A stretch of DNA of 64,000 nt, taken from Candidatus Falkowbacteria bacterium. GTDB taxonomy: Bacteria; Patescibacteriota; Patescibacteriia; Patescibacteriales; UBA12075. Numbering within the stretch: position 1 is the stretch's first letter; the number at the start of each line of letters is the position of its first letter. The stretch covers positions 101,533 to 165,532 of the forward strand of contig DOSJ01000004.1 in the NCBI GenBank assembly GCA_003514005.1, written 5' to 3'. Shown in pieces: positions 1 through 64,000 of this stretch. The translations under genes were made by a program, and so were the position numbers. Under the pieces are notes generated by a model. The model was given only the letters and a program-made list of their open reading frames with translations, did no database searches and was not told the origin of the DNA.

Positions 1-1017
1 TTTGATTGTTTGGACAATACGATCAACTGTTGAATCAAGGTCAAAAGATGTTCGCTCATTCTTACATGTCGTCTTTTGCGGATTATCGTAATTGTCGCAT
101 TGCGGATAGACCAGAGTAAAACTTACTGTCACCAATTCATCATCCTTGATCGTGGAGTAGTCATAAGTAGTGTAAACAGAACCGGCCGCACCCTCGCTAT
201 TTGCTTTGACACAATATGTCCGGTTGTCGACCATCCGCTTTGCAACTCTCTGGGGTAGACTGCTCTCGGCTGGCGTTTCTAAACAATTTAACTGATGATC
301 ATTGTTTGATACAGCAACCTTCGGAGGCCAAGATTGAGTAAAGATATAATCGGTTAATAATCTTTCCGGATACTTAAATGAGATTCCAGTTTGACCGTCA
401 GCACTAAGTTTCCATAGATCATTATTTGCTTCACCCGGGCATTGGGCAAATTCACATCTAGGTCCAGTGCGTCCAACATACGAGCCGTCTGGGCAAAGCT
501 TGGCCTCTTCCGTACAAGCTATTTGCCCAAAATTTGCCGAACTGTTGAGATGCCAAATTGAATAATTAAGATAACCGGCAAAACTTACCCAAAGGATGTA
601 TGGCAAAAGAAGCCACATGGCCGGACGAGAGATTTTCGCAAAAGCAATAATAGTGGCAACAATGGCGAACCAAAGAAAAATCATCTCAAAAAGAGCTCCG
701 CCCGGGCTGTGCAGGCCGAAAAAGATAATTGACCAAAGTGTATTTAAAACCAACTGTCCGATGAAAATGCCGAGGGCTATTTTTACATCCTTGCGATCCA
801 AACCTTTCTTCCAGATCAAGAACGCTGAAATACCCATCAGGACAAACAGTGTTGTCCAGACCGGTCCAAAGACCCATGCCGGAGGATTAAGAGCTGGTTT
901 GACTATATCTGCATACCAGCCGGAAATAGACTGTGTCGTAAACACCGAGCCGATGATACCAGCAAGCTCGGAGACTACGATAGCGATAATGAGTTTAAAT
1001 GTATTGTTTATTTTCAT
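1..1017 (-). CDS. TspO/MBR (tryptophan-rich sensory protein) family membrane protein fused to a C-terminal Cys-containing soluble domain; 3' end runs off the window
   Basis: Own translation of the minus strand from ATG at 1017-1015, open to position 1 (339 codons). It is absent from the ORF track because no stop lies in the window. The first ~155 aa carry TspO hallmarks: WYADIVKPALNPPAWVFGPVWTTLFVLMG, GQLVLNTLWSIIFFG, LPYILWVSFAGYLN. Track ORF 596..1033(+) is its antisense shadow. Confidence 0.8.
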   Translation of the reverse strand, partial: MKINNTFKLIIAIVVSELAGIIGSVFTTQSISGWYADIVKPALNPPAWVFGPVWTTLFVLMGISAFLIWKKGLDRKDVKIALGIFIGQLVLNTLWSIIFFGLHSPGGALFEMIFLWFAIVATIIAFAKISRPAMWLLLPYILWVSFAGYLNYSIWHLNSSANFGQIACTEEAKLCPDGSYVGRTGPRCEFAQCPGEANNDLWKLSADGQTGISFKYPERLLTDYIFTQSWPPKVAVSNNDHQLNCLETPAESSLPQRVAKRMVDNRTYCVKANSEGAAGSVYTTYDYSTIKDDELVTVSFTLVYPQCDNYDNPQKTTCKNERTSFDLDSTVDRIVQTIK

Positions 1018-1019
1018 AT

Positions 1020-1178
1020 TTATTTCCTTTTAGAATCGGCCCAAAGCGACAATATCCCCAAGGCTAAAAAGAGTGCCACCTCTACCCAATTCTGTTTTTG
1101 AAACGCATTGAAAAGCGCTGTTCCAAAAAAGATTATAAATATCGCAAGGCTGGTAAATTTATATTTTTCCATATTCAT
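1020..1178 (-). CDS. small hydrophobic protein (52 aa), hypothetical
   Basis: Own translation: MNMEKYKFTSLAIFIIFFGTALFNAFQKQNWVEVALFLALGILSLWADSKRK. It is below the track size cutoff. It sits 2-3 nt from both neighbouring minus-strand genes and has two predicted TM segments. Confidence 0.35.
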   Translation of the reverse strand: MNMEKYKFTSLAIFIIFFGTALFNAFQKQNWVEVALFLALGILSLWADSKRK

Positions 1179-1181
1179 ATT

Positions 1182-1499
1182 TTAGCGTTTAATTTTATAT
1201 TTGTCTGAAAGTCCCCATTGCCAACGCGGTTTTTCTCCTTTCTTATAGGCGACAACAACCAGAAGGATGGTCAAGACAATGATAGGTAGTGCGAACGTCA
1301 GGATATTGCTTCCCGAATCAGGATTTCCCGGAATGTCCTTTTCTCTGACGAGCACGAGGACTAGGATGAGTACGATATAGAGAAAGATGACGCACCATCC
1401 CTGCCATTTCGCTGGCGTCCAACCCCAGCCGTAAAGCTTGGCTTTAAACCAATATCCCTGCGGATTGTCTTTCAAGTATTTTATGTATTCTTTAATCAT
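1182..1499 (-). CDS. small membrane protein (105 aa), hypothetical
   Basis: Track ORF. It has a W/G-rich N-terminus (GYWFKAKLYGWGWTPAKWQGW) followed by two hydrophobic helices, and overlaps the upstream gene by 4 nt. Confidence 0.55.
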   Translation of the reverse strand: MIKEYIKYLKDNPQGYWFKAKLYGWGWTPAKWQGWCVIFLYIVLILVLVLVREKDIPGNPDSGSNILTFALPIIVLTILLVVVAYKKGEKPRWQWGLSDKYKIKR

Positions 1500-1822
1500 A
1501 AGCTTTTATCTTTGTGCTTTAACAATACTTCGGCCGGGGAGATTCCGCCAAGGACTTTGTGTGGAAAATAGTTCCAAGCATCAGTTACCAATTCAAGAAC
1601 ATTGCTTAATTCCGAAGCGTCTCCGCCACGATCAAACATGGCCACGACTTTCATCATGTCGTCATTATTCTCTTCGTGGAAAATAACGTCTCGGATATGA
1701 TCCAGAGTAAAATCACTCTCGGTTTCTTTGAGCATGTCCACCAGTTCCTGTTCGATCTCATTTCGACGTTCTAAAATTTGTTGTTTTGATTCTATTTCCA
1801 TAAAATTATTTTGCGAATGCAT
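1496..1822 (-). CDS. hypothetical acidic protein (108 aa) with DUF2384-like C-terminal motif
   Basis: Track ORF. The C-terminal TDAWNYFPHKVLGGISPAEVLL resembles the W..P...LGG.SP.ELL motif of Xre/MbcA/ParS-type antitoxin toxin-binding domains (from memory, unverified). Overlaps both neighbours. Confidence 0.5.
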   Translation of the reverse strand: MHSQNNFMEIESKQQILERRNEIEQELVDMLKETESDFTLDHIRDVIFHEENNDDMMKVVAMFDRGGDASELSNVLELVTDAWNYFPHKVLGGISPAEVLLKHKDKSL

Positions 1823-2672
1823 CGGAAAAAATCATCAACTCTTTACCTTTTCGTGATTTATAAGCATTGTAATTCAAAGAAAAATTTACAATTCTACGAT
1901 TTGGATAAAGAGATTTAATTTCTTTTTTATTATCATAGGTTAAAAGCCAGAAAGCGTCTGGATTCTGGTTTAATTTTTTTGCTAAAGCTTCATGGTTATC
2001 TTCTCGGTAGTGGTTAAGATAAAGAGAAGCACCCTTTTCAAAATATGGAGGGTCAAGATAAATAAAAACGTTCTTTTTGCTTAAATATTTATTGATAAGC
2101 TTAAGCCCATCTTCATTAAAGACCGATATTTTATCTTTGTATGCTGATATTTTTTTAATTCTTTCAATAAGGGCTTTCTTGTTAAACCTTGCATCAACTT
2201 TATATTTACCTTTTTGTTCTATCCCACCAATCACTCCTCCGTCCAAAATACCGGAAGTATTTGTTCGATTAAGAAAAAAAGTGGCAAAACCGAGATTAAA
2301 TTCACTCGCTTTCGGATTACTATAAATTTCTTTTTGTTTTTTCCATTCAGCAATTGTCACTGGAGTAGATTCTATTTTTCTAATAAACCTTGCAGAATGA
2401 AAAATAGATGAGTTCCAAAAAGAATAAACAGTTTTATCCAGATCATTGATTACTATTCGTTCAACTTTGCCAGACATTAACAATGCCAAGGCCGCACCAG
2501 CACCACCTGCGAACGGTTCAATGTAAGTAACCTTTTCCAAATGATTATCCTTTATCATGCTATCAAAAAATGGAAATAGAAAAGTCTTTCCACCAGGGTA
2601 TCTTAATGGGCTACAGTGTAATCGTTGGTTTCTTTTTTGTGGTATTTTTTGCATATTAATTTTTTTTGCCAA
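1806..2672 (-). CDS. DNA adenine methyltransferase, Dam/D12 class (N6-adenine)
   Basis: Motifs LRYPGGK, EPFAGGAG (SAM binding) and LDPPYFEKG (DPPY catalytic motif). An alternative start at MQKIPQ (2654) would remove the 17-nt overlap with the upstream gene. Confidence 0.9.
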   Translation of the reverse strand: MAKKINMQKIPQKRNQRLHCSPLRYPGGKTFLFPFFDSMIKDNHLEKVTYIEPFAGGAGAALALLMSGKVERIVINDLDKTVYSFWNSSIFHSARFIRKIESTPVTIAEWKKQKEIYSNPKASEFNLGFATFFLNRTNTSGILDGGVIGGIEQKGKYKVDARFNKKALIERIKKISAYKDKISVFNEDGLKLINKYLSKKNVFIYLDPPYFEKGASLYLNHYREDNHEALAKKLNQNPDAFWLLTYDNKKEIKSLYPNRRIVNFSLNYNAYKSRKGKELMIFSDAFAK

Positions 2673-4020
2673 AATAAAAATCTAATATGTCGGCGACAAT
2701 AAAAGAATCTTTTAAAATATCGGAGCGTTTGCAAACTATGTTTCCATGAGCATATTTATCTAAAATAACACCTAAATTACGTTGGTCTGAAAGCCATTCA
2801 TTGGTAAGCGATACGCCATTTTTGTCCTGTTGAGTTAATTGCTTTTTCGCTTCTTTGAGAAAATCCTCACAAACTTGATCTTGTTTAGCTTTTTTGCCAT
2901 CGCCTCGATTCTCGTAATGGACACGAGCCGCAATTTCAACCAATAATCGAAGTGCCATTCCAAGAAAGGGCAATATAGCATCATTGTTTTGACTTTTTTT
3001 ATCAATATCCACCAGAGCACGGTATAAATCATTTACCTTACCTTGCTGTAAAGAAAGGGTTCGTCCAAAAAGCTCATCGGCTGTTTTAGTGACCGGTGTT
3101 TTGCGAGCGATTTTTAATTTATAATCAGTGGCTATTCCTACTTTTCCAAAAAGATCTGTTTGTTTCTTGCTTTCGGCCTCTGTTATTTCGGTCGATGCCC
3201 GATCGAAGTCTTTATCAGAAATACTTTTTAAATAATCAAGTATTTCTTTGTTATTCAAACGAGAAAATAATTTGCCATTATACTGGCCATTTTTTAACAC
3301 ATCCCAAACAACCACTTTTAACTTTTTTTCAAAATCAGTATCTTTAATTTTCAATTTTTTATTTCCGTCAAAAGAAAAACCAAAAAATTCTTGAGCCGGT
3401 GTTTGCCCGATCAATCTCCAGAAAGTTGTCACATAGCCGGGCCCCAGTACTGATTCTTTTAATTCATTTGCTATTGTAAGACTGTTAATAACCTTTGTTA
3501 TTCCAACCCTTATCAACTCTTTCTCTCCGGCTTTTCCTCGACGTTCCTTGTGATGAGCTATTTCATTAGAGCCCCACGATACCTCATTGTTTTGATTAAG
3601 ATGTTTTCTTTCAATAAAGCGATAGCCTTCTTCCAAGTCCTCGGTTACGAGGCACTCTAATTCAAAATCCCCTGAAAGATTGATTTTTGATTTGATTTTT
3701 GAAAATTTTGTTTCTTGAGTGCCAGCCAGTTTGGGGTCTGCTAACAATTTATATGCGGCGACTCTTCTGTTACCTTCAAGAACAATATTGCGATCATTAA
3801 AACGCCAGACAACGATTTTCTCCAACTGAGGAAGATCAGCATCCTTTTCCATTTCGCTGGCCAATTTTAAAACCTGAAATTTACCAGTTATAAAGTGTTT
3901 TAATAAATCTTCCTCCGTAAGACCAAAATACTGATCAGAAAAACGAGCATTCTCGTCCCAGAGTGAGAGATCTTTAATCGCTATGTCTTTTTTGTTCCAT
4001 TTTGAATTGTGAGTGCTCAT
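2656..4020 (-). CDS. ParB/Srx-fold (ParB N-terminal-like, DndB/DGQHR-related) domain protein, 454 aa
   Basis: The N-terminus has IKDLSLWDENARF (equivalent of the ParB I..L...NPR box) and IVLEGNRRVAAYKLL (GxRR / DGQHR-like box). The remaining ~330 aa have no motif I recognise. Confidence 0.7.
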   Translation of the reverse strand: MSTHNSKWNKKDIAIKDLSLWDENARFSDQYFGLTEEDLLKHFITGKFQVLKLASEMEKDADLPQLEKIVVWRFNDRNIVLEGNRRVAAYKLLADPKLAGTQETKFSKIKSKINLSGDFELECLVTEDLEEGYRFIERKHLNQNNEVSWGSNEIAHHKERRGKAGEKELIRVGITKVINSLTIANELKESVLGPGYVTTFWRLIGQTPAQEFFGFSFDGNKKLKIKDTDFEKKLKVVVWDVLKNGQYNGKLFSRLNNKEILDYLKSISDKDFDRASTEITEAESKKQTDLFGKVGIATDYKLKIARKTPVTKTADELFGRTLSLQQGKVNDLYRALVDIDKKSQNNDAILPFLGMALRLLVEIAARVHYENRGDGKKAKQDQVCEDFLKEAKKQLTQQDKNGVSLTNEWLSDQRNLGVILDKYAHGNIVCKRSDILKDSFIVADILDFYFGKKN

Positions 4021-4053
4021 ATTATTTCTATTATAATTTTATCAAATTTTGGG

Positions 4054-7000
4054 CTATTTTTCTCCGCTCCAGTCCTTACACAAAACCTCGGCTTGTTCCA
4101 ATACTGTTTTGGTTGCCAATTCCTGCTTGTCTGGGGGATATTTATATTTGTTTAATAACTTCTTAACCAAGACGCGAAGCTTGGCCTGTACGCTTTGTTT
4201 GAGCGTCCAATCAATAGAAGTATTTTTGCGAAGCATAACCACCAGCTCTTGAGCAATCTTTTTTAAAATATCATCGCCAAGTTCCATAATCGCACTATCA
4301 TTAGCACAAAGAGCATCGTAAAATGCTACTTCGTCTTCAGTGAGATTAAGATTTCCTCCGCGATTCTTTTCCTCGCGAATCTTTTTTGCCAACTCAACTA
4401 ATTCAGCAATAACTTGAGCGGCCTCAATTGTCTGGTTTTGATATTTCTTGATTGTCTCCTCAAGCATCTTGGCGAACGATCGTGACTTAACCAAAAACTT
4501 CTTTTCCATCGTACGAATCTCGTCATTCAAAAGACGTTTCAAAACTTCCAAAGCCACATTCTTGCGTTCCAAGCCCTGAACTTCCTGCAAGAATTCATCA
4601 GACAAGACAGCAACATTCGGATTTTTCAATCCAGCTGCGTCAAAAATATTTATAACCTTATCCGAAGTCACAGCGTCGGAAACAATCTGCCGGATAGCTT
4701 GATCGTAATCTTCCATTGTCGGTCCACCAAGACCACCAGTCTGTTCAAATTTAGCGATGAAAGCCCGGACAGTTTGGAAAAAGGCTACTTCGTCACGAAT
4801 ATGTAAGGCCTCACTGCTTGGCACCGACAGAGCAAAGGCCTGCGACAATTCAGCAACGCTCTGCAAATATCGTTTCTTGCCGTTTTCCATTCCCAAAATA
4901 TGATCCATGGCCTTGCCGGCAATTTCTGCCTTATCTCGAGCTTTGTCAGAAAAATATCCAGAATAATCAAAGCCATGATACATCGCCTTAACCGTCTCAT
5001 ATTTTTCAAGCATGATACTAATCGCATCCTCTTGCTTAACGGTCGGTGCTTCTTTACCTTCTTGTGTGTAATAAGAAAGAGCTTCCTTGAGCGACGGTGC
5101 GATGCCAAGATAGTCAACAATAAGTCCGCCCGGTTTATCTTTATAAACTCTGTTCACACGAGCGATTGCCTGCATCAATCCGTGACCTTGCATCGGCTTA
5201 TCAATATACATCGTGTGCATTGACGGAGCGTCAAAGCCGGTTAGCCACATATCACGAACAATAACGAGTTTGAGTTCGTCCTTTGGATCTTTCATACGAT
5301 CAGCCAACAAATCTCGTTCTTCTTTGGTATGAATATGCTTCTGATAATTTGCTGGGTCGCCAGCCGATCCAGTCATCACCACTTTTATAAAACCTTTTTT
5401 AATATCATCGCTATGCCACTGTGGTCGTAATTTTATTATCTCGTCATAAAGTTCAACGGCAATTCTGCGACTCATAGATACAAACATACCTTTGCCGTCC
5501 ATAACGCCAAGGCGAGCCTCAAAATGTTCAACAACATCTTTGGCAATCAAAGCAACTCTTTTCTCCGAACCGATCATAGCCTCAAGGCGAGCCCACTTAC
5601 TCTTGAGTTTCTCTTTCTTCTCCACTTCTTCGCCCTCAGTCAATTCTTCAAATTCGGCATCAATCTTTGGTGTTATTTCTTTGAGCAAATCGATCTTGGC
5701 CAGTCGGGCTTCATAATAAATCGGCACGGTCGCTTTATCCTCTACGGCTCGAGTAATATCATACACATCAATATATTCACCGAAAACTGCTCGGGTATTT
5801 TTGTCTGACAACTCAATTGGCGTACCAGTAAAGCCAATAAACGAAGCGTTGGGCAAGGCATCGTGCATATGGCGAGCAAAACCGTCTATAAAATCATATT
5901 GGCTACGATGAGCCTCATCGGCAATCACGATAATATTTTTACGGTCCGAAAGAAGTGGATGTTTGTCGCCCTTAATCTCTGGCATAAACTTTTGAATAGT
6001 GGTAAATACCACACCACCGGAAGCGACCGAAAGAAGCTTTTTGAGATCAGACCTATCTTGAGCTTGCTTGGGAGTCTGTCGGATCAAATCACTGCAATGA
6101 GAGAATACCCCAAACAATTGGCCATCCAAGTCATTGCGATCAGTAAGTAAAACTAGAGTTGGATTATCCAAAGCCTGAATGATTTTGCCAGCATAGAAAA
6201 CCATAGACAAAGATTTGCCAGAACCTTGCGTGTGCCAAACAACGCCGGCACGTCTATCACCATTGGCAGATGACGCTTCGGCTGTTTTTTCAACGGCTTT
6301 ATTAACTGCAAAATATTGGTGATATGCTGACAGCTTTTTGATTGTCTTGCTGACATTATTTTTAGAATCCTTTTCGCTCTCAAAGACAATAAAGTTTTTG
6401 ACGATATCCAGCAGTCGCTCTTTAGCGAAAACTCCCTTGATCAGAATTTCCAAGTCGTTAGTTTTAACAATCTTTTTGCCATCAACACTTTTCCAACCAA
6501 CAAAGCGATCCATATCAGCCGAGATCGTGCCAACAACGGCACTCTTTACATGATCCGCCAAAACGCAAATCTCGTTATAGGCAAACAAAGATGGAATCTC
6601 GGCTTTATATGTTTGGATCTGATTAAATGCACTTTTAAGTGTGGCGTTGGCATCGGCCGGGTTCTTTAACTCAAAAATAGCAATCGGCAAACCGTTCACA
6701 AAAATCATCACATCTGGTCGGCGATTATGATTATTCTCAACGACAGTGAATTGATTGACTGCCAACCAGTCGTTATTATTCAAATTCTTAACATCAAAAA
6801 GGTACACCTTGTCACCAGCGATCGTGCCATCCTCTCGAGCATATTCAACATCGGTGCCTTCAGTCAGCATTTTATGAAAGGCTTGATTGGCAGTTAAAAG
6901 GTTAGGGTTGGAGTAAGCGACATTAACCGCTTTTTTGATTGCTTCCTCTTGAGCGTCTCTAGGAATATTGGAATTTATTTGAGCGACAGCACTACGCAAA

Positions 7001-7158
7001 CGATCAACCAAAACGACATCCTTGTACGATTGGCGTTCTGGATGTTCACCATCAAAAGCAATATCCGGTCCAAAGGCAACGGAATATCCAAGGTCTTCCT
7101 CAAACCATTCAAGGATTGCTTCTTCTAAATCTGATTCAATGTATTTGTAGTGCTTCAT
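4054..7158 (-). CDS. hsdR: type I restriction enzyme R subunit (helicase/endonuclease)
   Basis: 1034 aa. SF2 motor motifs [11 protein letters not shown] (motif I) and [10 protein letters not shown] (DEAH), an N-terminal nuclease-type region ([16 protein letters not shown]), and an operon with hsdM/hsdS. Confidence 0.95.
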
Positions 7159-8753
7159 ATTGTTTTATTAAAAATACAATCAAGTAATTCCTTATAAACC
7201 GTTGTTGCTGGGACAATCTGCTTTGATAGTAATAACTTAAAATCATTTTGATTAATGCCGGTAGTTATACCGCACAAAGACATTAATTCTCCTGTAGCAC
7301 TCTTAACATCTCCATTCTGAATATCTGTAATTTTTGTAGTATATTGTTCGCTGGTCACAGCAGGATATTGTTTTGACACAATTTCAAAATCAAATAGATA
7401 ATTCTCAATTTCTTTTCTTTTCAACATTCTATTCATTGTTGGATTTGCGGCAACAAAATCTTCTCTTTGTTGATCTGTAGTTGATGTTCCATCGGCATTG
7501 ATATCTTTATCTTTAAGTAGACAAAGCTCGACATCCTTAAACGCCTTATTAAGAACCTTAAGAGCAATAGCGGAGTATTTATCAGGTTCTGTGTTTCCAC
7601 CACTTGATATAAAAAGAGTATCCGGTTCACTTTCTTCAAAGATTTTATTGTAAACCTGAGCATCTATTCCGGCCTCTGCACCATTACCACTAGCTTCTTT
7701 TTTACCCTCACAATAGATAATCTTTTTGGGGGCTACTAAACCAGTTAAATCTTCTAACGCTGTTTGAAAAATTTTTTGCCAATTATTTCTACTCTTAACA
7801 ATAGGTGTTAAAGTTTTTGGTTCAGATGCGTAATCACCGTCAAACGCTATCACGGAACATTTATCATTCAAGTTTTCTTTCAAGGCAGTCAGAAATCCTA
7901 TACTGTGAGTTGCGACCCAAAGTTGGCAATTATCTGGTATAATTTTTTCAATTTCAATAAGTAAATTTTTCTGGATGCCAGTGTTTAAATGTAATTCTGG
8001 CTCATCAATGATATATACAGTGTCATCAAATTCTTTACGTTTGAGATACAAATCCAATAGAATATCCACAACCTCCTTCTCGCCGGACGATAAAACATTA
8101 AATTCAAACTCTTTCGGCTGGCTTGGTTTCTTAAAATATAAAGAACCCTTGCCAGATAGAATGTCACCCTCATCTGATATCTCTAAACCAAGACATTTTT
8201 TTAATATTTCGTTTAACTCACCTATAATTTGAGTTTTTGCTTGCTTATCCGTAAGATCGTTAGATTTTCTGTAATCGGTGATATAGATATACAACCTTTG
8301 ATAGTTATTGGTCATTTTATCATCGAGATCAATCGAGGAACTAGCACCAATATTATTCATCTTTATATCGGGAATTCTCTGCAAACTAGTTACATTAAGA
8401 TTTGAATTGTAGCGATATGGATTTCGGTAATTAAAGATTGTATTTTGTTTTCCCGTTGCTTGCTTAGCCGATCTTGTTGTAGAAAAATTACCACTATCAA
8501 AAGTGATTTCAATATTTTGGTGATTATAGTTTGCAACACCCTCCATTGAATGAAACTTGAAGTCCTTTTGCCCAAATTGACCAACGGCTTCGTGTGCGTT
8601 ATTTAAATAGAGCATCCCATCAAATACACTGCTTTTGCCACAGCCATTCGGTCCAACCAAGGCAATTATTTTTGAAGGTGTTTCTCCAAGATCAATAGTA
8701 AGATCTTTAAATCTTTTGTAGCCATTTTTGAATTGTATCTTTTTAATTTTCAT
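7155..8753 (-). CDS. ABC/SMC-type ATPase fused to Toprim/DUF4435-like domain (OLD / GajA / fused PARIS AriA-AriB-like)
   Basis: Walker [10 protein letters not shown], signature-like LSSGEKE, Walker [11 protein letters not shown] and ATHS. The C-terminal third has IIYCEGKKE (Toprim Glu), LLKDKDIN (DxD) and [10 protein letters not shown] (EIENYL box typical of DUF4435/OLD). Its stop overlaps the hsdR start by 4 nt. Confidence 0.8.
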
Positions 8754-8758
8754 AAAAA

Positions 8759-9928
8759 TTAATTTACTCTAATTTTCCCGCTCATCAGTCGAGGTAATAA
8801 AGAATCCCGAACCTGCTCGAGGTTTTTTGTCTGGCTCTCATTTTCGAGAATCATTCCAAAAAATGCAGTCAAAATTTCATTAAATTTATCTAGTGTTTTT
8901 TTGTCAGGAATAATCATCGGGATACTATTCATGTTGGCCTGATTGATTTTTGGCTGAACAGCACCAGTAACAAACGGCATAATATCTACTTGATCCAGGA
9001 ACACTTTTATATATTCTGTCGAAAATCCGTTTTTACCCTGCAAAACATGAGCATGATTGTTGACCCATATTTTACCTTGAACATATTGAACAAATGGCGT
9101 TCCGTCTTCTTTAGCAACCGAACCATCTTCGCCAAGTAATACATATGTCCCGTCAAAAATAAAATCATCCACATAATCCATAATCGAAGTAGCACCGTAG
9201 TAAGGATAACAACCCTGCTTTTTCTCACGTTCTCGACTTGATAGAGGAATACGCTTTGAGTCAAAATTTATTATCGCCTCACCGAATGTACCCATTCTCC
9301 ATCCCTTGGGTAATTCATCGCCAATATCAATAAACCATTTTTTGAATAGTGAGTTTGCCAATATTTCAAGATTTTTATTGATTTTACGATTGAGTTCTAT
9401 TTTGTCATCAAGAGATGAAAGAACCTCAGCAATTTGTTTTTGTTCTGACAATTTGGGAACTGGCCATGCAGTGTCCTTTAAATGATCCCAATCAGCTCGA
9501 GGCATACGAGTACCACTGCTCCCTCCGCTAGCAGATTTAATAAAATCTTCACTGGCGAATAACCAAAATAACCAATCCTGATCAAAACCGGTCTTTGATC
9601 GAGCCACCCAAATGTCTGTTGAGCATATGCCTGAAAATTTAGGCCTGTATACCTTTCTAAAATATGGCCTTAATTTTCCAAACAAAATATCTCCGTCTTT
9701 AAAACGGAATTTATTACTTGTTACATCAGATGATTTACCAACAGAATTAAGAGAAAGAGCTTGTTGGTTTATATGTTCCAACCCTATATAAGAAAGCTCT
9801 TCGTCAGCACTAGGTAAATAGGCATCCTTAACAAGCTCGGCAAATTTATATAACTCCAAACTGATCCATTCCTCTGGAATAGTTCCGATCTCTGTCTCTT
9901 TATATTTTGTGGCGATTTCCGTTTTCAT
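8759..9928 (-). CDS. hsdS: type I restriction enzyme specificity subunit
   Basis: 389 aa with two target-recognition halves separated by the conserved central helix (VPKLSEQKQIAEVLSSLDDKIELNRKINKNLE) and the C-terminal repeat (LEQVRDSLLPRLMSGKIRV). Confidence 0.9.
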   Translation of the reverse strand: MKTEIATKYKETEIGTIPEEWISLELYKFAELVKDAYLPSADEELSYIGLEHINQQALSLNSVGKSSDVTSNKFRFKDGDILFGKLRPYFRKVYRPKFSGICSTDIWVARSKTGFDQDWLFWLFASEDFIKSASGGSSGTRMPRADWDHLKDTAWPVPKLSEQKQIAEVLSSLDDKIELNRKINKNLEILANSLFKKWFIDIGDELPKGWRMGTFGEAIINFDSKRIPLSSREREKKQGCYPYYGATSIMDYVDDFIFDGTYVLLGEDGSVAKEDGTPFVQYVQGKIWVNNHAHVLQGKNGFSTEYIKVFLDQVDIMPFVTGAVQPKINQANMNSIPMIIPDKKTLDKFNEILTAFFGMILENESQTKNLEQVRDSLLPRLMSGKIRVN

Positions 9929-9931
9929 AAC

Positions 9932-10267
9932 TTAAATCAAATTTTTTACAATAAGAAATCCAAATAACCCGATAAAGATAAAGCCAAGCGAGAGCAGAAT
10001 TGCTGTTATTGGATTGTGATGTATTTCTTTCCATGAGATCAATGCCGTGGGGCCGGTATAAACATTCGGTGGTTTAATAGTTGAAAATTTTTGTTCAGCA
10101 ATCCAATAAGATATGCCAATTAGTAGCATTCCTATTCCAAGACCACATAGATGTTTGTTTTGGATAAAATCAATCTTCACAGTGAAAGACATAAAAATAG
10201 CACCTACGCCAAGTAATAGGATTATTTTCCACCAAGTATCTATTTTTAAGCTTTCAAGAAATTTCAT
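9932..10267 (-). CDS. small integral membrane protein (111 aa, ~4 TM) inserted between hsdM and hsdS
   Basis: Track ORF with four hydrophobic segments. It lies 2-3 nt from hsdM and hsdS on the same strand. Confidence 0.55.
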   Translation of the reverse strand: MKFLESLKIDTWWKIILLLGVGAIFMSFTVKIDFIQNKHLCGLGIGMLLIGISYWIAEQKFSTIKPPNVYTGPTALISWKEIHHNPITAILLSLGFIFIGLFGFLIVKNLI

Positions 10268-10269
10268 AG

Positions 10270-11832
10270 TTATTTTATTTCAAACCCAACACTCTTCAGG
10301 TTTTTCTTTATTCTATCCTCGAGCTCTTTAGACTGCTTAAACTGATCTCCAAGTTCGGCGGTGACTTTGGTCATCTTATCTTCAAAAGTTCCGTCGTCTT
10401 CCTCGACATAATCCGAGCCGACGTAACGTCCGGGGGTAAGAACAAATCCATTCTTTTCAACCTCTGTTATTTTGGCCGCTTTGCAAAAACCTTTAACGTC
10501 TTCGTATTTACCGTTGATTGTTCGCCAAGCGTGATAAACACCGGTAATCTTTTTCAAATCTTCGTCTGTAAGCTCACGGTTCTTGCGAGTAACCATCGTT
10601 CCCATTTTACGAGCATCAATAAAAAGAATCTCGTCGTGTCGATTGCGGAATTTATGATCGTAACGATCACGAGAGACAAACCAAAGACACGCTGGAATCT
10701 GCGTCGTATAAAACAGTTGGCTTGGGAGAGCGACAATGCAATCAACCAAACCATTCGTGATCAAGCTTTGTCTGATGTCTCCCTCGCCGGAGGTGTTCGT
10801 TGAAAGCGAGCCATTGGCCAAAACAAAACCTGCGATGCCGGTGGGGGCCAGATGATGAATCATGTGCTGAATCCAGCCGTAGTTGGCATTACTAGCCGGT
10901 GGCACACCGTACTTCCAGCGGACATCGTCTTTGAGCCGTTCACCACCCCAATCGCTGATATTGAATGGCGGATTGGCAAGAATAAAATCTGCTTTTAAAT
11001 CTTTGTGTAGATCGTTATGAAAAGTATCGGCATTCTGCGATCCAAGATTGCCGTCAATACCGCGAATAGCAAGGTTCATTTTGCAAAGCCTCCAAGTGGT
11101 AGGGTTTGACTCTTGTCCATAAATGGCAAGATCGTGAGTTTGACCGCCATGTGCTTCCACGAATTTCTCGCTTTGCACAAACATGCCACCCGATCCGCAA
11201 CACGGGTCATAAATACGACCCTTATACGGCTCGAGCATTTCCACAAGAAGCTTGACCACTGACTGGGGAGTAAAGAACTCACCTCCACCCTTACCTTCAG
11301 CACCAGCAAATCTACCAAGGAAATATTCATAGACACGGCCGAGCACATCTTTGCTTCGGCTGGCTTTATCACCAAGACCGATAGAACTCATAAGATCAAT
11401 AAGTTCACCGAGGCGGACTTTATCAAGATCAGGACGACCGTAATTTTTGGCTAACACACCTTTGAGACTTGGATTGTCCTTTTCAATAGCAATCATAGCG
11501 TCGTCCAAAAGCTTGCCGATCTCTGGTTTCTTGGCGTTGGCTTTTAGATATTCCCAGCGAGCAATTGCTGGCACCCAAAACACACCTTCAGAGATATAGG
11601 CGTCTTTATCTTCTTCTTGACCTTCATAATAATCAGCGTCAGCCTTGATGGATTTGTAGACTTCCTCGAATGAGTCAGAAATATATTTGAGAAAAATCAA
11701 ACCGAGAACCACGTGCTTGTATTCGGCCGGGTCCATGTTATTTCGCATCTTGTCGGCCAGTGACCAGAGCGTCTCTTCAAAGCCGACATTCGCACCGTTT
11801 GATTTTTTATTTTTGGCGATTTCCTTTGGCAT
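10270..11832 (-). CDS. hsdM: type I restriction-modification N6-adenine DNA methyltransferase subunit
   Basis: 520 aa. HsdM N-terminal domain ([32 protein letters not shown]), SAM motif DPCCGSGGM and catalytic LANPPFN. Confidence 0.95.
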
Positions 11833-11835
11833 ATA

Positions 11836-12021
11836 TTATTTATCAATTATTTCATAATTTTCTTTATCACCGTTTACCCGGACATAGTCATCACAACCAT
11901 CAACGGCGATAGACTTACATTGGCAGTAAGTCATTTTTTTCTTGGTATCACCAAAAATCTCATCACCGCATTTTTTGCATTTGATGAAAGTTTGCTTTTG
12001 GGGTTTGTTGGCGATTTCCAT
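11836..12021 (-). CDS. small zinc-ribbon protein (61 aa)
   Basis: CKKCGDE...CQC...GC cysteine pairs. It lies 3 nt upstream of hsdM and 11 nt downstream of the AAA ATPase gene. Confidence 0.5.
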   Translation of the reverse strand: MEIANKPQKQTFIKCKKCGDEIFGDTKKKMTYCQCKSIAVDGCDDYVRVNGDKENYEIIDK

Positions 12022-12032
12022 ATTTAAAAAAA

Positions 12033-13466
12033 TTAGATCAATAAGAAGTAATCTAACGGTACCTTAATAACATTGGCATCTTCTAAGAGAGTAAGAGAGT
12101 TTCGGCAAACTACTACACCGTATTTGGCGGAGCCCACTTTTTTCATAGTACTCCTAACTTGGGTGCCCAGCTTTTCGCCCATACCTACTTCAATTGGGAT
12201 TATATTCTTTTCTGCAATAGTTAGAATAAAATCGGCACCACCCTTTGAACTATCGTGGTTCAAGGCACCTCGACTGCTGGCTACAAACTCACGATATAAA
12301 GTCATGGCAACAATATCTTCCATTAATCTACCCTTTTGTTGAGCAAATATCTGCGGATTGCCGGCAACCGACAAAAAAGCTGATCGCATAGCTGACGACA
12401 TAAACTGATATTTTGACGGCTTTCTTACTTTTTTTGTATTAGAACCATATGGCATAACCCTTATTAACAATTCAGCGTGCTCTAACACTTCGAGAATACT
12501 GGAAATAGTATTAACGCTGGTTTCAAGAGTTTTTGCTAAATTTTGCACGCTCAAAACTTCAGACTCGGCTAGCAGAAATAAAACTCTTTTAATATAACCA
12601 ATGGTTTTTTGATCAAAGCGACCAAGGCTTTGTACATCTTGATTGATAACCTTATCGAGCAACAAAGTTATAGTTTGATAGACACGAGCTTCGTCCTTAA
12701 TCCTAATTGCGAATGGGAGCGTACCAATTTTTAAGTACTCATCAATGTAATGGCGATCTACCTGCGACCAAAAACTAAGCACCGATTGTTCAAAACTTTT
12801 TAATTTATCGTATGCTTCTTTTGCTGATTCTGATGCAAATAAAGCATCTTTGATATTTTTCTTTAATCCAGTGACCGGGTATTTACCATCTTTGATCATC
12901 AAGAATTCGCAAAAACTTGTTGGAAATAATTTCTCAAAAATTGCTCGGCGAATAACATCCGGATTTGTTTGTAAAGAAACAGCAGAGGAACCACTGCAAG
13001 CCACAAAAACCTTGTTTGATCTGTCATAAACAGTCTTCAACACAGATGCCCACTTTGGGTCATATTGTGCTTCGTCAATAAAAATAAATAACGGCTTGGT
13101 CAGTTTTTCAAAACTCTCACCGATTATTTTTTCATAAGCAGATAGCACATCCTTAAGAGATGAGCCGAGAACATTTACCACTTCATCAAGCGAAATATAA
13201 AGCATTCGCTGTTGACCAACCTCTTGGTAATGATTAAGAAACAACTGAGCAAGAATTGTAGTCTTGCCAACACCACGCAGACCGGGAATAATTATCCAAC
13301 GATCTCGAGCTTCCGGATTATGCAAAAAATCCCTCAAATATTTATCAACTTTAATATAAATATTTCTTTGAGGATACTTTTTACCTTGCTCATCTTGCAC
13401 ATAGGACTGTAGCCGAAAAGGGGCTTGGACGAGCTGATTTTGTACATATTTAAGCGTTTCTTCCAT
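12033..13466 (-). CDS. AAA+ ATPase of the AAA_14/DUF4143 type with nuclease-like C-terminus
   Basis: Walker A PGLRGVGKTT and Walker B FIFIDEAQY. The C-terminal GADFILTI...IPIEVGMGEK resembles a PD-(D/E)xK D...E.K arrangement (inference). Confidence 0.8.
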   Translation of the reverse strand: MEETLKYVQNQLVQAPFRLQSYVQDEQGKKYPQRNIYIKVDKYLRDFLHNPEARDRWIIIPGLRGVGKTTILAQLFLNHYQEVGQQRMLYISLDEVVNVLGSSLKDVLSAYEKIIGESFEKLTKPLFIFIDEAQYDPKWASVLKTVYDRSNKVFVACSGSSAVSLQTNPDVIRRAIFEKLFPTSFCEFLMIKDGKYPVTGLKKNIKDALFASESAKEAYDKLKSFEQSVLSFWSQVDRHYIDEYLKIGTLPFAIRIKDEARVYQTITLLLDKVINQDVQSLGRFDQKTIGYIKRVLFLLAESEVLSVQNLAKTLETSVNTISSILEVLEHAELLIRVMPYGSNTKKVRKPSKYQFMSSAMRSAFLSVAGNPQIFAQQKGRLMEDIVAMTLYREFVASSRGALNHDSSKGGADFILTIAEKNIIPIEVGMGEKLGTQVRSTMKKVGSAKYGVVVCRNSLTLLEDANVIKVPLDYFLLI

Positions 13467-13915
13467 ATATTTTATATACTTTTAAAATGATATAGTAACA
13501 TCACTTACTATATTACTCTAGTGATATAGTAAAGTCAAGTGCCTGTTTATCCCCTAAAATAGAGGCTTTTTATAGCCATTTACTAAATGGGTGTTGACTA
13601 TATTTTCCGTATTTCAGCAATAGGACAATAGTGTCTCAAAAGTGAGAAGTGGACTGGAAGTAACCTTAAAGGTAACTTCCAGTTCAGATTTGAAAAAGCT
13701 ATTTTGACCAGTTAGATCACTGTACTGTGCAAAATCGGGACTTTTTGCACACTTCCGAGAAATTTTTAACGGTGCTATAATAAAATCAACAAATAAATAA
13801 TTTTTGCCTCAAGGGGCAACCTGAACGGTATTCCGTGCTCAAGGGCTCGTAATCGCTATCACTTTTTGTGGTATCGGTTACGAGCTCTTTTGTTTCTCGG
13901 GGCATAAGCAAAAAT

Positions 13916-14497
13916 ATGGAAAATGAATATGAAAAATTGGCTTTTCTTAAAGCCTTGATTGATCTTTTAGATCATCAAACAAAAACTCCGAAAAAAGTGT
14001 TTCTGTCGTCATACTTCCCCGGATTTGAGATAGACAGACAAAAGACACTGCTCGGGGAGTTAAAGAAAAACAAGCTGATAAAAAGTTTTATCTGGAAGGA
14101 CGGCGATTTTATAATTACTAAACCAAGCCGATCCGGAATAATTGAGTTTTTTAACAAAATTGAAAATAAAAAGAACAAGCCAAAAGAAACCGGTCCGATA
14201 GACAACAAGATCAGATTTAATGAACAAACCGGAGTGATAAGTATGGGAGGAAAAACCTGCCCTATTCCGATTAATACTAACCAATACTTCCTATGCAAAA
14301 CTATTTTCGCAGTCCCGTTTGGCACACTGGTCAAAGAAATAGACTTTTTGGATTTAATGGACTGGGCAAAGGATAGCAAGGACAGTGTCTATGACGCTAT
14401 GCGAGCAGTCAACAAGAAAATCAAGCGTGATTTGGGAATAGACAAGTTTTTGAAATGGAAAGTTAGACGCATATTTATTGATTACAAAACCGAATAA
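13916..14497 (+). CDS. hypothetical protein (193 aa from ATG; track start 13868 is GTG)
   Basis: Long ORF in the plus-strand module, preceded by an extended -10 like TGCTATAAT at ~13782-13790 and followed by an intrinsic terminator. No recognisable motif. Confidence 0.5.
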   Translation: MENEYEKLAFLKALIDLLDHQTKTPKKVFLSSYFPGFEIDRQKTLLGELKKNKLIKSFIWKDGDFIITKPSRSGIIEFFNKIENKKNKPKETGPIDNKIRFNEQTGVISMGGKTCPIPINTNQYFLCKTIFAVPFGTLVKEIDFLDLMDWAKDSKDSVYDAMRAVNKKIKRDLGIDKFLKWKVRRIFIDYKTE

Positions 14498-14527
14498 GGT
14501 GGAGTCCGTCCTGATTCGGACAGCAAA

Positions 14528-14566
14528 GAGCAGACTGAAAGAAAACGGTCTGCTTTTTTATTTGCG
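14528..14566 (+). terminator. intrinsic terminator
   Basis: agcagac-tgaaagaaaac-ggtctgct stem-loop followed by ttttttat. Confidence 0.6.
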
Positions 14567-14580
14567 GGCCGGCAAACAAT

Positions 14581-14763
14581 ATGCCGAAGCCAATAATCAC
14601 AAAGAAAATACCGCCTCTCACCCCAGTTCAAATGGAGGAAATTTTTATGGACAGATTAGCCGATCTGATTGTCCGGCTTTTAGATTATCGCTACGAGCAA
14701 AAAGAAAAAGAGAAACAAACTAATAATCAAAATGAATATGAAAAACCAAACACCGGACAATAA
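14581..14763 (+). CDS. hypothetical small protein (60 aa)
   Basis: Track ORF. Lys/Glu-rich. Overlaps the next ORF by 32 nt in another frame. Confidence 0.3.
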   Translation: MPKPIITKKIPPLTPVQMEEIFMDRLADLIVRLLDYRYEQKEKEKQTNNQNEYEKPNTGQ

Positions 14764-14995
14764 TTTTACTACCAGCGACTTCTATGTGGCCGCTTTTTTG
14801 CTCGCCTACAAATATCAACTTGTTGGCATAAATAAAACCGATGCTCGCCGGTTTCGTTTTGTCTTTGTTGACCAACCAGGACGACCCCAATTCGTGGAGG
14901 GTTATTTTTTAGGCTATACCGACGTGAACGCCAAGGAATTTGTCTTGGCGATCAAAGAGTTGAAATCACTGATGTATAACGACGCTATCAGTTGA
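14732..14995 (+). CDS. small protein, DUF5659-like (assignment from memory)
   Basis: TSDFYVAAFLLAYKYQLVGINKTDARRFRFVFVD... matches my recollection of the DUF5659 pattern common in small mobile elements. Unverified. Confidence 0.5.
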   Translation: MNMKNQTPDNNFTTSDFYVAAFLLAYKYQLVGINKTDARRFRFVFVDQPGRPQFVEGYFLGYTDVNAKEFVLAIKELKSLMYNDAIS

Positions 14996-15014
14996 AAATA
15001 ATTGAATATGAAAT

Positions 15015-15788
15015 ATGGAAAATTTGCCATTCGAAATAGATAACAATGATTACGTAAAGCTTCCCCGAAGCATCAAGACCGCCCTCGTGGACGGCTATTT
15101 GAGTTTCGAGGAATACTCAATCCTCGTCTGGCTGTGGATCAATGCCAATCCCCGGATCGGCCGAGCTCAAGTAAGCTATGCCGGACTTTCCAAGGACTTC
15201 AAAGAAAAGTATTCCAAGAATCACATCAACCGGTTGATGCTGAACCCTAAGCGGAAGAAGTGGATGTGGTTTCCCGTACAGCAAGGTCGCAGAAGTTCGT
15301 TCCATGTTGATATCGCCAGTTATCCCTTATCAAATGGTGGTTTTGTCAACATTGAAGTACGCCAGAAACAGAAGTTCTGCAGAAGTGAGGATAATATTAC
15401 AGAGCATTCACCAGCAGAAGTGCCGACAGAAGTTAGCGACGTTCAGCAGAAGTTGAAAAGCGATAAAAACGCTTTAGTAGATAGGTTTTCTTTCGGTTCG
15501 GAAAGCTCGCTCGGCAGAAGTTCCAAGAACGACAACGAGAAAGAAAATAAAAACAACCGATCGAATCGTGGTCGACCCGTAAGAGAATATACTCCCAAGT
15601 CTTATGAGGAACAGAAATGTTGGGAGATTGCCCAAGAGCTGGGAGAAAAAGATATGACCTTTATTCTTTCGGCTTTGAAAAGATACGGACTGGCAAGAAT
15701 TGAGGAGGCCTACCGGTCTGTAATGGATCAACCAAACGAGAAAATTCGGCACAAAGGTGCGTATTTCAATAAATTATTAACCCTTTAA
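15015..15788 (+). CDS. hypothetical protein (257 aa), possible DNA-binding/replication-organiser type
   Basis: Long ORF. Winged-helix-like N-terminus (YLSFEEYSILVWLWINANPRIGRAQVSYAGLSKDF) and a C-terminal ...IRHKGAYFNKLL tail of the kind seen in DnaD/replisome-organiser-like proteins (weak). Confidence 0.5.
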   Translation: MENLPFEIDNNDYVKLPRSIKTALVDGYLSFEEYSILVWLWINANPRIGRAQVSYAGLSKDFKEKYSKNHINRLMLNPKRKKWMWFPVQQGRRSSFHVDIASYPLSNGGFVNIEVRQKQKFCRSEDNITEHSPAEVPTEVSDVQQKLKSDKNALVDRFSFGSESSLGRSSKNDNEKENKNNRSNRGRPVREYTPKSYEEQKCWEIAQELGEKDMTFILSALKRYGLARIEEAYRSVMDQPNEKIRHKGAYFNKLLTL

Positions 15789-15809
15789 AAGATACTAAAT
15801 GATACCCAA

Positions 15810-16244
15810 ATGGCAAAAAATGTAGATATAAAAAACGAAAAATATCAGAACGCAATCCGCTTAAAATATAGTGATTTCACTTATTCAGAGATTGCCCAAC
15901 TGCTAAAAGTCTCTCACGTTACCGTAAAGAGATGGTTTCGGTCAGACGGTTTACTCAAAGACGAATACGAACGATATGAAAAAGAAAGAAATAAAGTTCG
16001 TGACAAAGAGACCGATACCGTCCTCATGAAGCATGCCGAAGTCGCATCCAAAATGTTGGTTAGTCTCATGGGTGCTAAAAGCGACGCCATGAAATTCCGA
16101 GCGGCCAAAACCATTCTTGATTTTGTCCGAGGTCCGGCTGGAGGCAGAGACGATGATCTCAATGATGAGGAATATAAAAGAAGTAGTCGTCAAATAGAGG
16201 AAATTTTAGAGAAATACAAGAATAAAAAGACTGTGGGCAACTAA
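15810..16244 (+). CDS. helix-turn-helix protein (144 aa), terminase-small-subunit-like/regulatory
   Basis: YSEIAQLLKVSHVTVKRWF is an HTH. Position just upstream of the recombinase gene. Confidence 0.55.
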   Translation: MAKNVDIKNEKYQNAIRLKYSDFTYSEIAQLLKVSHVTVKRWFRSDGLLKDEYERYEKERNKVRDKETDTVLMKHAEVASKMLVSLMGAKSDAMKFRAAKTILDFVRGPAGGRDDDLNDEEYKRSSRQIEEILEKYKNKKTVGN

Positions 16245-16327
16245 CGCTTAGCTTGTTGCCAAAAATAGCGTATGTTGTGTTTGAAGCTACATCTAAAATT
16301 ATTAGCCAAAATTAAAATGAAAATAAT

Positions 16328-18025
16328 ATGGAACATGCATTAATTTACTGCCGAGTCTCAACCGAGGAACAGGCCGAGGACGGCCACCACTCCCTTGCGA
16401 CCCAGCTCAAGCTCTGCAAACGAGCGATCGAGGAAAGTAACAAATTCAAACTGATAGATGACGGTGTTTTTGAAGACCCCGGACGATCAGCCACCAACAT
16501 GAACCGCCCCGGACTGCAAGACATGCTACTTAAAATCCAAGACGACAAAACAATCAGAGCAGTATTTATTCAAGACACTGACCGACTTGCCAGAAACGCT
16601 CTTGATCACATGCAGATCAAGGCGATTATGAAAAAGCATGATGTTGAACTTTTTTCTGTCTCCCAGCCGGGCATTACCGATAGCCCCGAGGGAAACTTTA
16701 TGGACTTGGTGATTGCCGGTGTGAACCAACTCCAATCCCAAATCACTTCCAGAAAAACTCTAAAAAGTCTTGAGCAGAAATTCTGGGAGGGTTGGTGGCC
16801 GACCGGTGTGGCTGTCGGATATTTAAATGCTGGCGAACCAGACGATGAGAAAAAGAGAATTATTATCGTAGACGAGGAACGAGCCCCACTTATTCAAGAA
16901 GCCTTTAAAATGTATGTGACCGGAGATTATTCGGTCTTTGAAGTTCGCGATGCTTTATACAAAAAAGGTTTTAGAACTCACGCCGATAAACGGCTCGCTC
17001 ACAGCAAGATGATTGAGATATTAAAAAATCCTTTTTACTACGGCGAGATGAGGTGGCGAGGATTAGTTAACACCGGAAAACATAAACCGCTTATAGATAA
17101 AGATTTATGGGAACGAGTCCAACTAGTTATGGCCGAACACAATAGATATGCCTGTCGACGGCAAAAATTCAATTTCATTCTGCGAGGCCTGACCTTTTGT
17201 GCCAACTGCGGTCAAAGATACACCGCCGAACATCATCCTAAGAAAAACAAATCTTATTACCATTGCAACCGATCTGGCGATCAGATTAAATGCCAAGATA
17301 AGTATGTGGAAGTTTGGGATATAGAACAGCAAGTTGCCAACTTGTTCAAGTACATAGAATTCACTCCCAATTTTACCGACAGACTGGTGACCAAGATTGA
17401 AAAGATTTACAGCGGTCGCAAAGAAGTGATTAATAAAGATAAGAAAGCCCTGAATACTCAAAAGATGATGTTTGAAAAGAAACGGGATACAGCCGAGGAA
17501 AAACTTTTTGCCGGATTAATCACTGATGACGACTTCTCCAGAGTAAAAGTTAAAATCAAAGAACAGCTCGAGCTATTGCAAGACGAATTGTATGCCCAAG
17601 ATAAAAAACTCAATATGAGAATCGATGAACTGCAAGATATGCTCTTATTCGTCCGCAATGCTTACGAAGCCTATACCAAATCACCGGATGAAATGAAAAG
17701 ACTATTCCTTGGCCTTTACTGGGAGAGATTTGAAGTAGCCAACAAAAAAATCCAAACCGTAATACCGTCACCGATCATAAGGGGGCTGATGCAAGCCGAG
17801 GACATGGTCTTTACCAAGAAATACAAAGAAATTACCGGTCCGAGAATAATAACCGACTTGGCCGTAGAATTTACACCATTCATAGCCGGCAAATCAAAAT
17901 CCAAGATTGCCCCTAAAACGCAAAAATCCCGACAAATTGCCGAGATTCCTGCAATGATATCCAATCAACCAAACTCGGTTATATTAGATACCGTTTGGGG
18001 TGAGGTACGGGAATCGAACCCGTAA
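16328..18025 (+). CDS. large serine recombinase (integrase)
   Basis: N-terminal resolvase catalytic domain ALIYCRVSTEEQ and DRLARN, recombinase domain, Zn-ribbon CANCGQRYTAEHH...YYHCN...C, and coiled-coil. The last ~10 codons are antisense to tRNA-His. Confidence 0.9.
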   Translation: MEHALIYCRVSTEEQAEDGHHSLATQLKLCKRAIEESNKFKLIDDGVFEDPGRSATNMNRPGLQDMLLKIQDDKTIRAVFIQDTDRLARNALDHMQIKAIMKKHDVELFSVSQPGITDSPEGNFMDLVIAGVNQLQSQITSRKTLKSLEQKFWEGWWPTGVAVGYLNAGEPDDEKKRIIIVDEERAPLIQEAFKMYVTGDYSVFEVRDALYKKGFRTHADKRLAHSKMIEILKNPFYYGEMRWRGLVNTGKHKPLIDKDLWERVQLVMAEHNRYACRRQKFNFILRGLTFCANCGQRYTAEHHPKKNKSYYHCNRSGDQIKCQDKYVEVWDIEQQVANLFKYIEFTPNFTDRLVTKIEKIYSGRKEVINKDKKALNTQKMMFEKKRDTAEEKLFAGLITDDDFSRVKVKIKEQLELLQDELYAQDKKLNMRIDELQDMLLFVRNAYEAYTKSPDEMKRLFLGLYWERFEVANKKIQTVIPSPIIRGLMQAEDMVFTKKYKEITGPRIITDLAVEFTPFIAGKSKSKIAPKTQKSRQIAEIPAMISNQPNSVILDTVWGEVRESNP

Positions 18026-18071
18026 CAGGAGCGCCACAAGCTCATGTGATAACCGTTTCACCAACCTCACC
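17996..18071 (-). tRNA. tRNA-His (GTG), intact, with encoded G-1 and CCA
   Basis: Hand-folded: G-1 + GTGAGGT / TG / GTGA-AACGGTTA-TCAC / A / TGAGC-TTGTGGC-GCTCC / TGTT / ACGGG-TTCGATT-CCCGT / ACCTCAC / C / CCA. Confidence 0.9.
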
Positions 18072-18079
18072 ATAATAAT

Positions 18080-18550
18080 TTAAATTTTAATATTGTGTAT
18101 ATGTACAAGATGATGGCAATTCCAGCATAGCCAAACCAAATTTTCAATATCGTTGTTTTTTCTATTAACATCTTTATGATGAACTAATAAAATTCTTTTA
18201 TCTTGAATGCCACATTTTGCGCATATTTGTTTTTGTCCGCTTTTTTTAAGTATATCTCTATAGACATTTAATCCTCCTTTCCATAATTTATGTTTTGGTC
18301 CGGAATATATTGTGTTTCTCCATTTAGATTGACAGGATTTATTACAAAAAAACTTTCCACTTTTTGAATTTTTTAATTCTTTTGGCATTTTCCAGATTTC
18401 TTTCCCGCATACTTCGCAGTGTTCGAATTTTCCTTTTTTTTGAATTACAGTTCGACATTCCACTGAACAACATTTACTCCAGCCCCTGGCTAAATGTGAA
18501 GGTTTCGCGTAAAACTCTTTTTTGCAATTTTTACAAATTACTATAGGCAT
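18080..18550 (-). CDS. HNH endonuclease with N-terminal zinc ribbons
   Basis: HHKDVNRKNNDIENLVWLCWNCHHLVH (HNH motif), and several CxxC pairs upstream. Confidence 0.85.
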   Translation of the reverse strand: MPIVICKNCKKEFYAKPSHLARGWSKCCSVECRTVIQKKGKFEHCEVCGKEIWKMPKELKNSKSGKFFCNKSCQSKWRNTIYSGPKHKLWKGGLNVYRDILKKSGQKQICAKCGIQDKRILLVHHKDVNRKNNDIENLVWLCWNCHHLVHIHNIKI

Positions 18551-18598
18551 AATGACATCATATTATTAGCGAAATAAAATGTAAATATACAAATGAAA

Positions 18599-18637
18599 TC
18601 CACAACCCGATGTTCTAACCGCTGAACTATGGCCACC
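18599..18637 (-). pseudogene. truncated tRNA-His: 5' half only (G-1 through anticodon loop)
   Basis: G + GTGGCCA / TA / GTTC-AGCGGTTA-GAAC / A / TCGGG-TTGTGGA, then an unrelated AT-rich sequence where CCCGA should follow. The sequence differs from the intact tRNA-His at 17996..18071 except in the anticodon loop. Confidence 0.75.
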
Positions 18638-18692
18638 ATGATTTTAATTTTTAGTTTTTAAAAATTAAGAATCAAGAATTGAAAATAATCTA

Positions 18693-19235
18693 TTAAATTG
18701 TGTAGAAATAAACCTTCTCACCAATCCCGCTTACTTCGATTACTTTGTCGGGTTTTTTGTTTGGGAGTAGAAAACTGTAGCTGATTACTTTTGTGCCTAG
18801 TCGGCATTCTTTTATTATTTTTGGTTCTAGGGTTTTCATTACCCCGACGTTTAGAAAACAATACAAGAGATCGGCTTTGCTAAAATCATATTTCAGAAAA
18901 TCAGTTTTTACTAGCTCGAGTTTGCTTTTGTGTATTTTATTTTTTAATTTGGCAATCAGTAGTGGCCAAATATAAAACTCTAAACCAATCAATTGTGCTT
19001 TGGGAAAAAATTGTCTAAGTGCGCGTAAAAATTTTGCTTCACCACAACCGATTTCCAAAACAACTGCATCTTGTTTTATATCTATTTCTTTTATTATTTT
19101 CTCTATGATTGATTTTCTCGTTGAGATAAAAGGGGCGTGGTTTTTGACTAATACATTAAATAAAACATAGATGAAATAAAGCATTATTATCATCAATGTG
19201 AAAATCACAAAATATTGCCAGATCAGTATTAGCAT
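18693..19235 (-). CDS. class I SAM-dependent methyltransferase with N-terminal TM helix
   Basis: Motif [12 protein letters not shown], 180 aa, hydrophobic N-terminus. Confidence 0.7.
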
Positions 19236-19236
19236 G

Positions 19237-19310
19237 TGTACCCGACAGGGTTCGAACCTGTGACCTACAGCTTAGAAGGCTGTCGCTCTATCCAGCTGAG
19301 CTACGGGTAC
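19237..19310 (-). tRNA. tRNA-Arg (TCT)
   Basis: Hand-folded: GTACCCG / TA / GCTC-AGCTGGATA-GAGC / G / ACAGC-CTTCTAA-GCTGT / AGGTC / ACAGG-TTCGAAC-CCTGT / CGGGTAC / A. Confidence 0.9.
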
Positions 19311-19529
19311 CTTTTAATAGAAAAATAAAATAAAGTTGCCCGCTGTGGCAACGTATATAATGTAACAAAAATAGTGGTGAAAGTCAAGAGATTACGTACA
19401 TCTTTAATAATGAGTATTTTCTCAATCTAAGTCGAAAATAGGCTCGCTTTGTTTTTTTCTTGCATTGGACAAAGCTCTTTCTTTAAAAAATATTAAAAAT
19501 AGGCTAGAATATGGGTATAGATATTATTT

Positions 19530-21842
19530 ATGTTTAAACAAAAATTGGAAAATTTAAATAATTTAAAAAAACAGGACAGTAGCGATGTTTTTATTGAAAA
19601 AAACTTGGAGGAAGATAATAAAAAAAAGGAAATTCGGCAACAAATTTTTATAGAATTAAAGAACAATTATGTTGATGAAAATGAAAACCTAAGAAGAGAC
19701 AATGCTTTATATTGTGGAATTGATGTTGGTGAATATTATAAACCGATTATTAGCGATAAAATAGCGATATTATGGAATAAGTTATTAGATGACTATAATA
19801 TTGATGAATGGGATGAAGATAACAATAACATTCAGAATTTTTTTGGCAATATTGTTTTGGACAAAGATTTAGTCTGTTTGTTAAAAAAAAATTTTATTGA
19901 CAAAAAGGCTGATTTGAAAGATAGAATTATTTGCACAAATGTTATTCGAGATATTGCCAATAGTCTAGTGGAAAATGATCAAGAACATGTTGCCACTGAG
20001 TATGTTAATATGCTGGAAGACTTAGAAAAATCTAAAGATGTCCCTTATATTTTAAAAATATATTTAGAAAGAGTTGTTTCTGAGGCAAAGCAACTAATCG
20101 AATCAACTTATTTTGACAGTTATGACGATATTGAATTATCAAAAAATACTGATGAAAGGATGAAAATAATAAATGATTTTCATGATAATAAATATGACTG
20201 CATAAACATGGTTTTTGATGATAAAATGAAAATGATTTTAAGCGAAGCAGTTTACAGAGAGGGATATGGCGATATTTTTAGGCCAATCGGTAAGATGATT
20301 GATATCGACGGAAAAGAAGATTGGGATGGTGATTATATAGTTTCTCAGGCGGCACCGGGTAGAATTGGCATTTATTCTTTAAATGGAAATATGGTAGGGT
20401 GGAAAAAGGAAGATGAAATAAAAGAGGAAGTTGAAATTGACGGACAAAAAACATTTTATGATTTTGCGATAAATCAGAATGATGTATTTTTTATGAATCT
20501 GCTGACTAGCTTGCCTTTTCGTTCGGCGTTAAAAGACAGGATTGGTTTTGACATCGCTGGTTTGAGTCCGGAATATCAAAAAAGTTTTTTGATCTATATA
20601 AAGAATAAAACAGAAGATGAGATTGATGAATTGATAAGATTTATTAAAAAAAGTAATAATGAAAGTTGTGCAGTGAATCGAGTTAAGTCTTTTTTATCTC
20701 TTGAATCGGGTGAATTATCCGGAGAGGAGATTTTATTAATTAGTGAAAGCTTGAAAGATGATCAAGATATTGCGAATGGAATTTTTGCGGCATATGCTAA
20801 ACTGTCGGATCAGGCTGATATTTCAAGGGAGCAAATTAACGAATTTTTTAAAGTTGAGAAAGAGTTTAAAACCGAAGACGTAGATAAAGTATCCCGCTCT
20901 ATTTTAAATAAGGCGAATTCTCTTTTGGTTAATTATGTTAAGCAAATTAAAAAAGGAGAAGAAATAAGCACAAAAGAACTTTTGGATATTATAGAAAACT
21001 ATAAAGAAGACGCGGTTGTTTTTTCTTCTATTTTTAAAACGGCGCACGAGAAAGAAGATGTTATTAGCTTTGAAGAACTACGAGGCGTAGATTACAAAAC
21101 TTCATTTTCGGTAGAATTATCGAGCGAAGAGAAGAAGATGATTTTAGACGTCGTGAGGCTGAATTATCCGGACAAGGAACAGCAGGAAGATATTTTGCAG
21201 AAAATTGAAGAATCGTTTAAAAACGATAAGACCAAATGGCATCTTTTAACTAGACAGGGTGAGCAGGAAAAATCATTGGTGTCATGTTTGCGATTTGATG
21301 AACTGGACGAAAAGAATGTGTACGCGGCAACTTTCAATGTCGGCACTGCTTATCGCGGGTCAAAATTGGGAGACGCTATGTTTGATCGTGTCATGACCGA
21401 GGTTGCACAAAATAAAAAAATCCATGCCATCGCCGAGATGGATAAAAGCGTTAGCGATTATTATATAAACAAGGGCGGTTTTAATGCCAAAGGGATAAAA
21501 ACTAATGAAAAAACCCAAAGAAAGTATTATGAAATAGAGAGATTTGACCCGGAAAATGAGTTTTATGGAACCAAGAGAATCACAAGCAACAATGATTTGC
21601 TTACATATTATAAGGAAGGCGCTAAACCCGATGACCTTGTTCGGATGCAGAAATATATTTTGGTAAAAAAGGAAGACCTTAACAAAGCGTTTAATCAAAG
21701 AGAAATTGAATATATTTTAAATAATGGTTATTTATTAACCAGAACTATAAAAAATAAGCCGGTAAACGGTAGAAATGATTCATATTTGGTTTTTGAGAAA
21801 AAGGCCATGAAGGCAAGGGATGATCAAAAACAAGCGGCCTAA
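19530..21842 (+). CDS. large acidic/Lys-rich protein (770 aa) with C-terminal GNAT-like acetyltransferase motif
   Basis: Long uninterrupted ORF in very AT-rich DNA. Near residue 600, AATFNVGTAYRGSKLGDAMFDRVMTEV resembles GNAT motif A (R-x-x-G-x-G/A). The rest is unassigned. Confidence 0.55.
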   Translation: MFKQKLENLNNLKKQDSSDVFIEKNLEEDNKKKEIRQQIFIELKNNYVDENENLRRDNALYCGIDVGEYYKPIISDKIAILWNKLLDDYNIDEWDEDNNNIQNFFGNIVLDKDLVCLLKKNFIDKKADLKDRIICTNVIRDIANSLVENDQEHVATEYVNMLEDLEKSKDVPYILKIYLERVVSEAKQLIESTYFDSYDDIELSKNTDERMKIINDFHDNKYDCINMVFDDKMKMILSEAVYREGYGDIFRPIGKMIDIDGKEDWDGDYIVSQAAPGRIGIYSLNGNMVGWKKEDEIKEEVEIDGQKTFYDFAINQNDVFFMNLLTSLPFRSALKDRIGFDIAGLSPEYQKSFLIYIKNKTEDEIDELIRFIKKSNNESCAVNRVKSFLSLESGELSGEEILLISESLKDDQDIANGIFAAYAKLSDQADISREQINEFFKVEKEFKTEDVDKVSRSILNKANSLLVNYVKQIKKGEEISTKELLDIIENYKEDAVVFSSIFKTAHEKEDVISFEELRGVDYKTSFSVELSSEEKKMILDVVRLNYPDKEQQEDILQKIEESFKNDKTKWHLLTRQGEQEKSLVSCLRFDELDEKNVYAATFNVGTAYRGSKLGDAMFDRVMTEVAQNKKIHAIAEMDKSVSDYYINKGGFNAKGIKTNEKTQRKYYEIERFDPENEFYGTKRITSNNDLLTYYKEGAKPDDLVRMQKYILVKKEDLNKAFNQREIEYILNNGYLLTRTIKNKPVNGRNDSYLVFEKKAMKARDDQKQAA

Positions 21843-22582
21843 GTTACCCAAATAAATTCAAAAAGCGCCTTATGCATTGAATAGATATTTTCGTCTTCGA
21901 TCAAAGTACCGGTTAGATTTTTTTCTGTCATTGTGATATAGGCGATTTTGTTATCGTAAATATGAAGACTGGTTGAGAATGGGGTAATTTGCAAATTTAT
22001 CAGTTTTACATCGGTTAATTCGCTTGCGCTCGAAAAATGATTACGGGCGTAAGGCGAATCAAGGGCGAGAAGCCTTTTTTTAATACCTTTTTTGTTTCTT
22101 TTTGCCACGTATTCCTTGTTTATCTCTCTTAGATATTTATCAACCGCCTCAACATCGGCAATAGTTAGGATTTCAGTCTTTGCTGTAAGTGTGTCATTAA
22201 GAATTTTCCAAATCCCTTCCTCTCCCTCATAATACCTTACCCCCGGCTTGTTACTAAGCAAATTATAGGATGAAACCATATCTGGCAGGTAATTGTTAAA
22301 CAATTCCCTGTCTTTTTTTATTTGTCTTTCTTTTTGGTCAAAAAACTTTTCCATCTGCGCCGGGTGCCCGATGCGGAAATAGCTGATGGCGTTCGGCTTT
22401 TCTACCCGCTCAACAATATTTAAAACCACCATTTCCTCCAGATCTTTATAAACGATTGCTCTGGATTTTTTGATTTGCTTGGCAATTTCCGAGGCCTTGT
22501 CTTCTTTTTTATTGAATAAGTATTCCATTATGGCGGATTGAGTAGGGGTGAGGCCGGCTTTTTGGAAGATTTGTTTGTACAT
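21839..22582 (-). CDS. TrmB-family (winged HTH) transcriptional regulator
   Basis: The N-terminus GLTPTQSAIMEYLFNKKEDKASEIAKQIKKSRAIVYKDLEEMVVLNIVERV is a typical TrmB wHTH. 247 aa. Confidence 0.75.
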   Translation of the reverse strand: MYKQIFQKAGLTPTQSAIMEYLFNKKEDKASEIAKQIKKSRAIVYKDLEEMVVLNIVERVEKPNAISYFRIGHPAQMEKFFDQKERQIKKDRELFNNYLPDMVSSYNLLSNKPGVRYYEGEEGIWKILNDTLTAKTEILTIADVEAVDKYLREINKEYVAKRNKKGIKKRLLALDSPYARNHFSSASELTDVKLINLQITPFSTSLHIYDNKIAYITMTEKNLTGTLIEDENIYSMHKALFEFIWVT

Positions 22583-22590
22583 CTGGTTTT

Positions 22591-22675
22591 AAAAATTCTA
22601 AATTATAAGGTCTAATTTCTAATATTTTAAATCATTAATAGATTAGAAATTATAATTTAGATACTTAGAAATTAT
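22591..22675. repeat. hairpin repeat, family ttctaaattataa/gtctaatttctaa (copy 1 of 4, degenerate)
   Basis: Inverted arms aaattctaaattataaggtctaatttctaat / attagaaattataatttagatacttagaaatt. The same words occur at 27463, 48685 and 50478. Confidence 0.7.
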
Positions 22676-22737
22676 TTTTACAATCATTATCTAGAATAAT
22701 TATAGCATATCTATAAAAAATGTCAATATAAAAATTA

Positions 22738-22836
22738 GACAATATTGCATATGCAAATGCTTAATATATTGCAATATTGTCAACGTAATCACGGAAAATG
22801 ATATAAAATGCCTGGTAAAATACTTGACAATATTGC
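22738..22836. promoter_or_regulatory. three GACAATATTGC(A) operator-like boxes
   Basis: gacaatattgca 22738-22749, inverted copy tgcaatattgtc 22770-22781, and gacaatattgc 22826-22836 overlapping the -35 of the plus-strand promoter. They lie between the divergent TrmB gene and the non-coding locus. Confidence 0.5.
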
Positions 22837-22852
22837 TATTCTGTGATATACT
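22824..22852 (+). promoter_or_regulatory. near-consensus sigma70-type promoter
   Basis: TTGACA (22824-22829), 17-nt spacer ending TGa, TATACT (22847-22852). Confidence 0.6.
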
Positions 22853-22858
22853 GGTTAA

Positions 22859-23808
22859 TCAAGCTAAGAAACGGAGAATTTGTCAAATTGGTAAGAAGTT
22901 AAAAATTGCACATTAGAAAAAAAACAATATATTTCAAGAACTTATCGGCGGAGCTTTGAGTGGCGTAAATTATCGGAGAGAGAAAAGATGATTTCGTCCA
23001 AGCGAAACAGGTAAGGTTTTGGAATTACTAGCTAGAGATGCTTCTTTGGTCTCACGAGAGAAGAGAGCAAAGAAGAACTTTATCTGGTAAGGATACAGAT
23101 CATTACAATTTAATACTCTGGAGAGAGACAAGTGATTTTCGATTTTCGATTGGCGATTTTCGATTTAGTTTAACAGTGATTGGTTTCTCTTCATTAAATT
23201 AGTGAATAGAAATTGGTTGCTGTTTTTTAAAACTAAAAAATGATCAAAAATCTGAAGAGGAGAGAGATGCTTCCTTTTCTGAACTGCGGGTTTGCCCGTA
23301 GATTGGATAGGGAATGATAACAAAAATTATTCAGGGAAAGAAAATCATGTCAATCGTCCCAAAAGAATAATACAATATTCTCTTCAAATTTTTGTTCTTT
23401 TTAAAAAAATTAACTGCTTTGGGAAATTTCGCCAAAATGAAGTCTCGACCATGCTTGGAGAGTTCTTCCCCCGAAAAAATGCTTTGCATTCTCGGGGTAA
23501 AATTGGAGAGAGTAGATTTCTTGAAGTAATTATAACTAATCAAGTTCGACCGCGTAAAGATGCTGTGCATCCGCGCGGAAATGTGCCGAGCCCTGTGGGA
23601 TTTGTCTGGTTTCGTTTCGAACCGGAACTGATAAGTTCTGCAATTTTCAAGTAAGTGAGTGCATCTGTCCCGCGGAAACGCGAGGCAGGCCGCTGAAAGA
23701 AGGCTACGGACGATCGATATCTTATCAAAGAGATCGACTGCGCGTGAAGGATTGAACCCCCTTCGCGTTCAGAAATTTCTCTGGTAGAGAAAGAATTTTT
23801 TTAAACAA
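22859..23808 (+). ncRNA. ~950-nt promoter-to-terminator locus without a credible long ORF (micro-ORFs plus structured GC-rich 3' half); class unknown
   Basis: Bounded by the promoter at 22824 and the stem-loop/T-run at 23783-23808. Contains four GGAGAGAG boxes, covarying hairpins, a CGCG-GAAA-CGCG tetraloop hairpin (23671-23682) and a local GC content well above its surroundings. Confidence 0.4.
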
Positions 23809-23834
23809 AAAAACCTCCGTATTAGGCGGAGGTT
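23801..23834 (-). terminator. intrinsic terminator of the 88-aa gene
   Basis: aacctccg-tattagg-cggaggtt hairpin followed on the minus strand by a T-run (forward aaacaaaaaaa). Confidence 0.7.
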
Positions 23835-23848
23835 AAATAGTAAGGTAT

Positions 23849-24115
23849 TTATTTTTTGATGTTAACAGTATAAGGATTTAAACCAAGATGTACTTCGATA
23901 TTGGAAATGCGTTGTTCAAAGCGATCGTGGGCAGCCATGTTTGAAACGAAAGAATGTTCGATATTATCTAATTTATGCATGACCGCATCAACAGCCGACA
24001 AGACCGAGTCAAATTTTTGATTTAATTCATCCCTGGTTGCAAAATCTTTTAAGTCATCTTTTAATGCTATTTTATTGAATTGTTCTGGAGTAAGTGACAT
24101 ATATTTAATAATCAT
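23849..24115 (-). CDS. small coiled-coil protein (88 aa), hypothetical
   Basis: Track ORF with heptad-like composition and its own terminator. The start may be the internal MSLTPEQF. Confidence 0.5.
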   Translation of the reverse strand: MIIKYMSLTPEQFNKIALKDDLKDFATRDELNQKFDSVLSAVDAVMHKLDNIEHSFVSNMAAHDRFEQRISNIEVHLGLNPYTVNIKK

Positions 24116-24260
24116 TTTTTATAAATATAGTATAGCAACCAAACAATTATATTTCAATAGCGATTTTTATTAGGAATAATCAAATCAGTTGGAATATTTT
24201 TGCGGGGAAAGATTTTGCCCATAAAAATGTCCTAACTATTTTGGAGAGAGAAACTAGTCG

Positions 24261-24289
24261 TTGGATGGACTTCGACAATTGAATATACT
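24261..24289 (+). promoter_or_regulatory. putative promoter TTGGAT-N17-TATACT
   Basis: ttggat 24261-24266 and tatact 24284-24289. The same -10 hexamer occurs in the promoters at 22847 and 25228. Confidence 0.4.
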
Positions 24290-24299
24290 TATTGTTGAC

Positions 24300-24357
24300 T
24301 TTTAATCACCAATCAAAATTGTTTTTATATCAATGTAGTTTTGATTGGTGATTAAAA
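24300..24357 (+). promoter_or_regulatory. perfect 19-bp inverted repeat in the leader of the small-protein operon
   Basis: ttttaatcaccaatcaaaa (24300-24318) / ttttgattggtgattaaaa (24339-24357), with a 20-nt loop. Confidence 0.6.
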
Positions 24358-24406
24358 AACAAATAAGACCACGCTTCCGAGGGTTGATATCGGAGAGGGA
24401 GATGAA

Positions 24407-24616
24407 ATGAGAAAAAGTGATTTGAACTTTTCAGGAAATGAAACTAACGTCGTATCTGGAAAGGCGGTGAAAATCGTCAGCGATAAAGAAGGTAAATTTT
24501 TTGCTGTCGCAATATTGGGCGGCAGAGAATATTATCATCTTGTTGAAAAAAAAGATGGATGGGATGAAAGATTTTTACCTTCCCGGTATTTCGCTGAGGG
24601 AGGAATCAAAATTTAA
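24407..24616 (+). CDS. hypothetical small protein (69 aa)
   Basis: Track ORF preceded by GGAGAGGGAG 7 nt upstream of the ATG. Confidence 0.5.
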   Translation: MRKSDLNFSGNETNVVSGKAVKIVSDKEGKFFAVAILGGREYYHLVEKKDGWDERFLPSRYFAEGGIKI

Positions 24617-24626
24617 GGAGAAGAAA

Positions 24627-24929
24627 ATGATTGATATTTTTACTGTCGTTGATGATTCTGGCAGAATTACATTGGTGTCCCTGCCTTGTTCAGGAGAAGG
24701 ATATCGAGTGCATGTGTTCGCAGATGGTACATACGTGTGTGACGTTTGTGGTCATTGCGCAGGGACAAGCTTCATTCTCAACCGACACTGGTCGGTGGTT
24801 GGTGAAGCGAAGATTTATCTGAGAGGGAAGCTTCTCACAAAAAATCTGGTAGATAAATTCTTTGGACTGATACAGCCAAAGGATTTTGAGGTCATTTACG
24901 AAGATGAGGACGAGGACCATGAGAACTAA
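24627..24929 (+). CDS. hypothetical small Cys-rich protein (100 aa from MIDIFTVV; track start 24501 is probably too early)
   Basis: AAGGAGAAG SD 5 nt before the ATG at 24627. Contains CSGEG...CDVCGHC and an acidic tail EDEDEDHEN. Confidence 0.55.
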   Translation: MIDIFTVVDDSGRITLVSLPCSGEGYRVHVFADGTYVCDVCGHCAGTSFILNRHWSVVGEAKIYLRGKLLTKNLVDKFFGLIQPKDFEVIYEDEDEDHEN

Positions 24930-24981
24930 TTAGTTCTCGGGTTTAAGTAATCCTAAATAAATATTAAGGTTCAATTTTTTT

Positions 24982-25015
24982 GGAAGTTTTTTTAAAAAAC
25001 TTCCACTCTTTTTAG
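24982..25015 (+). terminator. intrinsic terminator
   Basis: ggaagttttt-ttaa-aaaaacttcc hairpin followed by actcttttt. Confidence 0.55.
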
Positions 25016-25159
25016 TCCGGCACAAAAATGGCGGCCTGAAAAAAGTGTGCATAAATAATTTTTCCCTCCATCAGGGCGGCCTGACACAAATAGTAATAGA
25101 TTCTCTCTCCCTATTGCTTAGTGTCACGCCTTCCTGATGGGGATATGAAAATAAAAAGA

Positions 25160-25233
25160 GTTTACAATTGGTTTACAATAAATTTAAACGTGGTTTACAA
25201 TCGGTTGACAATAATTAATAAATGCTTTATACT
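25160..25233 (+). promoter_or_regulatory. four phased GTT(T/G)ACAAT direct repeats merging into a TTGACA-N17-TATACT promoter
   Basis: Repeats at 25160, 25171, 25193 and 25204 (spacings 11, 22, 11 bp). The last one contains the -35 TTGACA 25205-25210, and the -10 TATACT is at 25228-25233. Confidence 0.6.
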
Positions 25234-25261
25234 GAATATATAAGTATTGTATTAGGCAGAT

Positions 25262-26302
25262 ATGTTGACAAAAGAAAAAATATTAAAAATAGTGGAAAAA
25301 AACGGGATATTAAAGACAAATGATATTGTCTTGACTTTTCGAGTGTCAAGACAATACGCAAATCGTCTGATAAAAGACTTGGTAATTGAGCGGAAATTAT
25401 TAAAAGTCGGGCTTGCTTCAAAGGCTATGTATGTCAGCCTGGGGTACGCCAAAAAACATCCGGAAATATTAAACTGTAAAATCACAAAAACTTTTGTTAA
25501 TAAAAATCTTGAAGAACATATTGTTTTAAACATAGTAGAATCCGAATTGCCATTGATTCTTAAACAAAAAGAAAATATTCGAAATATCTTTACTTTTGCG
25601 TTTTCAGAAATGCTGAATAACGCGATCGAACATTCAAGTTCTGCAAAAATTAAAATTGATGTTTTGTTTGCAGAAAAGATGTTCATTTTTACTATCGCTG
25701 ATTTTGGAGTAGGTGTGTTTCGGAATGTGATGAAAAAAAGAAATTTGAAATCCGAACTTGAAGCCATTCAAGATATTTTAAAGGGAAAAGTAACTACGAT
25801 GCCTGAATTGCATTCTGGTCAAGGTATATTTTTTACATCTCGTTCGGGTGATGAGTTTATTTTGGAAAGTTATGGTTATCGTTTGATTGTAAATAATCAA
25901 ATCAATGATGTATTTCTTGAGGAAATCAGTGGATCAAAAATGAAAAAAGGCACCAAGGTTACTTTTAAACTTTCAGTTGATTCAAAAAAGCATTTAAAAG
26001 AAATCTTTGATGAATTTTCTAATATTGATAAAGAAAACGAATTTGGTTTTGACAAAACCGAAATTAAAATTAAATTATATCTGAAAAGTGGAATTCATAT
26101 ATCGCGTTCGCAGGCAAGAAGGGTTTTATCCGGTCTTGAAAAGTTCAAAATTGTAGTTTTTGATTTTGACAAAGTTCCCATGATTGGACAGTCTTTTGCT
26201 GATGAAATTTTTCGAGTTTTTCAGAGTAAGCACCCAAAAATTCAGATTGAGGCAATAAATATGAATGAAGCGGTAAGATTTATGATTGACCGTGTTGAAT
26301 AA
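25262..26302 (+). CDS. wHTH + GHKL (SpoIIAB-like HATPase) + STAS-like DUF4325 domain protein
   Basis: N-terminal HTH (TNDIVLTFRVSRQYANRLIKDL). GHKL N-box FSEMLNNAIEHS, G1 DFGVGVF and G2 HSGQGIFF. The C-terminal ISRSQARRVLSGLEKFKIVVFDFDKVPMIGQSFADEIFRVF is typical of DUF4325. Confidence 0.8.
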   Translation: MLTKEKILKIVEKNGILKTNDIVLTFRVSRQYANRLIKDLVIERKLLKVGLASKAMYVSLGYAKKHPEILNCKITKTFVNKNLEEHIVLNIVESELPLILKQKENIRNIFTFAFSEMLNNAIEHSSSAKIKIDVLFAEKMFIFTIADFGVGVFRNVMKKRNLKSELEAIQDILKGKVTTMPELHSGQGIFFTSRSGDEFILESYGYRLIVNNQINDVFLEEISGSKMKKGTKVTFKLSVDSKKHLKEIFDEFSNIDKENEFGFDKTEIKIKLYLKSGIHISRSQARRVLSGLEKFKIVVFDFDKVPMIGQSFADEIFRVFQSKHPKIQIEAINMNEAVRFMIDRVE

Positions 26303-26513
26303 GTTTTTATTTTTTTTAGAAAGAAAAACTTATCGAAGTTAGTGGCTTCATTAATTAAGGCTATTAGCGGGTTTTTTTATATTTTTGGGTATATCCGCCC
26401 TCTTGCATTTTTTTTAACATTATGTTACTGTTAGCCTAGATTTAATAAATAATTTTACCCTATCTTGGTTATGCGTAAGGCTTAAGCATATCTCGGTTGG
26501 GGACAAGAAAAAC

Positions 26514-26903
26514 ATGTTAGCCAAAGAAGCAAAACAGAGGATTATTAACAAGTTTAAGATCCACAAGAACGACACCGGTTCATCCCAGGTGCAGATTGCT
26601 ATTTTAACAGCGGAAATCGAGGAATTATCAGAACACTTGAAGATCCACAAGCACGATCATTCATCACGTCGAGGGTTACTTAAAAAAGTTGGAGAAAGAC
26701 GCCGTTTGTTGAAATATTTGCAAAAAGAAGACGAGAATTCATTCATGGATATTGCGAAAAAACTTAAGCTTAAAATCGCTAAAAAAATGATTGAAGAAGA
26801 AGATGAAAAGAAACGGATTGAGGCCGAGATGCTTGCAAATGAACAATTAAAATTAAAAGACAGTGAGGAAGAGGAAGAAGTGGAAGAGGTTAAGGAGGAT
26901 TAA
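26514..26903 (+). CDS. rpsO: 30S ribosomal protein S15 with ~40-aa acidic C-terminal extension
   Basis: NDTGSSQVQIAILTAEIEELSEHLKIHKHDHSSRRGLLKKVGERRRLLKYL aligns with E. coli S15. The tail is ...EEEDEKKRIEAEM...DSEEEEEVEEVKED. Confidence 0.95.
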   Translation: MLAKEAKQRIINKFKIHKNDTGSSQVQIAILTAEIEELSEHLKIHKHDHSSRRGLLKKVGERRRLLKYLQKEDENSFMDIAKKLKLKIAKKMIEEEDEKKRIEAEMLANEQLKLKDSEEEEEVEEVKED

Positions 26904-26906
26904 GAA

Positions 26907-26937
26907 GTGTCGAATGACGAATGTCGAGTGTCGAATA
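26907..26937. repeat. gtcgaat-word repeat (intergenic copy)
   Basis: gtgtcgaatgacgaatgtcgagtgtcgaata. The same words occur inside yebC at 31718-31756. Confidence 0.7.
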
Positions 26938-26958
26938 TAAAATAATTAAGAATATTCA

Positions 26959-27453
26959 ATGATTAAACATAAAGAGCAGAGGATTGGGGTGCTGGTGGAT
27001 GTTTCCAATATGTACCACTCTGCTAAGAATTTATACCATAAGCGCGTTAATTATAAGGAAGTGCTTAAGGACGTTGTAGCGGGGCGCAAACTGATTCGCG
27101 CGATTGCTTATGTTATCAAGACTGAGTCAGAGGAAGAAATGCCTTTTTTTGAAGCGCTTTCTCAGCAGGGGTTTGAGGTGCGGATGAAAGATTTGCAAAT
27201 ATTTGCCGGCGGTGCCAAAAAAGCCGATTGGGATGTTGGCATCGCCATGGACGCAATCAAGCTTGCGCGGAATCTTGATGTTATCGTTTTGGTGTCCGGT
27301 GATGGCGATTATTTACCTTTGATGAATTATTTGCAAAGCACAACCGGCTGTCTTGTAGAAATTGCCGGTTTTCGCCAAACAACATCGTCTAAACTGATTG
27401 AAGAGGCGGATGATTTTATTAATTTGAGTGAGAATAAGAAGTTCTTGCTTTAA
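26959..27453 (+). CDS. NYN-domain (LabA/DUF88-like) predicted RNase
   Basis: IGVLVDVSNMYHSAKNLY and VLVSGDGDYLPL are NYN/LabA hallmarks. 164 aa. Confidence 0.85.
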   Translation: MIKHKEQRIGVLVDVSNMYHSAKNLYHKRVNYKEVLKDVVAGRKLIRAIAYVIKTESEEEMPFFEALSQQGFEVRMKDLQIFAGGAKKADWDVGIAMDAIKLARNLDVIVLVSGDGDYLPLMNYLQSTTGCLVEIAGFRQTTSSKLIEEADDFINLSENKKFLL

Positions 27454-27462
27454 TAATGCAAA

Positions 27463-27531
27463 AAATTTCTAAATTATAATGTCTAATTTCTAAATTCTAT
27501 TTTAGAAATTAGACATTATAATTTAGAAATT
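27463..27531. repeat. hairpin repeat, ttctaaattataatgtctaatttctaa family (copy 2; ~31-bp perfect stem)
   Basis: aaatttctaaattataatgtctaatttctaaa / tttagaaattagacattataatttagaaatt. Confidence 0.85.
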
Positions 27532-27617
27532 ATTTTATTAAAATATGGCTTGGCCATGAGATAAATAGTGCTGTGAGTAAGCTCATAGTCCTGTAATTTC
27601 ATTGCCAAGCAGAACTA

Positions 27618-27691
27618 AGTTCAAAGTTGGAAAGTTTAAAGTTATAAAGTTATTAATATGCTTTATGCTTTATAACTTTAAACTTTGTACT
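27618..27691. repeat. hairpin repeat, ataaagtt/aactttat word family (copy 1)
   Basis: agttcaaagttggaaagtttaaagttataaagttatt / atgctttataactttaaactttgtact, immediately upstream of the pnp start. Confidence 0.8.
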
Positions 27692-27701
27692 AACCAAAAA
27701 T

Positions 27702-29981
27702 ATGAATAATGAACAAGTATTCATTACTGAGTGGCTTGGCAGAACACTCACTATCAAAACCGGAAAGCTTGCTAAGCAGGCTGATGCCGCGGTAACCGTG
27801 CAATACGGCGATACCGTTGTTTTGGCTACGGTTGTTGAGGCAAAAACCGAAAGAGAAGGGATTGATTATTTCCCTTTGATGGTGGATTTTGAAGAAAAAT
27901 TGTATGCTGCCGGAATTATTAAGGGCTCGCGCTGGATCAAGCGTGAAGGCCGTCCAACAGATGAGTCCGTATTATCCGGTCGCATGATAGATCGCGCTTT
28001 GCGTCCGCTTTTTGATGACAGCTCGCGCAAAGACGTTCAGGTCGTGGTTACGATTTTGAGCGCTGATCAGGAGAATGATCACGATATCGTCGCCATAATC
28101 GCGGCTTCTGCGGCCTTGTCCATTTCCGGAGTAAAATGGGCCGGACCGATCGGTGGTATTCGCGTTGGACGCGATAAAGAAGGCAAATTTGTTTTTAATC
28201 CGACATACGCGGAACGTTTAGAAAGCGATTTGGATTTGATTGTTGCCGGTACCGTAGAAAAATCCATTATGATCGAAGCGGGAGCAAAAGAAGTAAATGA
28301 AAATGATATGTACGAGGCGATCGTAGCCGGGCAAAAAGAGATGCAGGCCGCTATTGCTTTGATTCATGAACTAAAGTCGCAGGTAATGCCCAAGGAAAAA
28401 ACAGAAAAAACCGAAAGAAAAAGCGAGGATGAATTAAAGTCAATCGCAGAAAAGAAAAAAATTATTGAAGTAGCGGAAGTGTGGCTAAAAGACAATGTTA
28501 ATAAAATATTGTTTGATAAAACCTATTATACAAAAGGCGAAAGAAAGTTGGCTGTAGCTGAAATTAAAAATCAGCTTGATGCATATTTGTTTGAAAAAGG
28601 TATTGGAAAGGATTTGCGTTCTTATGCAATAGCAAGAACGGCGGAAGCGGCCATTGATTTTGAAATTACTAATGAGATTTTAAAAAATGATCGCAGAGTA
28701 GATGGTCGTGGTATCAAAGAAATCCGAAATCTTGAAGCTGATGTCAATGTTTTGCCAAGAAACCACGGTGCCGGACTTTTTTCTCGCGGAGAAACCCAGG
28801 TAATGTCTATCGTTACTTTGGGAGCGGCCGGTTTGGCGCAGACTTTGGAAGGTATCGAAGGAACAAGCGAAAAAAGATACATGCATCATTATAATTTCCC
28901 GTCTTTTTCCGTGGGTGAAGCCAAGCCAAACCGCGGACCAAGCCGTCGTGATATTGGTCATGGCGCTTTGGCTGAAAAAGCCTTGGAACCGGTATTGCCG
29001 ATTAAAGAAGATTTTCCTTATACCATTCGCGTGGTATCGGAAACTCTCGGTTCAAATGGATCATCGTCTATGGGCGCGACTTGCGCTTCGACGCTTGCCC
29101 TAATGCATGCCGGCGTGCCGATTAAAAAAGCGGTTGCCGGTTTGGCAATCGGTTTGGCATCCAACGACGATATGAGCGAATGGAAAGTGATTACCGATAT
29201 CCAAGACCTGGAAGACGGCAAAGGCGGAATGGATTTTAAAGTAACCGGTACGGCTGACGGCATTACGGCGATTCAATTGGATACAAAAACAAACGGACTG
29301 GTTCCGGAAATAATCAAAGAAGCATTAGCGCAAGCGCGCGCTGGCCGTATGCAGATTTTGGAAGTAATGAAAGAAGCGATTCCAGAACCAAACAAAGAAT
29401 TATCACCGTACGCCCCAAGAATCACAAGCTTCCATATCAATCCGGATAAAATCCGCGAAGTTATCGGAACCGGCGGCAAAGTCATTAATGAAATTATCGC
29501 GGCTTGCGATGTGCAGATCGATATCGACGATGATGGTTTGGTTATGGTTTGCGGTACGAATGCCGAAGGCGCGGAAAAAGCGGTAAATTGGATCAAGGAC
29601 ATTGTTCGAGAACTGCAAGCCGGAGAAATCTTTGATGGCAAAGTCGTTCGCATTTTGGACTTCGGCGCTTTTGTTGAGCTGCTTCCCGGACGCGACGGTA
29701 TGGTGCATGTTTCAAAACTTGCGCCATATCGCATTGGGAAACCAAGCGATTTTGTAAATGTCGGCGATATTGTCCGCGTCAAGATTGACGAGATCGATGA
29801 CCAAGGACGAGTTAATCTAACCATGCTGGGCTTGCCTGAAAACGAGCACCTTTGGAAAGAAGAAAAAGGCAAGCAAGTTGGCGGCGGATTCGGCGGCAGT
29901 AGCAACGGCGGAGGAAGATTCAACGACCGCAGACCAAGCGGAGGAAGTCGCGGTGGATTTGGCGGGGGTCAGAGAAGATAA
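27702..29981 (+). CDS. pnp: polyribonucleotide nucleotidyltransferase (PNPase) with Gly/Arg-rich C-terminal tail
   Basis: Two RNase PH domains, KH and S1 regions recognisable (e.g. GETQVMSIVTLG, GHGALAEKAL, GSNGSSSMGATCASTLALM, GEIFDGKVVRILDFGAFVEL). The tail is GGGFGGSSNGGGRFNDRRPSGGSRGGFGGGQRR. Confidence 0.97.
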   Translation: MNNEQVFITEWLGRTLTIKTGKLAKQADAAVTVQYGDTVVLATVVEAKTEREGIDYFPLMVDFEEKLYAAGIIKGSRWIKREGRPTDESVLSGRMIDRALRPLFDDSSRKDVQVVVTILSADQENDHDIVAIIAASAALSISGVKWAGPIGGIRVGRDKEGKFVFNPTYAERLESDLDLIVAGTVEKSIMIEAGAKEVNENDMYEAIVAGQKEMQAAIALIHELKSQVMPKEKTEKTERKSEDELKSIAEKKKIIEVAEVWLKDNVNKILFDKTYYTKGERKLAVAEIKNQLDAYLFEKGIGKDLRSYAIARTAEAAIDFEITNEILKNDRRVDGRGIKEIRNLEADVNVLPRNHGAGLFSRGETQVMSIVTLGAAGLAQTLEGIEGTSEKRYMHHYNFPSFSVGEAKPNRGPSRRDIGHGALAEKALEPVLPIKEDFPYTIRVVSETLGSNGSSSMGATCASTLALMHAGVPIKKAVAGLAIGLASNDDMSEWKVITDIQDLEDGKGGMDFKVTGTADGITAIQLDTKTNGLVPEIIKEALAQARAGRMQILEVMKEAIPEPNKELSPYAPRITSFHINPDKIREVIGTGGKVINEIIAACDVQIDIDDDGLVMVCGTNAEGAEKAVNWIKDIVRELQAGEIFDGKVVRILDFGAFVELLPGRDGMVHVSKLAPYRIGKPSDFVNVGDIVRVKIDEIDDQGRVNLTMLGLPENEHLWKEEKGKQVGGGFGGSSNGGGRFNDRRPSGGSRGGFGGGQRR

Positions 29982-30001
29982 AAAAATATCATCACTTAAA
30001 T

Positions 30002-30035
30002 AAAAAAACACCGGAAATTTTCCGGTGTTTTTTTG
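30002..30035. terminator. bidirectional intrinsic terminator between pnp and pgi/pmi
   Basis: aaaaaaacaccggaaa-tt-ttccggtgttttttt, with A-run and T-run on either side. Confidence 0.8.
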
Positions 30036-30052
30036 CGTAATCATTTATGATT

Positions 30053-31054
30053 TTAAGCAAGCATTTTTTTTAGGTCTTCAACCATATCGACCGGGGTTGG
30101 ATCTTGGCCGTATGCCAGAGCTAAATAGTAGGATGCCCAGTCTCCGAGCGCTAATGTGCTGAATATTTTATTGAATATTCCATTTTCCGGCATTTCGATT
30201 ATGGTCGCGCTTACGTCTTTTTTCTTTAGAAGCAGGGCGGTCGTGCGCATTCTTTTATTATTTTGCGGATGGTCTTTTTTGTCCATAAGCATGATGACAT
30301 GAAATTTTCCTTGCGGAAGGGTATAGCCGACCATTTCATTGTGGTTTAATTCCGGAAAAAAATTATAGAATGCCGGGGTTTTTGCGTTTTCATTTATTTT
30401 GATTTTCCAAATCATTGCGAGCGCCTTGTATTCGGTTGATGCATAGATGACAGGAGTTTTCTTGACTAAAGAGTTGGCAATTTTTTTCCCTTGGCTTTCC
30501 AGTTTGATAATATTTTTTTCAAGTTTTTCCGCTTCTTCGATTATTTTTTTTGTTTCATCTTTGACCATATACATGTTTACCAGTATTTGGTACATAGCGG
30601 CAAAGAAGTAACCAGTGGCAAAACGCGGCTGAATGCCTTTTGGTAAAATGACGCAAGGAGTGTTGTTTTTTTGGCATAATTCGAGTAGTTTTCCGCCGGT
30701 TGCCAAACCGATTGATGGTAGCTTTTTTTTAATCGCTTCTTTAAAAGACGAAATAGTTTCTTCTGTATTGCCGGAATAAGAAGCAAAAAAATTCAAGCAA
30801 TTGTCATAGGCTTCATGCGGAAGGGAATAAAAACGATTTTGAAAAATAGCGAGTTTTTTTTTGTCGTTTTGGTTGCAAAAAATCCTAAGGATATTTGCAG
30901 GCAAGGATGATCCGCCCATGCCGGAAATTTCAAGTGACTTAAACTTTCCCTTAATCTTAATGTTTTTTGCCAGATTAAAGCCTTCTTTGAATTGCTTCGA
31001 AGAAGACAAAATAATACTACGCAGATCGCTTTTATCAAGTGAATTTTTTTTCAT
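30053..31054 (-). CDS. bifunctional phosphoglucose/phosphomannose isomerase family (SIS domain)
   Basis: ISGMGGSSLPANIL and SYSGNTEETIS are SIS motifs. The size (333 aa) and C-terminal pattern are typical of the PGI/PMI family. Confidence 0.8.
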   Translation of the reverse strand: MKKNSLDKSDLRSIILSSSKQFKEGFNLAKNIKIKGKFKSLEISGMGGSSLPANILRIFCNQNDKKKLAIFQNRFYSLPHEAYDNCLNFFASYSGNTEETISSFKEAIKKKLPSIGLATGGKLLELCQKNNTPCVILPKGIQPRFATGYFFAAMYQILVNMYMVKDETKKIIEEAEKLEKNIIKLESQGKKIANSLVKKTPVIYASTEYKALAMIWKIKINENAKTPAFYNFFPELNHNEMVGYTLPQGKFHVIMLMDKKDHPQNNKRMRTTALLLKKKDVSATIIEMPENGIFNKIFSTLALGDWASYYLALAYGQDPTPVDMVEDLKKMLA

Positions 31055-31306
31055 AAGGATGAGTTTATTTTTAAAATATTAAATAGTTCGTTAACATATT
31101 CTGTGAGCATTTCACGTCTGTGCCGGCCGAAAATATGTCGGAGAACCAATAAAGATATTGTATCATTTTTTTGAAAAAATAGAAATAATTTCAATATTTT
31201 CTCTTGATTTTTTATATGACTTATGGTAATTTTATAAAAGATAAGTAAAGACGACAAAATCAGAATATGCTGGATGTCGTCTATTTTATATATTAAGAAT
31301 AAACCT

Positions 31307-32020
31307 ATGTCAGGACATTCAAAATGGGCGACAATTAAACGAAAAAAGGAGGTTACGGACTCTAAACGCGGAGCCGTATTTACAAAATTGGGAAATATTA
31401 TCAGTATCGCGGCCAGGGAAAAAGGCGGCGATATTGAGACGAATTTTTCTTTGCGCATGGCAGTTGAAAAAGCCAAAGCCGCGAATATGCCAAAAGAAAA
31501 TATCGAGCGCGCGATCAAGCGCGGTACGGGCGAAGGTGGCGGAGAGCAGATTGTTGAATTGATTTATGAAGGAATCGGACCGGCTAATTCGCAGTTTATT
31601 GTAAAAGTTTTGACTGATAATAAAAACCGCAGCGCCGCGTCCGTGCGCCATGCTTTTACAAAATATGGCGGATCGCTTGGGACTGTGATGTGGAATTTTG
31701 AGCAGAAAGGAGTGATTCGAGTGTCGAGTGTCGAATTTCGAATTTCGAATGACGAAGATGAGCTAGAGTTGATTGAAGCAGGCGCTGACGATATTTTAAA
31801 AGAAGAGGAGGGAGTAACTATTTATACAAAGCCGGAGAATTTGCAGAAGGTTAAGAAGTTTTTGGATGAGAAAAAAATTAATACAGAATCTGCAGAAATT
31901 GAGTATATTGCGAAAGACGAGGTTGAGATTAGCGGGGAAGATAAAGAAAAGATTGAAAAATTTATTGATGAGTTGGATGGCATTGAAGACGTTTCGGATT
32001 ATTATAATAATGTATTGTGA
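31307..32020 (+). CDS. yebC: YebC/PmpR family DNA-binding transcriptional regulator
   Basis: MSGHSKWATIKRKKEVTDSKRGAVFTKL is the canonical N-terminus. The track start 31274 adds 11 non-homologous codons. Confidence 0.9.
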   Translation: MSGHSKWATIKRKKEVTDSKRGAVFTKLGNIISIAAREKGGDIETNFSLRMAVEKAKAANMPKENIERAIKRGTGEGGGEQIVELIYEGIGPANSQFIVKVLTDNKNRSAASVRHAFTKYGGSLGTVMWNFEQKGVIRVSSVEFRISNDEDELELIEAGADDILKEEEGVTIYTKPENLQKVKKFLDEKKINTESAEIEYIAKDEVEISGEDKEKIEKFIDELDGIEDVSDYYNNVL

Positions 32021-32025
32021 TTTTA

Positions 32026-32118
32026 GTAGGTAGCAGTAAGCCTGTAGCCTGTAGCTCGTAGCAGGTAGCAGGTAGCTTTTTAGAATGTAAATAATTGCTA
32101 AACGCTACAGGCTATAAG
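32026..32118. repeat. hairpin/word repeat gtagc(a/c)(g/t)
   Basis: agtaggtagcagtaagcctgtagcctgtagctcgtagcaggtagcaggtagc ... gctaaacgctacaggctataag. Confidence 0.7.
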
Positions 32119-32128
32119 TTAATAATCT

Positions 32129-32617
32129 ATGAATAACATAATTTTAGGCATTGATCCCGGTATTGCCGATACTGGTTGGGGCGTAATCCAGGTAGAAAAA
32201 AATGGCAGTTTAAAATGCCTTGGTTATGGCACGATAAAGACCAAGGCAAATACGGATTTGTTCAAGAGATTGGAAATAATAAATTTAGAGCTTAAAACAT
32301 TAATCGATAAATATAAGCCGGATTTGGCGGCGGTGGAGGAATTGTTTTTTTGCAATAACGCCAAAACGGCGCTCGTCGTCGGTCAAGCGCGCGGAGTCGT
32401 GCTTTTGACAATCCGTCAAAGCGAGGTATCGTTTGTCGAATTTACGCCTCTGCAGGTAAAACAGGCAGTATCGACATATGGTCGCGCCAGTAAATTACAG
32501 ATTCAGAAAATGGTAAAATTAATTTTGAATCTAAAAGAACTTCCGCGTCCAGACGACGCGGCAGATGCGCTCGCGATTGCGATATGCGCGGTTAATAGTT
32601 TTAAGTATAAAGTATAA
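32129..32617 (+). CDS. ruvC: crossover junction endodeoxyribonuclease RuvC
   Basis: ILGIDPGIADTGWGVI, AVEELFF and DAADALAIAIC are RuvC catalytic motifs. Confidence 0.92.
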   Translation: MNNIILGIDPGIADTGWGVIQVEKNGSLKCLGYGTIKTKANTDLFKRLEIINLELKTLIDKYKPDLAAVEELFFCNNAKTALVVGQARGVVLLTIRQSEVSFVEFTPLQVKQAVSTYGRASKLQIQKMVKLILNLKELPRPDDAADALAIAICAVNSFKYKV

Positions 32618-32709
32618 AGTTAAAAGTTATAAAGTTATTATTAAAAAAGTTTAAGCTTTATAACTTTTAACTTAATACTTTATAACTTTACACTTTATAA
32701 CTTTAAACT
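32598..32709. repeat. hairpin repeat, ataaagtt/aactttat word family (copy 2); left arm overlaps the ruvC 3' end
   Basis: agttttaagtataaagtataaagttaaaagttataaagttatt / aagtttaagctttataacttttaacttaatactttataactttacactttataactttaaact. Confidence 0.8.
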
Positions 32710-32717
32710 ACGAAAGA

Positions 32718-34181
32718 ATGTCTAAAAAATTAAAAATAGTATCAATCGCATCTGAAGTTGCTCCGTTCTCAAAGACCGGCGGACTAGCTGATGTTGCTCG
32801 CAGTTTGCCCAAGGCACTAAAACGTTTGGGTCATGATGTAATCGTGATTACGCCAATGTACGGCAAGATTATTGATAAGAAAAAAAACGATTTAAAATTG
32901 ATTTTTTCTGACGTTAAAGTATATCTAAATTCAACAGAAACGGTGCAAGTCAATTTTTGGAAAGGCTACTTAATGGAAGGTTTGCCGATATATTTTATTG
33001 AAAACAAAAAATATTTTTCGCAAAGAAAAAGTATTTACGGTTCGACACATGAGAACGCGCGCTTTTTAATTTTTGATGTTTCTGCTCTGAAACTGATTTC
33101 GCTTTTGAAATACGAAGCTGATATTGTTCACTGTCATGATTGGCAGACCGGACTTATTCCTTTTTATTTAAAAACCGATTTTCGTTATTCCAAAACGCTT
33201 AGCAAAGCGAAAACTATTTTTACTATTCATAATTTGGTTTTTCAATTTGGTAGGAATTGGTGGGAAGTACCACAAGATAAAAAAGATTTTGGACGCAAAC
33301 GCTTGCCGCATATTTCTGACCCGGATGTTGAATATTTGAATTTTGTAAAAAGGGCGATTCTTTCGGCGGATATAATCAATACTGTCAGTGAGCAGTATCG
33401 CGAAGAGATTATGACCAAGAATTTTGGGCAAGATTTGCACCGGATCTTAAAAAATCGCGAAGGTCGTTTGTTTGGTATTGTTAATGGCATAGATTATAAA
33501 GCGTATAATCCGCAAAATGATCCGGCGCTTATTAGTAATTTTACGCACAAAAAAGTTCATCGTAAAAAACTTAACAAAGAATATTTACAGAAAAAATTCG
33601 GTTTGCCAATCAATCGTGATATTCCCTTGATTTGCGCGACATCACGCGTTGCCTACCAAAAAGGAACAGAATTGATTATCAAAATTTTTGAACATTTATC
33701 CAGTATCAACGCACAATTCATTATAATGGGTGATGGTGACAAAGGTTATCTTAGTAAATTAAAAAAAATTAAACAAAATTATCCAAAAAAATTAGCTTTG
33801 CTTTCTTTTTCAGATAATCATAAAGATGAAACATTGCTCTATGCCGGATCTGATTTTTTTCTATTACCATCCCATCATGAGCCGTGCGGCTTAAATCAGA
33901 TGATTGCCATGCGTTATGGTGCGGTACCGATAGTTAGAAAAGTTGGAGGACTTCACGATACAGTTAAAAATTATAATGCGGAAAAAAATACAGGTACCGG
34001 TTTTGTTTTTGAAAAATTTAATGAGATTTTTTTATACGAGGCGATAATGCGTGCGTTGGAACTGCGGAAAAATTCAAAAGCTTTTCGCGATATGGTTGTG
34101 CGGATTATGCAAGAGTCAAATTCTTGGGAAATTCCCGCGAAGAAATATTTGGCGCTTTTTAAGAAGGCGATGAGAGGATAG
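32718..34181 (+). CDS. glgA: glycogen/starch synthase (GT5), copy 1
   Basis: N-terminal SEVAPFSKTGGLADV, HCHDWQTG and EPCGLNQMIAMRYG. Confidence 0.9.
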   Translation: MSKKLKIVSIASEVAPFSKTGGLADVARSLPKALKRLGHDVIVITPMYGKIIDKKKNDLKLIFSDVKVYLNSTETVQVNFWKGYLMEGLPIYFIENKKYFSQRKSIYGSTHENARFLIFDVSALKLISLLKYEADIVHCHDWQTGLIPFYLKTDFRYSKTLSKAKTIFTIHNLVFQFGRNWWEVPQDKKDFGRKRLPHISDPDVEYLNFVKRAILSADIINTVSEQYREEIMTKNFGQDLHRILKNREGRLFGIVNGIDYKAYNPQNDPALISNFTHKKVHRKKLNKEYLQKKFGLPINRDIPLICATSRVAYQKGTELIIKIFEHLSSINAQFIIMGDGDKGYLSKLKKIKQNYPKKLALLSFSDNHKDETLLYAGSDFFLLPSHHEPCGLNQMIAMRYGAVPIVRKVGGLHDTVKNYNAEKNTGTGFVFEKFNEIFLYEAIMRALELRKNSKAFRDMVVRIMQESNSWEIPAKKYLALFKKAMRG

Positions 34182-34255
34182 AAGACGAGAAGTAAGAAGT
34201 TAGAAGTAAGAAGGATTTAAAATTTTTCTTACTTCTAACTTTTTACTTCTAACTT
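34181..34255. repeat. hairpin/word repeat agaagtaag
   Basis: gaagacgagaagtaagaagttagaagtaagaagg / ttcttacttctaactttttacttctaactt. Confidence 0.8.
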
Positions 34256-34261
34256 AAAAAT

Positions 34262-35428
34262 ATGTTGTGGATCAATTTTTTACATTTTTATCAACCCGTA
34301 AATAAAGAAGCGAGCGTTATCCGCGAGGCTACAGAAAAAAGTTTTTTACGGGTTTTGCGCGGGATAGAGGAGCACAAAGATATTAAATTCACACTTAATA
34401 TCAATGCTTGTCTTTTTTTGCGCTGGGAAGAAATGGGGTATTTTGATATTTTTGCGCGTTTAAAAAAACTTTTGAAAGCCGGCAAAATAGAACTGACCGG
34501 AAACGCGGCTTATCATCCGCTTTTGCCTTTGATACCGATTGAGGAATGCAAACGACAAATATTGGAAACAGAAAGTATTTTTAAAAAAATTTTGGGTAAT
34601 GATTTTCAGAGAAAAGGTTTTTTTATGTCGGAAATGGCATATAGCGAACCTGTGGCAATTTTGATAAAAAGCTTGGGTTATGAATGGATTGTGCTTGACG
34701 AGATTGCGTACAATGGACAATTAAATCAAATTGATTATAATAAAAATTATTTTGATAAGGCGAGCGGTTTGCAAGTGGTTTTTCGTAATCGTAAAATTTC
34801 AAATACATACGTGCCAAAAACAATAATAAAATTGTTGGAAAAAAAGAGCACAAAAACACTGATAACCGCATCTGACGGTGAACTTTACGGACTCCGTCAT
34901 GAAGACCCGACAGCAGAGTTTGAAAAAGTTTTAAAAGAGCAGAGTTTAGAGACAGCACTTTTATCATCTTTTCTTCACGTTGAAAGAGAAAGTGAAATAA
35001 TTAAGATTATTCCATCAAGCTGGGAATCAACCGAACAAGAAATTGCGGACAAGAAGCCATATTTGATCTGGCAAGACAAAGACAAAGAAATTCAGCAAAG
35101 GCTTTGGAAATTGGCGAATTTTGCTTATCAAATTTGTGAGGAATACAAGAATGATAAGAATCGTAATTGGTCGCGCTGGCATCTGGTCCGCGGATTGGCT
35201 AGCTGTACTTTTTGGTGGGCTTCGGAAAAGGATTTTAAGCACAATTTTGGCCCTTTTGCCTGGAGTCCGGATGAGATTGAGCGCGGTATGAACGAACTTG
35301 TTCGCGTCGTCCGATCAATTGATAATATTGCGAGTAGGGAGCAAAAGATACAGGCGGAAAAAATATATATTGATTTAAAAAAAATAATCTGGGAAAAGCA
35401 TTGGGAGACTTATTGGAAAAAAAAATAG
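34262..35428 (+). CDS. glycoside hydrolase family 57-like protein
   Basis: FLHFYQP (HQP-type region I), GKIELTGNAAYHP (region II) and FFMSEMAYS (region III with putative nucleophile Glu). Confidence 0.7.
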   Translation: MLWINFLHFYQPVNKEASVIREATEKSFLRVLRGIEEHKDIKFTLNINACLFLRWEEMGYFDIFARLKKLLKAGKIELTGNAAYHPLLPLIPIEECKRQILETESIFKKILGNDFQRKGFFMSEMAYSEPVAILIKSLGYEWIVLDEIAYNGQLNQIDYNKNYFDKASGLQVVFRNRKISNTYVPKTIIKLLEKKSTKTLITASDGELYGLRHEDPTAEFEKVLKEQSLETALLSSFLHVERESEIIKIIPSSWESTEQEIADKKPYLIWQDKDKEIQQRLWKLANFAYQICEEYKNDKNRNWSRWHLVRGLASCTFWWASEKDFKHNFGPFAWSPDEIERGMNELVRVVRSIDNIASREQKIQAEKIYIDLKKIIWEKHWETYWKKK

Positions 35429-35553
35429 TATAATTCGAATACTACAAATGACATTCAAATACTATAAAAATAATTTAAAATACGTTCGTTTGTTATGCGC
35501 TCTGGTCTATCAAACAGTACGACACAAATATAGATTTGCAATAACTTAAAATT

Positions 35554-36573
35554 ATGAACAAAATTCTTGATCTATTTGATGAAGAAAAGGTAAAAGTATT
35601 GTTTAAAGAAAAAATATTGCCGTTTTATCCGAATTTTTGTGATATTAAAAAAATTGATATCAAGGCGTATAAAAAACAGATTTGGGAAACTACTTATCAT
35701 GTTGTCTTGGAATTTAATACCAGTTTCAAAACCAAAAAAGGCAAGATTAAAAAAATGCCGATTGTCTGTTCGGCGCATTCAAACGAGCCAAGAGAAAATT
35801 TTTATATTGCCTTGTCTTATTTGTGGGAGCATAATTTTTCCGGACCTTTCTTTTCGGTTCCGCATCCGCTTTTTTATTCCGATTATTATAGGGGCGTATT
35901 TTATCGTGGTGTAGCCGGCAACACGCTTTATCATCACATAAAGAAAAATAACCGCTCCGAAATTGAAGCAATCATTCCACTTACGGCAAAATGGTTTGCA
36001 AAACTTCACAATCTTTCGGTAAATGGTACGCCGAATTTTAATTTGGAAAATAGCCGAATTGAAACGGCGCTACCCGGCATAAAGCAGATATTGGCGCGTG
36101 TTCAAGTGGTTTATCCGGAGTATTATGATATTTATCACAAAATATACAAGAAATTGGACGAAAATGAGAAAAAATTTTTTGCATCAACGAAAAAAAAATG
36201 GTTGGTGCACGGTGATGCGCATCCGGAAAATATAATCAGCATGAGCAAGCGAAAAATTGCCGCGATTGATTTTGCCGATCTTTGTCTTTCGGACTACGCG
36301 CGCGATATCGGATCATTTACGCAGCAGCTAGATTATATGTGCGGACGAAAAATCGGTGATAGTGATTTTACAAAAAAAATAAAAGAATTATTTTTAAAAA
36401 TTTATTTTGAAAATTTTAAAAATGGACAACAAGCAGGCATTGATGATCGGATAAAAAATTATTATAATTGGACTGCCATGCGCACAGCAACGTATTTTTT
36501 GACCAGATACAATCCGGATCCGAGCCGAGCCGAGCCATTGATTGAGGCGGTTGCTCATGATTTAAGATTTTAG
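35554..36573 (+). CDS. APH/choline-kinase-fold phosphotransferase
   Basis: LVHGDAHPENII (HGDxxxxN catalytic loop) and IDFAD (DFG-equivalent). Confidence 0.7.
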   Translation: MNKILDLFDEEKVKVLFKEKILPFYPNFCDIKKIDIKAYKKQIWETTYHVVLEFNTSFKTKKGKIKKMPIVCSAHSNEPRENFYIALSYLWEHNFSGPFFSVPHPLFYSDYYRGVFYRGVAGNTLYHHIKKNNRSEIEAIIPLTAKWFAKLHNLSVNGTPNFNLENSRIETALPGIKQILARVQVVYPEYYDIYHKIYKKLDENEKKFFASTKKKWLVHGDAHPENIISMSKRKIAAIDFADLCLSDYARDIGSFTQQLDYMCGRKIGDSDFTKKIKELFLKIYFENFKNGQQAGIDDRIKNYYNWTAMRTATYFLTRYNPDPSRAEPLIEAVAHDLRF

Positions 36574-36630
36574 ATTTTTGATTTATGATTTTAAATTAAA
36601 TCCTAAATCAAAAATCCTAAATCATAAATT
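36560..36630. repeat. hairpin/word repeat gattt(t/a)tga / tcataaatc
   Basis: tttaagattttagatttttgatttatgatttta / aaatcctaaatcaaaaatcctaaatcataaatt. The left arm overlaps the stop of the kinase gene. Confidence 0.8.
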
Positions 36631-36638
36631 ATATTAGT

Positions 36639-37511
36639 ATGCTAATCGACCTTCAACTTCACTCAAGATACTCCGATGGTTATTTAACGCCGGAAGAATT
36701 GGCAAAGTTTATTGCCAAGCAAGGCGTTAAAGTGGCGGCGCTTACTGACCATAATACCGTACGCGGACTTCATCAATTTAAAAAAGCCTGTGAAAAATAT
36801 GGAGTTCGCGCCATTCCGGGGATTGAGATTTATGTAACGCTGAATAATCGCCATTTCAATATCCTCTGGTATAATTTGAATCATACCTCAACTGAACTGC
36901 ACGATATGTTGCGAAATAGCCAAATCCGAAGACGACAACAAATGCGCATTGTTTTGGAAAAGATCAAAAATAACGGTTTTGTTATTGATATTAACGCGAT
37001 TATAGATAAGTACAATCACTACGCCCCGGTTAATCATATTGTTGATGATATTTGCGCGATACCGGCGAACTTAAATAAAATAAAAAAAGATTTTAAAGGA
37101 AAAAGTTTTCGTGAAAGCGACATAATTAATGATTATTTTCAAAATAAAAAATTTCCGCCTGTATTGAAAAATAGCAATATCAGTTTGGAACGGATTCTGA
37201 AATTGCGGAAAAAAATCGGCGGACAGATCATTATTTGCCATCCGGCCAAAAGCCATTTTATGAAGCGAGATTTCTGGGAAAAAATCAAAAAGTTGGGAAT
37301 TGACGGTGTTGAGTTATTATCACCCCATCATTCCTACAATGCTATCATGCATATTCAGCATCTAGCTAGGGAAATGAAATTTATTGAAACCGGCGGTTCC
37401 GATTTTCATCGTTTTGAAGGTAGTGGACACAGTATCCAGAAATCATGGAATTATTTTTTAATCGATTCTGATAATCTTTTTGGGATTGAAAAAATAATTG
37501 GTAACAATTAG
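36639..37511 (+). CDS. PHP-domain metal-dependent phosphoesterase
   Basis: IDLQLHSRYSDG, ALTDHNTVRG and GGSDFH. Confidence 0.8.
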   Translation: MLIDLQLHSRYSDGYLTPEELAKFIAKQGVKVAALTDHNTVRGLHQFKKACEKYGVRAIPGIEIYVTLNNRHFNILWYNLNHTSTELHDMLRNSQIRRRQQMRIVLEKIKNNGFVIDINAIIDKYNHYAPVNHIVDDICAIPANLNKIKKDFKGKSFRESDIINDYFQNKKFPPVLKNSNISLERILKLRKKIGGQIIICHPAKSHFMKRDFWEKIKKLGIDGVELLSPHHSYNAIMHIQHLAREMKFIETGGSDFHRFEGSGHSIQKSWNYFLIDSDNLFGIEKIIGNN

Positions 37512-37538
37512 CTTATTTTATTATAATATTGCGTTTTT

Positions 37539-38801
37539 ATGAATATAGTTATCTTTAGCGGACTGGTAAATATTGACAAAAACTTGGTTGGTACTGCTGT
37601 GATTTATAAGAAAATCGCTGATTTGGCAAAAAAACTTGGTTATCAGGTAGACATGGTTATTCCTAATTTGATTGATGCGAAAGATGATGTAAAATATTGT
37701 GTTTGGGAGAAAAAAAATAATCAGAAATTAATCAATCAAGCAGACATAGTTGTTTTTGGCGCTTATCCACCTGTTGAACCCCTGAATTATGCGAGGCAAA
37801 AGAAAAAAATCATCGTAAGCTATCTTTGGAGCGTGGCGCCCATCGGTTCGATGGAGTTTCGTGATTACAAAGACGCGAATAAACAAAGGGAGCTACATGA
37901 ATTTATCAGCTCATCATATAATTTACAGTTGTTATTATCTGATAAAATATTTTGCCGTGACCATGAAGTTAGAAAATTAATTATCGGATCACTTTTGTCT
38001 TTGGGCAGGATTGATTTGAATAATTATTACGAAGACCGAACGTTAAACAGTTTAATCGAAGCAGCACCTTTTGGGATTGAAGATAGAGAGCCGAGACACA
38101 AAAAAAATATTTATCGAGGAATAATTAACGGCATAGAAAAGAATGATTTTTTATTGCTTTCAAGCGGCGGTATCTGGAATTGGAATGACGGAGAAACTCT
38201 AGTGAAAACAATGGGATTGATTGATGAAAAATATAAATTAAAAAATATCAAATTAATATTGCAAGGTTTTCGTCATCCAGATAAAAAACAAAAATTGTCT
38301 TTTGAGGCTGAAAAAACTTTAAAACTTGCAAAAAATTATGGTTTGCTTGGCAAGAACATTTTTTTGACTGATTGGGTGCCGTTTTTAGAGCGAGAGAATT
38401 ATTTGACAGAATGTGACGCGGGCATAGTTACCTCGCCTGATATTCCAGAAGCTAACTTTTTTTTAAAAACAAGAATTTATGATTATCTCTGGGCCGAACT
38501 TCCTGTCTTGCTTGGTGATAATGAAGCTTTTGCCGGCATAGTAATGAAAAATAGATTAGGCTTAATCGCAAAATGCGGTCAAGCGGATGATTGGGCCAAG
38601 AATATTGTGTATTTGTACAAAAACAAGAAAGGTCAAAAACAAATAAAAACAAATATTAAAAAAATAAAAAAAGAAATGACCTGGAAAAAAACATTAAAAC
38701 CGATTGAAATATTTTTAAAAAATCCGAAAAAAGATAAAAATCTTTTTAAGAATGATAGAAAATTATTTATTAACAATATTAAGTATAACTCCAAATTGTA
38801 A
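37539..38801 (+). CDS. putative GT-B-fold glycosyltransferase (weak)
   Basis: 420-aa ORF in the glycogen cluster. The C-terminal half (LLSSGGIWNWNDGETL...RIYDYLWAELPVLL) has the general look of a GT1/GT4 C-domain. No firm motif. Confidence 0.45.
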   Translation: MNIVIFSGLVNIDKNLVGTAVIYKKIADLAKKLGYQVDMVIPNLIDAKDDVKYCVWEKKNNQKLINQADIVVFGAYPPVEPLNYARQKKKIIVSYLWSVAPIGSMEFRDYKDANKQRELHEFISSSYNLQLLLSDKIFCRDHEVRKLIIGSLLSLGRIDLNNYYEDRTLNSLIEAAPFGIEDREPRHKKNIYRGIINGIEKNDFLLLSSGGIWNWNDGETLVKTMGLIDEKYKLKNIKLILQGFRHPDKKQKLSFEAEKTLKLAKNYGLLGKNIFLTDWVPFLERENYLTECDAGIVTSPDIPEANFFLKTRIYDYLWAELPVLLGDNEAFAGIVMKNRLGLIAKCGQADDWAKNIVYLYKNKKGQKQIKTNIKKIKKEMTWKKTLKPIEIFLKNPKKDKNLFKNDRKLFINNIKYNSKL

Positions 38802-38810
38802 TATAAACAT

Positions 38811-40226
38811 ATGAAAAAATTAAAAGTTCTCATGGCCTCAGCCGAGATTGCGCCTTTTGCCAAGGTGGGCGGACTTGGCGATGTTGTCGGATCATTGCCA
38901 CCGGCGCTTTTTGACTTGGGGGTTGATATCCGTTTGGTGATGCCTCTCTATGGCTCGGTTGATCGTAAAAAATATGGACTGAAAAAAATCTATTCCGATT
39001 TGGAAGTGCCATCCGGACGTTTGTTTATTAAAATAAATATTTGGGAAGCAGTATTATCAGGTACAAAGATTCCGGTTTACTTTATTGATGCGCCGGAATA
39101 TTTTGATTTTGATGAAGTGTATACGCACGGAGACAATTCGGAGCGTTATTTATTTTTTTCATATGCTCTACTGCACGCTTTGCCTGCGATTGATTTTGCA
39201 CCGGATATTATCCATTGTCATGATTCGCACACCGCACTCATTCCGGATATTTTAAAAGTAAGTAATTTTGAATATTTAAAAAATATAAAAACTTTGTTTA
39301 CGATTCATAATTTTCATTATCAAGGCAAAGCGAAGCTTCCTGTACTAAGCACCGGTAATCTACATATCAACTCGCTTAAGACGCTAACAAAGGACGCAGC
39401 TGACGGTGATATAAATTTTATGGTACAGGGCGTTTTGAATGCTAACTTTGTTAATACTGTTAGTTCGACTTATGCCAAAGAAATAACCACTAGTGCCTAT
39501 GGGGCAAGATTGGATAATGTGATCAGACAACGTAAAGAAGATTTGTCCGGTGTTTTAAACGGAATTGATGCGGATTTTTTTAATCCGGAAAATGATAAAT
39601 ATATCTTTAAGAATTATTCAGAAAAAACTCTTGAGAATAAAATTGATAATAAATTGGTGTTGCAAAAACGCTTGGGTTTGCCGGTTGATAAAAATATTGC
39701 CTTGGTCGGATTGGTTTCGCGTTTGGCTTGGCAAAAAGGAATCGATTTGATTACAAAAGATTTTTCAAAGCTTAAATGTCAATTCGTCTTTTTGGGAACC
39801 GGACATTTCGAGTATGAAAAACATCTCTTAAAATTATCGCATAAGTTTCCCGAACAGTTTAGCGCTCAGATCAAGTTTGAATTAAAACTGGCGCAGGAAA
39901 TATATGCTGGATCCGATATTTTTATTATGCCATCGCGTTATGAACCGTGCGGTTTGGGACAGATGATTGCCATGCGTTACGGCACTATTCCGGTCGTGCG
40001 CGCAACCGGCGGCTTGGTTGATACGGTTAATCCGCGCCTCGGGTTTAGTTTTAAAAATGTTGATAGCGGAGAATTTTATGGTGCCTTGGAAAAAGCGCTG
40101 GACGTATATTATGAGAATAAAAGTTTGTGGCGCGCTATGCAGAAAAATGGGATGAAGAGTGATTTTTCTTGGAAGAGGTCGGCGGGAGACTACTTAAAAC
40201 TTTATAGAAAGCTCGTTTTTAAGTAA
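38811..40226 (+). CDS. glgA: glycogen/starch synthase (GT5), copy 2
   Basis: AEIAPFAKVGGLGDV, HCHDSHTA and EPCGLGQMIAMRYG. Confidence 0.9.
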   Translation: MKKLKVLMASAEIAPFAKVGGLGDVVGSLPPALFDLGVDIRLVMPLYGSVDRKKYGLKKIYSDLEVPSGRLFIKINIWEAVLSGTKIPVYFIDAPEYFDFDEVYTHGDNSERYLFFSYALLHALPAIDFAPDIIHCHDSHTALIPDILKVSNFEYLKNIKTLFTIHNFHYQGKAKLPVLSTGNLHINSLKTLTKDAADGDINFMVQGVLNANFVNTVSSTYAKEITTSAYGARLDNVIRQRKEDLSGVLNGIDADFFNPENDKYIFKNYSEKTLENKIDNKLVLQKRLGLPVDKNIALVGLVSRLAWQKGIDLITKDFSKLKCQFVFLGTGHFEYEKHLLKLSHKFPEQFSAQIKFELKLAQEIYAGSDIFIMPSRYEPCGLGQMIAMRYGTIPVVRATGGLVDTVNPRLGFSFKNVDSGEFYGALEKALDVYYENKSLWRAMQKNGMKSDFSWKRSAGDYLKLYRKLVFK

Positions 40227-40248
40227 AGCATTTCTTAATAGAACGTTC

Positions 40249-40422
40249 ATTAGGGAATAGGGATGGGAAATTAGGTACTTAGGTACTTAGGGCATAGGAG
40301 TTGGAAATTTAAGATTTATATAAAAAAATAAACTCAATTATATTTGAGTTTATTTTTTTAGATAAAATGATGATACCATACCCCCTATGCCCTAAGTACC
40401 TAAGTACCTAATTCCCTTATTA
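40249..40422. repeat. aggtacttagg-family long inverted repeat clamping a bidirectional terminator; right arm overlaps the trmD stop
   Basis: Left arm ttagggaatagggatgggaaattaggtacttaggtacttagggcatagg and right arm ccccctatgccctaagtacctaagtacctaattcccttatt. They enclose aaaaaaataaactcaa-ttatat-ttgagtttattttttt (40322-40360). Confidence 0.85.
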
Positions 40423-41111
40423 CTCCGTCTCCATTTCTCAATCTCCGCATGATTGCCAGATAACAAAACCTCCGGCACCTTATGTTCATGGCTATTGCTA
40501 TCAATAAAAACCTCCGGTCTTGTGTACTGAGGATATTCGAGCTCGCCCGGAATAGAATGCGATTCGTCTTGCGCGCTTTGTTCGTTGCCGAGTACGCCGG
40601 GCAATAGTCGCGTGATTGAATCAACCAATGCCATTGCGCCGATTTCACCGCCGGTCAAAACATAATCGCCGATTGAGATTTCTTCGTCAATGAATTCCGT
40701 TATTCTTTCATCTACGCCCTCATAGCGGCCGCAGACTAGAGTGATGTTTTCTAAGTTCGCGTATTCCTTTGCTTTTTGTTGATTCCATTTTTGGCCTTTG
40801 GCAGATAATAAAATAATTTTTGTATTAGGTATTAAGTATTTAGTATTGTGCAATTCAGGCTGTATATTATTGCTTAATACTTGATACTTAATACTTGATA
40901 CTGTTTTGTATAAAATATCGACTTTCATAACCATTCCAGCGCCGCCGCCGTATGGTGTGTCATCGACCGTTTTATGTTTGTCCGTTGTATAGTCACGCAG
41001 ATTGATAATATTTATTTTTATATTCCCTTGTTCTTGCGCGCGCTTAAGAATGCTCTCGTTGAAATAAGAGTTGAAAATTTCGGGGAAGATTGTGATTATG
41101 TTAAAAGTCAT
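40392..41111 (-). CDS. trmD: tRNA (guanine37-N1)-methyltransferase
   Basis: TIFPEIF, DDTPYGGGAGMVM, VCGRYEGVDERI, IGDYVLTGGE and LLSGNHAEIEKWR. Start taken at MTFNIITIFPE. The track start 41126 lies inside the MITE terminal repeat. Confidence 0.92.
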   Translation of the reverse strand: MTFNIITIFPEIFNSYFNESILKRAQEQGNIKINIINLRDYTTDKHKTVDDTPYGGGAGMVMKVDILYKTVSSIKYQVLSNNIQPELHNTKYLIPNTKIILLSAKGQKWNQQKAKEYANLENITLVCGRYEGVDERITEFIDEEISIGDYVLTGGEIGAMALVDSITRLLPGVLGNEQSAQDESHSIPGELEYPQYTRPEVFIDSNSHEHKVPEVLLSGNHAEIEKWRRSNKGIRYLGT

Positions 41112-41120
41112 ATATGCATC

Positions 41121-41255
41121 TGTCATTCCCGCGAAGGCGGGAATCTTGGTTTAAAAATAATAAAATATTTTAATTTTTTGAAGGTTGTAAAATCATTTCA
41201 AGAAAATAAATTCGGTGATTTGTTTACCGAGATTCCCGCTTTCGCGGGAATGACA
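41121..41255. mobile_element. MITE-like element, copy 1 (135 bp) with 26-bp hairpin-containing terminal inverted repeats
   Basis: tgtcattcccgcgaaggcgggaatct ... agattcccgctttcgcgggaatgaca. No ORF. Lies between khpA and trmD. Confidence 0.65.
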
Positions 41256-41355
41256 AAAGTGTTTATTCGTAGATTAGCATTTTTATTTTTATTTGACTAT
41301 CAAAAAGCCACGAACAAAATGTTGTGGCTTTTTGAATATCTGATTTTGTTTTAGA

Positions 41356-41688
41356 TTAAATTCTTAAATCATCAACACTTGAAGTATCGATATCAGCAGT
41401 TGGACGTTGTTCTCTGCGTGCCGGTCTTTGTGATCCTTCCGGTTCGTTGATTTTTAAGTTTACTCGGGCGTTATTTTTTGCACCTACGATTTTAAGCAAA
41501 GTGCGGATAGCCTGAGCGGTTTGACCGCGGCGGCCGATAACATAACCCATGTCTTCGGGACTGATGGAAAGGGTCAAAAGAACACCTCTTTCATCAACTG
41601 TTCTGTCAACAGAAACGCCTTCCGGACGTCCGACAATCGACTTTACGACGTACTCTAAAAAATCTTTGTCTTGTACATTTTCTACCAT
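41356..41688 (-). CDS. khpA: KH-domain RNA-binding protein (KhpA/UPF0109) with C-terminal extension
   Basis: SVDRTVDERGVLLTLSISPEDMGYVIGRRGQTAQAIRTLLK matches the KhpA pattern. Extra ~30-aa tail. Confidence 0.85.
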   Translation of the reverse strand: MVENVQDKDFLEYVVKSIVGRPEGVSVDRTVDERGVLLTLSISPEDMGYVIGRRGQTAQAIRTLLKIVGAKNNARVNLKINEPEGSQRPARREQRPTADIDTSSVDDLRI

Positions 41689-41828
41689 AGTTTTTTGCTT
41701 TGGGATTTATGGCTTAATAGCCATAGACCTAAAGCGTACTTAATAATTAATTCATCCTGTTCGTTTTGCTATGCAGGAATATTATGTGTATATTATAACA
41801 CAAATATAATATTTGTCAATAGCCTGTT

Positions 41829-42224
41829 TTATTTGGCTTTTTCAGCAGTTTCTTCTGTATTTTCTTTTTTATCCTCAGTTTCGGTTTTTGCTTTTATATC
41901 GGCTAAACGCTTTTCGTTCTCTTCTTTTAAACGCTTTATCACCTCTTCTTTGGTATTTTTACCGGTTTTTGAGGCTGTAACCTTGTCACCTTTGATTATT
42001 TCTTTTTGTAATAAAAGGTTATTAACGGTCGGGGACATTCCAGCACCATTTTTCAACCAATATTCAATTCGGTCTTTTTTTGCGGTTAATTCCTTGGTAA
42101 ATGGGTTATAAGCACCTAATATTTCCAAGGCGCGGCCATATGGATCTTTGGTTTTTTCGGAAATAATCAGACGATAAGTCGGTTTTTTCTTTTTCCCGAT
42201 TCTTGATAATCTAATAGTTAGCAT
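41829..42224 (-). CDS. rpsP: 30S ribosomal protein S16 with Lys/Glu-rich extension
   Basis: MLTIRLSRIGKKKKPTYRLII...GAYNP...IEYWLKNGA aligns with E. coli S16. ~50-aa charged tail. Confidence 0.95.
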   Translation of the reverse strand: MLTIRLSRIGKKKKPTYRLIISEKTKDPYGRALEILGAYNPFTKELTAKKDRIEYWLKNGAGMSPTVNNLLLQKEIIKGDKVTASKTGKNTKEEVIKRLKEENEKRLADIKAKTETEDKKENTEETAEKAK

Positions 42225-42284
42225 AGTTTATGTAAAAATATCACGTTTATCTTTATGATTAGCGTTTATTTTTATTAAATCTCT

Positions 42285-42326
42285 CCGCGGATTTATGCGG
42301 ATATAAACGCGGATAGACGCGGATAT
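42285..42326. repeat. four GCGGAT(A/T) direct repeats upstream of rpsP
   Basis: ccgcggatttatgcggatataaacgcggatagacgcggatat. Repeat starts are spaced 10, 12 and 10 bp apart. Confidence 0.6.
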
Positions 42327-42692
42327 TTTTTGGAATAATCTTTATTTTATTTAAAAAAAATTTTTGCAGCAATAAAACAAGAAGAGCAAGAGCAAAAATT
42401 AAAAAAGATATTCAAAAATACCTTTTTAACCCTTTTGTTTTACATTGATAATATAGCAATTAGAGCGGGAGAAGTCAAGGGGATAGCTTCTCGATGCATG
42501 AGGCAAGTATAAAATGACTATTTTTTGACATCAATTATATTATTTGCTATTGTTGTAGTAACAATAGGAAAAAACTAGTCTAAATTGTTATTAACTTTTT
42601 AAATTCTTATTTTATTTTTAAAAATTCGATTTAAGCTTATTCATTTTTAGGCTTGATGAATCTGATATTTAAAAATAAAAACATAAAAAATT

Positions 42693-43652
42693 ATGAAAAA
42701 AATTCTGTTTTTGGTTTTAATTTTAGTTTTTTTTAGCGCAGGCTGTTCTTTGACTAGCAAAACCAAAGAGACAAAAGCATTAACTGCGGAAGAAGCAAAG
42801 GTGCGGGTGGTTGATTTTATTAATAAAAATTTAATGCAACCAGGATCTGAGGTGTCTATTAAAGAAATAAGCGAGGAGAATGGAATGTACAAGATTATTG
42901 TAAATATCAGCGAAGGGCAAGAAATCACATCATATCTGACAAAGGATGGAAAAAAGTTTTTCCCGCAAGTAATGGATATTGACGAGGTTGCCGCACAAAA
43001 CGCGCAAAAAAAAGAAGCTGGGGATGATTCTACGGCTGCTAATCAAGAAATTCCAAAACAAGACAAGGCAACAGCGGAATTATTTGTGATGGCTTTTTGT
43101 CCTTATGGCGTACAAGCCGAAGATGCGATGTTGCCGGTAGTTGATTTGTTAAAAGGTAAGGCAGATATCAATATTAGATTTATTGCCAGTATCGAGGGCG
43201 ATGATATTAATCAAGTGAAATCACTGCACGGCGCGATTGAAGGCATTGAAGATGCTCGCCAGCTTTGTGTTGCCAAAAATTATGACAATGCGACTTTATG
43301 GAAATATGTCAGTGAGATTAATAAAAATTGTTATTCCATATATAATCAGGGCGATGATGTTTACAAAAAGTGTTGGGAAGCGGCCGCAAAAACCGCAAAG
43401 GTGGATGTTGGTAAAATTACTAAATGCGTGAGCAGTGAAGGTCCTGACTTGATTCGCGCCGAGGACGCAGTAGCCAGCGCTAATGGCGTATCCGGTTCCC
43501 CGACATTGATAATTAATGGCGTGAAATACAACGGCAGTAGAACCGCCGATGGTTTCAAAAATGCGATCTGCAGTGGATTCACCACTCCACCAGCTGAATG
43601 TTCCGAAGTATTGGATACGACTGCGGCAGCAGCAAGCGGTGGTTGCGAATAA
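42693..43652 (+). CDS. lipoprotein with thioredoxin/DsbA-like domain
   Basis: Lipobox LVFFSAGCS. FVMAFCPYGVQAE has a CxxG/CPYG-type redox-like motif in a thioredoxin-fold context, followed by GSPTLIINGVKY. Confidence 0.6.
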   Translation: MKKILFLVLILVFFSAGCSLTSKTKETKALTAEEAKVRVVDFINKNLMQPGSEVSIKEISEENGMYKIIVNISEGQEITSYLTKDGKKFFPQVMDIDEVAAQNAQKKEAGDDSTAANQEIPKQDKATAELFVMAFCPYGVQAEDAMLPVVDLLKGKADINIRFIASIEGDDINQVKSLHGAIEGIEDARQLCVAKNYDNATLWKYVSEINKNCYSIYNQGDDVYKKCWEAAAKTAKVDVGKITKCVSSEGPDLIRAEDAVASANGVSGSPTLIINGVKYNGSRTADGFKNAICSGFTTPPAECSEVLDTTAAAASGGCE

Positions 43653-43682
43653 ACTTAATAAAAAGAATTGACATAAAACTAC

Positions 43683-43720
43683 TGCCCCACTTTTTTTGAA
43701 AGTTGGGGCGGTTTTTTTTG
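43683..43720 (+). terminator. intrinsic terminator
   Basis: tgccccac...gttggggcg stem followed by gttttttttg. Confidence 0.6.
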
Positions 43721-43759
43721 TTTTTTATAATTTCTTACTAATTCTGAAAAACCCGTTCC

Positions 43760-43875
43760 GTAAAGACTTGCATTAGTTATTTTCTTGCTGTGGAACTCGA
43801 CTTTTTTCTTTAATATTTATTTTGGAAGCGTCTCAGACAGTCCTCGCTTCGAAAATAACTAATGCAAGTCTTTAC
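43760..43875. repeat. perfect 24-bp inverted repeat with 68-nt spacer upstream of rpsA
   Basis: gtaaagacttgcattagttatttt (43760-43783) / aaaataactaatgcaagtctttac (43852-43875). Confidence 0.85.
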
Positions 43876-44062
43876 TTCACTGTCGTTTATTGTTTAAATT
43901 GGTGCTTGCATTTTATTTAATATATTGTATAATAAACAAAGAATAAAAACTGCATACACGCCTGTAATTAAATCTTTGGAAAAATACCCCTAATATTAGG
44001 GAAAGGCGGCCAAAGAACTTGCCCTAGGGCGGGTTAAGATGCTTTTTTTTATTTGTAATAAT

Positions 44063-45298
44063 ATGACAAAAATAGACGAAAAAGAAATTAGCCGAGATGA
44101 TTTCAGCAAGATGCTGGATGATTATAAATTCAAGGCGCCACAAGTCGGTGAATTGGTTACCGGCGAAGTTATTTCCGCTTCCAAGGCTGAAGTAAAGCTA
44201 GATATCAACGGAATCATGACCGGCGTAGTGCGCGGTCCAGAGCTATACGAAGAAGACGAAGAATATGCAGGATTAAAACCCGGAGAAACCGTAGAGGCTA
44301 CCGTATTGGAAATGGAAAATGAGAATGGTGAAATTGAGCTTTCATTTAAGTATGCCGGACAAGAAAAAGCTTGGGAAGGCTTGCGTGAAGCTGAGAAAAG
44401 CCGTTCGGTTATCAAGGTAAAAGTAATTGATGCGAACAAAGGCGGACTTTTGGTAAAATATCGTCAGATCTCCGGGTTCTTGCCAGTATCGCAATTGGCG
44501 CCGGAAAATTATCCGCGCATCAATGGCGGTGACAAATCAAAGATTTTGGATAAACTGCGCTCTTTTGCCGGACAAGAGTTTGAAGTAAAGGTTATGACTT
44601 TGAATGAAAAAGAAGACAAGATAATTTTCTCGGAAAAAGACGCATGGAGCGAACGCCAGAAAGATACTATTTCTAAATATCAAGTCGGGGCAATTGTTGA
44701 AGGCGCTATTACCGCCATTACCGATTTCGGCGTATTTATCAGCTTTGGCGAGAACTTGGAAGGACTAATCCATATCTCTGAGCTGGCTTGGCAAAGGATT
44801 GATGATCCGGCAGAGCTATACAAAGTCGGCGATAAAATCCAGGCCGAAGTAATCAGCTTGAGCGATTCCAAAATATTTTTGAGCGCGAAAAAACTGATCA
44901 AAGATCCATGGGTGGAAGTAAGTCAGAAATATAAAATCGGCCAGATTGTTAATGGTACCATTATCAAAGTTAACCCTTTTGGGCTATTTATTAAGCTCGA
45001 TGAAGATATTCATGGTTTGGCGCATATCAGCCAGATCGATTTGGCGCCAAAAGAAAAGATCAATGACAAATTCAAATCTGCGGATAAATTGAATTTTGAG
45101 ATCGTATCAATCGAAGCCAAAGAGCATCGTTTAGGCTTGGCTTATTCCGAGGAAATCGCGAAGATGAAAGAAGGCGAAGTGCGGGTTAAGAAAGGCGCGG
45201 CTGTTAAAGAAGAAGTTAAAACAGAGGTTGAAGATGAAGCGAAAGAAGCGAAGAGTGAGAAGAAGAGTAAGAAAAAGAAAGAGGAAGCAGTTGATTAG
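44063..45298 (+). CDS. rpsA: 30S ribosomal protein S1 (four S1 domains) with Lys/Glu tail
   Basis: Repeated S1 OB-fold units (GELVTGEVIS..., VIKVKVIDANKGGLLV, GAIVEGAITAITDFGVFISF, GQIVNGTIIKVNPFGLFIKL). Start taken at MTKIDEKE. Confidence 0.88.
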   Translation: MTKIDEKEISRDDFSKMLDDYKFKAPQVGELVTGEVISASKAEVKLDINGIMTGVVRGPELYEEDEEYAGLKPGETVEATVLEMENENGEIELSFKYAGQEKAWEGLREAEKSRSVIKVKVIDANKGGLLVKYRQISGFLPVSQLAPENYPRINGGDKSKILDKLRSFAGQEFEVKVMTLNEKEDKIIFSEKDAWSERQKDTISKYQVGAIVEGAITAITDFGVFISFGENLEGLIHISELAWQRIDDPAELYKVGDKIQAEVISLSDSKIFLSAKKLIKDPWVEVSQKYKIGQIVNGTIIKVNPFGLFIKLDEDIHGLAHISQIDLAPKEKINDKFKSADKLNFEIVSIEAKEHRLGLAYSEEIAKMKEGEVRVKKGAAVKEEVKTEVEDEAKEAKSEKKSKKKKEEAVD

Positions 45299-45477
45299 TA
45301 ATTAGTTAATTAGGGGCGATATAAAAACCGTTTTATCTGTATAAAACGGTTTTTTATTGAAAAAAATGTATTTGCCAAGCTTAAAAACGTGTTGTATACT
45401 GTATTAAGTACATTATTTAATAATTAGGTATTATAGATAATTCTTTGGGTAAATTTTTAAACGTTTTTTCCTTCACT

Positions 45478-45645
45478 TGTCATTCCCGCGAAGGCGGGAA
45501 TCTTGGTTTATTAATAACAAAATATTTTTATTGCAGGTTTGTTATGAAACTATTTTATCATATTTTTCTTTTGTTATTATAACACCGAGATTCCCGATCA
45601 TTTAGTATTAATTCCCTGCGGGGCCATGGAGTGTCGGGAATGACA
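45478..45645. mobile_element. MITE-like element, copy 2 (168 bp), right terminal repeat interrupted
   Basis: The left 33 nt are identical to copy 1 (tgtcattcccgcgaaggcgggaatcttggttta). The right end is agattcccg[39-nt insertion]cgggaatgaca. Lies upstream of ftsH. Confidence 0.65.
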
Positions 45646-45693
45646 AAGTATTTTACTCAAATGATTATCTAAAGAACCTTTAACATAAATAAA

Positions 45694-47520
45694 ATGAAAA
45701 ACTTATTTAAGAATTTTGGAATATTTTTTATTATTTTTATCTTGATTATCGCGTTATTCAATTTTTTTGGTATGCAGGACGAGGAAAAGACCAGAGTTGG
45801 TACCGAGGTTTTGATCGCGCGAATAAATCAGGAAGAGATTGAAAAAATTATAGTCAGTGGAACGAATATTGAAGTTATCTTGAAAGATGGGAAAAAAGAA
45901 GAAGTAAAAAAGGAAAGCGGGGAATCTTTTTCCGAATTGGTAAATAATTATGGCGTGGAAAAAGATAAGCTGGCAAAACTAAATATCGAAGTAAAGGAAG
46001 GCGAAGGCTTTGATTATTGGCTAGCCGCGATTTTGCCTTTTCTTTTGCCATTTTTATTGATTGGCGTGTTTATTTTTATTATGATGCGGAGCGTACAAGG
46101 CGCGAATTCACGAGCAATGATGTTTGGCCAATCAGGCGCCAAGGAATTTACCAAAGACGAAAAGAATCAGATTACTTTTAAAGATGTTGCCGGGGTCAAG
46201 GAGGCAAAAGAAGAGTTATACGAGGTTGTAGAATTTTTACGCAGTCCGAAAAAGTTTTTGGATTTGGGCGCGCGCATCCCGCGCGGCGTTTTGCTTTTGG
46301 GCAGTCCCGGAACCGGAAAGACATTGCTGGCGCGCGCTGTTGCCGGCGAGGCAAAAGTGCCTTTTTTCCATATTTCCGGTTCGGAATTCGTTGAGATGTT
46401 TGTCGGTGTGGGCGCGTCGCGTGTTCGTGATTTGTTTAAAAAAGCCAAGAAAAATACACCTTGCATCGTATTTATTGACGAGATTGACGCGGTCGGACGG
46501 AAGCGCGGTGCGGGTCTGGGCGGTTCGCACGACGAGCGTGAACAGACATTGAATCAGATTTTGGTTGAGATGGACGGTTTTGATCAGAGTACGAATATTA
46601 TCGTTATTGCCGCAACCAATCGTCCGGATGTGTTAGACAAGGCATTATTAAGACCGGGCAGATTTGACCGCCAAGTAGTTTTGGAAAATCCGGATATCAA
46701 TGACCGTGAAGAAATATTAAATGTTCATGCCCGCAAAAAGCCTTTGAGCAAAGACGTTAGTTTGCGAAAAATCGGCGAACGCACTCCTGGTTTTTCCGGC
46801 GCTGATTTGGCAAATCTTTTGAATGAAGCCGCAATTTTGGCTGCTCGCCGCGACAAAAAGATTATCGACATGGAAGAATTGATCGAGGCGATTGAAAAGG
46901 TGATGATGGGTCCGGAGCGCAAGTCGCGCGTGATTACAGTCAAGGAAAAAGATATTACAGCTTATCACGAGGCTGGACATGCGATCGTCGCACATTTTTT
47001 ACCAAACACCGATCCGGTTCACAAAATATCCATTATCGCGCGCGGACAAGCCGGCGGTTATACGTTAAAATTACCGACAGAGGACAGACATATGCATACC
47101 AAAACCGAATATGTTGAAGAGATTGCGGTGCTTTTGGGCGGATTTTTGACAGAAAAAGCGATTTACGGCGAAGTTACAACCGGCGCCACTTCGGACTTGC
47201 GCCGTGCGACAAATATCGCGCGCCGTTTGATTACCGATTTTGGCATGAGCGATATCCTGGGTCCGCGCACATTCGGCAACAAAGAAGAGATGATATTCCT
47301 TGGCCGCGAGATCACCGAACAGCGCGATTACAGCGAGAAGATCGCGGAAAAGATTGACGAAGAAATCTCAGGCTTTATCACACGCGCTACCAAATTGGCC
47401 GAAGAAATAATCTCTTCGAAAAGAGCAATGATTGATAAGGTGGTTAAGGAGCTATTGGAAAAAGAAACGATTGAGAAAGATAGGTTTGAGGAGTTGATGA
47501 AGGAAGAAGGTGTTGTTTAG
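45694..47520 (+). CDS. ftsH: ATP-dependent zinc metalloprotease FtsH
   Basis: [36 protein letters not shown] and HEAGHAIV. Confidence 0.97.
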
Positions 47521-47523
47521 GAT

Positions 47524-47628
47524 ATTAGGGTATAGGTACTTAGGTAATTAGGTTTTTTAAAACGTCTTGATAATACATCAAGACGTTTTTTGTTTTACAC
47601 CCCTTATTCCCTAAGTACCTATTTTCCT
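47524..47628. repeat. aggtacttagg-family inverted repeat clamping a terminator hairpin
   Basis: attagggtataggtacttaggtaattagg / caccccttattccctaagtacctattttcc, around aaaacgtcttga-taataca-tcaagacgtttttt (47558-47592). Confidence 0.75.
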
Positions 47629-47695
47629 TTTAACTTTTTCCTAAATATGTTATAATATAATTACTTAAATAATAAATAAAACTATTTTCAAAAAT

Positions 47696-48679
47696 ATGTC
47701 TTTATATCGCACAATTTTAAAACGAGCCTGGGATAACACTTGGCAACATAAATATTTGTGGTTTTTTGGGCTTTTTGCCGCATTGCTTGGCAATGGCGGA
47801 GAGCTTGAGCTTATTTTTCGCAATTATGACGGACAGGCGCGAGACGTTCTTTTTCCAACATGGCAAAGATTTGCCGAAACCGGAATATTCAACGGAAGCG
47901 CATTGTCAAATATCGCCAATTTGGCGCGTACAGAACCCTATACCTTATTTTTGGCTTTAACCACTTTATTTATCATTGTTTTACTTGTCATGTTTATTTT
48001 GTGGCTGACCATTATTTCACAGGTTGCTATCGTTCACAACACTGCCAAGATCAAACACGACAAAGAGCATGATTTTAAAGACGGGGTTATGCAGGGAATA
48101 AAGAATTTTTGGCCAGTGTTGGGTTTTAATCTGATAATCAAGCTGATTTCCGCTGTTTTGCTTTTTTTAATCGGTTTGCCGATTTTTTTCGGATTTGTAA
48201 AAACCACTTTTACGATAAATCTGACCTATGTTTTAATGTTTATAATTTTTATTCCAATCAGTTTGGTCTTATCGTTTGTGTTTAAATTTGCAATAGTGCA
48301 TACTGTGGTCAAAGGACAGAAATTTTTAGAATCAATCAAGTCCGGTTTTGAATTGTTCAAAAAAAATTGGCTTGTGAGCATGGAAATGGCTATCTTGCTC
48401 TTTTTTATTAATTTTCTAACTGGAATCGCTTTGTTAATGATGTTCTTGATTTTAGCAGTACCGCTTTTATTCGCGATTCTAATGTTTTCAAAGCTGTTTG
48501 CTTTTATAAATTTTTGGCTGTTTATCATGTCCGCAATAATTTTACTCTTACTTATGGTCGTTTTTGTCGGTTCAATGCTCTCAACATTCCAAATTTCCGC
48601 CTGGACGCATTTGTTTATGGAACTGGTCGGCAAAGGCGGCGTTAGTAAGTTGGTTAGAGTTTTTGGGAAAGAAAAATAG
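47696..48679 (+). CDS. polytopic membrane protein, hypothetical
   Basis: 327-aa ORF with ~6-7 hydrophobic helices. No catalytic motif recognised. Confidence 0.6.
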   Translation: MSLYRTILKRAWDNTWQHKYLWFFGLFAALLGNGGELELIFRNYDGQARDVLFPTWQRFAETGIFNGSALSNIANLARTEPYTLFLALTTLFIIVLLVMFILWLTIISQVAIVHNTAKIKHDKEHDFKDGVMQGIKNFWPVLGFNLIIKLISAVLLFLIGLPIFFGFVKTTFTINLTYVLMFIIFIPISLVLSFVFKFAIVHTVVKGQKFLESIKSGFELFKKNWLVSMEMAILLFFINFLTGIALLMMFLILAVPLLFAILMFSKLFAFINFWLFIMSAIILLLLMVVFVGSMLSTFQISAWTHLFMELVGKGGVSKLVRVFGKEK

Positions 48680-48684
48680 TTATT

Positions 48685-48763
48685 AATGTCTAATTTCTAA
48701 ATTATAATTACTAAAAAAGCATTAATAAAAAATTTAGTTATTATAATTTAGAAATTAGAAATT
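48685..48763. repeat. hairpin repeat, ttctaaattataa family (copy 3), upstream of the pilB-like gene
   Basis: aatgtctaatttctaaattataattactaaa / tttagttattataatttagaaattagaaattt. Confidence 0.8.
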
Positions 48764-48772
48764 TAGAGATTT

Positions 48773-50476
48773 ATGTCCGATATCCAATCAATTGAAGATT
48801 TGATCGCTTCCTCAAAGGGAGGCGGTTTTGATGATGAGAGCGCTTTGGGAAAATTTCAGGCAAAGCAAAAAGAGATCAATGTGAAAGAAGTAGAAAGATT
48901 AACTGAACAGAACGCGGTAAATTTGGGCGTGTCTTATATAAGTCTTTTTGGTTTTCCGATTAGTCCAGAGGCCCTGTCTCTGATCACCGAGCAAGACGCG
49001 CGCCAGTTTAATGTTGTTTGTTTTTTTTATGACGGCCAAAAAATCCGTTTAGGCGCGCTTGAACCGCATAGCGAGGCAGTAGTAAACAAACTCGAAGAGC
49101 TTTGCGCAACCTTTTTCTGCGAAGGCGAAACTTATTTGATATCCAAAAATAGTTTGGAATACGCGATAAGGCTGTATAACTCGATTCCAAAGGTTAGAGT
49201 AATTCCGCGCGGCGTAGAATTAACAGAAGATGATTTGAATAAATTCAGTGAAAAATTTTCCAGTTTTGCGGATTTGCAAAAAGAGATCAATCAGGCAAAA
49301 GTAACCGATATCGTAACCATGGTTATGGCGGCATCTATCAAGCTGGACGCTTCCGATATTCATATCGAAGCAGAAGAAGACGGCATAAAAGTGCGTTTTC
49401 GCGTTGACGGCGTTTTGCATGACGCTTCGGTAATCAGTAAAGATTTATGGAAAAAGATAATTTCACGCCTTAAAGTTATCGCCAAAGTAAAGATAAATAT
49501 TGCCGATAAGCCGCAAGACGGGCGCATGTCTATTATTACCGCGCATGATCGGATTGATATTCGCGTTTCTTTTTTGCCGACCAATTTCGGCGAAAGTGTG
49601 GTTATGCGTATTTTGAAAGCCAGCTCAGTCGGCTTGGCTTTTAATGATCTGGGCATCCGTGATCGCGCGTTTGAACAACTAAGGCGCGAAGTCGAGCGTC
49701 CGAACGGCATGATTATCACAACCGGTCCGACCGGTTCAGGGAAAACCACTACCTTGTATGCGATTTTAAAGAAATTAAATAATCAAGAAACAAAAATAAT
49801 CACGATCGAGGATCCGATTGAGTATCAGCTGGAAGGCGTTAATCAATCGCAGATTAGCGAGAAATACACTTTTGCTCAAGGTCTGCGCTCTATCGTGCGC
49901 CAGGATCCGGATATTATTATGGTTGGCGAAATTCGCGATTTGGAAACCGCCGAGATTGCAATCCAGGCTTCTTTGACCGGGCACCTGGTATTGTCCACTA
50001 TCCATACAAACGATGCCGCTGGCACTGTGCCGCGTTTCATATCCATGGGAACAAAGCCTTTTCTTTTGGCACCGGCTTTGAACGCGATGATCGGTCAGCG
50101 TCTGGTCCGCCGTATTTGTGAAAAATGCAAAGTTGTCGACGAATTGGATGAAGAAAAAAGAAAAAGAGCTTTGGATTATATCAAGGAAATTCCCGCGGCT
50201 GAGCGGGGCGAATTGGATTTTGACAAAATCGTATTTTATAAAGGCGCCGGCTGCGAGGCTTGCCAAGGCATAGGCTACAAGGGTCGGATCGGCATATATG
50301 AGATTGTTGTGGTTGACGAAGATATGGAAAAACTGATCTTGTCCGGAGCAGTTAATGAGTATGATATGCGCGCCGCGGCTGCGAAAAAAGGCACGCTTTC
50401 AATGGCACAAGACGGAATGCTCAAAGTTTTGGACGGAATAACTTCGGTTGAGGAAGTGTTTAGAGTTGCGGAGTAA
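48773..50476 (+). CDS. type II/IV secretion / type IV pilus assembly ATPase (GspE/PilB family)
   Basis: GPTGSGKTTT, IMVGEIRD, GHLVLSTIHTNDA, and the tetracysteine CEKC...CEAC. Confidence 0.92.
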   Translation: MSDIQSIEDLIASSKGGGFDDESALGKFQAKQKEINVKEVERLTEQNAVNLGVSYISLFGFPISPEALSLITEQDARQFNVVCFFYDGQKIRLGALEPHSEAVVNKLEELCATFFCEGETYLISKNSLEYAIRLYNSIPKVRVIPRGVELTEDDLNKFSEKFSSFADLQKEINQAKVTDIVTMVMAASIKLDASDIHIEAEEDGIKVRFRVDGVLHDASVISKDLWKKIISRLKVIAKVKINIADKPQDGRMSIITAHDRIDIRVSFLPTNFGESVVMRILKASSVGLAFNDLGIRDRAFEQLRREVERPNGMIITTGPTGSGKTTTLYAILKKLNNQETKIITIEDPIEYQLEGVNQSQISEKYTFAQGLRSIVRQDPDIIMVGEIRDLETAEIAIQASLTGHLVLSTIHTNDAAGTVPRFISMGTKPFLLAPALNAMIGQRLVRRICEKCKVVDELDEEKRKRALDYIKEIPAAERGELDFDKIVFYKGAGCEACQGIGYKGRIGIYEIVVVDEDMEKLILSGAVNEYDMRAAAAKKGTLSMAQDGMLKVLDGITSVEEVFRVAE

Positions 50477-50477
50477 A

Positions 50478-50549
50478 AAATTTCTAAATTATAATGTCTA
50501 ATTCCTAAACAATAAAATTTAGAAATTAAACATTATAATTTAGAAATTT
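50478..50549. repeat. hairpin repeat, ttctaaattataa family (copy 4), downstream of the pilB-like gene
   Basis: aaatttctaaattataatgtctaattcctaaa / atttagaaattaaacattataatttagaaattt. Confidence 0.85.
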
Positions 50550-50614
50550 TATATTTTAGGTATAAATATTAAGTATCACATGTATTATAAAAATATTGCA
50601 TGTAACGCAAAACT

Positions 50615-51184
50615 ATGATTAACAAGATTTTCATTCAAAAACTAAAGAAAGAACATGAGGAGAGCAATAACGAGAGAAGACAGATAATCAGTTTGGCAAA
50701 TATCGTTTTGCACGATTCCAAACGGGTGATATTTTCCTTGCATCGTGGCGATATGACTAAGGCCGAAGAAAGTTTAGTGGAGATTGAAAAAATATTAATG
50801 AAACTTGAAAAAAACTTTGGTTATGAACGCGTTTATTCCGAAGGCGCGTACAAAGCGGCGGTTGAAGAGTATGCCGAAGCCAAGACTTTGCATATGGTAA
50901 TTAACGGGAAAAAGATTGATAAATTCAGTGGCATCAAGCTGGATTACGAAACATATTTGGGCGGAATCTGCGACCTGACAGGCGAGCTTGTCCGCCGCGC
51001 AACAAACGAAGCCGCAAGCGGAAATCGAGATGAAGTAACGCGCGTAAAAAAAATTATCAACGATATCATGGCTGAACTAATCGAATTCAATATGTCCGGT
51101 TATCTACGAACCAAGTATGATCAAGCGCGCGGCAATCTGCGCAAGATAGAACAGATGGATTACGATTTGAAAATAAGAGGATAG
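50615..51184 (+). CDS. translin-family-like protein (tentative)
   Basis: All-helical 189-aa protein. YLGGICDLTGELVRRA resembles the translin/TRAX Y..G..D..GEL.R motif (from memory). Confidence 0.5.
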   Translation: MINKIFIQKLKKEHEESNNERRQIISLANIVLHDSKRVIFSLHRGDMTKAEESLVEIEKILMKLEKNFGYERVYSEGAYKAAVEEYAEAKTLHMVINGKKIDKFSGIKLDYETYLGGICDLTGELVRRATNEAASGNRDEVTRVKKIINDIMAELIEFNMSGYLRTKYDQARGNLRKIEQMDYDLKIRG

Positions 51185-51273
51185 ATTAGGGCGTAGGTAC
51201 TTAGGGAATAGGGGGATTTAAATTCTAATGCGATTATTAATAATCCTAAGTACCTAAGTACCCAAGTACCTAA
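51184..51273. repeat. aggtacttagg-family inverted repeat
   Basis: gattagggcgtaggtacttagggaataggggga / aatcctaagtacctaagtacccaagtacctaa. Confidence 0.75.
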
Positions 51274-51276
51274 AAT

Positions 51277-52422
51277 ATGCATAAAATAGTTAAAGATAAA
51301 AATTACTGGCAAGCCGTTGCGGTTATGATCGGCTATATTGTCGGGGTAGGAATGTTTAGCCTGCCTTTTTTGATTGCCCGTTCCGGTTGGCTGGTTTTTT
51401 TGATTTTGTTTTCGGTTTTGGGGCTTGTGCAGTATTTGGTTCATCTGATTTATGCCAGCGTGATTGTTGCCAATCCTGGATATAACCGTTTGCCCGGCTA
51501 TGTTTACAAATACCTGGGCTACAAAGGCAAGTGGTTGGCGTTTTTTGCAAAAGTATTCGGAAACTATGGCTCAATATTGGCTTATCTCATTATCTCTTCT
51601 ATTTTTTTACAAGAGCTGTTGTCGCCGGTTGTCAATGGCTCTTTATTTTTTTACGCAACTGCAATTTTTGTATTCGGCGCGTATGTGGTTTATAATGGTA
51701 TCAAAACGATATCAAAAGTCGAGCTGTATATGTCGATTTTGCTATTTTTGGTTGTCGGTTTGATGGCATATCAGGGCTCTGTATTTATGGAATCGGCTAA
51801 TTATGAATTTTTTAATTGGAAAAATTTTCTTTTGCCGTATGGCGCGATGTTGGTTGCCTTGGACGGCATCGGCTCTTTGCCCATGGTGGGCAGGATGGTC
51901 AAGAAAGACGCGCGTGTTTTTAAAAGCGTAATCCGTTCCAGCATGGTTTTGTCTTCGGTAATCTTGCTTGTTTTTGTGTTTGTCGTAGTCGGCATTTCCG
52001 GAGCAAGTACTACACCGGATGCGCTTTTGGGAATTAAAAACGTTTTATCCAATAGCGTTATTTCCCTTGTCTTGCTTTTTGGCCTGCTCTCTATGTTAAC
52101 ATCATTATTCGGCGTCAGCGAAGCGATCAAAGAAACCTTGGCTTGGGATTTCAAGATTAATGAAAAGCTTTCATGGTTCTTGGCAATAATCGTGCCGTAT
52201 CTGTTATACGTACTTGGAGTCAGGGATTTGATTGGCGTGATCAGCTTTATCGGCGCGGTCGGTGGAGGTGTCTGTATAACTTTGCTTTTGTTGATTTTTT
52301 TAAAAATGAAAAAACAAAAAATAAAATTATTAATGTTTACGAGCGTACCAAGCAATACTGTTATTTACAGTTTGATGTTTATGTTTTTTTTAGGAATTGT
52401 TTATACGATTTTAGGGCTTTAA
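51277..52422 (+). CDS. amino-acid permease-like transporter (~11 TM)
   Basis: WQAVAVMIGYIVGVGMFSLPFLIARSGW resembles the N-terminal signature of Aa_trans/Trp-Tyr permease families. Polytopic. Confidence 0.65.
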   Translation: MHKIVKDKNYWQAVAVMIGYIVGVGMFSLPFLIARSGWLVFLILFSVLGLVQYLVHLIYASVIVANPGYNRLPGYVYKYLGYKGKWLAFFAKVFGNYGSILAYLIISSIFLQELLSPVVNGSLFFYATAIFVFGAYVVYNGIKTISKVELYMSILLFLVVGLMAYQGSVFMESANYEFFNWKNFLLPYGAMLVALDGIGSLPMVGRMVKKDARVFKSVIRSSMVLSSVILLVFVFVVVGISGASTTPDALLGIKNVLSNSVISLVLLFGLLSMLTSLFGVSEAIKETLAWDFKINEKLSWFLAIIVPYLLYVLGVRDLIGVISFIGAVGGGVCITLLLLIFLKMKKQKIKLLMFTSVPSNTVIYSLMFMFFLGIVYTILGL

Positions 52423-52426
52423 AAAT

Positions 52427-52924
52427 ATGAAAATAGCAATTATCGCCGATATTCATGATAATCTCGTAAACCTTGAAAAGTGTTTGCGTTATTGTTCCGG
52501 GCAAAAAGTTGAAACATTACTTTGTTGCGGTGATGTAACAAATTTTGACACGCTTGAATATATATCAGAAAATTTTCCTGGTCAGATTTATTTGGTTCAG
52601 GGGAATATGGAGATTTATGAAGAAAAAGATGTTTTAAAATTTTCTAATATAAATTTTTTAGGTCGAGTTGGACGCATTGTTTTGGATAAAAAAAGTATCG
52701 GACTTTGTCATGAGCCGTTTTTAAAAAATAGCGCTTTAAAACTCGGCGCTTGCGACTTTATTTTTTACGGCCATACGCATAAGCCGTGGATAGAAGAGAA
52801 TGAAGGATACAAATTTATCAATCCCGGAACTCTGGGCGGCGTTTTTCAGCGCGCGACCTTTGCTTTGTGGGATACGGATAATGCGGAGCCGGAGTTGAAG
52901 GTTTTGGATTTGATAAAAGGATAA
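52427..52924 (+). CDS. YfcE/MJ0936-type metallophosphoesterase
   Basis: IAIIADIHDN, CCGDV, LVQGNME and YGHTHKP. Confidence 0.85.
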   Translation: MKIAIIADIHDNLVNLEKCLRYCSGQKVETLLCCGDVTNFDTLEYISENFPGQIYLVQGNMEIYEEKDVLKFSNINFLGRVGRIVLDKKSIGLCHEPFLKNSALKLGACDFIFYGHTHKPWIEENEGYKFINPGTLGGVFQRATFALWDTDNAEPELKVLDLIKG

Positions 52925-53014
52925 ATATTAAAAAAAATTGTAATAATAAATTATTTTTTTTATTTAATTTTAGCTAAAATATTAATAATTATCACATATT
53001 TTCGCATTTTGCTA

Positions 53015-53043
53015 TTGACAAAAAGATGAATATGTGATAGCAT
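53015..53043 (+). promoter_or_regulatory. putative promoter TTGACA-N17-TAGCAT flanked by a 10-bp inverted repeat
   Basis: ttgaca 53015-53020, TGa-tagcat 53035-53043. The inverted repeat atcacatatt (52991-53000) / aatatgtgat (53029-53038) brackets the -35. Confidence 0.45.
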
Positions 53044-53146
53044 GTTGTTATTAATCCTGAAAAGGAAAAATATAAGAATGTAGTACATTGACAATCCTCA
53101 CTTGTTTTTAACCGATCATTTAACCTGAAAGGAGGTGATGATAGAT

Positions 53147-53197
53147 ATGCGCCGTTTTAATACCAGAAAACGTAATTTTTTTGGAATGAAAAAATGA
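53147..53197 (+). CDS. micro-ORF (16 aa, MRRFNTRKRNFFGMKK; an in-frame ATG also lies at 53138)
   Basis: AAGGAGGTG at 53129-53137, 9 nt before the ATG at 53147. Very basic peptide. Confidence 0.25.
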   Translation: MRRFNTRKRNFFGMKK

Positions 53198-53268
53198 TCC
53201 TGCCCGGCTCCAGCCTGCGAGTCCACGCGAGCTCTCTGAAATCGCGTTACACCCCAAGGAGGTGAAAA

Positions 53269-53298
53269 ATGACACAACGGTCGTCTAGTTACGGGTAG
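53269..53298 (+). CDS. micro-ORF, 9 aa MTQRSSSYG
   Basis: Perfect SD AAGGAGGTGA (53256-53265) 3 nt upstream of the ATG. A paralogous copy lies 132 nt downstream. Confidence 0.4.
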   Translation: MTQRSSSYG

Positions 53299-53400
53299 TG
53301 AAATTACACCGGTTTGTAATAAACCTGCCCCCGGGTTGAATGCCCACATGCGGAAAAATTCAAGGTTACCCTGAATAACCACTCACCACAGGAGGTGATC

Positions 53401-53430
53401 ATGACACAACGGCCTTCGAGCTATGGGTAG
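53401..53430 (+). CDS. micro-ORF, 9 aa MTQRPSSYG
   Basis: AGGAGGTGA (53390-53398) precedes the ATG. It differs from the first copy at codons 5-8, and three of the four changed codons are synonymous. Confidence 0.4.
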   Translation: MTQRPSSYG

Positions 53431-53987
53431 CAGTTTCACTGTTGCTGAAAAAAACAAAATATACTAAGAAATAATGACCCGGAACTGACCCGCCCTACCT
53501 GGCCGCCATAAGCGCGCGCATGTAACGCGGCTCCCTACACCCGCTATTTTTCCCAATATTCGGGTGATTGTTTGGCGATTCAGTTTGGAAAACGGCCGGG
53601 GGATTTCCTGATGAAATCCAGCCCCGCCACTATATCCTCGAAGAAGTATCGGTGCCAAAACTGGTTGCGCTCCACCTTTATCGCCCATTGAGTGCACCTG
53701 CTTATCGGACCGATGTGGCTGGAAAACCAGACCACAAATGTGAAAATCCCTCTTGAATGAGGGCTATGACCGGGAAGAAGTCCTGGTTGAAGAAAGAGAT
53801 AAGTAAAAAGTATTCCCGTCGAAGGATGGGGAAATTTCCGGGAAAACATCCCGGTTTGTGTAACCGGCCTATCCTGAATGAATGTTGGCCGTCCCACCCC
53901 TTACCGTGTTCTGCAGACATGGTAAGGGGTTTTTTATATAAAAAAGCGCATAGTAACTATGTGCTTTTTAAATATTTGAAACTAAAA

Positions 53988-56900
53988 TTATCCAAGCGCT
54001 TTTTTCAAAAACTTACCAGTATGTGTATCGGTCTCCGCAACTTCAAGCGGTGTGCCTTGTGCAACAATATAGCCGCCTTTGTCGCCACCTTCTGGGCCGA
54101 GGTCAATGATGTGATCGACGGATTTTATTACGTCTAGGTTGTGTTCGATAATTAAGACGGTGTTACCTTTGTCAACCAGTTTGTTTAATACACCCAATAA
54201 GCGTTTAATATCTTCAAAATGGAGGCCGGTGGTTGGTTCGTCCAGAATATAGAGGGTTTTGCCAGTAGCGCGGCGCGAGAGTTCGCTAGCCAGCTTGATG
54301 CGTTGGGCCTCACCTCCAGATAGTGTCGTGGCAGATTGACCGAGTTTGATATAGCCTAGTCCAACCTCAAATAGGGTTAACATTTTGGTGTAAATAGTCG
54401 GGATATTTTTGAAAAAATCCATTGCTTCTTCGATCGTCATATTGAGTACATCGGAAATGTTTTTTCCTTTATAAAAAATATCAAGTGCTTCTTTGTTGTA
54501 TCTATGTCCATGGCAAACTTCGCATTCTACATAAACATCGGGCAAAAATTGCATTTCGATTTTAACCATGCCGTCGCCGGAGCAGGCTTCACAGCGGCCG
54601 CCGACAACGTTAAACGAGAAACGTCCGGCTTTGTAGCCTCTTATCTTTGATTCGGGTAAGCCGGCAAAAAGATCGCGGATAGGAGTGAAGGCGCCGGTAT
54701 AGGTAGCTGGATTGGAGCGCGGTGTTCGGCCGATTGGTGATTGGTCAATATCGATTACTTTATCAATAAAGCCCAGGCCTTCAATACGGTCATGTTTGCC
54801 TGGTTCGGCTTTGGCGCGGTAAAATTTTTTGCTCAAAGCCTTGGCAAGAATATCGGACATAAGGGTTGACTTGCCGGATCCGGATACACCGGTGATTGCG
54901 ATTAGCTTGCCCAAAGGAAATTCAACATCAATATTTTTTAGATTATGTTCGCTGGCGTTATAAATTTTGATCGCTTGCCGCAGTCCTTTGCGATAGGTTT
55001 TTGGGGCAATAATCGATTTTTTACCGGATAAATATTGCCCGGTCAAAGAAACCGTGCTTTTTTTGATCTGCGCTGGAGTTCCGGCCGCGATGATATTACC
55101 ACCATGTTCGCCCGCACCAGGGCCTACGTCAATTAGCCAATCAGCGGCATTCATGGTTTCTTCGTCATGTTCGACAACAATAACCGTATTACCGATATCG
55201 CGCAGTTTTTTGATAGTTTCGATTAGTCTTTTATTGTCTCTTTGATGAAGTCCGATTGAGGGTTCATCCAAGATATATAAAACTCCGACAAGCGATGTGC
55301 CGATCTGATTTGCCAAACGGATGCGTTGGGCCTCTCCGCCCGAAAGCGTGTTGGCCGCGCGGCCGATTGTTAGATAGCTAAGGCCGACATTGTTCAAAAA
55401 ATCCAAACGCGCGCAGATTTCTTTGATAATTTGGGTAGATATCTTTTTTTCTTTGGCGCTTAGCTCTTTGCTTTCCGCCATTTCACAAAAAAATTCTTTG
55501 GCTTTATCAATCGTTTTTGTGCTAACATCATGAATGGAATGGGAAAGAATTTTCACACCCAAAATCTCTTTTTTCAAGCGTTTGCCTTCGCAAGACGGAC
55601 AGATAAGTACGCGCATGTATTGCTCGATCTCTTTTCGTACCCAGTCGGATTCGGTTTGGTTGAAACGGCGTTCCAGATTTGGGACAACACCTTCAAATTC
55701 TGTCGAGAGCTCGCCGGAAAAGCGTTCGCTTTCGTAGTCAACGCTATAGTTTTTTTTGCCAGTGCCATATAGCACAATATCAAGCTGTGCCTTGGTCAAA
55801 TCTTTTATCAAAGTATTCAGATCAAAACCGTTTTTTGTAGCAACCGTACCAAGAATACGCATGAGCCAAGTTTGCCCGGTGGTAGTGCTGTGCGACCAAG
55901 GGCGGATTCCGCCTTGGGCGATTGTTAGGTTCTGATTTAAAATTAATTTTGGATCTATTTCAAGCTTTGTACCGATTCCGGAACACTCCGGACATGCGCC
56001 ATGGGGAGAATTAAACGAAAAATTGCGTGGTTCCAATTCAGGCAGACTGATGCCGCAATCCGGACAAGCAAAAAGCTTGGAATAAGTAATGTCTTTATTA
56101 TCCGCGCTTTTGCTTTCAGTCGCCCCTCCCCAGTCTTGGGAAGGGGATGGGGGTGGGGTGTTTTTTTTAATCGTAGGCGATACTGTTATCAATCCATTTC
56201 CCAAATCAAGTGCTTTTTCTACCGCTTCGGCAAGCCGTGCGCGGTCTTCGTTTCCATCCAGATTAAAGCGGTCAATAACTATTTCAACAGTATGTTTTTT
56301 TTGTTTATTTACTTCCAGGTCTTCAACCTCATCCAAAGTATAGTAAGAGCCATCAAAACGAACTCGGCTAAAACCGGCTTTGGCAATGCCGACCAAAATA
56401 TTTTTATGCTCACCTTTTTTGTCTTTGATTAATGGGGCAAGGATGGTAAGATTGGTTTTGGCAAACATCCGGGTTACGTTATCGACAATCTCGTCAACCG
56501 TATATTGGCGGATTTTTTTTCCGCATTCCGGGCAATGCGGTACGCCAATACGCGCGAAGAGTAGGCGCATATAATCATATATTTCTGTAATCGTACCAAC
56601 GGTCGAGCGTGGATTGTGCGGTGCCGTTTTTTGGTCTATTGAGATAGCAGGCGACAAGCCCTCGATCGAATCAACATCCGGCTTGTCCATAAGCCCGACA
56701 AATTGTCTGGCATAGGCCGAAAGTGACTCAACATATCGTCTTTGCCCCTCGGCATAGATAGTATCAAAAGCCAAAGAAGACTTGCCGGATCCGGAAAGTC
56801 CGGTAATCACGACAAATTTGTCGCGCGGTATTTCGACATTGATATTCTTGAGATTATGAACGCGTGCCCCCTTTATTTTTATTGAGTTATTGTTTGACAT
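53988..56900 (-). CDS. uvrA: excinuclease ABC subunit A
   Basis: Two ABC modules ([36 protein letters not shown] twice), zinc modules and 970 aa. Confidence 0.97.
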
Positions 56901-57065
56901 TTATATTATTCTTTAATTATTTAACGGATTTTATTATACATCAGTTTTTCGGGTAGCGCAAGGGGGAGTCGGTGATTTTTCTTTGATATTTTTTAGCTTG
57001 ACAAAAATAGGGAAAACATGTAGTATGAATTCAACAATTTCGCACATTTAATTTAAGGAGAAATT

Positions 57066-57698
57066 ATGATTAATTGTTTGTTCTTTGATTTTGGGAATGT
57101 TATTTATTTTGCGGATCAGATGATTGCGTATAAAAAATTTTCTGAGTATAGCCCTTTTTCAGCTGAAAAAATATACGAGCTGATTTATTTGGGTGGTATT
57201 GAGAAAATTCCAGATGAAGGAGGGACTTTTAGTAATTTTTATCTAGAATCTATTAAGAAAATCAAGGCCGACAAGAAAAAATTAACATCTGATATCTTTT
57301 TAGAAATTTGGTGTAATATTTTTAGCCCCGTTAATGGAATGGATGAATTACTTCAAAAAATAAAACCCGATGTTAGAAAAATTCTTGTATCAAATACAAA
57401 CTTTATCCATTGGCAAGGGACAATGTCAAAGCTTCCTTTGATAAAAAAGCATTTTTCAGAAAAAGAAAATCAAGTGCTCTCATTTCAAGTCGGCAAAAGA
57501 AAACCAGATAATTTGATGTGGATTGAAGCATATAAAAAGGGAAAGTGTAATCTGGATGAAGCATTGTTTATCGATGACGTGCCCTTGTTCGTAGATTCTT
57601 TTCAAATATTTGGGGGGAAAGGAATTGTGTTTAATGCAAAAACTGATTCCATTTATTTTCTAGAAAAAAAATTAAAGACGTACGATGTTTTAATTTGA
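57066..57698 (+). CDS. HAD-superfamily hydrolase (YihX-like)
   Basis: FFDFGNVIYF (motif I variant DxGxV), SNTN (motif II) and FIDDV (motif IV). Confidence 0.75.
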   Translation: MINCLFFDFGNVIYFADQMIAYKKFSEYSPFSAEKIYELIYLGGIEKIPDEGGTFSNFYLESIKKIKADKKKLTSDIFLEIWCNIFSPVNGMDELLQKIKPDVRKILVSNTNFIHWQGTMSKLPLIKKHFSEKENQVLSFQVGKRKPDNLMWIEAYKKGKCNLDEALFIDDVPLFVDSFQIFGGKGIVFNAKTDSIYFLEKKLKTYDVLI

Positions 57699-57832
57699 AA
57701 AAATAAATTATTACATAAAATAAACCTCGACAGACTTTGTTCTGAGCGAGGTTTTTTAGTTTGACAAAAATCAAGATTACCTGTATTGTAATTTCAACAA
57801 TTCAGAAACAAATAAAAAAGGAGAAAAATAAA

Positions 57833-58015
57833 ATGAGCCCTTTACCATTTATTATTGTAGGAAAAATTGTTTTGATTCCGGCGTATTTTGCCATTAAAAA
57901 ATTTGGCGTAAAAACTGTTGGTACTGCTCTTTTAAAAACCGCTGTTGGTACCACAATACTAACGGCAACATATAAAGGATTAAGGAGTATTCATGAAAAC
58001 AAAAGAGCAAATTAA
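57833..58015 (+). CDS. small membrane protein (60 aa)
   Basis: AAGGAGAA SD 8 nt before the ATG. Two hydrophobic helices. The track start at 57761 is the TTGACA of a likely promoter. Confidence 0.5.
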   Translation: MSPLPFIIVGKIVLIPAYFAIKKFGVKTVGTALLKTAVGTTILTATYKGLRSIHENKRAN

Positions 58016-58247
58016 AGCAGATTTGCGTTTTGGCAGATTTGCACGAATTGCAATGATTATATTGATAGTTATTTTGGCGTTAGTAGCAGTATTATCATCT
58101 ATTGATATCTATTTTTTTGGTCTTAATAAGTTCAATTTCGTATTACTTTTTGCTCCATCAATTTTAGTCTACAATTGTTTTTTGGTCGTTGAAATAGCTG
58201 ACAAGAATATTTTAAGGCTAAAAAATATTCCACTTAAGGAAGAGTAA
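57993..58247 (+). CDS. small membrane protein (84 aa)
   Basis: TAAGGAG SD. Two TM helices. Overlaps the upstream ORF by 23 nt. Confidence 0.5.
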   Translation: MKTKEQIKADLRFGRFARIAMIILIVILALVAVLSSIDIYFFGLNKFNFVLLFAPSILVYNCFLVVEIADKNILRLKNIPLKEE

Positions 58248-58258
58248 AAGGAGAGTTA

Positions 58259-58435
58259 GTGAATACAGAAAATATAGATAAGGAAAATTTTGGTTTTATC
58301 GAATTTTTAAAATCATTTCCAACTATGCTATTTCTGGTTTTCGTAGCCATGATGGTAGCCTTCTTCCTTTATGCTTGCATGACTGATGTGGGCACGATGG
58401 AGTTTGCTCGTTTTTTTATCGGGACGTTTATATGA
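58259..58435 (+). CDS. small membrane protein (58 aa, GTG start)
   Basis: Own translation (below the track cutoff): (M)NTENIDKENFGFIEFLKSFPTMLFLVFVAMMVAFFLYACMTDVGTMEFARFFIGTFI. AAAGGAGAG SD. Followed by the terminator at 58468. Confidence 0.45.
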   Translation: MNTENIDKENFGFIEFLKSFPTMLFLVFVAMMVAFFLYACMTDVGTMEFARFFIGTFI

Positions 58436-58467
58436 CGAGATATAGAGAAAATTTTAACTACCAATCA

Positions 58468-58501
58468 AACCCCGCTTGTAATATAGCGGGGTTGTTTTTT
58501 T
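58468..58501 (+). terminator. intrinsic terminator
   Basis: aaccccgct-tgtaatat-agcggggtt followed by gttttttt. Confidence 0.8.
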
Positions 58502-58599
58502 AAATATAGAAGTATTTTTACAAATTGACAAAATCAATTATTTATAATAAATTAAAGTCCTGAACATTCAAAATAGAATATTAAAAAAGGAGAGAGAAA

Positions 58600-59463
58600 A
58601 TGGAAAAAATTAAAAAATTGGTAAGCATTATTTTTGTATTTATGTTTTTTGTATCCGGACTTGCTTTTGCAGAGGATAAGATTCGAGTATTATTATCCGA
58701 GGGACAGCTTAAAAGCATAAGTGTCAAAAGAGTGAAGGATGTTGAGGTGCAAATTTCTTTCAGCGATGAATTATCGGGCTTGCATGAATATACTATAAAA
58801 GAAATTGTACAAAAACTTTTGATTGAAAAACAGCCGTTTTACTACAATGAAAGATTAAATACGCTAAGTAGTTTATTACCGCTTAGGATTAACCGGGAAT
58901 ATAGTTATAAAATATTTCTAGATCAGGAAAAGAATCTTATATATGGGGAAAAAATATTAAATGAACCCATTTCTGCATCTAAAATCTGGAGATGTTATAC
59001 AACGATGTTGCTATCATTATTTATTCTGGTACTGCCAATGATTTTTAAAATTACAATCCATTTTTATTCAAAAAATAAAGGATGGCTAAGCGTGTTTTTT
59101 GTTTCATTATTTTTGATTATGTTTGTTATTCAATTATGTATAGTGGGTGAATTTATAATGATTTTATTTTTAGCACAGATAGTTTTAATTGGCGCTTCAG
59201 TATTTATAAATGATGTATTTTTAGAAAAAATCAGCATAAGAAAATTTCCAGCAATTTTTGCCAGTACATTTTTGATGACAATTTCCGTTTTAGCAGGAAT
59301 TGTAGTACTGGTGAATATTCAAATTGCACAATCTATTAATTTTCTTCTAGTTCCGTATTTTATTTATTTTTTTATCACTTGCATATTGTTTTTTATTGTA
59401 TATTTCTTGGAAAAAAGAAAAACACAAACAATAAAATGCGATTTTCAATTTGATAGTAAATAA
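58600..59463 (+). CDS. membrane protein (287 aa): signal peptide, ~120-aa exposed domain, ~5 TM
   Basis: GGAGAGAG SD (58589-58596) 3 nt before the ATG. Signal-like N-terminus IIFVFMFFVSGLAFA. Confidence 0.6.
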   Translation: MEKIKKLVSIIFVFMFFVSGLAFAEDKIRVLLSEGQLKSISVKRVKDVEVQISFSDELSGLHEYTIKEIVQKLLIEKQPFYYNERLNTLSSLLPLRINREYSYKIFLDQEKNLIYGEKILNEPISASKIWRCYTTMLLSLFILVLPMIFKITIHFYSKNKGWLSVFFVSLFLIMFVIQLCIVGEFIMILFLAQIVLIGASVFINDVFLEKISIRKFPAIFASTFLMTISVLAGIVVLVNIQIAQSINFLLVPYFIYFFITCILFFIVYFLEKRKTQTIKCDFQFDSK

Positions 59464-59481
59464 AACAAAAATTTAACCTCT

Positions 59482-59510
59482 GGGCAGTGAACGCTTCACT
59501 GCCCTTTTTT
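59482..59510 (+). terminator. intrinsic terminator
   Basis: gggcagtgaa-cgc-ttcactgccc followed by tttttt. Confidence 0.8.
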
Positions 59511-59511
59511 A

Positions 59512-59563
59512 TTTGCAAATTAGAGTTTTTATGTTAATATATACCCATGATTAAAGAAAAAAT
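59512..59563 (+). repeat. 52-bp direct repeat A (copy of the valS promoter/leader)
   Basis: tttgcaaattagagtttttatgttaatatatacccatgattaaagaaaaaat. 50/52 identical to 60169-60220. Contains TTGCAA-N16-TAATAT. Confidence 0.9.
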
Positions 59564-59571
59564 ATTTGATA

Positions 59572-60042
59572 ATGGAAAATAATAATTTTGAAAATATAAA
59601 AAAATCAGCAGAAAGTTTTTATGGAAAAATTGGAAAAGTAAATTGTCCGGCTTTGAAAGAATTAGTGTATTTTAACTCGGAGGGCTTTAATCATTTGTTG
59701 TATAAAAATAAAAGCGTTCGAACGCAAAAAGAACAGGCGCTGAAATTAAAATTTTTAGCAATTGGAAAAGAGATAATTGAATTGTCGACAACTTATCAAG
59801 AATACGACGAATCTCTGAAAGAAATTCAGGTTAAACAATTTAAAAGGAAGGTGATGAAAACCGTAATGATTAAATATTGGGGATTGGTGGCTATTATCAG
59901 AGGTTGTAGAGTCAAAGTAATTGTGAGACAAATTGGTGAGGGTAAAAAGCATTTTTGGAGCGTGATGCCAACGTGGGGATATGATCATTATAGAGATACA
60001 AAATTTGTAATAAAATCAAAAGGAAATCTTGATGAAGATTAA
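59572..60042 (+). CDS. hypothetical protein (156 aa from ATG) inside a cassette bracketed by 52-bp direct repeats
   Basis: Track ORF (TTG start at 59566; ATG at 59572 MENNNFEN...). Motifs VYFNSEGFNHLLYK and KHFWSVMP. Family not recognised. Confidence 0.55.
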   Translation: MENNNFENIKKSAESFYGKIGKVNCPALKELVYFNSEGFNHLLYKNKSVRTQKEQALKLKFLAIGKEIIELSTTYQEYDESLKEIQVKQFKRKVMKTVMIKYWGLVAIIRGCRVKVIVRQIGEGKKHFWSVMPTWGYDHYRDTKFVIKSKGNLDED

Positions 60043-60043
60043 A

Positions 60044-60071
60044 AAACACCACCTAAAGGTGATGTTTTTTT
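60044..60071 (+). terminator. intrinsic terminator
   Basis: acaccacc-taaa-ggtgatgt followed by ttttttt. Confidence 0.7.
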
Positions 60072-60168
60072 GTATGCCTGCCTTCAGCTTAACGTTGAGC
60101 CGAATAGGGCTGACGCCCCACAAGCATACTTATATGATATAGAATATTTTATTTTTTGTCAATTGAAA

Positions 60169-60220
60169 TTTGCAAAATAGAGTTTTTGTGTTAATATATA
60201 CCCATGATTAAAGAAAAAAT
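60169..60220 (+). repeat. 52-bp direct repeat B (valS promoter/leader)
   Basis: tttgcaaaatagagtttttgtgttaatatatacccatgattaaagaaaaaat, 12 nt upstream of the valS ATG. Confidence 0.9.
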
Positions 60221-60232
60221 AAGAATAAAAAT

Positions 60233-62905
60233 ATGACAAAAGAAATGCCAAAGGCTTATGAGCCGGGCTTGTATGAGGATGATATTTATAAACAGTGGGA
60301 AGAATCCGGAGTTTTTCAGCCGGAAAATTTGGAAAATACTAGTGGGACGTATTGCAATGTTTTGCCGCCGCCGAATGCGAATGGTGAATTGCATTTGGGG
60401 CATGTTTCCGGATATGTGGCTATGGATTTGATGGGGCGCTATCAACGGATGCTTGGTAAAAAAACCTTGCTTTTGCCGGGCAAAGACCATGCCGGAATCC
60501 AGACCCAGGTCGTTTATGAAAAGAAAATAAAAAAAGAAAGAAATATTTCACGTCACAACCTGGGGCGCGAAAAGTTTTATAATGAAATTTATGATTTTTG
60601 CATTGATCGCTCGGCCTATATGCGAACGCAGGAAAAAAAGATTGGCTTGTCCGCGGATTGGAGTCGAGAGAAATTTACCATGGATCCCAAAATCGTTAAT
60701 AATGTCCTCGACACTTTTGTAAAAATGTATAACGAGGTTGATGAAGACGGGAACAGGATGATCTATCGCGGTGAACGGATTATCAATTGGTGTCCAAGAT
60801 GCGCGAGTGCTTTGGCAGATGTTGAGGTTGAACATGAAGAACAAAAAGCAAAATTATTCTATTTTAAATATGATAAAAATTTTCCAATAACAATAGCAAC
60901 TACTCGTCCGGAAACAAAACTGGGCGATACTGCGATTGCGGTTAATCCAAAAGATGAAAGATACAAGGAATATATTGGCAAGACATTTCAAGCGAATTTT
61001 TGCGGGATTGATTTGAATATCAAGATTATCACAGACCATAATATTGATTTGTCTTTTGGCGCTGGTGCACTTGGTGTTACTCCCGGGCATTCTGCAATTG
61101 ATTGGCAGATGGCACAGGTGAATGACCTAGAAATAATCAAAGTAATTGGCGAAGATGCAAATATCAGGCCTGGTTTTGGCGAATATTCTGGCAAGAGCGT
61201 TCTCGAGGCGCGTGAAATGATCGTTGCAAAACTAAAAGAACAAGGTTTGATTGAAAAAGAAGAAGAGTTTGATAATAATCTTTCAGTCTGTGAACGTTGT
61301 AAAACCGCTATTGAACCATTGGTTTCAGAGCAATGGTTTGTGAATGTTGACCACAAGAATTTTTCCTTGAAAAAAGAAGCGCGGAAAGTTATTGAAAACG
61401 GAGAAATAAAAATTTATCCAGAAAGATATAAAGACATTATGCTTTCTTGGATTGACAATGTTCATGACTGGTGCATTTCGCGCCAGATTTGGTGGGGACC
61501 AAGGATACCGGCGTGGTATCGGGAAATTTTCGATTTACGATTGCCGAATGCCGATTTGGATGATAATAAATCGAAAATCGAAAATCGGAAATCGGAAATT
61601 TATGTCGGTATCGAAAAACCAGACGGCGAAGGATGGATGCAGGATTCTGATACATTTGATACTTGGTTTTCATCCGGGCAGTGGGCTTATAATACGCTTG
61701 GGTTTCCGGAGGGAAATGATTATAAAGAGTTTTATCCGAGCGACACCATGATAATGGGACGGGATATTTTGCCGTTTTGGGCGTTTCGGATGATTATTTT
61801 GAGCATATATCGTACAAAGCAGATTCCGTTTAAAAATTTGTATTTTACCGGGTTGATTCGCGATGGACAAGGAAAGAAGATGTCAAAGTCAAAAGGGAAT
61901 GGCATTGAACCGCTTGAGATGATCGAAAAATTTGGAACCGATGCTGTGCGATTATCTATGATGATCGGGGCGACACCGGGGAATGATATGAATCTGAGCG
62001 AGGAAAAGATCGCGGGGTTTCGGAATTTGGTGAATAAGCTTTGGAATGTGGCGAGATTTGCGATTTCCGATTTGCGATTTCCGATTGTTGAATTAAATCA
62101 AGATATGCTTACTGTTTCTGATAGATATATTTTAGAAAAAATGAAATTTTTAATTAGAGAGGTAAGTGGTGATTTAGAAGAATATCGATTTTCTCAGGCA
62201 GGTGAGAAACTTCGCGAATTTACATGGAATGATTTGGCGGATTGGTATATTGAGGCTAGTAAGTTTGCTGTAAGCGATGGGAAAGACTTTGTTTTGATAA
62301 AGATTTTAACTGATTTATTAAAACTATGGCATCCGTTTATTCCTTTTGTTACCGAAGCGATTTGGCAAGAACTTGATTCTGATAAAAAATTAATTGTGTC
62401 GCGTTGGCCGCTTGCTTTGGATTATGAAGTTTATAAAACAAAGCAAGAAGATATTGATAATTTTGAGATAATAAAAAATATTATAATTGCGATTCGCAAT
62501 GCGCGTTCGGAAAATAAGGTGGAGCCGGCAAGGAAGGTTAAAGCGCTTATTGTTGCTGGTGAATATTTTGATTTGATAAATGATAATGAAGCTTTGCTAA
62601 AGGGGATGAGGACAGGGGTAGAGAAGTTAGAAGTTGTAAGTAAGAAGTTAGAAGAAAAAGATGAAAATGAAACTATTAAAATAGTTGTGGGAGAAATAAT
62701 AATATATTTATTTGGAGCGATAGACAAAGAAAAAGAAGCGGAGCGGATTAAAAAAGAAAAGGCGAATTTGGAAAAACAGATTGAAGTTTTGCGTGTAAAG
62801 CTTGGTAATAAAGATTTTGTGGAACGAGCGCCAGAGGCTATTGTAAAAACTGAACAAGAAAGACTTTTAAAAATGGAGAGTGAGTTGGTGAAATTGGGAG
62901 AATAA
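60233..62905 (+). CDS. valS: valine--tRNA ligase
   Basis: PPPNANGELHLGH (HIGH), KMSKSKGN (KMSKS), CISRQIWWGPRIPAWY, and a C-terminal coiled-coil. Confidence 0.97.
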   Translation: MTKEMPKAYEPGLYEDDIYKQWEESGVFQPENLENTSGTYCNVLPPPNANGELHLGHVSGYVAMDLMGRYQRMLGKKTLLLPGKDHAGIQTQVVYEKKIKKERNISRHNLGREKFYNEIYDFCIDRSAYMRTQEKKIGLSADWSREKFTMDPKIVNNVLDTFVKMYNEVDEDGNRMIYRGERIINWCPRCASALADVEVEHEEQKAKLFYFKYDKNFPITIATTRPETKLGDTAIAVNPKDERYKEYIGKTFQANFCGIDLNIKIITDHNIDLSFGAGALGVTPGHSAIDWQMAQVNDLEIIKVIGEDANIRPGFGEYSGKSVLEAREMIVAKLKEQGLIEKEEEFDNNLSVCERCKTAIEPLVSEQWFVNVDHKNFSLKKEARKVIENGEIKIYPERYKDIMLSWIDNVHDWCISRQIWWGPRIPAWYREIFDLRLPNADLDDNKSKIENRKSEIYVGIEKPDGEGWMQDSDTFDTWFSSGQWAYNTLGFPEGNDYKEFYPSDTMIMGRDILPFWAFRMIILSIYRTKQIPFKNLYFTGLIRDGQGKKMSKSKGNGIEPLEMIEKFGTDAVRLSMMIGATPGNDMNLSEEKIAGFRNLVNKLWNVARFAISDLRFPIVELNQDMLTVSDRYILEKMKFLIREVSGDLEEYRFSQAGEKLREFTWNDLADWYIEASKFAVSDGKDFVLIKILTDLLKLWHPFIPFVTEAIWQELDSDKKLIVSRWPLALDYEVYKTKQEDIDNFEIIKNIIIAIRNARSENKVEPARKVKALIVAGEYFDLINDNEALLKGMRTGVEKLEVVSKKLEEKDENETIKIVVGEIIIYLFGAIDKEKEAERIKKEKANLEKQIEVLRVKLGNKDFVERAPEAIVKTEQERLLKMESELVKLGE

Positions 62906-62971
62906 TTTTGAAATAAAAATAATAAAACCGGCGTTTCTCAGGCGTCGGTTTTTTTTGTTGAGATTTAAAGT

Positions 62972-63382
62972 TTATATGGCTGCTCGGATTTGAGCGGCTT
63001 CGAACTGGCTGGAACGACGGATGTTTGGAAAATTGATAATGCGTTTTTCCCTGCGCCATGCGTTTGTTCTTAAAATACTGTTTTTTTTCATAACAGCTTT
63101 TATAGTTGCTTCTTTGCGTAAGTAACCTGTACAGAGCAGTGCAGTTACCAAAATCTTTTCCCTTGTCGGGGTTTTTTCAAAATTCACTTCATCTGCCACT
63201 GCTTCAGTGCAGAATGGGCAGGGATATGACACGGGAACAGGACGACGACGAGGTGATTTTCTTACAATATCATCTGAAACATTGGAAGATATTGGTCTGC
63301 AAGCGCCAATATTAGGGAGGTAAAAAAACATTTCTACGCCGTTCACTTTAACAATTCTGTAGTCTTTTGAGTTTTTTCTCAC
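62972..63382 (-). CDS. hypothetical protein (136 aa, GTG start)
   Basis: AAGGAGAA SD 5-6 nt upstream of the GTG. Contains CPFC. No family recognised. Confidence 0.45.
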   Translation of the reverse strand: MRKNSKDYRIVKVNGVEMFFYLPNIGACRPISSNVSDDIVRKSPRRRPVPVSYPCPFCTEAVADEVNFEKTPTREKILVTALLCTGYLRKEATIKAVMKKNSILRTNAWRREKRIINFPNIRRSSQFEAAQIRAAI

Positions 63383-63515
63383 GCTATTCTCCTTGTTTTT
63401 TGTTTTAAAGGTTCTAACTTAATTTTCTATCATAGCACAATTATTAAAACTTGTCAAGATGTTGTTATTTGGCTTGTAAATTGTTATAATATATGAGTAT
63501 CAAAGCAATAAAAAC

Positions 63516-64000
63516 ATGTTTAAGAAAATCTTATTTTTTATAAAATATAATAATGCTGTTGTTTTAATATTGGCGATTATTTTTGTTGCCGGTACCGGTG
63601 TTTTTGCGGCCAGTGAACCGGGGCAGGAAATTATCGGGCAAAAAGAAACAGAGATTAGTGGTACTGATAATACCTTACTTTTGAGCGCTGATTTGGATGC
63701 TTTGGATATGGACTATAAGATTGAGAAAATTGAGGAGGACGCGGATTATTTTTTTGTTACTTATACATGTTTGGAATTGATAAAAAAAGATAATGCTTGG
63801 CAATATCAGCTGAATGAAAAGAATCGGAAAATATCCAAAAAAATCAAAAAAGATTTAGGCGTTTATCTGGCGGAAGAGCTTAAAGAAGAATACGAGGCAA
63901 AAATCAAGGATTTAAAAATAGCCAAAACAAAAGCACAGACCGAAGGTGAAAGCGTGCGTCAAGAAGTGTCGGCGTATTCCGGTTTGATTGGCAAAACATT
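63516..64000 (+). CDS. hypothetical secreted/membrane-anchored coiled-coil protein, 3' partial (runs off window)
   Basis: Own translation from ATG 63516: MFKKILFFIKYNNAVVLILAIIFVAGTGVFAASEPGQ... open to the window end. Absent from the track. TATAAT at 63485-63490. Confidence 0.55.
   Translation, partial: MFKKILFFIKYNNAVVLILAIIFVAGTGVFAASEPGQEIIGQKETEISGTDNTLLLSADLDALDMDYKIEKIEEDADYFFVTYTCLELIKKDNAWQYQLNEKNRKISKKIKKDLGVYLAEELKEEYEAKIKDLKIAKTKAQTEGESVRQEVSAYSGLIGKT

Follow-up and report, generated by a model that had tools for sequence, protein, structure and literature searches.

Introduction

Leader peptides of the cat, cmlA, erm and trpL type are encoded by very short open reading frames (ORFs) that have their own ribosome-binding site and are accompanied by alternative hairpins and a terminator; their C-terminal residues matter most. 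In lambda bar-type minigenes, which comprise 2 to 3 codons, translation itself has an effect and no peptide is conserved. The 5' stabilizers of the Bacillus Stab-SD (cryIIIA) type hold a 30S subunit on the RNA through a near-perfect complement of the anti-Shine-Dalgarno (anti-SD) sequence and need no start codon. Candidate Phyla Radiation bacteria, the source organism of this study included, have tiny genomes, and to our knowledge little regulatory RNA has been described in them. Among the Parcubacteria, an anti-SD motif was detected in only 48% (PMC9297842). ORFs of 2 to 8 codons are translated reiteratively, and the mccA RNA is stabilized by ribosomes (PMC6495379, PMC4231749); the C-terminal Asn of MccA is required for its adenylation by MccB (PMC6495379).

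The locus considered here carries two nine-codon ORFs within a 64-kb window, the whole stretch of DNA that was analyzed. By analogy, mccA is possibly its nearest mechanistic counterpart, in that a strong Shine-Dalgarno sequence precedes a tiny ORF in both and the transcript, abundant in the case of mccA, is short and ends at a terminator (PMC4231749, PMC6495379). Here the motif AGGAGGTGA stands 2 to 3 nt ahead of the ATG of a 9-codon ORF, which matches the MccA type in this respect. Membership in that system is nevertheless excluded. The twin peptides and their counterpart in a sister strain end in Tyr-Gly-stop and not in the obligatory Asn, the ORFs have 9 to 14 codons compared with 7 in mccA, and neither MccB (ThiF/MoeB-like) nor any other mcc gene was present among the 45 ORFs scanned in the window. 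The cat, cmlA, erm and trpL-type leaders differ in having a regulated gene downstream, whereas the twin ORFs have none before the terminator of their predicted transcript, which faces convergent uvrA. Dual-function small RNAs (RNAIII/hld, SgrS/SgrT, SR1/SR1P) resemble the locus as independent promoter-to-terminator units of a few hundred nucleotides that combine a structured RNA with a short ORF, an arrangement that is predicted here; theirs is a single ORF of 26 to 43 codons, in contrast to two or three of 9 to 16. Finally, the twin module departs from Stab-SD elements and bar-type minigenes in that its last seven codons look selected at the amino acid level.

Results

Both copies of the twin lie in a spacer of 1,063 nt (1.06 kb; 52925-53987) that is bounded by a Metallophos_2 phosphoesterase gene (52427-52924, plus strand) and by the convergent uvrA gene (53988-56900, minus strand), the latter with its own terminator hairpin. 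An identical UvrA identifies the source organism as Candidatus Falkowbacteria bacterium GW2011_GWC2_38_22. Read directly from the sequence, copy 1 is ATGACACAACGGTCGTCTAGTTACGGGTAG (53269-53298, plus strand), encoding MTQRSSSYG*, and copy 2 is ATGACACAACGGCCTTCGAGCTATGGGTAG (53401-53430, plus strand), encoding MTQRPSSYG*, with 132 nt between the two starts. Ahead of copy 1, AGGAGGTGA at 53257-53265 is followed by AAA and then ATG, a gap of 3 nt; ahead of copy 2, the same motif at 53390-53398 is followed by TC and then ATG, a gap of 2 nt. A preliminary description of this DNA had given the sequences, the start spacing and the short gaps correctly. It had also counted the differences between the copies as mostly synonymous with one Ser-to-Pro exchange, and this tally holds: five nucleotides differ, at ORF positions 13, 15, 18, 21 and 24 (codon positions 1, 3, 3, 3 and 3), and Ser to Pro is the sole amino acid change. 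By blastn, similarity between the copies is limited to a 42-nt island of 81% identity that extends exactly from AGGAGGTGA through the stop codon. Shuffled versions of the 64-kb window are expected to contain 0 matches to the 30-nt twin ORF pattern.

Related loci were collected through members of 90%-identity clusters, which gave L119 and L120, and through a protein search, which gave L123. The spacer of L120 is identical to that of the window. L119 represents a sister strain whose flanking genes are 4.4 to 4.9% divergent (~95% identical), mostly at third positions, and L123 is a relative with a phosphoesterase 73% identical to that of the window. Both L119 and L123 have the same neighbor genes as the window; the L123 contig ends at the stop codon of a further upstream ORF, ORF1, described below. 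Unrelated sequence stands at the spacer position in L121, L122, L124, L125 and L126 (phosphoesterase 77, 73, 71, 63 and 61% identical, respectively), with the full gene order kept in L125 and another gene at the spacer position in L126. As the element is missing from these relatives with phosphoesterases of 77 to 61% identity, it is dispensable.

Wider searches were consistent with this narrow distribution. An nhmmer search of 127 loci gave matches restricted to L001, L120, L119 and L123. The pattern GGAGGTGA N1-5 ATGACNCARCGN(13)GGNTAR had 0 matches in 185,579 species-representative genomes and in JGI metagenome contigs; both collections exclude the source genome, as is evident because the scan did not return the window's own sequence. 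Phosphoesterase relatives in genome and metagenome contigs reached at most 48% identity, and nhmmer over the corresponding 117 loci found nothing, while uvrA homologues (84, 81 and 81% identical) had different downstream neighbors and no related RNA. Blastn of the predicted 896-nt RNA against phages and plasmids likewise returned nothing, and CAACGGNCNTCNAGYTAYGGGTAG had 0 matches in IMG/VR viral contigs. Two further viral searches were discarded: the spacing pattern of three Shine-Dalgarno sites retrieved 50 unrelated arrays of small phage genes and was dropped as unspecific, and the single match to the initiation block of ORF1 was the start of an ordinary 178-amino-acid phage gene. A concatenated six-frame translation had no match at E<=10 among 5.8 billion proteins; the region is therefore not a decayed protein gene, and it yielded no conserved spurious ORFs. 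Within the collections searched, the element occurs only in a single species-level clade and in one further relative.

Signals for an independent transcript frame the twin. A promoter-like site, TTGACA-17 nt-TAGCAT with a TG upstream of the second hexamer, was found on the plus strand at 53015-53043 in a consensus scan (10 of 12 matches plus the TG), and its -35 hexamer together with the ATATGTGATA block is retained in L119 and L123. A terminator scan placed an intrinsic terminator with a 15-bp stem followed by a T run at 53896-53937 (plus strand); L119 retains it, with a C>U change of the 5' arm that leaves the pair in place as G-U. Thus, by consensus matches, the locus has its own promoter, kept in L119 and L123, and its own intrinsic terminator, kept in L119, as dual-function small RNAs do. 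Over the first 222 nt of the spacer, which include promoter, leader and the first ribosome-binding site plus ATG, the window and L119 differ by 4 substitutions; for comparison, third codon positions of the flanking genes are 11 to 33% divergent between the same two strains. Judged by the conservation of these predicted signals, this is a genuine transcription unit that predates the twin. A candidate for another promoter, at 53088, was rejected because it is not conserved in L123. No credible ORF was found between 53431 and the terminator, and the next gene is the convergent uvrA. An alternative genetic code was also considered and rejected, TGA being the stop codon of 3 of 36 genes.

A third AGGAGGTGA, passed over in the preliminary description, is located at 53130-53138. 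It precedes the 16-codon ORF1 (MRRFNTRKRNFFGMKK; 53147-53197, plus strand), which starts 8 nt past the motif, compared with the gaps of 2 to 3 nt at the twin ORFs, and which has counterparts in L119 and L123. The window contains AGGAGGTGA 3 times, all within 270 nt of one another, against an expected count of 0.19. These three sites are complementary over 10 to 11 nt to the canonical 16S 3' end, which may not be that of the host. In a crude survey, AAGGAG occurred upstream of only 3 of the 47 long ORFs of the window, most starts following A/T-rich leaders; Shine-Dalgarno sequences are thus rarely used in the rest of the window. The window also encodes a protein with S1 RNA-binding domains.

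Comparison of ORF1 across the strains gave a picture of constant form and changing content. In L119 it reads MCLFNTRNRNFYGMKK, again 16 codons, and 4 of 4 substitutions are non-synonymous; in L123 it reads MRSLTVTKRIHHIKE, 15 codons, with an in-frame 3-nt indel and a largely different peptide. The initiation block GAAAGGAGGTGATGATA(A/G)ATATG, however, is nearly invariant in L123. At the sequence level, the start signals, length and frame of ORF1 are kept across strains and its peptide is not.

The sister strain has one counterpart of the twin. This single module of L119 is AGGAGGTGAAAA ATG ATC TGG ATC CCA TTG GCC CAA CGG CCA TCA AGC TAT GGG TAG (MIWIPLAQRPSSYG); it has an extra 15 nt, in frame, and ends in QRPSSYG*. 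The best-supported interpretation of the twin is a duplication of one module that is specific to the present strain. From the last seven codons through the stop, two synonymous changes, CCT>CCA and TCG>TCA, are all that separates L119 from copy 2. Over all three copies, the only variable sites are 13, 15, 18, 21 and 24, four of them third codon positions; positions 15 and 18 belong to Ser and Pro codons of four-fold degeneracy and are each occupied by three different bases, and positions 16, 17, 19, 20, 22 and 23 are invariant. Indels within the ORFs measure 15 nt and 3 nt, compared with 1, 1, 1, 6, 1 and 13 nt elsewhere in the spacer.

The strength of this pattern was gauged by simulation. 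Five random substitutions left an intact ORF with at most one amino acid change in 0.7 to 2% of trials, so the twin pattern taken alone is suggestive of coding and not decisive. The L119 versus copy 2 pattern (2 of 2 changes synonymous) had P ~0.05-0.08, and if the two substitution patterns and the in-frame indel are treated as independent, the three together have a joint probability of roughly 1e-4 to 5e-4. Comparison of reading frames, which had been proposed at the outset, favors the same frame, with 1 amino acid change in the twin frame against 4 in the other two sense frames. An antisense ORF, LP(V/I)(T/A)RRPLCH, is equally conservative in the twin and was rejected because of a stop codon in L119. 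Nor does the L119 copy carry the frame-breaking indel or premature stop that could have undone the coding interpretation, its 15-nt insertion being in frame.

From these comparisons, which comprise three copies, about seven substitution events and one species-level clade, we infer that the C-terminal QR(S/P)SSYG is under purifying selection and that the N-terminal part (MT versus MIWIPLA) is free. The twin ORFs are probably translated. If the C-terminal heptapeptide is selected and the N terminus is free, then the peptide would matter, be it as a released product or as a nascent chain while translation terminates. The two invariant codons, CGG and GGG, are used least often of all Arg and Gly codons here (7% and 9%), and plain peptide-level selection would not lead one to expect this.

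RNA folding was predicted around each of the ribosome-binding sites. The first AGGAGGTGA (53130-53138) is placed in a hairpin at 53115-53142 (plus strand; pair probabilities 0.75-0.89), where GGA occupies the loop and GGUGAU the 3' arm; the sole substitution of this hairpin in L119, A53118 to G, retains the pair as G-U. The second (53257-53265) would be half sequestered by the hairpin CACC-CCAAGGA-GGUG at 53250-53264 (plus strand; pair probability 0.91-0.92), for which L119 has the predicted counterpart UCACC-CCAGGA-GGUGA. The third in map order (53390-53398) would be half sequestered in the same way by UCACC-ACAGGA-GGUGA at 53383-53398 (plus strand; pair probability 0.71-0.82), which was also recovered in an inverted-repeat scan. 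Every AGGAGGUGA site is predicted to fall in a short hairpin whose loop contains GGA and whose stem includes GGUG(A), and all three ribosome-binding sites would thereby be half sequestered. The locus does not fit a CsrB/RsmZ-type sponge, as three GGA-loop hairpins only are present and there is no CsrA among the ORFs scanned in the window.

Pairing is also predicted within the ORFs. In the ensemble of the 896-nt RNA, a single-sequence prediction, codons 5 to 9 of copy 2 (53414-53426) have a long-range partner at 53630-53643 (plus strand; pair probabilities 0.81-1.0), and the resulting 12-bp helix has three of the five copy-2-specific bases (positions 15, 18 and 24) in Watson-Crick pairs. Part of the divergence of the twin could therefore be RNA-level. 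In the two alignable strains, pairing of the stop codon is predicted for each of the three copies, with a partner that differs every time: CUGCCC at 53200-53205 or 53325-53330 for copy 1, a local hairpin for copy 2 and a 9-bp hairpin for L119. Some of the conservation and variation may thus reflect RNA, since GGGUAG and the copy-2-specific bases are predicted to be paired. The preliminary description had read the synonymous bias as purifying selection on a translated peptide and had named compensatory change in an RNA helix as the danger to this reading. The paired copy-2 bases bear out the caution, and they leave the divergence of that copy partly open to an RNA-level cause; L119, however, lacks the partner sequence and still varies at third positions only, and its start codon, stop codon and last seven codons are preserved, with synonymous changes alone and an insertion in frame, which supports selection on a translated peptide. 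Because L119 has no partner and the invariant sites occur in three structural contexts, the helix does not, in our view, overturn the coding reading.

Downstream of copy 2, a hairpin-rich segment (53431-53885, plus strand) was delimited by composition and folding; it has ~50% G+C and no credible ORF, and it occurs in this strain only. The spacer body as a whole has ~50% G+C, compared with 20 to 30% at its edges. Most of this hairpin array, the inter-copy spacer and copy 2 form a block of ~540 nt (53300-53837, plus strand; nhmmer and MAFFT alignment) that is absent from L119, which nhmmer aligns to the window at 52926-53299 and 53838-53987 only. Fold z-scores were -6.0 for the whole 896-nt transcript, -2.96 for 53431-53885 alone, -3.75 for the short L119 version and -1.18 for the 5' part with the ORFs. 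At the gathering threshold, Rfam 15 identified two tRNAs only in the window, and at E<=10 only terminator-like chance matches; known RNAs (RNase P, tmRNA, riboswitches) were rejected, as no Rfam covariance model matched. The proposal that the twin encodes leader peptides controlling the downstream structured RNA is not supported. L119 is without the G+C-rich domain and keeps the ORF, so control of that RNA is excluded as a conserved function; moreover, no gene follows downstream.

Among 45 ORFs of the 64-kb window that were scanned with Pfam, no modifying enzyme and no exporter was detected; the ORFs are housekeeping, restriction-modification or unknown genes. The alternative proposal of a tiny secreted or modified peptide accordingly loses its footing, the more so as the peptides end in Gly and not in Asn. 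The neighboring peptide-modifying enzyme that such a peptide called for is missing from the ORFs scanned, and L119 and L123 have the same neighbors. Other classes of RiPP precursor were rejected as well, there being no radical SAM enzyme, YcaO protein, lanthipeptide synthetase, ATP-grasp enzyme or peptidase-exporter among the 45 ORFs scanned.

Discussion

We give an even chance to the reading in which the twin consists of two copies of one module, a ribosome-binding site plus a mini-ORF, carried on a small, clade-restricted, polycistronic mini-ORF RNA that has a transcription unit of its own. A very short ORF joined to a long anchor might let the ribosome stay on the RNA and translate it repeatedly, as for the 7-codon mccA; this is the weakest step of the proposal. 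Repeated translation would then yield much peptide, the ribosomes would protect and stabilize the transcript, and tandem duplication would give this strain twice the dose. As for the G+C-rich block downstream, it would be a strain-specific addition and not a regulatory target of the ORFs.

Several features call this reading into question: the copies are few and come from one species-level clade, relatives lack the element, the ORF1 peptide is not conserved, the invariant CGG and GGG are rare codons, GGGUAG and the copy-2-specific bases are predicted to be paired, and hairpins would half sequester all three ribosome-binding sites. A structured non-coding RNA, whose AGGAGGUGA hairpins and "ORF" serve as modules for structure or ligand binding and whose reading frame is incidental, would account for a transcript that folds far better than shuffled sequence, in the full and in the short L119 version, for a G+C content well above that of the flanking spacer, for the GGA-loop hairpin at every ribosome-binding site, and for a stop codon paired in three copies, with copy-2 codons 5 to 9 pairing with 53630-53643 via copy-2-specific bases. 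We regard it as unlikely. No Rfam family was matched at E<=10, the best-folding part is missing from a strain ~95% identical, and the 5' part that bears the ORFs has the weak z-score of -1.18. The pairing partners of the ORF differ from copy to copy, yet positions 16, 17, 19, 20, 22 and 23 do not vary, a period of three that is unlike helices; moreover, L119 breaks the antisense frame, and the sense frame is intact in every copy. Pairing of the stop codon can also be turned to a regulatory use, in which translation of leader ORFs, or arrest at YG-UAG, melts the stop-codon helices and so sets the fold, stability or termination of their own transcript. A conserved C-terminal part with a free N terminus is what arrest peptides have, no Arg codon is rarer than the invariant CGG and no Gly codon rarer than the invariant GGG, each of the three copies has its stop codon in a predicted stem, and the terminator lies ~60 nt past the ORF in L119. 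This version is, in our estimate, rather improbable: no gene follows, the terminator faces the end of convergent uvrA with its own terminator hairpin, the large downstream domain is dispensable, the stop-codon stems differ in each copy, and no convincing antiterminator alternative conserved in the window and L119 was found.

Other explanations dispense with the peptide. The sites complementary to the anti-SD sequence could themselves be functional, with binding of 30S subunits through the 16S tail stabilizing the RNA, in the manner of the Stab-SD elements, or titrating ribosomes and the ORFs merely recycling ribosomes. Three complements of 10 to 11 nt in a window whose long ORFs almost never have a Shine-Dalgarno sequence would fit this, as would the 73% relative, in which conservation is highest at the first site and its spacer and does not extend to the ORF1 peptide; the synonymous-only variation and in-frame indel in the twin module are left unexplained, however, and behind each site comes a suitably spaced ATG with an open frame. 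We consider this very unlikely. There is equally little chance, in our view, that the module has no function and that its synonymous look is luck following a recent local duplication in a fast-evolving spacer. The spacer does turn over rapidly, with large indels between strains and other content in relatives, and the equally conservative antisense frame of the twin illustrates how easily such patterns arise from five changes. Against this stand the low joint probability given above, in which independence is assumed, and a start, stop and ribosome-binding site that are perfect in three copies while the sequence between and around them has diverged beyond alignment. A more specific proposal, also highly doubtful, would make the locus, in a bacterium that would start translation mostly without Shine-Dalgarno pairing, a dedicated ribosome-engaging device in which the three anti-SD complements of 10 to 11 nt and the mini-ORFs capture 30S subunits and QR(S/P)SSYG-UAG serves as a nascent-chain termination signal, for example for cue-responsive stalling; the RNA itself would then regulate in trans or sense translational capacity, and delivering a peptide product would not be its role.

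Overall, the twin feature is real and the case for coding is stronger than before, on evidence that is thin as a whole. Of the properties that define a dual-function small RNA, a translated ORF is favored by the substitution and indel patterns. The practical weight of the element is limited by its occurrence in one species-level clade plus one relative and by its being dispensable. If translated, the twin ORFs would rank with the shortest genes for which the sequence itself gives evidence of selection, and no such case would have been noted before in a bacterium of the Candidate Phyla Radiation; the locus would provide a natural test case for a very strong ribosome-binding site in a cell with few Shine-Dalgarno-led genes.

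Conservation of the mini-ORF start signals

A third mini-ORF of 15-16 codons lies behind the best-conserved AGGAGGTGA and was located at 53147-53197 in the window, at 2120-2170 in the sister strain L119, and at 1932-1978 in L123, a relative with 73% identity in the phosphoesterase. Out to L123, this ORF maintains its start signals, its length, and its frame; unlike these features, the peptide sequence is not conserved across the three loci.

Use of Shine-Dalgarno (SD) sequences was surveyed among the 47 long ORFs of the window, where AAGGAG was found upstream of only three (starts at 57066, 58600, and 63382), and no Pfam match was obtained for the proteins that these three encode. The other genes of the window have A/T-rich leaders, and the genome looks SD-poor. 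At 44039-45298 the window encodes a protein containing S1 RNA-binding domains.

Codons and predicted structure of the twin mini-ORFs

Two codons, CGG and GGG, are invariant among copy 1, copy 2, and the L119 copy of the twin mini-ORF (window positions 53278-53280 and 53293-53295 in copy 1, 53410-53412 and 53425-53427 in copy 2). In 36 genes of the window, CGG is the rarest Arg codon (7%) and GGG the rarest Gly codon (9%). The minus-strand frame of the twin reads LPVTRRPLCH in copy 1 and LPIARRPLCH in copy 2, with two Arg swaps, both synonymous; this antisense frame only mimics a conserved peptide and was rejected, as the same frame in L119 contains a TGA stop.

Codons 5-9 of copy 2 (53414-53426) are predicted to pair with 53630-53643 in the G+C-rich domain as a long-range helix of 12 bp (pair probability, 0.8-1.0), in which three of the five bases that separate copy 2 from copy 1 take part. 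A block of approximately 540 nt (53300-53837), comprising the second SD-ORF copy and a hairpin array rich in G+C, is present in the window and at L120 but missing in L119, where flanking genes are ~95% identical. Repeated CCGGGAA(G/A)AA..CC(C/U)GG units occur within the hairpin array at 53761-53788 and 53829-53856.

Genomic surroundings

The conserved arrangement pilB-translin-permease-phosphoesterase-uvrA, including a Translin-family protein gene (50615-51184; Pfam E = 2e-21), is shared by the window and L125, a more distant relative (phosphoesterase 63% identical). In place of the mini-ORF RNA, the equivalent L125 spacer holds a lysine-rich 70-aa ORF with its own GGAGG site (3547-3759, minus strand).

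Elsewhere, 1806-18070 resembles a defence or mobile island. Its type I restriction-modification system comprises hsdR (4054-7158), an AAA ATPase, hsdS (8759-9928), and hsdM (10270-11832), and the gene for a large serine recombinase lies at 16328-18025. A D12-class adenine methyltransferase gene also lies in this region, and the end of the recombinase gene overlaps tRNA-His (17996-18070, minus strand).

Inverted repeat at the promoter-like site

The arms of a perfect 11-nt inverted repeat, TATCACATATT (52990-53000) and AATATGTGATA (53029-53039), lie on either side of the −35 hexamer in the promoter-like site. In L123 the right arm is conserved, and the left arm matches by eye at 8 of 11 positions. 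The repeat around the −35 hexamer resembles an operator.

Follow-up and report, generated by a model that had tools for sequence, protein, structure and literature searches.

Convergent type I toxin-antitoxin pairs in which both genes share a terminator include par (Fst/RNA II) of pAD1 and txpA/RatA and bsrG/SR4 of B. subtilis. In type III, or ToxIN-like, toxin-antitoxin systems, a tandem-repeat RNA lies upstream of the toxin gene on the same strand, and the toxin is an endoRNase. With regard to insertion, IS1634 and IS1549 generate direct repeats of variable length (8–514 bp) at the insertion site, for which there is no mechanistic model (PMC2266710). With regard to proteins, LPD3 (Pfam PF18798) is a domain of unknown function found in the polyvalent proteins of phages and conjugative elements (Iyer et al. 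2017, PMC5512222).

The window analyzed here (the whole stretch of DNA under study, 64,000 nucleotides of a Candidatus Falkowbacteria contig) contains a gene for a small basic protein and a small-RNA gene between two copies of a promoter repeat upstream of valS. Our analyses suggest a single-copy accessory protein-RNA module, possibly toxin-antitoxin-like, that was inserted in one duplicative step, a reading to which we assign a probability of about one half.

A promoter repeat on both sides of the cassette

The features of the locus, in order along the window, are the following.

59482–59504, plus strand: intrinsic terminator of the upstream 287-aa membrane-protein gene (10-bp stem, 6 GC pairs, then TTTTTT)
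59511–59564, plus strand: left repeat copy, a copy of the valS promoter by alignment with the L092 and L216 valS leaders; −35 at 59513–59518, extended −10 (TGT then TAATAT) at 59532–59540, −10 at 59535–59540, 15-mer ATGATTAAAGAAAAA at 59547–59561
59547–59582, plus strand: mini-ORF MIKEKIFDNGK*, ATG at the predicted transcript start, overlapping the ATG of the protein gene (59572) out of frame; translation putative
59565–60167, no strand: inter-repeat segment of 603 bp, with the ORF, the bidirectional terminator, the small-RNA gene and the RNA promoter
59572–60042, plus strand: gene for a 156-aa basic protein, distantly LPD3-like
60041–60071, both strands: bidirectional intrinsic terminator common to the ORF and the small RNA (A run, hairpin, T run)
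60041–60129, minus strand: small-RNA gene of ~89 nt, ends deduced from its promoter and T run
60134–60162, minus strand: sigma-70-type promoter for the small RNA (TTGACA-17-TATCAT, matching the consensus at 11 of 12 positions)
60168–60221, plus strand: right repeat copy, the working valS promoter; −35 at 60170–60175, −10 at 60192–60197, 15-mer at 60204–60218
60204–60236, plus strand: mini-ORF MIKEKIRIKI*, whose TGA overlaps the valS ATG at 60233 (ATGA)
60233–62905, plus strand: valS, valine-tRNA ligase, 890 aa

The sequences at 59511–59564 and 60168–60221 form a 54-nt direct repeat with 52 of 54 bases identical, slightly longer than the 52 nt (50 identical) given in an earlier note on this DNA, which was right that the repeats are real. 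Both copies read TTGCAA-N16-TGtTAATAT and then ATGATTAAAGAAAAA, the spacer ending in TGT, and the promoter elements named in the note are present in each. The cassette that it described between the repeats is present, at 603 bp rather than 605 bp. The 52-mer and a 25-mer core of the repeat occur at two places only in the 64 kb, against an expectation of 0 from shuffles. The left copy is the sole promoter-like site ahead of the 156-aa ORF, and the terminator at 59482–59504 marks the left boundary of the reconstructed empty site. An assembly artefact, which the note had raised as a possible objection, or a chance match has a practically negligible probability: it can appeal to the general risk of metagenome assemblies only, whereas no chance matches are expected and a collapsed repeat would not yield two copies with two substitutions. 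Moreover, 24 contigs of other assemblies encode the same protein, every one of them carrying the insertion in the same arrangement, and the two whose sequence was read match the window without a difference over 9,429 bases, so the repeat is not a product of assembly.

The valS region in relatives

In the two relatives L092 and L216 (ValS 76 and 75% identical, respectively), a single TTTACA-N17-TGnTAAnAT-N6-ATGATTAAAGAAAAA precedes valS without a cassette, and on this comparison the 54-bp repeat is a duplicated valS promoter plus the beginning of its leader, as the note had proposed. What the window, L092, and L216 share of the mini-ORF is the first 15 nt only, beginning at the predicted transcript start. 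In L092, it reads MIKEK* and stops 9 nt ahead of the valS ATG, and in L216 it reads MIKEKYL* and stops ~30 nt ahead. The suggestion of a translationally coupled upstream ORF is not supported, since the stop/start overlap (ATGA) is present in the window but neither the overlap nor the length is kept in these relatives; the statement that the other upstream ORF reaches the start of the 156-aa ORF is borne out by MIKEKIFDNGK*, which overlaps the ATG at 59572 out of frame. The repeat was also considered as the module's own promoter, since another module locus (L001) has a similar TGTTAATATA; this was rejected because the 15-mer is missing from L001, which gives a poor alignment, in contrast to the good alignment of the L092 and L216 valS leaders.

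The region upstream of valS varies among relatives. For example, L090 and L091 have an MNT/HepT pair there, L216 a UbiA-family gene (Pfam PF01040), and L214 a 563-aa SLFN/AlbA_2-HATPase gene behind the same valS leader, and relatives that keep the uvrA / HAD-like gene / valS synteny have other genes at that spot and not the pair. The GC content of the island at 56.9–60.2 kb is 23–33%, versus 37–48% in the flanks. The comparison proposed in the note, a search of relatives for a site with one repeat, was successful insofar as L092 and L216 have a single leader, which also means that the two repeats and the gene are not an arrangement common to all relatives. On the other hand, close relatives yielded no empty site: the cassette-free leaders nearest to that of the window belong to genomes with ValS only 75–76% identical, and a metagenome scan with the upstream 287-aa protein revealed no close relatives of the locus. 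The variable upstream region and the single leader in L092 and L216, together with the unrelated contexts of the module elsewhere (see below), support the view that a cassette was inserted into the valS leader.

The 156-aa protein

The protein is annotated as hypothetical protein US83_C0003G0044 (Candidatus Falkowbacteria GW2011_GWC2_38_2...). Members of its family have ~157 aa, a median pI of 9.9, and the invariant polar residues H41, R50, Q76, E77, K115, R119, and S130, and the structure model has an alpha/beta fold with no hydrophobic helix. LPD3 (PF18798) is matched at E ≤ 0.01 by 21 of 53 family members (best 1.9e-6); the window protein itself scores 14.6 bits (E 0.037, gathering score 27), with residues 5–92 aligned to profile positions 2–86. 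Among viral proteins, the best fold matches are to polyvalent proteins that contain LPD3, at weak values (E 0.045–0.17, probability up to 0.9), so the protein may at best be a remote LPD3 relative. PHROGs, PADLOC, and NCBIfam gave no match, no significant relative was found in the PDB by Foldseek and sequence-profile search, and no transposase, recombinase, or nuclease was matched in Pfam, NCBIfam, PADLOC, PHROGs, or the PDB. The BECR/RelE-like or nuclease fold suggested earlier, as in RelE, barnase, EndoU, or colicin E5/D, finds no counterpart by Foldseek against the PDB either (best E-value 0.38).

A conserved small RNA on the opposite strand

The hairpin with flanking A and T runs at 60041–60071 confirms the terminator that had been placed after the 156-aa ORF. 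The GC-rich element beyond it (60072–60130), which the note had described as a segment with terminal complementarity, is not an end of the cassette; it is by comparative analysis part of a conserved minus-strand small-RNA gene, an independent gene with its own promoter. The predicted fold is a three-way junction (P1 of 7 bp, P2 of 5 bp with a GUCA loop, P3 of 7 bp) followed by AACAAAAA and then the terminator, and our covariance model (R1) finds one copy in the window, with 91.5 bits at 60031–60132 on the minus strand. Across 70 distinct sequences, 100% of cells are paired in P1, 100% in P2, and 99.8% in P3, with pairing-preserving two-sided changes at column pairs 6–61, 9–58, and 16–25; the RNA is assigned to the minus strand because many of its pairs are G-U, which would turn into A-C mismatches if the plus strand were read. 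Of 150 loci, 149 have the −10 box of its promoter at a constant position, and 116 have the −35 box. A DnaA-box-like TTATCCACA (≤1 mismatch) lies just past the −35 box in 75 of 163 loci, 32 of them exact, where 0.017 would be expected, its position peaking 67–72 nt after the start of the RNA core; with the candidate DnaA site written as TGTGGATAA, the RNA promoter is probably under DnaA control in about half of the loci. The window cassette has neither this site nor the ORF's own promoter, both of which are found at other loci.

Rfam 15 gave no match for the small RNA in the window at the gathering score, and permissive searches of the window region (E ≤ 10) and of 10 other loci (E ≤ 1) gave nothing credible. 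SRP RNA and 6S RNA were discarded in the absence of a model match, and a hammerhead or other self-cleaving ribozyme was rejected by eye, the junctions holding only 1, 1, and 2 nt. Pairing of the RNA core with its own mRNA (RNAduplex, 15 loci) had energies no better than those of shuffled RNA, and the sites were not conserved. A scan of 2.9 million viral contigs for the exact 28-nt RNA core gave 0 matches, and the module is accordingly not evidently carried by phages. The RNA is nearly invariant across phyla, with a partner protein only 45–55% identical; such near-invariance is unusual for an antitoxin co-evolving with its toxin and counts against that role.

Occurrence of the pair in unrelated contexts

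The small RNA lies directly after the protein gene, on the minus strand, in all 87 homologue loci examined, and a protein gene without the RNA was never seen among them. Searching in the opposite direction, the protein gene adjoins 109 of 120 metagenome matches to the RNA, the others being 3 at contig ends and 8 with the RNA only, where the protein gene was lost or truncated. The two genes are convergent on one bidirectional terminator. The 603 bp between the repeats are one copy of a two-gene protein and small-RNA module that is widespread in Patescibacteria, for which we found no Rfam family and, in the literature searched on LPD3, on Patescibacteria/Parcubacteria RNA motifs, and on long target duplications, no description of the pair. 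In species-representative genomes, the protein family has 257 matching stretches, and at 50% identity it forms 1,387 clusters.

When the cassette was sought at other loci, as the note had advised, the ORF was indeed found in unrelated contexts. Among 277 flanking genes there is no recurrent neighbor: the commonest family, NYN/LabA-like (assigned by eye from N-terminal sequence), accounts for 6, followed by reverse transcriptase and serine recombinase with 3 each. The closest homologue of the window protein (71% identical) lies between uvrB and an LTD-domain gene, and one module copy is seen per locus or contig. These contexts bear on whether there was an insertion at all. The pair could be an old chromosomal one, and the repeat a promoter copy made locally and kept by selection because it drives the ORF, which would agree with the size and spread of the family, with the single copy, and with the uniform arrangement in all 24 contigs of the population. 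However, neither the placement of the closest homologue nor the unrelated neighbors, nor the absence of the pair from relatives with the uvrA / HAD-like / valS synteny, would be expected of it; for a non-tandem promoter copy to lie precisely on the other flank of the pair, two events would have to coincide, and the bracketing pattern recurs at about ten unrelated loci. We consider this explanation very unlikely.

Bracketing repeats at other loci and possible routes of insertion

Unique two-copy direct repeats of 33–123 nt surround the module at L021, L035, L016, L017, L031, L084, L106, L151, L184, and L194, and at these ten loci they always duplicate the promoter or the end of a neighboring gene. 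Repeats of at least 40 nt were found at 12 of 133 loci and at 3 of 283 shifted control positions (p = 1.4e-4), an enrichment that is somewhat inflated because the repeats at four loci are not target duplications: those at L071, L117, and L193 are a lineage-specific intergenic repeat separating several genes, and that at L127 is a paralogous coding repeat. About 90% of loci have no bracketing repeats. The inserted segment ranges from 603 to 1,212 bp, with variable breakpoints (0 to 547 nt left of the ATG and 5 to ~330 nt past the −35 box of the RNA). At the locus with the 123-nt repeat (L021), a search for the empty site through TypA homologues found none, the closest being 87% identical with an unrelated downstream region; TypA is unsuitable for this purpose, being too conserved.

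A duplication of 54 bp exceeds ordinary transposase target-site duplications, as the note had remarked. For the mobile cassette that it offered as one alternative, neither a transposase nor terminal inverted repeats nor fixed element ends came to light. The module might still be self-mobilizing if its 157-aa protein were a new small transposase or nickase, perhaps helped by the RNA, that made wide staggered cuts and hence long variable duplications. Such an activity would account for locus-specific repeats of 33–123 nt being far more frequent than at shifted controls, for the one-step duplicative insertion that the essential valS gene requires in the window, and for the many invariant, enzyme-like polar residues of the protein, and it has a precedent in IS1549 and IS1634 with their repeats of 8–514 bp and no known mechanism (PMC2266710). 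Yet the breakpoints vary with no fixed ends or terminal repeats, each locus or contig has one copy only, the databases searched returned no transposase, recombinase, or nuclease match, most loci are without repeats, and an invariant RNA cannot guide insertion at diverse targets. We therefore regard self-mobilization as distinctly unlikely.

Another route is homologous integration of the Campbell type, in which a circle excised by recombination between the two repeats (cassette plus one repeat) or a linear donor with a homologous anchor would re-enter related genomes through the shared sequence and regenerate the repeats. Past the repeat, the left window copy continues with TTTG like the L214 and L216 leaders and the right copy like that of L092, which counts against a textbook target duplication, as that predicts the reverse arrangement, and agrees with integration between two leader types. 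In coding sequence, differences between repeat copies are mostly synonymous, with 3 of 3 at L035 (murA 3′ end) and 3 of 4 changed codons at L031, as would fit two alleles each under coding constraint, albeit on very small substitution numbers. The 49-nt repeat of L016 also follows the module in L203, where the sequence downstream is different; the module can thus take a repeat copy along. Nevertheless, this route leaves the first insertion at each site unexplained, a promoter-cassette-valS donor without a second promoter would cut off the essential gene, and neither a circular junction nor a donor sequence was observed; we hold it to be unlikely.

Our preferred reading remains a single duplicative insertion of an accessory module. 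The cassette would have been gained horizontally, and its arrival in the valS leader would have been a single event in which 54 bp spanning the valS promoter and transcript start were copied. The protein gene, whose usual leaderless promoter appears to be lost here, would now be driven by the left copy, while the right copy would keep the essential valS expressed past the cassette's terminator. Locus-specific breakpoints, the lack of terminal repeats, and the single copy per locus lead us to prefer an accident of host replication or recombination to a transposase encoded by the module; candidate routes would be template switching and the integration, aided by one-sided homology, of donor or circular DNA. 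The protein and the RNA may act as a pair, the protein being an RNA-binding effector or toxin and the RNA neutralizing or partnering it, such that the cell could not carry the protein without the RNA.

Significance and comparison with known systems

Together, these data turn a hypothetical protein beside a repeat into a defined, testable unit across a superphylum of uncultured bacteria, with a small RNA that is tied to a single protein family and better conserved than that protein. Should the pair prove to be a toxin with its partner, or a defense module, the LPD3 domain of phage polyvalent proteins would gain a first functional lead. The DnaA-box-like site hints at a possible tie of the RNA to replication status. 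The bracketing repeats show how streamlined genomes can accept a terminator-bearing cassette in the promoter of an essential gene and do not kill the gene, and their recurrence is relevant to the long direct repeats of IS1634 and IS1549, which still lack an explanation. A stronger claim, that the pair is a new autonomous genetic element or a new Patescibacteria-specific ribonucleoprotein system, with a DnaA-controlled RNA, an LPD3-like protein, and long variable duplications, appears improbable to us; were the new-element reading true, it would imply an insertion mechanism without defined element ends, not described for bacteria.

Compared with IS1634 and IS1549, the module resembles them in the long direct repeats of variable length at its insertion site, but these elements are 1.5–2 kb long, with a large DDE transposase, terminal inverted repeats, and many copies per genome, whereas the module has no transposase, no conserved termini, and no fixed duplication length, and is present once per locus. 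As in an integron attC cassette, a promoterless single ORF with a structured element lies behind a resident promoter. However, attC sites keep their structure but not their sequence, whereas the element here is nearly invariant in sequence and carries a minus-strand promoter of its own. The cassette is flanked by target copies instead of attC sites, and neither an integrase gene adjoining the pair nor a cassette array was seen in the window.

The module shares with type III toxin-antitoxin systems a protein effector and a structured RNA that would bind the protein, but its RNA is single, convergent, and downstream rather than a tandem-repeat array, and there was no PADLOC match to such systems and no PDB fold match by Foldseek to ToxN or AbiE-like proteins. 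The likeness to type I systems lies in compact convergent protein and small-RNA genes on one bidirectional terminator, and in an accessory, patchy module whose RNA may persist alone, the protein never being found without it. Unlike the type I toxins, which are hydrophobic peptides of <60 aa, its protein is soluble, basic, and 157 aa long and thus no hydrophobic toxin; the overlap of the two genes is limited to the ~30-nt terminator, with no antisense pairing beyond it that exceeds that of shuffled RNA in 15 loci and no conserved complementarity between RNA core and mRNA, and the RNA sequence is nearly invariant across phyla. Finally, in comparison with the LPD3 polyvalent proteins, the window family is not embedded in giant phage proteins; it is stand-alone, chromosomal, and found in Patescibacteria, and it adds a C-terminal four-stranded sheet.

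A small RNA obligately tied to an uncharacterised protein family

The most interesting result of this analysis, which falls outside the framing of the earlier note, is a small RNA obligately tied to an uncharacterised protein family, Patescibacteria-wide and repeatedly bracketed by long target duplications. The 603-bp cassette upstream of valS (59565-60167) and its surroundings are laid out as follows:

59511-59564, left copy of a 54-nt direct repeat, with the mini-ORF MIKEKIFDNGK-stop
59572-60042, ORF of the 156-aa protein
60129 to 60041, minus strand, predicted small RNA of ~89 nt: a tight three-way junction, then AACAAAAA, then a terminator
60168-60221, right copy of the repeat, with the mini-ORF MIKEKIRIKI-stop, whose stop overlaps the valS start codon (ATGA)

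What had been described as a GC-richer segment between the repeats is, judged by promoter and pairing, a minus-strand small-RNA gene with its own promoter. A ~58-nt element lies 3' of the terminator at every homologue fetched and is much better conserved than the protein; a strict regular expression detects it in 75 of 87 homologue loci and a covariance model, built on 70 distinct sequences, in the remaining 12 (75-98 bits), and in all 87 it is on the minus strand immediately 3' of the protein gene. Beyond it a sigma-70 promoter reads leftwards (in the window TTGACA-17-TATCAT, 11/12 consensus positions), with its TAnnnT box at the conserved position in 149/150 loci and a -35 box (at least 4/6 matches, spacing 16-18 nt) in 116/150. 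For the three helices, the share of paired cells is 100%, 100%, and 99.8%, with pairing-preserving two-sided changes at three positions, and the many G-U pairs would turn into A-C mismatches if the plus strand were read. Promoter and pairing evidence thus points to the minus strand as that of the gene, whose terminator is the ORF terminator read in reverse. Just past the RNA -35, 75 of 163 loci carry a DnaA-box-like site (TTATCCACA, at most 1 mismatch; 32 exact) against a chance expectation of 0.017; the window lacks it because the right repeat starts at that point. Neither in the window nor at ten other loci did the RNA match an Rfam family, and the literature searched gave no description of it. 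At L010, two minus-strand tRNA genes (3619-3776) lie directly past the promoter of the small RNA there.

A metagenome scan with a 28-nt core of the RNA returned at least 120 loci. Among the 120 matches listed, the protein gene lies just upstream of the RNA in 109, 3 are at contig ends, and 8 (L102, L109, L168, L179, L191, L198, L204, and L206) have the RNA and terminator with a 3' remnant of the protein gene or no gene, and no protein gene without the RNA was seen among the homologue loci and these matches. The core has no conserved complementarity to the protein's mRNA, its exact sequence is absent from 2.9 million viral contigs, and no neighbouring gene family recurs beside the pair. Several RNA-only loci adjoin genes that look, by eye from N-terminal sequences, MNT/HEPN-like, HicAB-like, or LAGLIDADG. 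At L027, L051, and L157 the module directly adjoins a reverse-transcriptase gene on the strand of the RNA (5-7 nt past the RNA promoter), and at L042, L144, and L205 it adjoins a serine-recombinase gene; the database protein P0071 is annotated as a resolvase fragment joined to a 156-aa-family protein. Such neighbours and fusions are too infrequent to count as parts of the module.

The protein family

Stand-alone proteins of ~157-159 aa make up the large family to which the 156-aa protein belongs, with 133 clusters at 90% identity in a first search, 257 matching stretches in species-representative genomes, and 1,387 clusters at 50% identity, small proteins throughout. The family is basic (median pI 9.9), and G38, F39, H41, R50, Q76, E77, K115, R119, F128, S130, P133, W135, and G151 are invariant in its alignment. 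The AlphaFold model is confident (pLDDT 86), with an alpha/beta N-terminal part and four long antiparallel strands. Neither fold (best E 0.38) nor sequence profile found a relative in the PDB, which leaves the suggestion of a nuclease unsupported. LPD3 matches 21/53 family members at E <= 0.01 and is present in the top viral fold matches; distant as it is, it would be the sole link of the protein to any known domain. LPD3 is a domain of phage polyvalent proteins, given no function in its defining paper (PMC5512222).

The duplicated valS leader

The two repeat copies are identical at 52 of 54 positions, slightly longer than the 52-bp repeats first described, and are the only copies in the 64-kb window with up to 3 mismatches allowed, where chance would give none. 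Each consists of TTGCAA, a 16-nt spacer ending in TGT, TAATAT, 6 bases, and ATGATTAAAGAAAAA, and the mini-ORF ATG lies 7 nt 3' of the -10 box, at the predicted transcript start. An assembly artefact, which the earlier note had named as a possible refutation, is excluded for practical purposes because the same sequence recurs in contigs from other assemblies: the exact 156-aa protein is also on 24 of them, and the 2 compared with the window are identical across all 9,429 bases.

Relatives without the cassette before valS (L092/L093, ValS 76% identical, and L216/L217, 75%) carry there one copy of TTTACA-N17-TGnTAAnAT-N6-ATGATTAAAGAAAAA. By this comparison the repeat is the valS leader, and the core claim of a cassette inserted between copies of a duplicated valS promoter holds. 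The mini-ORF is MIKEK-stop in L092 and MIKEKYL-stop in L216, the conserved part being a 15-mer only, and since both end well 5' of the valS start, the translational coupling proposed for the window is not conserved and finds no support. In L214 (ValS 73%), a 563-aa SLFN/AlbA_2-HATPase gene lies between the same promoter/leader and valS with no duplication, and in L090/L091 (83-84%) the valS start is directly preceded by an MNT/HepT pair. Synteny is kept further upstream (a uvrA-like gene in L090 and L214, a 208/210-aa HAD-like gene in L214 and L216), which together with the differing occupants marks the stretch before valS as a variable low-GC island; in the window, GC is 23-33% across 56900-60200, from the 210-aa HAD-like gene to valS, versus 37-48% in the flanks. 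A UbiA-family gene (PF01040) occupies the stretch between the HAD-like gene and valS in L216, and L214 has a ~95-nt tandem duplication in the spacer before valS.

Bracketing repeats at other loci and how the insertion probably arose

A blastn survey of 700 nt either side of the pair found direct repeats at 17/133 loci versus 10/283 shifted control positions, and repeats of at least 40 nt at 12/133 versus 3/283 (p = 1.4e-4). Unique two-copy repeats occur in the window (54 nt), L021 (123), L035 (63), L016 (49), L017 (87), L031 (57), L084 (42), L106 (72, copies identical), L151 (76), L184 (57), and L194 (33). In the window and L184 the copied part is the downstream gene's promoter and 5' start; in L035 (murA) and L031 it is the upstream gene's 3' end, and in L084 the 5' region of a minus-strand gene lying upstream. 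The neighbouring gene is left intact in each. The inserted segments measure 603 to 1,212 bp, with no common terminal motif among the repeat-flanked loci. At 96/122 loci the ORF has its own TAnnnT box, ending 3-9 nt 5' of the ATG, so near as to imply a leaderless mRNA; in the window and L035, the repeat reaches up to the ATG and takes the place of this promoter.

The repeats of L071, L117, and L193 were rejected as target duplications, being a ~80-nt intergenic repeat between several successive genes, as was the paralogous coding repeat of L127. This lineage-specific ~80-nt repeat (GCGCGACYTAGTGGAYGAAGTGAGAACT...ATAATGGKTATATTT) stands beside terminators (L193 257-2949, L071 2889-4339, also L067, L117, and L178) and parts successive small genes, the protein-RNA pair being one such unit; the series could be a cassette array or a common promoter/operator. 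L021 has, at 2480-2700, a tandem array of ~14-15-nt units (catgagagcattggaa...) flanked by typA and the left copy of the 123-nt repeat. That repeat contains GC-rich cttcggaggtcaag-type segments seen near other modules too (L031, L005).

Because valS is an essential gene and the cassette ends in a predicted strong bidirectional terminator, we infer that one duplicative insertion event is the simplest history; an intermediate without the second promoter copy would probably be inviable. Against a classical transposon stand the variable ends, the absence of terminal repeats and of a transposase-like protein, and the single copy. Three details of the repeats fit recombination with donor DNA better than clean staggered cutting: where the copies in L035 and L031 differ, most changes are synonymous, the L016 repeat is also 3' of the module in L203 in a different context, and the left copy of the window runs on with TTTG like the L214/L216 leaders and the right copy like that of L092. 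Each detail involves few bases. We therefore favour a duplicative insertion mediated by the host, through either template switching or an integration aided by one-sided homology, with an insertion mechanism encoded by the element itself and Campbell-type reintegration kept as rivals. Long direct repeats of variable length are described in bacteria for IS1549 and IS1634, with no agreed mechanism (PMC2266710).

Other repeats in the window

A GC-rich hairpin element (TGTCATTCCCGCGAAGGCGGGAATC...) recurs, direct and inverted, in intergenic positions near trmD, rpsP, and a gene with an S1 domain (41110-41266, 45477-45555), and it resembles a dispersed repeat of the REP type. Four sites (22589-22661, 27460-27546, 48667-48771, 50474-50563) have AT-rich palindromes of one family, with arms of ~35 nt that are 92-97% complementary (e.g. 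AAAAAATTTCTAAATTATAATGTCTAATTTCTAAA / TTTAGAAATTAGACATTATAATTTAGAAATT); they may serve as shared operators or bidirectional terminators, or be MITE-like elements. A 33-nt inverted repeat (40266-40298 / 40384-40416; 97% complementary, arms 85 nt apart) is found in the interval that separates trmD from a glycogen-synthase-like gene.

Likely function

The evidence, though indirect, fits a 156-aa protein that is an effector or toxin dependent on its RNA partner, because the linkage is obligate with RNA-only but no protein-only loci found, the protein is basic with enzyme-like invariant residues, and the unit, compact and located in variable islands, is distantly tied to a conflict-system domain. 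This model does not account for the near-invariance of the RNA; one possible reason is that the RNA also touches a conserved cellular component, another that the pair is a DnaA-controlled, housekeeping-like ribonucleoprotein. We file the pair under neither type I nor type III toxin-antitoxin systems, as it fails tests that define each of them. The gene layout with a common terminator is like that of type I loci, but the protein is too large and its RNA shows no antisense pairing; the RNA lacks the repeat array of type III systems, whereas their logic is like the pair's.

Follow-up and report, generated by a model that had tools for sequence, protein, structure and literature searches.

The 79-nt palindromic element carried within the valine–tRNA ligase gene (valS) of a Candidatus Falkowbacteria bacterium is probably an in-frame member of a genome-wide, STRR-like class of heptanucleotide tandem repeats, present as an inverted pair at a loop that is a hotspot for such arrays. 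As part of this explanation, and with the same degree of confidence, the encoded 23–27 residue segment would be a disordered passenger loop that plays no part in aminoacylation. The array counts below refer to the window, that is, the whole 64-kb stretch of genome that was analysed (G+C ~37%).

The host gene is intact and its product is 100% identical to the NCBI entry 'Valine-tRNA ligase, Candidatus Falkowbacteria bacterium GW2011_GWC2_38_22'. The product contains the Pfam domains tRNA-synt_1, Anticodon_1 and Val_tRNA-synt_C, and it matches the Thermus ValRS 1GAX. Translation of the 890-aa ORF reads ...WWGPRIPAWY-REIFDLRLPNADLDDNKSKIENRKSEI-YVG... at the position designated site 1, which confirms the original prediction of a repeat lying in frame between these two segments. 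The inverted repeat itself was recovered by a repeat search where it had been reported, with 34-nt arms that are 79% complementary and 10 nt apart (Table 1). Both arms are period-7 tandem arrays of ~4 to 4.6 heptamers, (ATTTNCG)n facing (AAATCGR)n, a structure that the original prediction overlooked. The right arm was detected by TRF (61568–61599, period 7, 4.6 copies, 96% matches), and the left arm, unreported by TRF, was detected by a period-7 scan. Folding of positions 61520–61604 as RNA gave −27.5 kcal/mol, compared with −16.9 ± 2.8 for shuffled sequences (z = −3.74; 0/200 shuffles as good), and a slightly longer segment, 61515–61610, gave z = −3.47; the longest helix of the hairpin is 12 bp and a 2x2 internal loop recurs every 7 nt. 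The word family CGATTTN occurs in the window at valS site 1, at valS site 2 and at 23134, in agreement with the predicted recurrence of the word both in non-coding DNA and again inside valS.

Table 1. Coordinates of valS, its site-1 hairpin and representative heptamer arrays in the window.
Feature	Position	Strand	Description
valS (valine--tRNA ligase), host gene	60233..62905	+	ORF of 890 aa, intact
valS site 1, left arm	61524..61557	+	degenerate heptamers ATTTTCG ATTTACG ATTGCCG AATGCCG ATTT, encoding EIFDLRLPNADL
valS site 1, hairpin loop GGATGATAAT	61558..61567	+	from inverted-repeat search and fold
valS site 1, right arm	61568..61601	+	(AAATCGA)2(AAATCGG)2AAATTT, encoding KSKIENRKSEI
valS site 2	62052..62088	+	(GATTTGC GATTTCC)x2.3, in frame, FAISDLRFPI; variable loop after helix ...KLWNVARF
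valS site 3	62622..62654	+	(AGAAGTT)x4.7, in frame, KLEVVSKKLEE
trmD in-frame heptamer hairpin	40822..40901	-	arms 40822-40854 / 40869-40901, 82% complementary, encoding SSIKYQVLSNNIQPELHNTKYLIPNT
yebC/TACO1 direct heptamer array (GTGTCGA/ATTTCGA)	31714..31758	+	in frame, encoding IRVSSVEFRISNDE
intergenic unpaired array (GATTTTC)x4.7	23134..23166	+	word family of valS site 1; no ORF >=100 aa over it
family-A intergenic palindrome	27460..27535		35-nt arms, 97% complementary, 7-periodic; z = -13.4
intergenic hairpin (AGAAGTA)n/(TACTTCT)n	34186..34255		occupies glgA-GH57 spacer; word of valS site 3; z = -9.1
intergenic hairpin (TAAAGTT)n	32597..32709		occupies ruvC-glgA spacer; word also at 27617-27690, upstream of pnp
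hairpin (GATTTWA)n/(TWAAATC)n	36555..36633		overlaps stop of APH-family gene, ends 6 nt before next start codon; z = -7.9

Period-7 arrays are strongly enriched in this region, with 13 in 64 kb against 0.05 expected from Markov simulations, while other periods of 4–16 give 0–4 arrays. At the looser cutoff used for all array densities (16 of 21 matches), the window holds 26 period-7 arrays per 100 kb, compared with 1.6 in 61 unrelated bacterial valS loci, where the dominant periods are 6 and 9. These loci, mostly from distant phyla and drawn from among the matches listed in a genome-contig scan for valS relatives, served as a negative control. A low-complexity stretch arisen by chance, or an ancestral loop of the ordinary kind, would require no repeat process; the genome is AT-rich, and many class I synthetases have variable loops at this position. 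This reading has next to no probability in view of the array excess, the shuffling result, the recurrence of the periodicity at this site in DNA from independent assemblies, and the pattern CGATTTNCGATTTNCGATT, which with ≤3 mismatches has 20 matches in the window against 1.05 expected.

Most of the window arrays are inverted pairs that occupy intergenic spacers. In a manual count, ~14 intergenic elements of this densely coding window abut start or stop codons, against 5 in-frame coding ones, and the spacers of the housekeeping gene run from S15 to TrmD contain 11 hairpin-forming pairs together with several unpaired arrays. One group, family A, comprises four near-identical palindromes in 64 kb with arms 92–97% complementary: the copy listed in Table 1, which begins 7 nt past the stop of an NYN-domain gene, and those at 50474–50553, 48685–48763 and 22572–22686, with exact 29-mer matches at 27466, 27501, 50481 and 50518. 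Intergenic hairpins reach 86–97% complementarity, compared with 79% and 82% for the coding hairpins of valS and trmD, respectively. The near-perfect intergenic helices of 20–31 bp, running from stop to start, would probably act at the RNA level in intra-operon stabilisation or processing. Intrinsic termination was considered for these hairpins and rejected, with T-runs absent and only 34196–34242 flagged by a consensus scan; separate canonical terminators are enclosed by 8-mer arrays at 47528–47626 and 40266–40416. Across the whole window, Rfam at gathering threshold reported just two tRNAs.

The same repeat class also enters coding sequence, and its presence both between genes and in frame in other housekeeping genes of the window is consistent with what had been proposed from the valS element. 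Housekeeping genes contain five in-frame period-7 arrays: three are in valS, and trmD (40392–41126, minus strand, Pfam tRNA_m1G_MT) and yebC/TACO1 (31274–32020) have one each. The valS site-2 array (TRF 62055–62086, 4.6 copies) belongs to the word family of site 1 and is 90% complementary over 31 nt to the site-1 right arm, above the 79% of the left arm. Arrays at site 2 are also found in the orthologues L002, L004, L005 and L010, and orthologue L001 has the same array as site 3 (6245–6286). The trmD hairpin folds with z = −6.6. The word CGATTTN/AAATCGA contains no stops in any frame on either strand, and both valS site 3 and the two trmD arms carry variant units precisely where a pure array would yield a stop. 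This stop avoidance, together with the weakened coding hairpins, is a clear sign of selective filtering.

Comparison with relatives supports the claim that the valS segment is an insertion relative to many orthologues. Among 102 scorable Patescibacteria orthologues, 33 have a baseline of 21–22 residues at site 1, against 44 here; this comparison of short spacings used the Patescibacteria orthologues and Thermus ValRS 1GAX rather than E. coli. The other 69 are longer, and their additional segments are non-homologous, mostly 7-aa-periodic peptides rich in K/N/S/Q/E, many of them basic. The extra length ranges across relatives from 6 to ~50 residues. An ancestral loop of ordinary sequence and constant length had been named as the contrary outcome; instead, the segment is non-homologous and length-variable even in close relatives. 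When the site-1 DNA was read in nine relatives, eight carried arrays of 4 to ~20 units with differing words. These include GCAACAT in L002 (~9 copies), GNCGAGT in L003 (~20) and AACAATT in L011 (4), as well as (AGTCGGA)4 in L004, (GAAAGTC)4 in L006 and (AAAGTYN)5 in L007, the last three abutting the same IYVG strand. The array of L008 (AGGTCGAC) has a period of ~8 rather than 7, that of L001 is degenerate, and L005 retains a 6-aa remnant only. Among the relatives whose DNA was read, none has the inverted form of the present genome, and eight of the nine have direct arrays; the right arm is probably the resident array common to relatives, and the left arm probably a lineage-specific inverted copy. 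In one sample, represented by L002 and L009, the word GCAACAT occurs at valS sites 1 and 2, in trmD, in an intergenic hairpin and in another gene. The presence of one word at several loci of a genome, and of different words at orthologous sites, points to inter-locus exchange. All 13 contigs carrying the window's ValRS encode an identical sequence, so the site is not a hypermutable phase-variation tract; the 90% cluster comprises identical full-length sequences only.

These observations also bear on whether the element could be an RPE-, MITE- or REP-like mobile palindrome that transposed into valS as a discrete unit and is tolerated in frame. Dispersed palindromes with a full-length consensus do exist in the window (family A), identical heptamer words occur at unrelated loci and in different genes within one genome, and an inverted pair of the same word family is present in the unrelated metagenome contigs L112, L125, L139 and L147. 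Transposition as a unit is nevertheless unlikely. No second full-length copy of the 79-nt element was found in the window, the best match being valS site 2 (72% over 43 nt), and similar window sequences have just the heptamer word in common with it. Furthermore, direct arrays stand at the same codon position in eight of the nine relatives, indicating a site already repeat-bearing, and the unequal regularity of the two arms in TRF would be unexpected had they arrived together. In addition, no target-site duplication was noticed when the flanks of the valS element and of family A were read by eye, and no transposase or RAYT-like gene was present among the Pfam-scanned ORFs of the window, the sole recombinase being a large serine recombinase in an array-free island. 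Clean empty sites were not seen in the relatives with DNA read; the short baseline belongs to more distant relatives.

The heptamer-array interpretation is further informed by the location of the insert in the protein. In the AlphaFold2 model of ValRS (mean pLDDT 88.9), the sole segment below 50 comprises residues 433–452, at the tip of a beta-hairpin between strands 427–431 and 454–458; in sequence, the insert is bounded by ...IPAWY-R and EIYVG.... The insert is accordingly modelled where it had been expected, and is predicted to form a disordered surface loop. Its low pLDDT may partly come from gapped alignment columns instead of true disorder. The site-1 loop is structurally permissive: elsewhere it is empty, or contains a zinc knuckle or an entire inserted domain. 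Such domains, of 130–200 aa in other lineages, include His_Phos_1, with array-derived peptides on the flanks.

A functional alternative would hold that the mRNA hairpin controls valS translation or decay, or that the lysine-rich loop aids tRNA binding, and that either has been kept by selection. The hairpin folds more stably than its shuffled counterparts (z = −3.7), some insert, often basic, is present at site 1 in 69 of the 102 relatives, and the trmD hairpin arms SSIKYQVL / NTKYLIPNT are kept in many orthologues (62–100% identity) while the loop varies. Selection for function at valS site 1 is nonetheless distinctly improbable, given that word, length, orientation and hairpin capacity are all unconserved there, that 33 relatives lack the insert entirely, and that other lineages have a zinc knuckle or a large domain at the same point. 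Moreover, the peptide composition follows from A-rich, stop-free heptamers, and the loop is predicted to be disordered. The occurrence of some array at site 1 across a wide phylogenetic range could mean a benefit from a flexible basic loop and not pure tolerance.

The original prediction placed the element beside the Rickettsia palindromic elements RPE-1 to RPE-8, which Ogata and colleagues reportedly described in 2000 and 2002 in intergenic DNA as well as in frame within essential genes. An RPE is a discrete unit of ~100–150 bp; each family has a consensus, RPEs are not known to show an internal 7-nt periodicity, and the added peptide sits on the surface of the protein, where it is tolerated. 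The valS element resembles them in being palindromic and hairpin-forming, in lying in frame in a functional gene and in placing its peptide at a predicted surface loop. It differs in its length of 79 nt and in copies that share a 7-nt word only, where RPE units are alignable over their full length. It further differs in its varying copy number, in the direct forms at the same site in relatives, in the striking of one loop in most lineages, and in its host, a member of the Patescibacteria and not Rickettsia. The RPE-like process that had been proposed is therefore upheld in its outcome, the in-frame invasion of genes by repeats, and is unsupported in the sense of a discrete mobile palindrome with a consensus over its full length, for which the window offers no second copy and the relatives only direct heptamer arrays. 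REP/BIME sequences of enterobacteria and pseudomonads are short intergenic palindromes packed between co-directional genes, for which a role in stabilising mRNA 3' ends has been proposed; they are associated with a RAYT gene, do not consist of tandem heptamers and are not known to enter coding DNA to any real extent. The intergenic hairpins of the window have this placement and putative role in common with them, and family A resembles them in its dispersal, conserved stems and variable loops. Unlike them, the window elements are built of tandem heptamers, and no RAYT was seen among the Pfam-scanned ORFs of the 64-kb window.

The known repeats nearest to these arrays are heptanucleotide tandem repeats (STRR / Xanthomonas GGGAATC / Geobacter type) rather than RPEs. 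Many bacteria have an excess of heptameric SSRs, which lie mainly in intergenic regions near stop or start codons, favour about four units, form 70–75 inverted pairs per Xanthomonas genome, and differ in length and sequence between close relatives at one locus (PMC4692102). The described examples include Xanthomonas GGGAATC, Nostoc PCC 7120 GGGGAYT and the Calothrix STRR heptanucleotides (Rehm et al., 2015, PMC4692102, citing Mazel 1990 and Mrazek 2007). The window arrays agree with these repeats in the 7-nt unit, the ~4–5 units per array, the dispersal over the genome, the concentration within ~50 bp of stop or start codons, the many convergent inverted stem-loop pairs and the variation in length and sequence among close relatives at the same locus; one window unit, GGAAATC, is a single base apart from the Xanthomonas unit. 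They differ in the coexistence of many different words in one genome, in their host (Patescibacteria, CPR) and in their repeated in-frame occurrence in essential genes, the known repeats being reported as under-represented in coding DNA. Furthermore, G-quadruplex formation has been proposed for the four-unit preference of the Xanthomonas and Nostoc repeats (PMC4692102). The window units (AAATCGR, TAAAGTT, AGAAGTA, AATTTCT and others) are AT-rich and without G-tracts, which makes G-quadruplexes inapplicable to them; that AT-rich arrays show the same ~4–5 unit preference and inverted pairing argues against this explanation for the Xanthomonas and Nostoc repeats.

Geobacter metallireducens likewise has multicopy elements built from four or five tandem heptanucleotides (GGACCGG; MTYCTGA), which share with the present arrays their dispersal and their make-up of four tandem heptamers (PMC2700814). 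Unlike the window arrays, they follow a GC-rich single consensus with 49 BLAST-alignable copies, and they were read as regulatory RNA or binding sites, with no orthologous-site comparison or protein-loop mapping reported (PMC2700814). Heptameric repeats with inverted pairs, as well as in-gene copies, are thus already known from Xanthomonas, Nostoc and Geobacter (PMC4692102, PMC2700814). No report of heptamer repeats in Patescibacteria or CPR was found in the literature, and a literature search with the sequence words returned primer lists only.

Under the favoured explanation, a heptamer array of the (R)TCGRAA type would have been resident at the loop in the ancestor common to close relatives, and the right arm would descend from it. 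Replication slippage may alter the copy number of such an array, and ectopic conversion or template switching with the genome's other arrays may gradually give it a new word; word exchange of this kind would leave the same word at several loci per genome and different words at orthologous sites across genomes. The left arm would be an inverted copy added in this lineage, most simply by strand-switch or fold-back copying, or alternatively with the valS site-2 array, which has the same word, as the template. Selection would act as a filter only, admitting lengths that are a multiple of 3, units without a stop in the three cycled frames, and a weakened mRNA hairpin. Slippage, inter-array conversion and strand-switch inversion are all read from patterns. 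Active transposition of small elements would account equally well for the sharing of words and for the four near-identical palindromes of family A.

Among bacterial repeats, heptameric tandem arrays form an over-represented class that is poorly understood, and the valS case adds to it an example with arrays lodged repeatedly in frame in essential genes, at the same predicted disordered loops, across a phylum-level group. It also carries a warning for annotation, in that 7-aa-periodic K/N/S/Q/E inserts in Patescibacteria proteins are repeat-derived and should be taken neither as functional motifs nor as homologous alignment columns. A bolder and rather doubtful extension is that Falkowbacteria-like Patescibacteria possess an active process by which heptamer arrays, with words peculiar to each genome, are written and spread, and which seeds permissive loops that become landing pads for larger insertions. 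This process might be copying or transposition directed by hairpins or repeats, or else highly efficient conversion between arrays. The loops repeatedly seeded would be ValRS sites 1–3 and those of TrmD, YebC and the CCA-adding enzyme, and the His_Phos_1-type domains at ValRS site 1 would exemplify the landing-pad role. If true, such a process would drive the evolution of protein loops and domain insertions generally across the candidate phyla radiation.

Outside the window, at least 120 metagenome contigs (median G+C 56%) contained an exact 20-mer of the AAATCGA word, which often lay directly 5' of an ATG. A conserved recognition factor for this word was considered and rejected: a viral-contig scan gave 15 matches, and the word is not special because control words of the same composition gave 4 and 47. 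The location of 52/80 metagenome arrays in a stop-free stretch was set aside as an artefact, the word itself being stop-free, and GC3-phase classing of the arrays as coding gave a weak signal in 42/46 cases. The metagenome arrays measure 27 and 34 nt, mostly not multiples of 3, and are probably intergenic.

The valS hairpin at site 1 lies within an 890-aa ORF (60233-62905, +) whose product matches, at 100% identity, the valine--tRNA ligase from the Patescibacteria/CPR member Candidatus Falkowbacteria bacterium GW2011_GWC2_38_22. The sequence and coordinates of the palindrome given in the original prediction were confirmed; its two 34-nt arms are separated by 10 nt and are 79% complementary. 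The RNA at 61520-61604 folded at -27.5 kcal/mol, against -16.9 ± 2.8 kcal/mol for dinucleotide shuffles (z = -3.74); no shuffle out of 200 reached this stability. The longest unbroken helix spans 12 bp, with 2x2 internal loops every 7 nt, and both arms proved to be tandem arrays of a 7-nt unit, a feature absent from that prediction. The reported recurrence of the word was likewise found, at 23134-23166, where no ORF of at least 100 aa covers the array, and at valS site 2; the word pattern has 20 matches in the window vs 1.05 expected. It is reasonably probable that site 1 represents a heptanucleotide tandem repeat (STRR)-like array at a hotspot loop, to which a local inverted copy would have been added and which would be tolerated as a disordered passenger.

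Comparison of ValRS orthologues, scored over the segment that starts at the Y of WWGPRIPxWY and reaches the DTFDTW box (102 scorable among the 120 best homologues), clearly revealed no homologous segment of constant length common to all. The segment comprises 44 residues in the window protein, 21-22 in 33 of the 102 homologues and 24 to 227 in the remaining 69, and the inserts of the closest relatives are non-homologous and differ in length. At the DNA level, heptamer arrays occupy the exact site-1 codon position in eight of nine relatives' loci, none of which carries inverted arrays there. Since these direct arrays adjoin the IYVG strand, as does the right arm in the window, and since two of their words (GTCGGAA in L004, GTCGAAA in L006) resemble ATCGGAA and ATCGAAA of the window, the right arm may be taken for the resident array, and the left arm for an inverted copy specific to this lineage. 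All 13 contigs carrying the valS protein encode the same sequence; the tract is therefore no fast-switching contingency locus.

Repeat arrays and associated features in the window and in loci (L) and protein homologues (P) of relatives
Feature	Position	Strand	Description
valS site 1, left arm	61524-61557	+	ATTTTCG ATTTACG ATTGCCG AATGCCG ATTT
valS site 1, right arm	61568-61601	+	AAATCGA AAATCGA AAATCGG AAATCGG AAATTT
valS site 2	62052-88	+	in loop following helix ...KLWNVARF
valS site 3	62622-54	+	(AGAAGTT)4.7
trmD in-frame hairpin	40822-40901 (gene 40392-41126)	-	82% complementary, z = -6.6, encodes SSIKYQVLSNNIQPELHNTKYLIPNT
yebC direct array	31714-58 (gene 31274-32020)		not inverted
L008 in-frame hairpin	4230-4323		(GAGTCCG)4/(CTGGACT)4, 28-nt arms, 89% complementary, in PolyA_pol/CCA-adding enzyme gene
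8-mer outer stems with enclosed terminator	40266-40416; 47532-47622		window
8-mer outer stem with enclosed terminator	L009 983-1140		downstream of relative's trmD
Unpaired 8-mer copy	51245-51273		window
Family A, four near-identical copies	27460-27535; 48685-48763; 50474-50553; 22572-22686		
Site 1, L001			degenerate ACGAAT array
Site 1, L002			(GCAACAT), about 9 units
Site 1, L003			(GNCGAGT), about 20 units
Site 1, L004			(AGTCGGA)4
Site 1, L005			without array; remnant of 6 residues only
Site 1, L006			(GAAAGTC)4
Site 1, L007			(AAAGTYN)5
Site 1, L008			(AGGTCGAC), period about 8
Site 1, L011			(AACAATT)4
Site 1, P0002			84% identity, insert HESNELITNKTNHESE
Site 1, P0003			83% identity, insert GGQHATHNMQQEIGNTQHAARNMQQ...
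Site 1, P0004			76% identity, insert (GECRVSS)n
Site 1, P0005			75% identity, insert RKSEVGSRISD
Site 1, P0008			65% identity, insert SRKSKVESQK
Site-1 domain insertions	L008 11255-11389		also P0034, P0051, P0082, P0087, P0088, P0091, P0104, P0108, P0113

The site-1 loop is structurally permissive. In an AlphaFold2 model based on an alignment of 65 sequences (mean pLDDT 88.9, pTM 0.83), the only ValRS segment with pLDDT below 50 was residues 433-452, a value that perhaps partly reflects gapped alignment columns instead of true disorder. This segment has no secondary structure and lies between strands 427-431 and 454-458, which would place the insert at the tip of a beta-hairpin. The aligned stretch of Thermus ValRS (1GAX) holds a CxxC...CxxC knuckle, and some Patescibacteria carry a similar Cys-rich segment or an entire His_Phos_1 domain at this point. 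Inserted domains of 130-200 aa are His_Phos_1 in several homologues and other domains in the rest. Array-like peptides such as KQVDKSTGRQVDRQKSKIE, KKSKIKNLKSKF and RKQENKKTK precede several of them, and arrays might serve as landing pads for domain insertion.

The words themselves bear on how such arrays spread. Within the window, CGATTTN is shared by valS sites 1 and 2 and the 23134 array; in L002 and L009, which come from one sample, GCAACAT occurs at valS sites 1 and 2, in trmD, in an intergenic hairpin and in one further gene; and in L003, valS and a 139-nt intergenic array both contain GNCGART. Genomes just 15-25% diverged at the protein level, in contrast, carry unrelated words at orthologous sites. 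Independent drift in situ was rejected because it cannot yield words shared within genomes together with unrelated words at orthologous sites between them, and exchange between loci, by conversion, template switching or transposition, thus appears to be required. To this extent the RPE-like process originally proposed survives. That the valS hairpin transposed as one unit is disfavoured, given that no second full-length copy was found in the window, the arms are unequally homogeneous, no target-site duplication was noticed in the flanks read by eye, and no transposase was found in the 64-kb window. RPEs are discrete consensus elements of 100-150 bp; the valS element is not, and its likeness to them lies in the outcome.

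Coding arrays are not confined to site 1: valS contains three, and further examples were found in trmD, yebC and the related Patescibacteria contig L008. A 7-nt repeat is translated in all three reading frames in turn, and both orientations of the CGATTTN/AAATCGA word are translatable because it is free of stop codons in every frame on either strand. In valS site 3 and in both trmD arms, a variant unit stands precisely where a pure array would create a stop codon, and the window's coding hairpins are weaker than its intergenic ones; these are signatures of selective filtering, not of function. In 93 scorable Patescibacteria TrmD orthologues (among P0123-P0242), 25 to 74 residues form the loop that separates GGGxGMxM from LSAKG. 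In many orthologues of 62-100% identity, a variable loop is bordered by preserved arm peptides, SSIKYQVL and NTKYLIPNT, a pattern that could indicate selection on a nucleic-acid hairpin; others carry different heptamer-derived peptides, e.g., NTQHATHNM, IKSQI...NSKFKI and (NLQPTTY)x6.

The window DNA is specifically rich in period-7 arrays. A fixed detector found 13 in 64 kb vs 0.05 in Markov simulations, and 0-4 for each other period within 4-16. Most are facing inverted pairs whose words differ between pairs (TAAAGTT; AGAAGTA; GATTTWA; GTATTAA; AATTTCT/AAATTAT/AATGTCT; the 8-mer CCTAAGTA). At a slightly looser cutoff, density per 100 kb was 26 in the window, about 20 in close relatives' loci, about 5 in more distant Patescibacteria and 1.6 in 61 valS loci of unrelated phyla, in which periods 6 and 9 prevail. 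Such arrays are almost absent from an island at 1-22000, consistent with its recent acquisition; it encodes a type I restriction-modification system (hsdR 4054-7158, hsdS 8759-9928, hsdM 10270-11832), AAA ATPases, a D12 adenine methylase, a large serine recombinase (16328-18025) and two tRNAs (17999-18070, 19237-19310). The turning point of the cumulative GC skew, at ~13-14 kb, coincides with a switch in gene orientation. The nearly 2 kb at 22600-24500 hold GAGAGAG-rich motifs and an unpaired (GATTTTC) array, and lack both a convincing ORF and any match to Pfam or Rfam.

Hairpins fill nearly every spacer at 26.5-41.7 kb, from a few nt past the stop to a few nt before the next start, among the genes for S15, a protein with an NYN domain, PNPase, PGI, YebC, RuvC, GlgA, GH57, a kinase of the APH family, a PHP protein, a glycosyltransferase, GlgA, TrmD and KhpA. 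They are near-perfect (86-97% complementary, stems of 20-31 bp, z -5.5 to -13.4), are devoid of T-runs and were rejected as canonical terminators. The 8-mer arrays CCTAAGTA / TAGGTACT, in turn, form an outer stem around a separate canonical intrinsic terminator hairpin. Family A is a REP-like dispersed palindrome of ~75 nt whose loops differ and whose 7-periodic arms (AAAAAATTTCTAAATTATAATGTCTAATTTCTAAA) are nearly identical; three of its four copies begin a few nt from a stop codon, and the one at 22572 is found upstream of a gene on the minus strand. Ribosomal protein S15 (26514-26903; 129 aa) has its Pfam domain limited to residues 7-86, followed by a C-terminal extension of ~40 aa with short GAAGAGGAA-type repeats and, directly after the gene, a heptamer array (26906-26938). 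Repeat hairpins also flank a Translin-family gene (50615-51184; Pfam E = 2e-21) on both sides. Eukaryotic translin binds repeat sequences in single-stranded form, and connecting this gene with the arrays would be purely speculative.

Many bacteria show an over-representation of heptameric SSRs, for which polymerase slippage has been proposed as an explanation (Rehm et al., PMC4692102). The repeats of Xanthomonas (GGGAATC) and Nostoc (GGGGAYT) are dispersed, mostly ≤50 bp from ORF ends, prefer four units, include 70-75 convergent inverted pairs in each genome and vary at the same locus between close relatives (PMC4692102). The present arrays differ in occurring in Patescibacteria, for which the literature search found no published report of heptamer repeats, in the many words used by one genome, in recurring in frame in the same loops of essential proteins, and in being AT-rich, so that G-quadruplexes cannot explain their preference for ~4-5 units. 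Their phylum-wide recurrence at ValRS and TrmD loops and their mechanism of spread add to their interest.

The exact (AAATCGA)2.9 20-mer was present in at least 120 metagenome contigs (median 56% G+C among the matches listed). AAATCGA was nevertheless rejected as a conserved signal, because in viral contigs it had 15 matches vs 4 and 47 for control words of the same composition. In L090-L169, metagenome contigs from many unrelated environmental organisms, (GAAAATC)4-5 arrays, most of them 27 or 34 nt in length, stand abruptly within GC-rich DNA, often directly upstream of an ATG, and are probably intergenic; an inverted partner, as in the valS hairpin, accompanies 8 of the 80.
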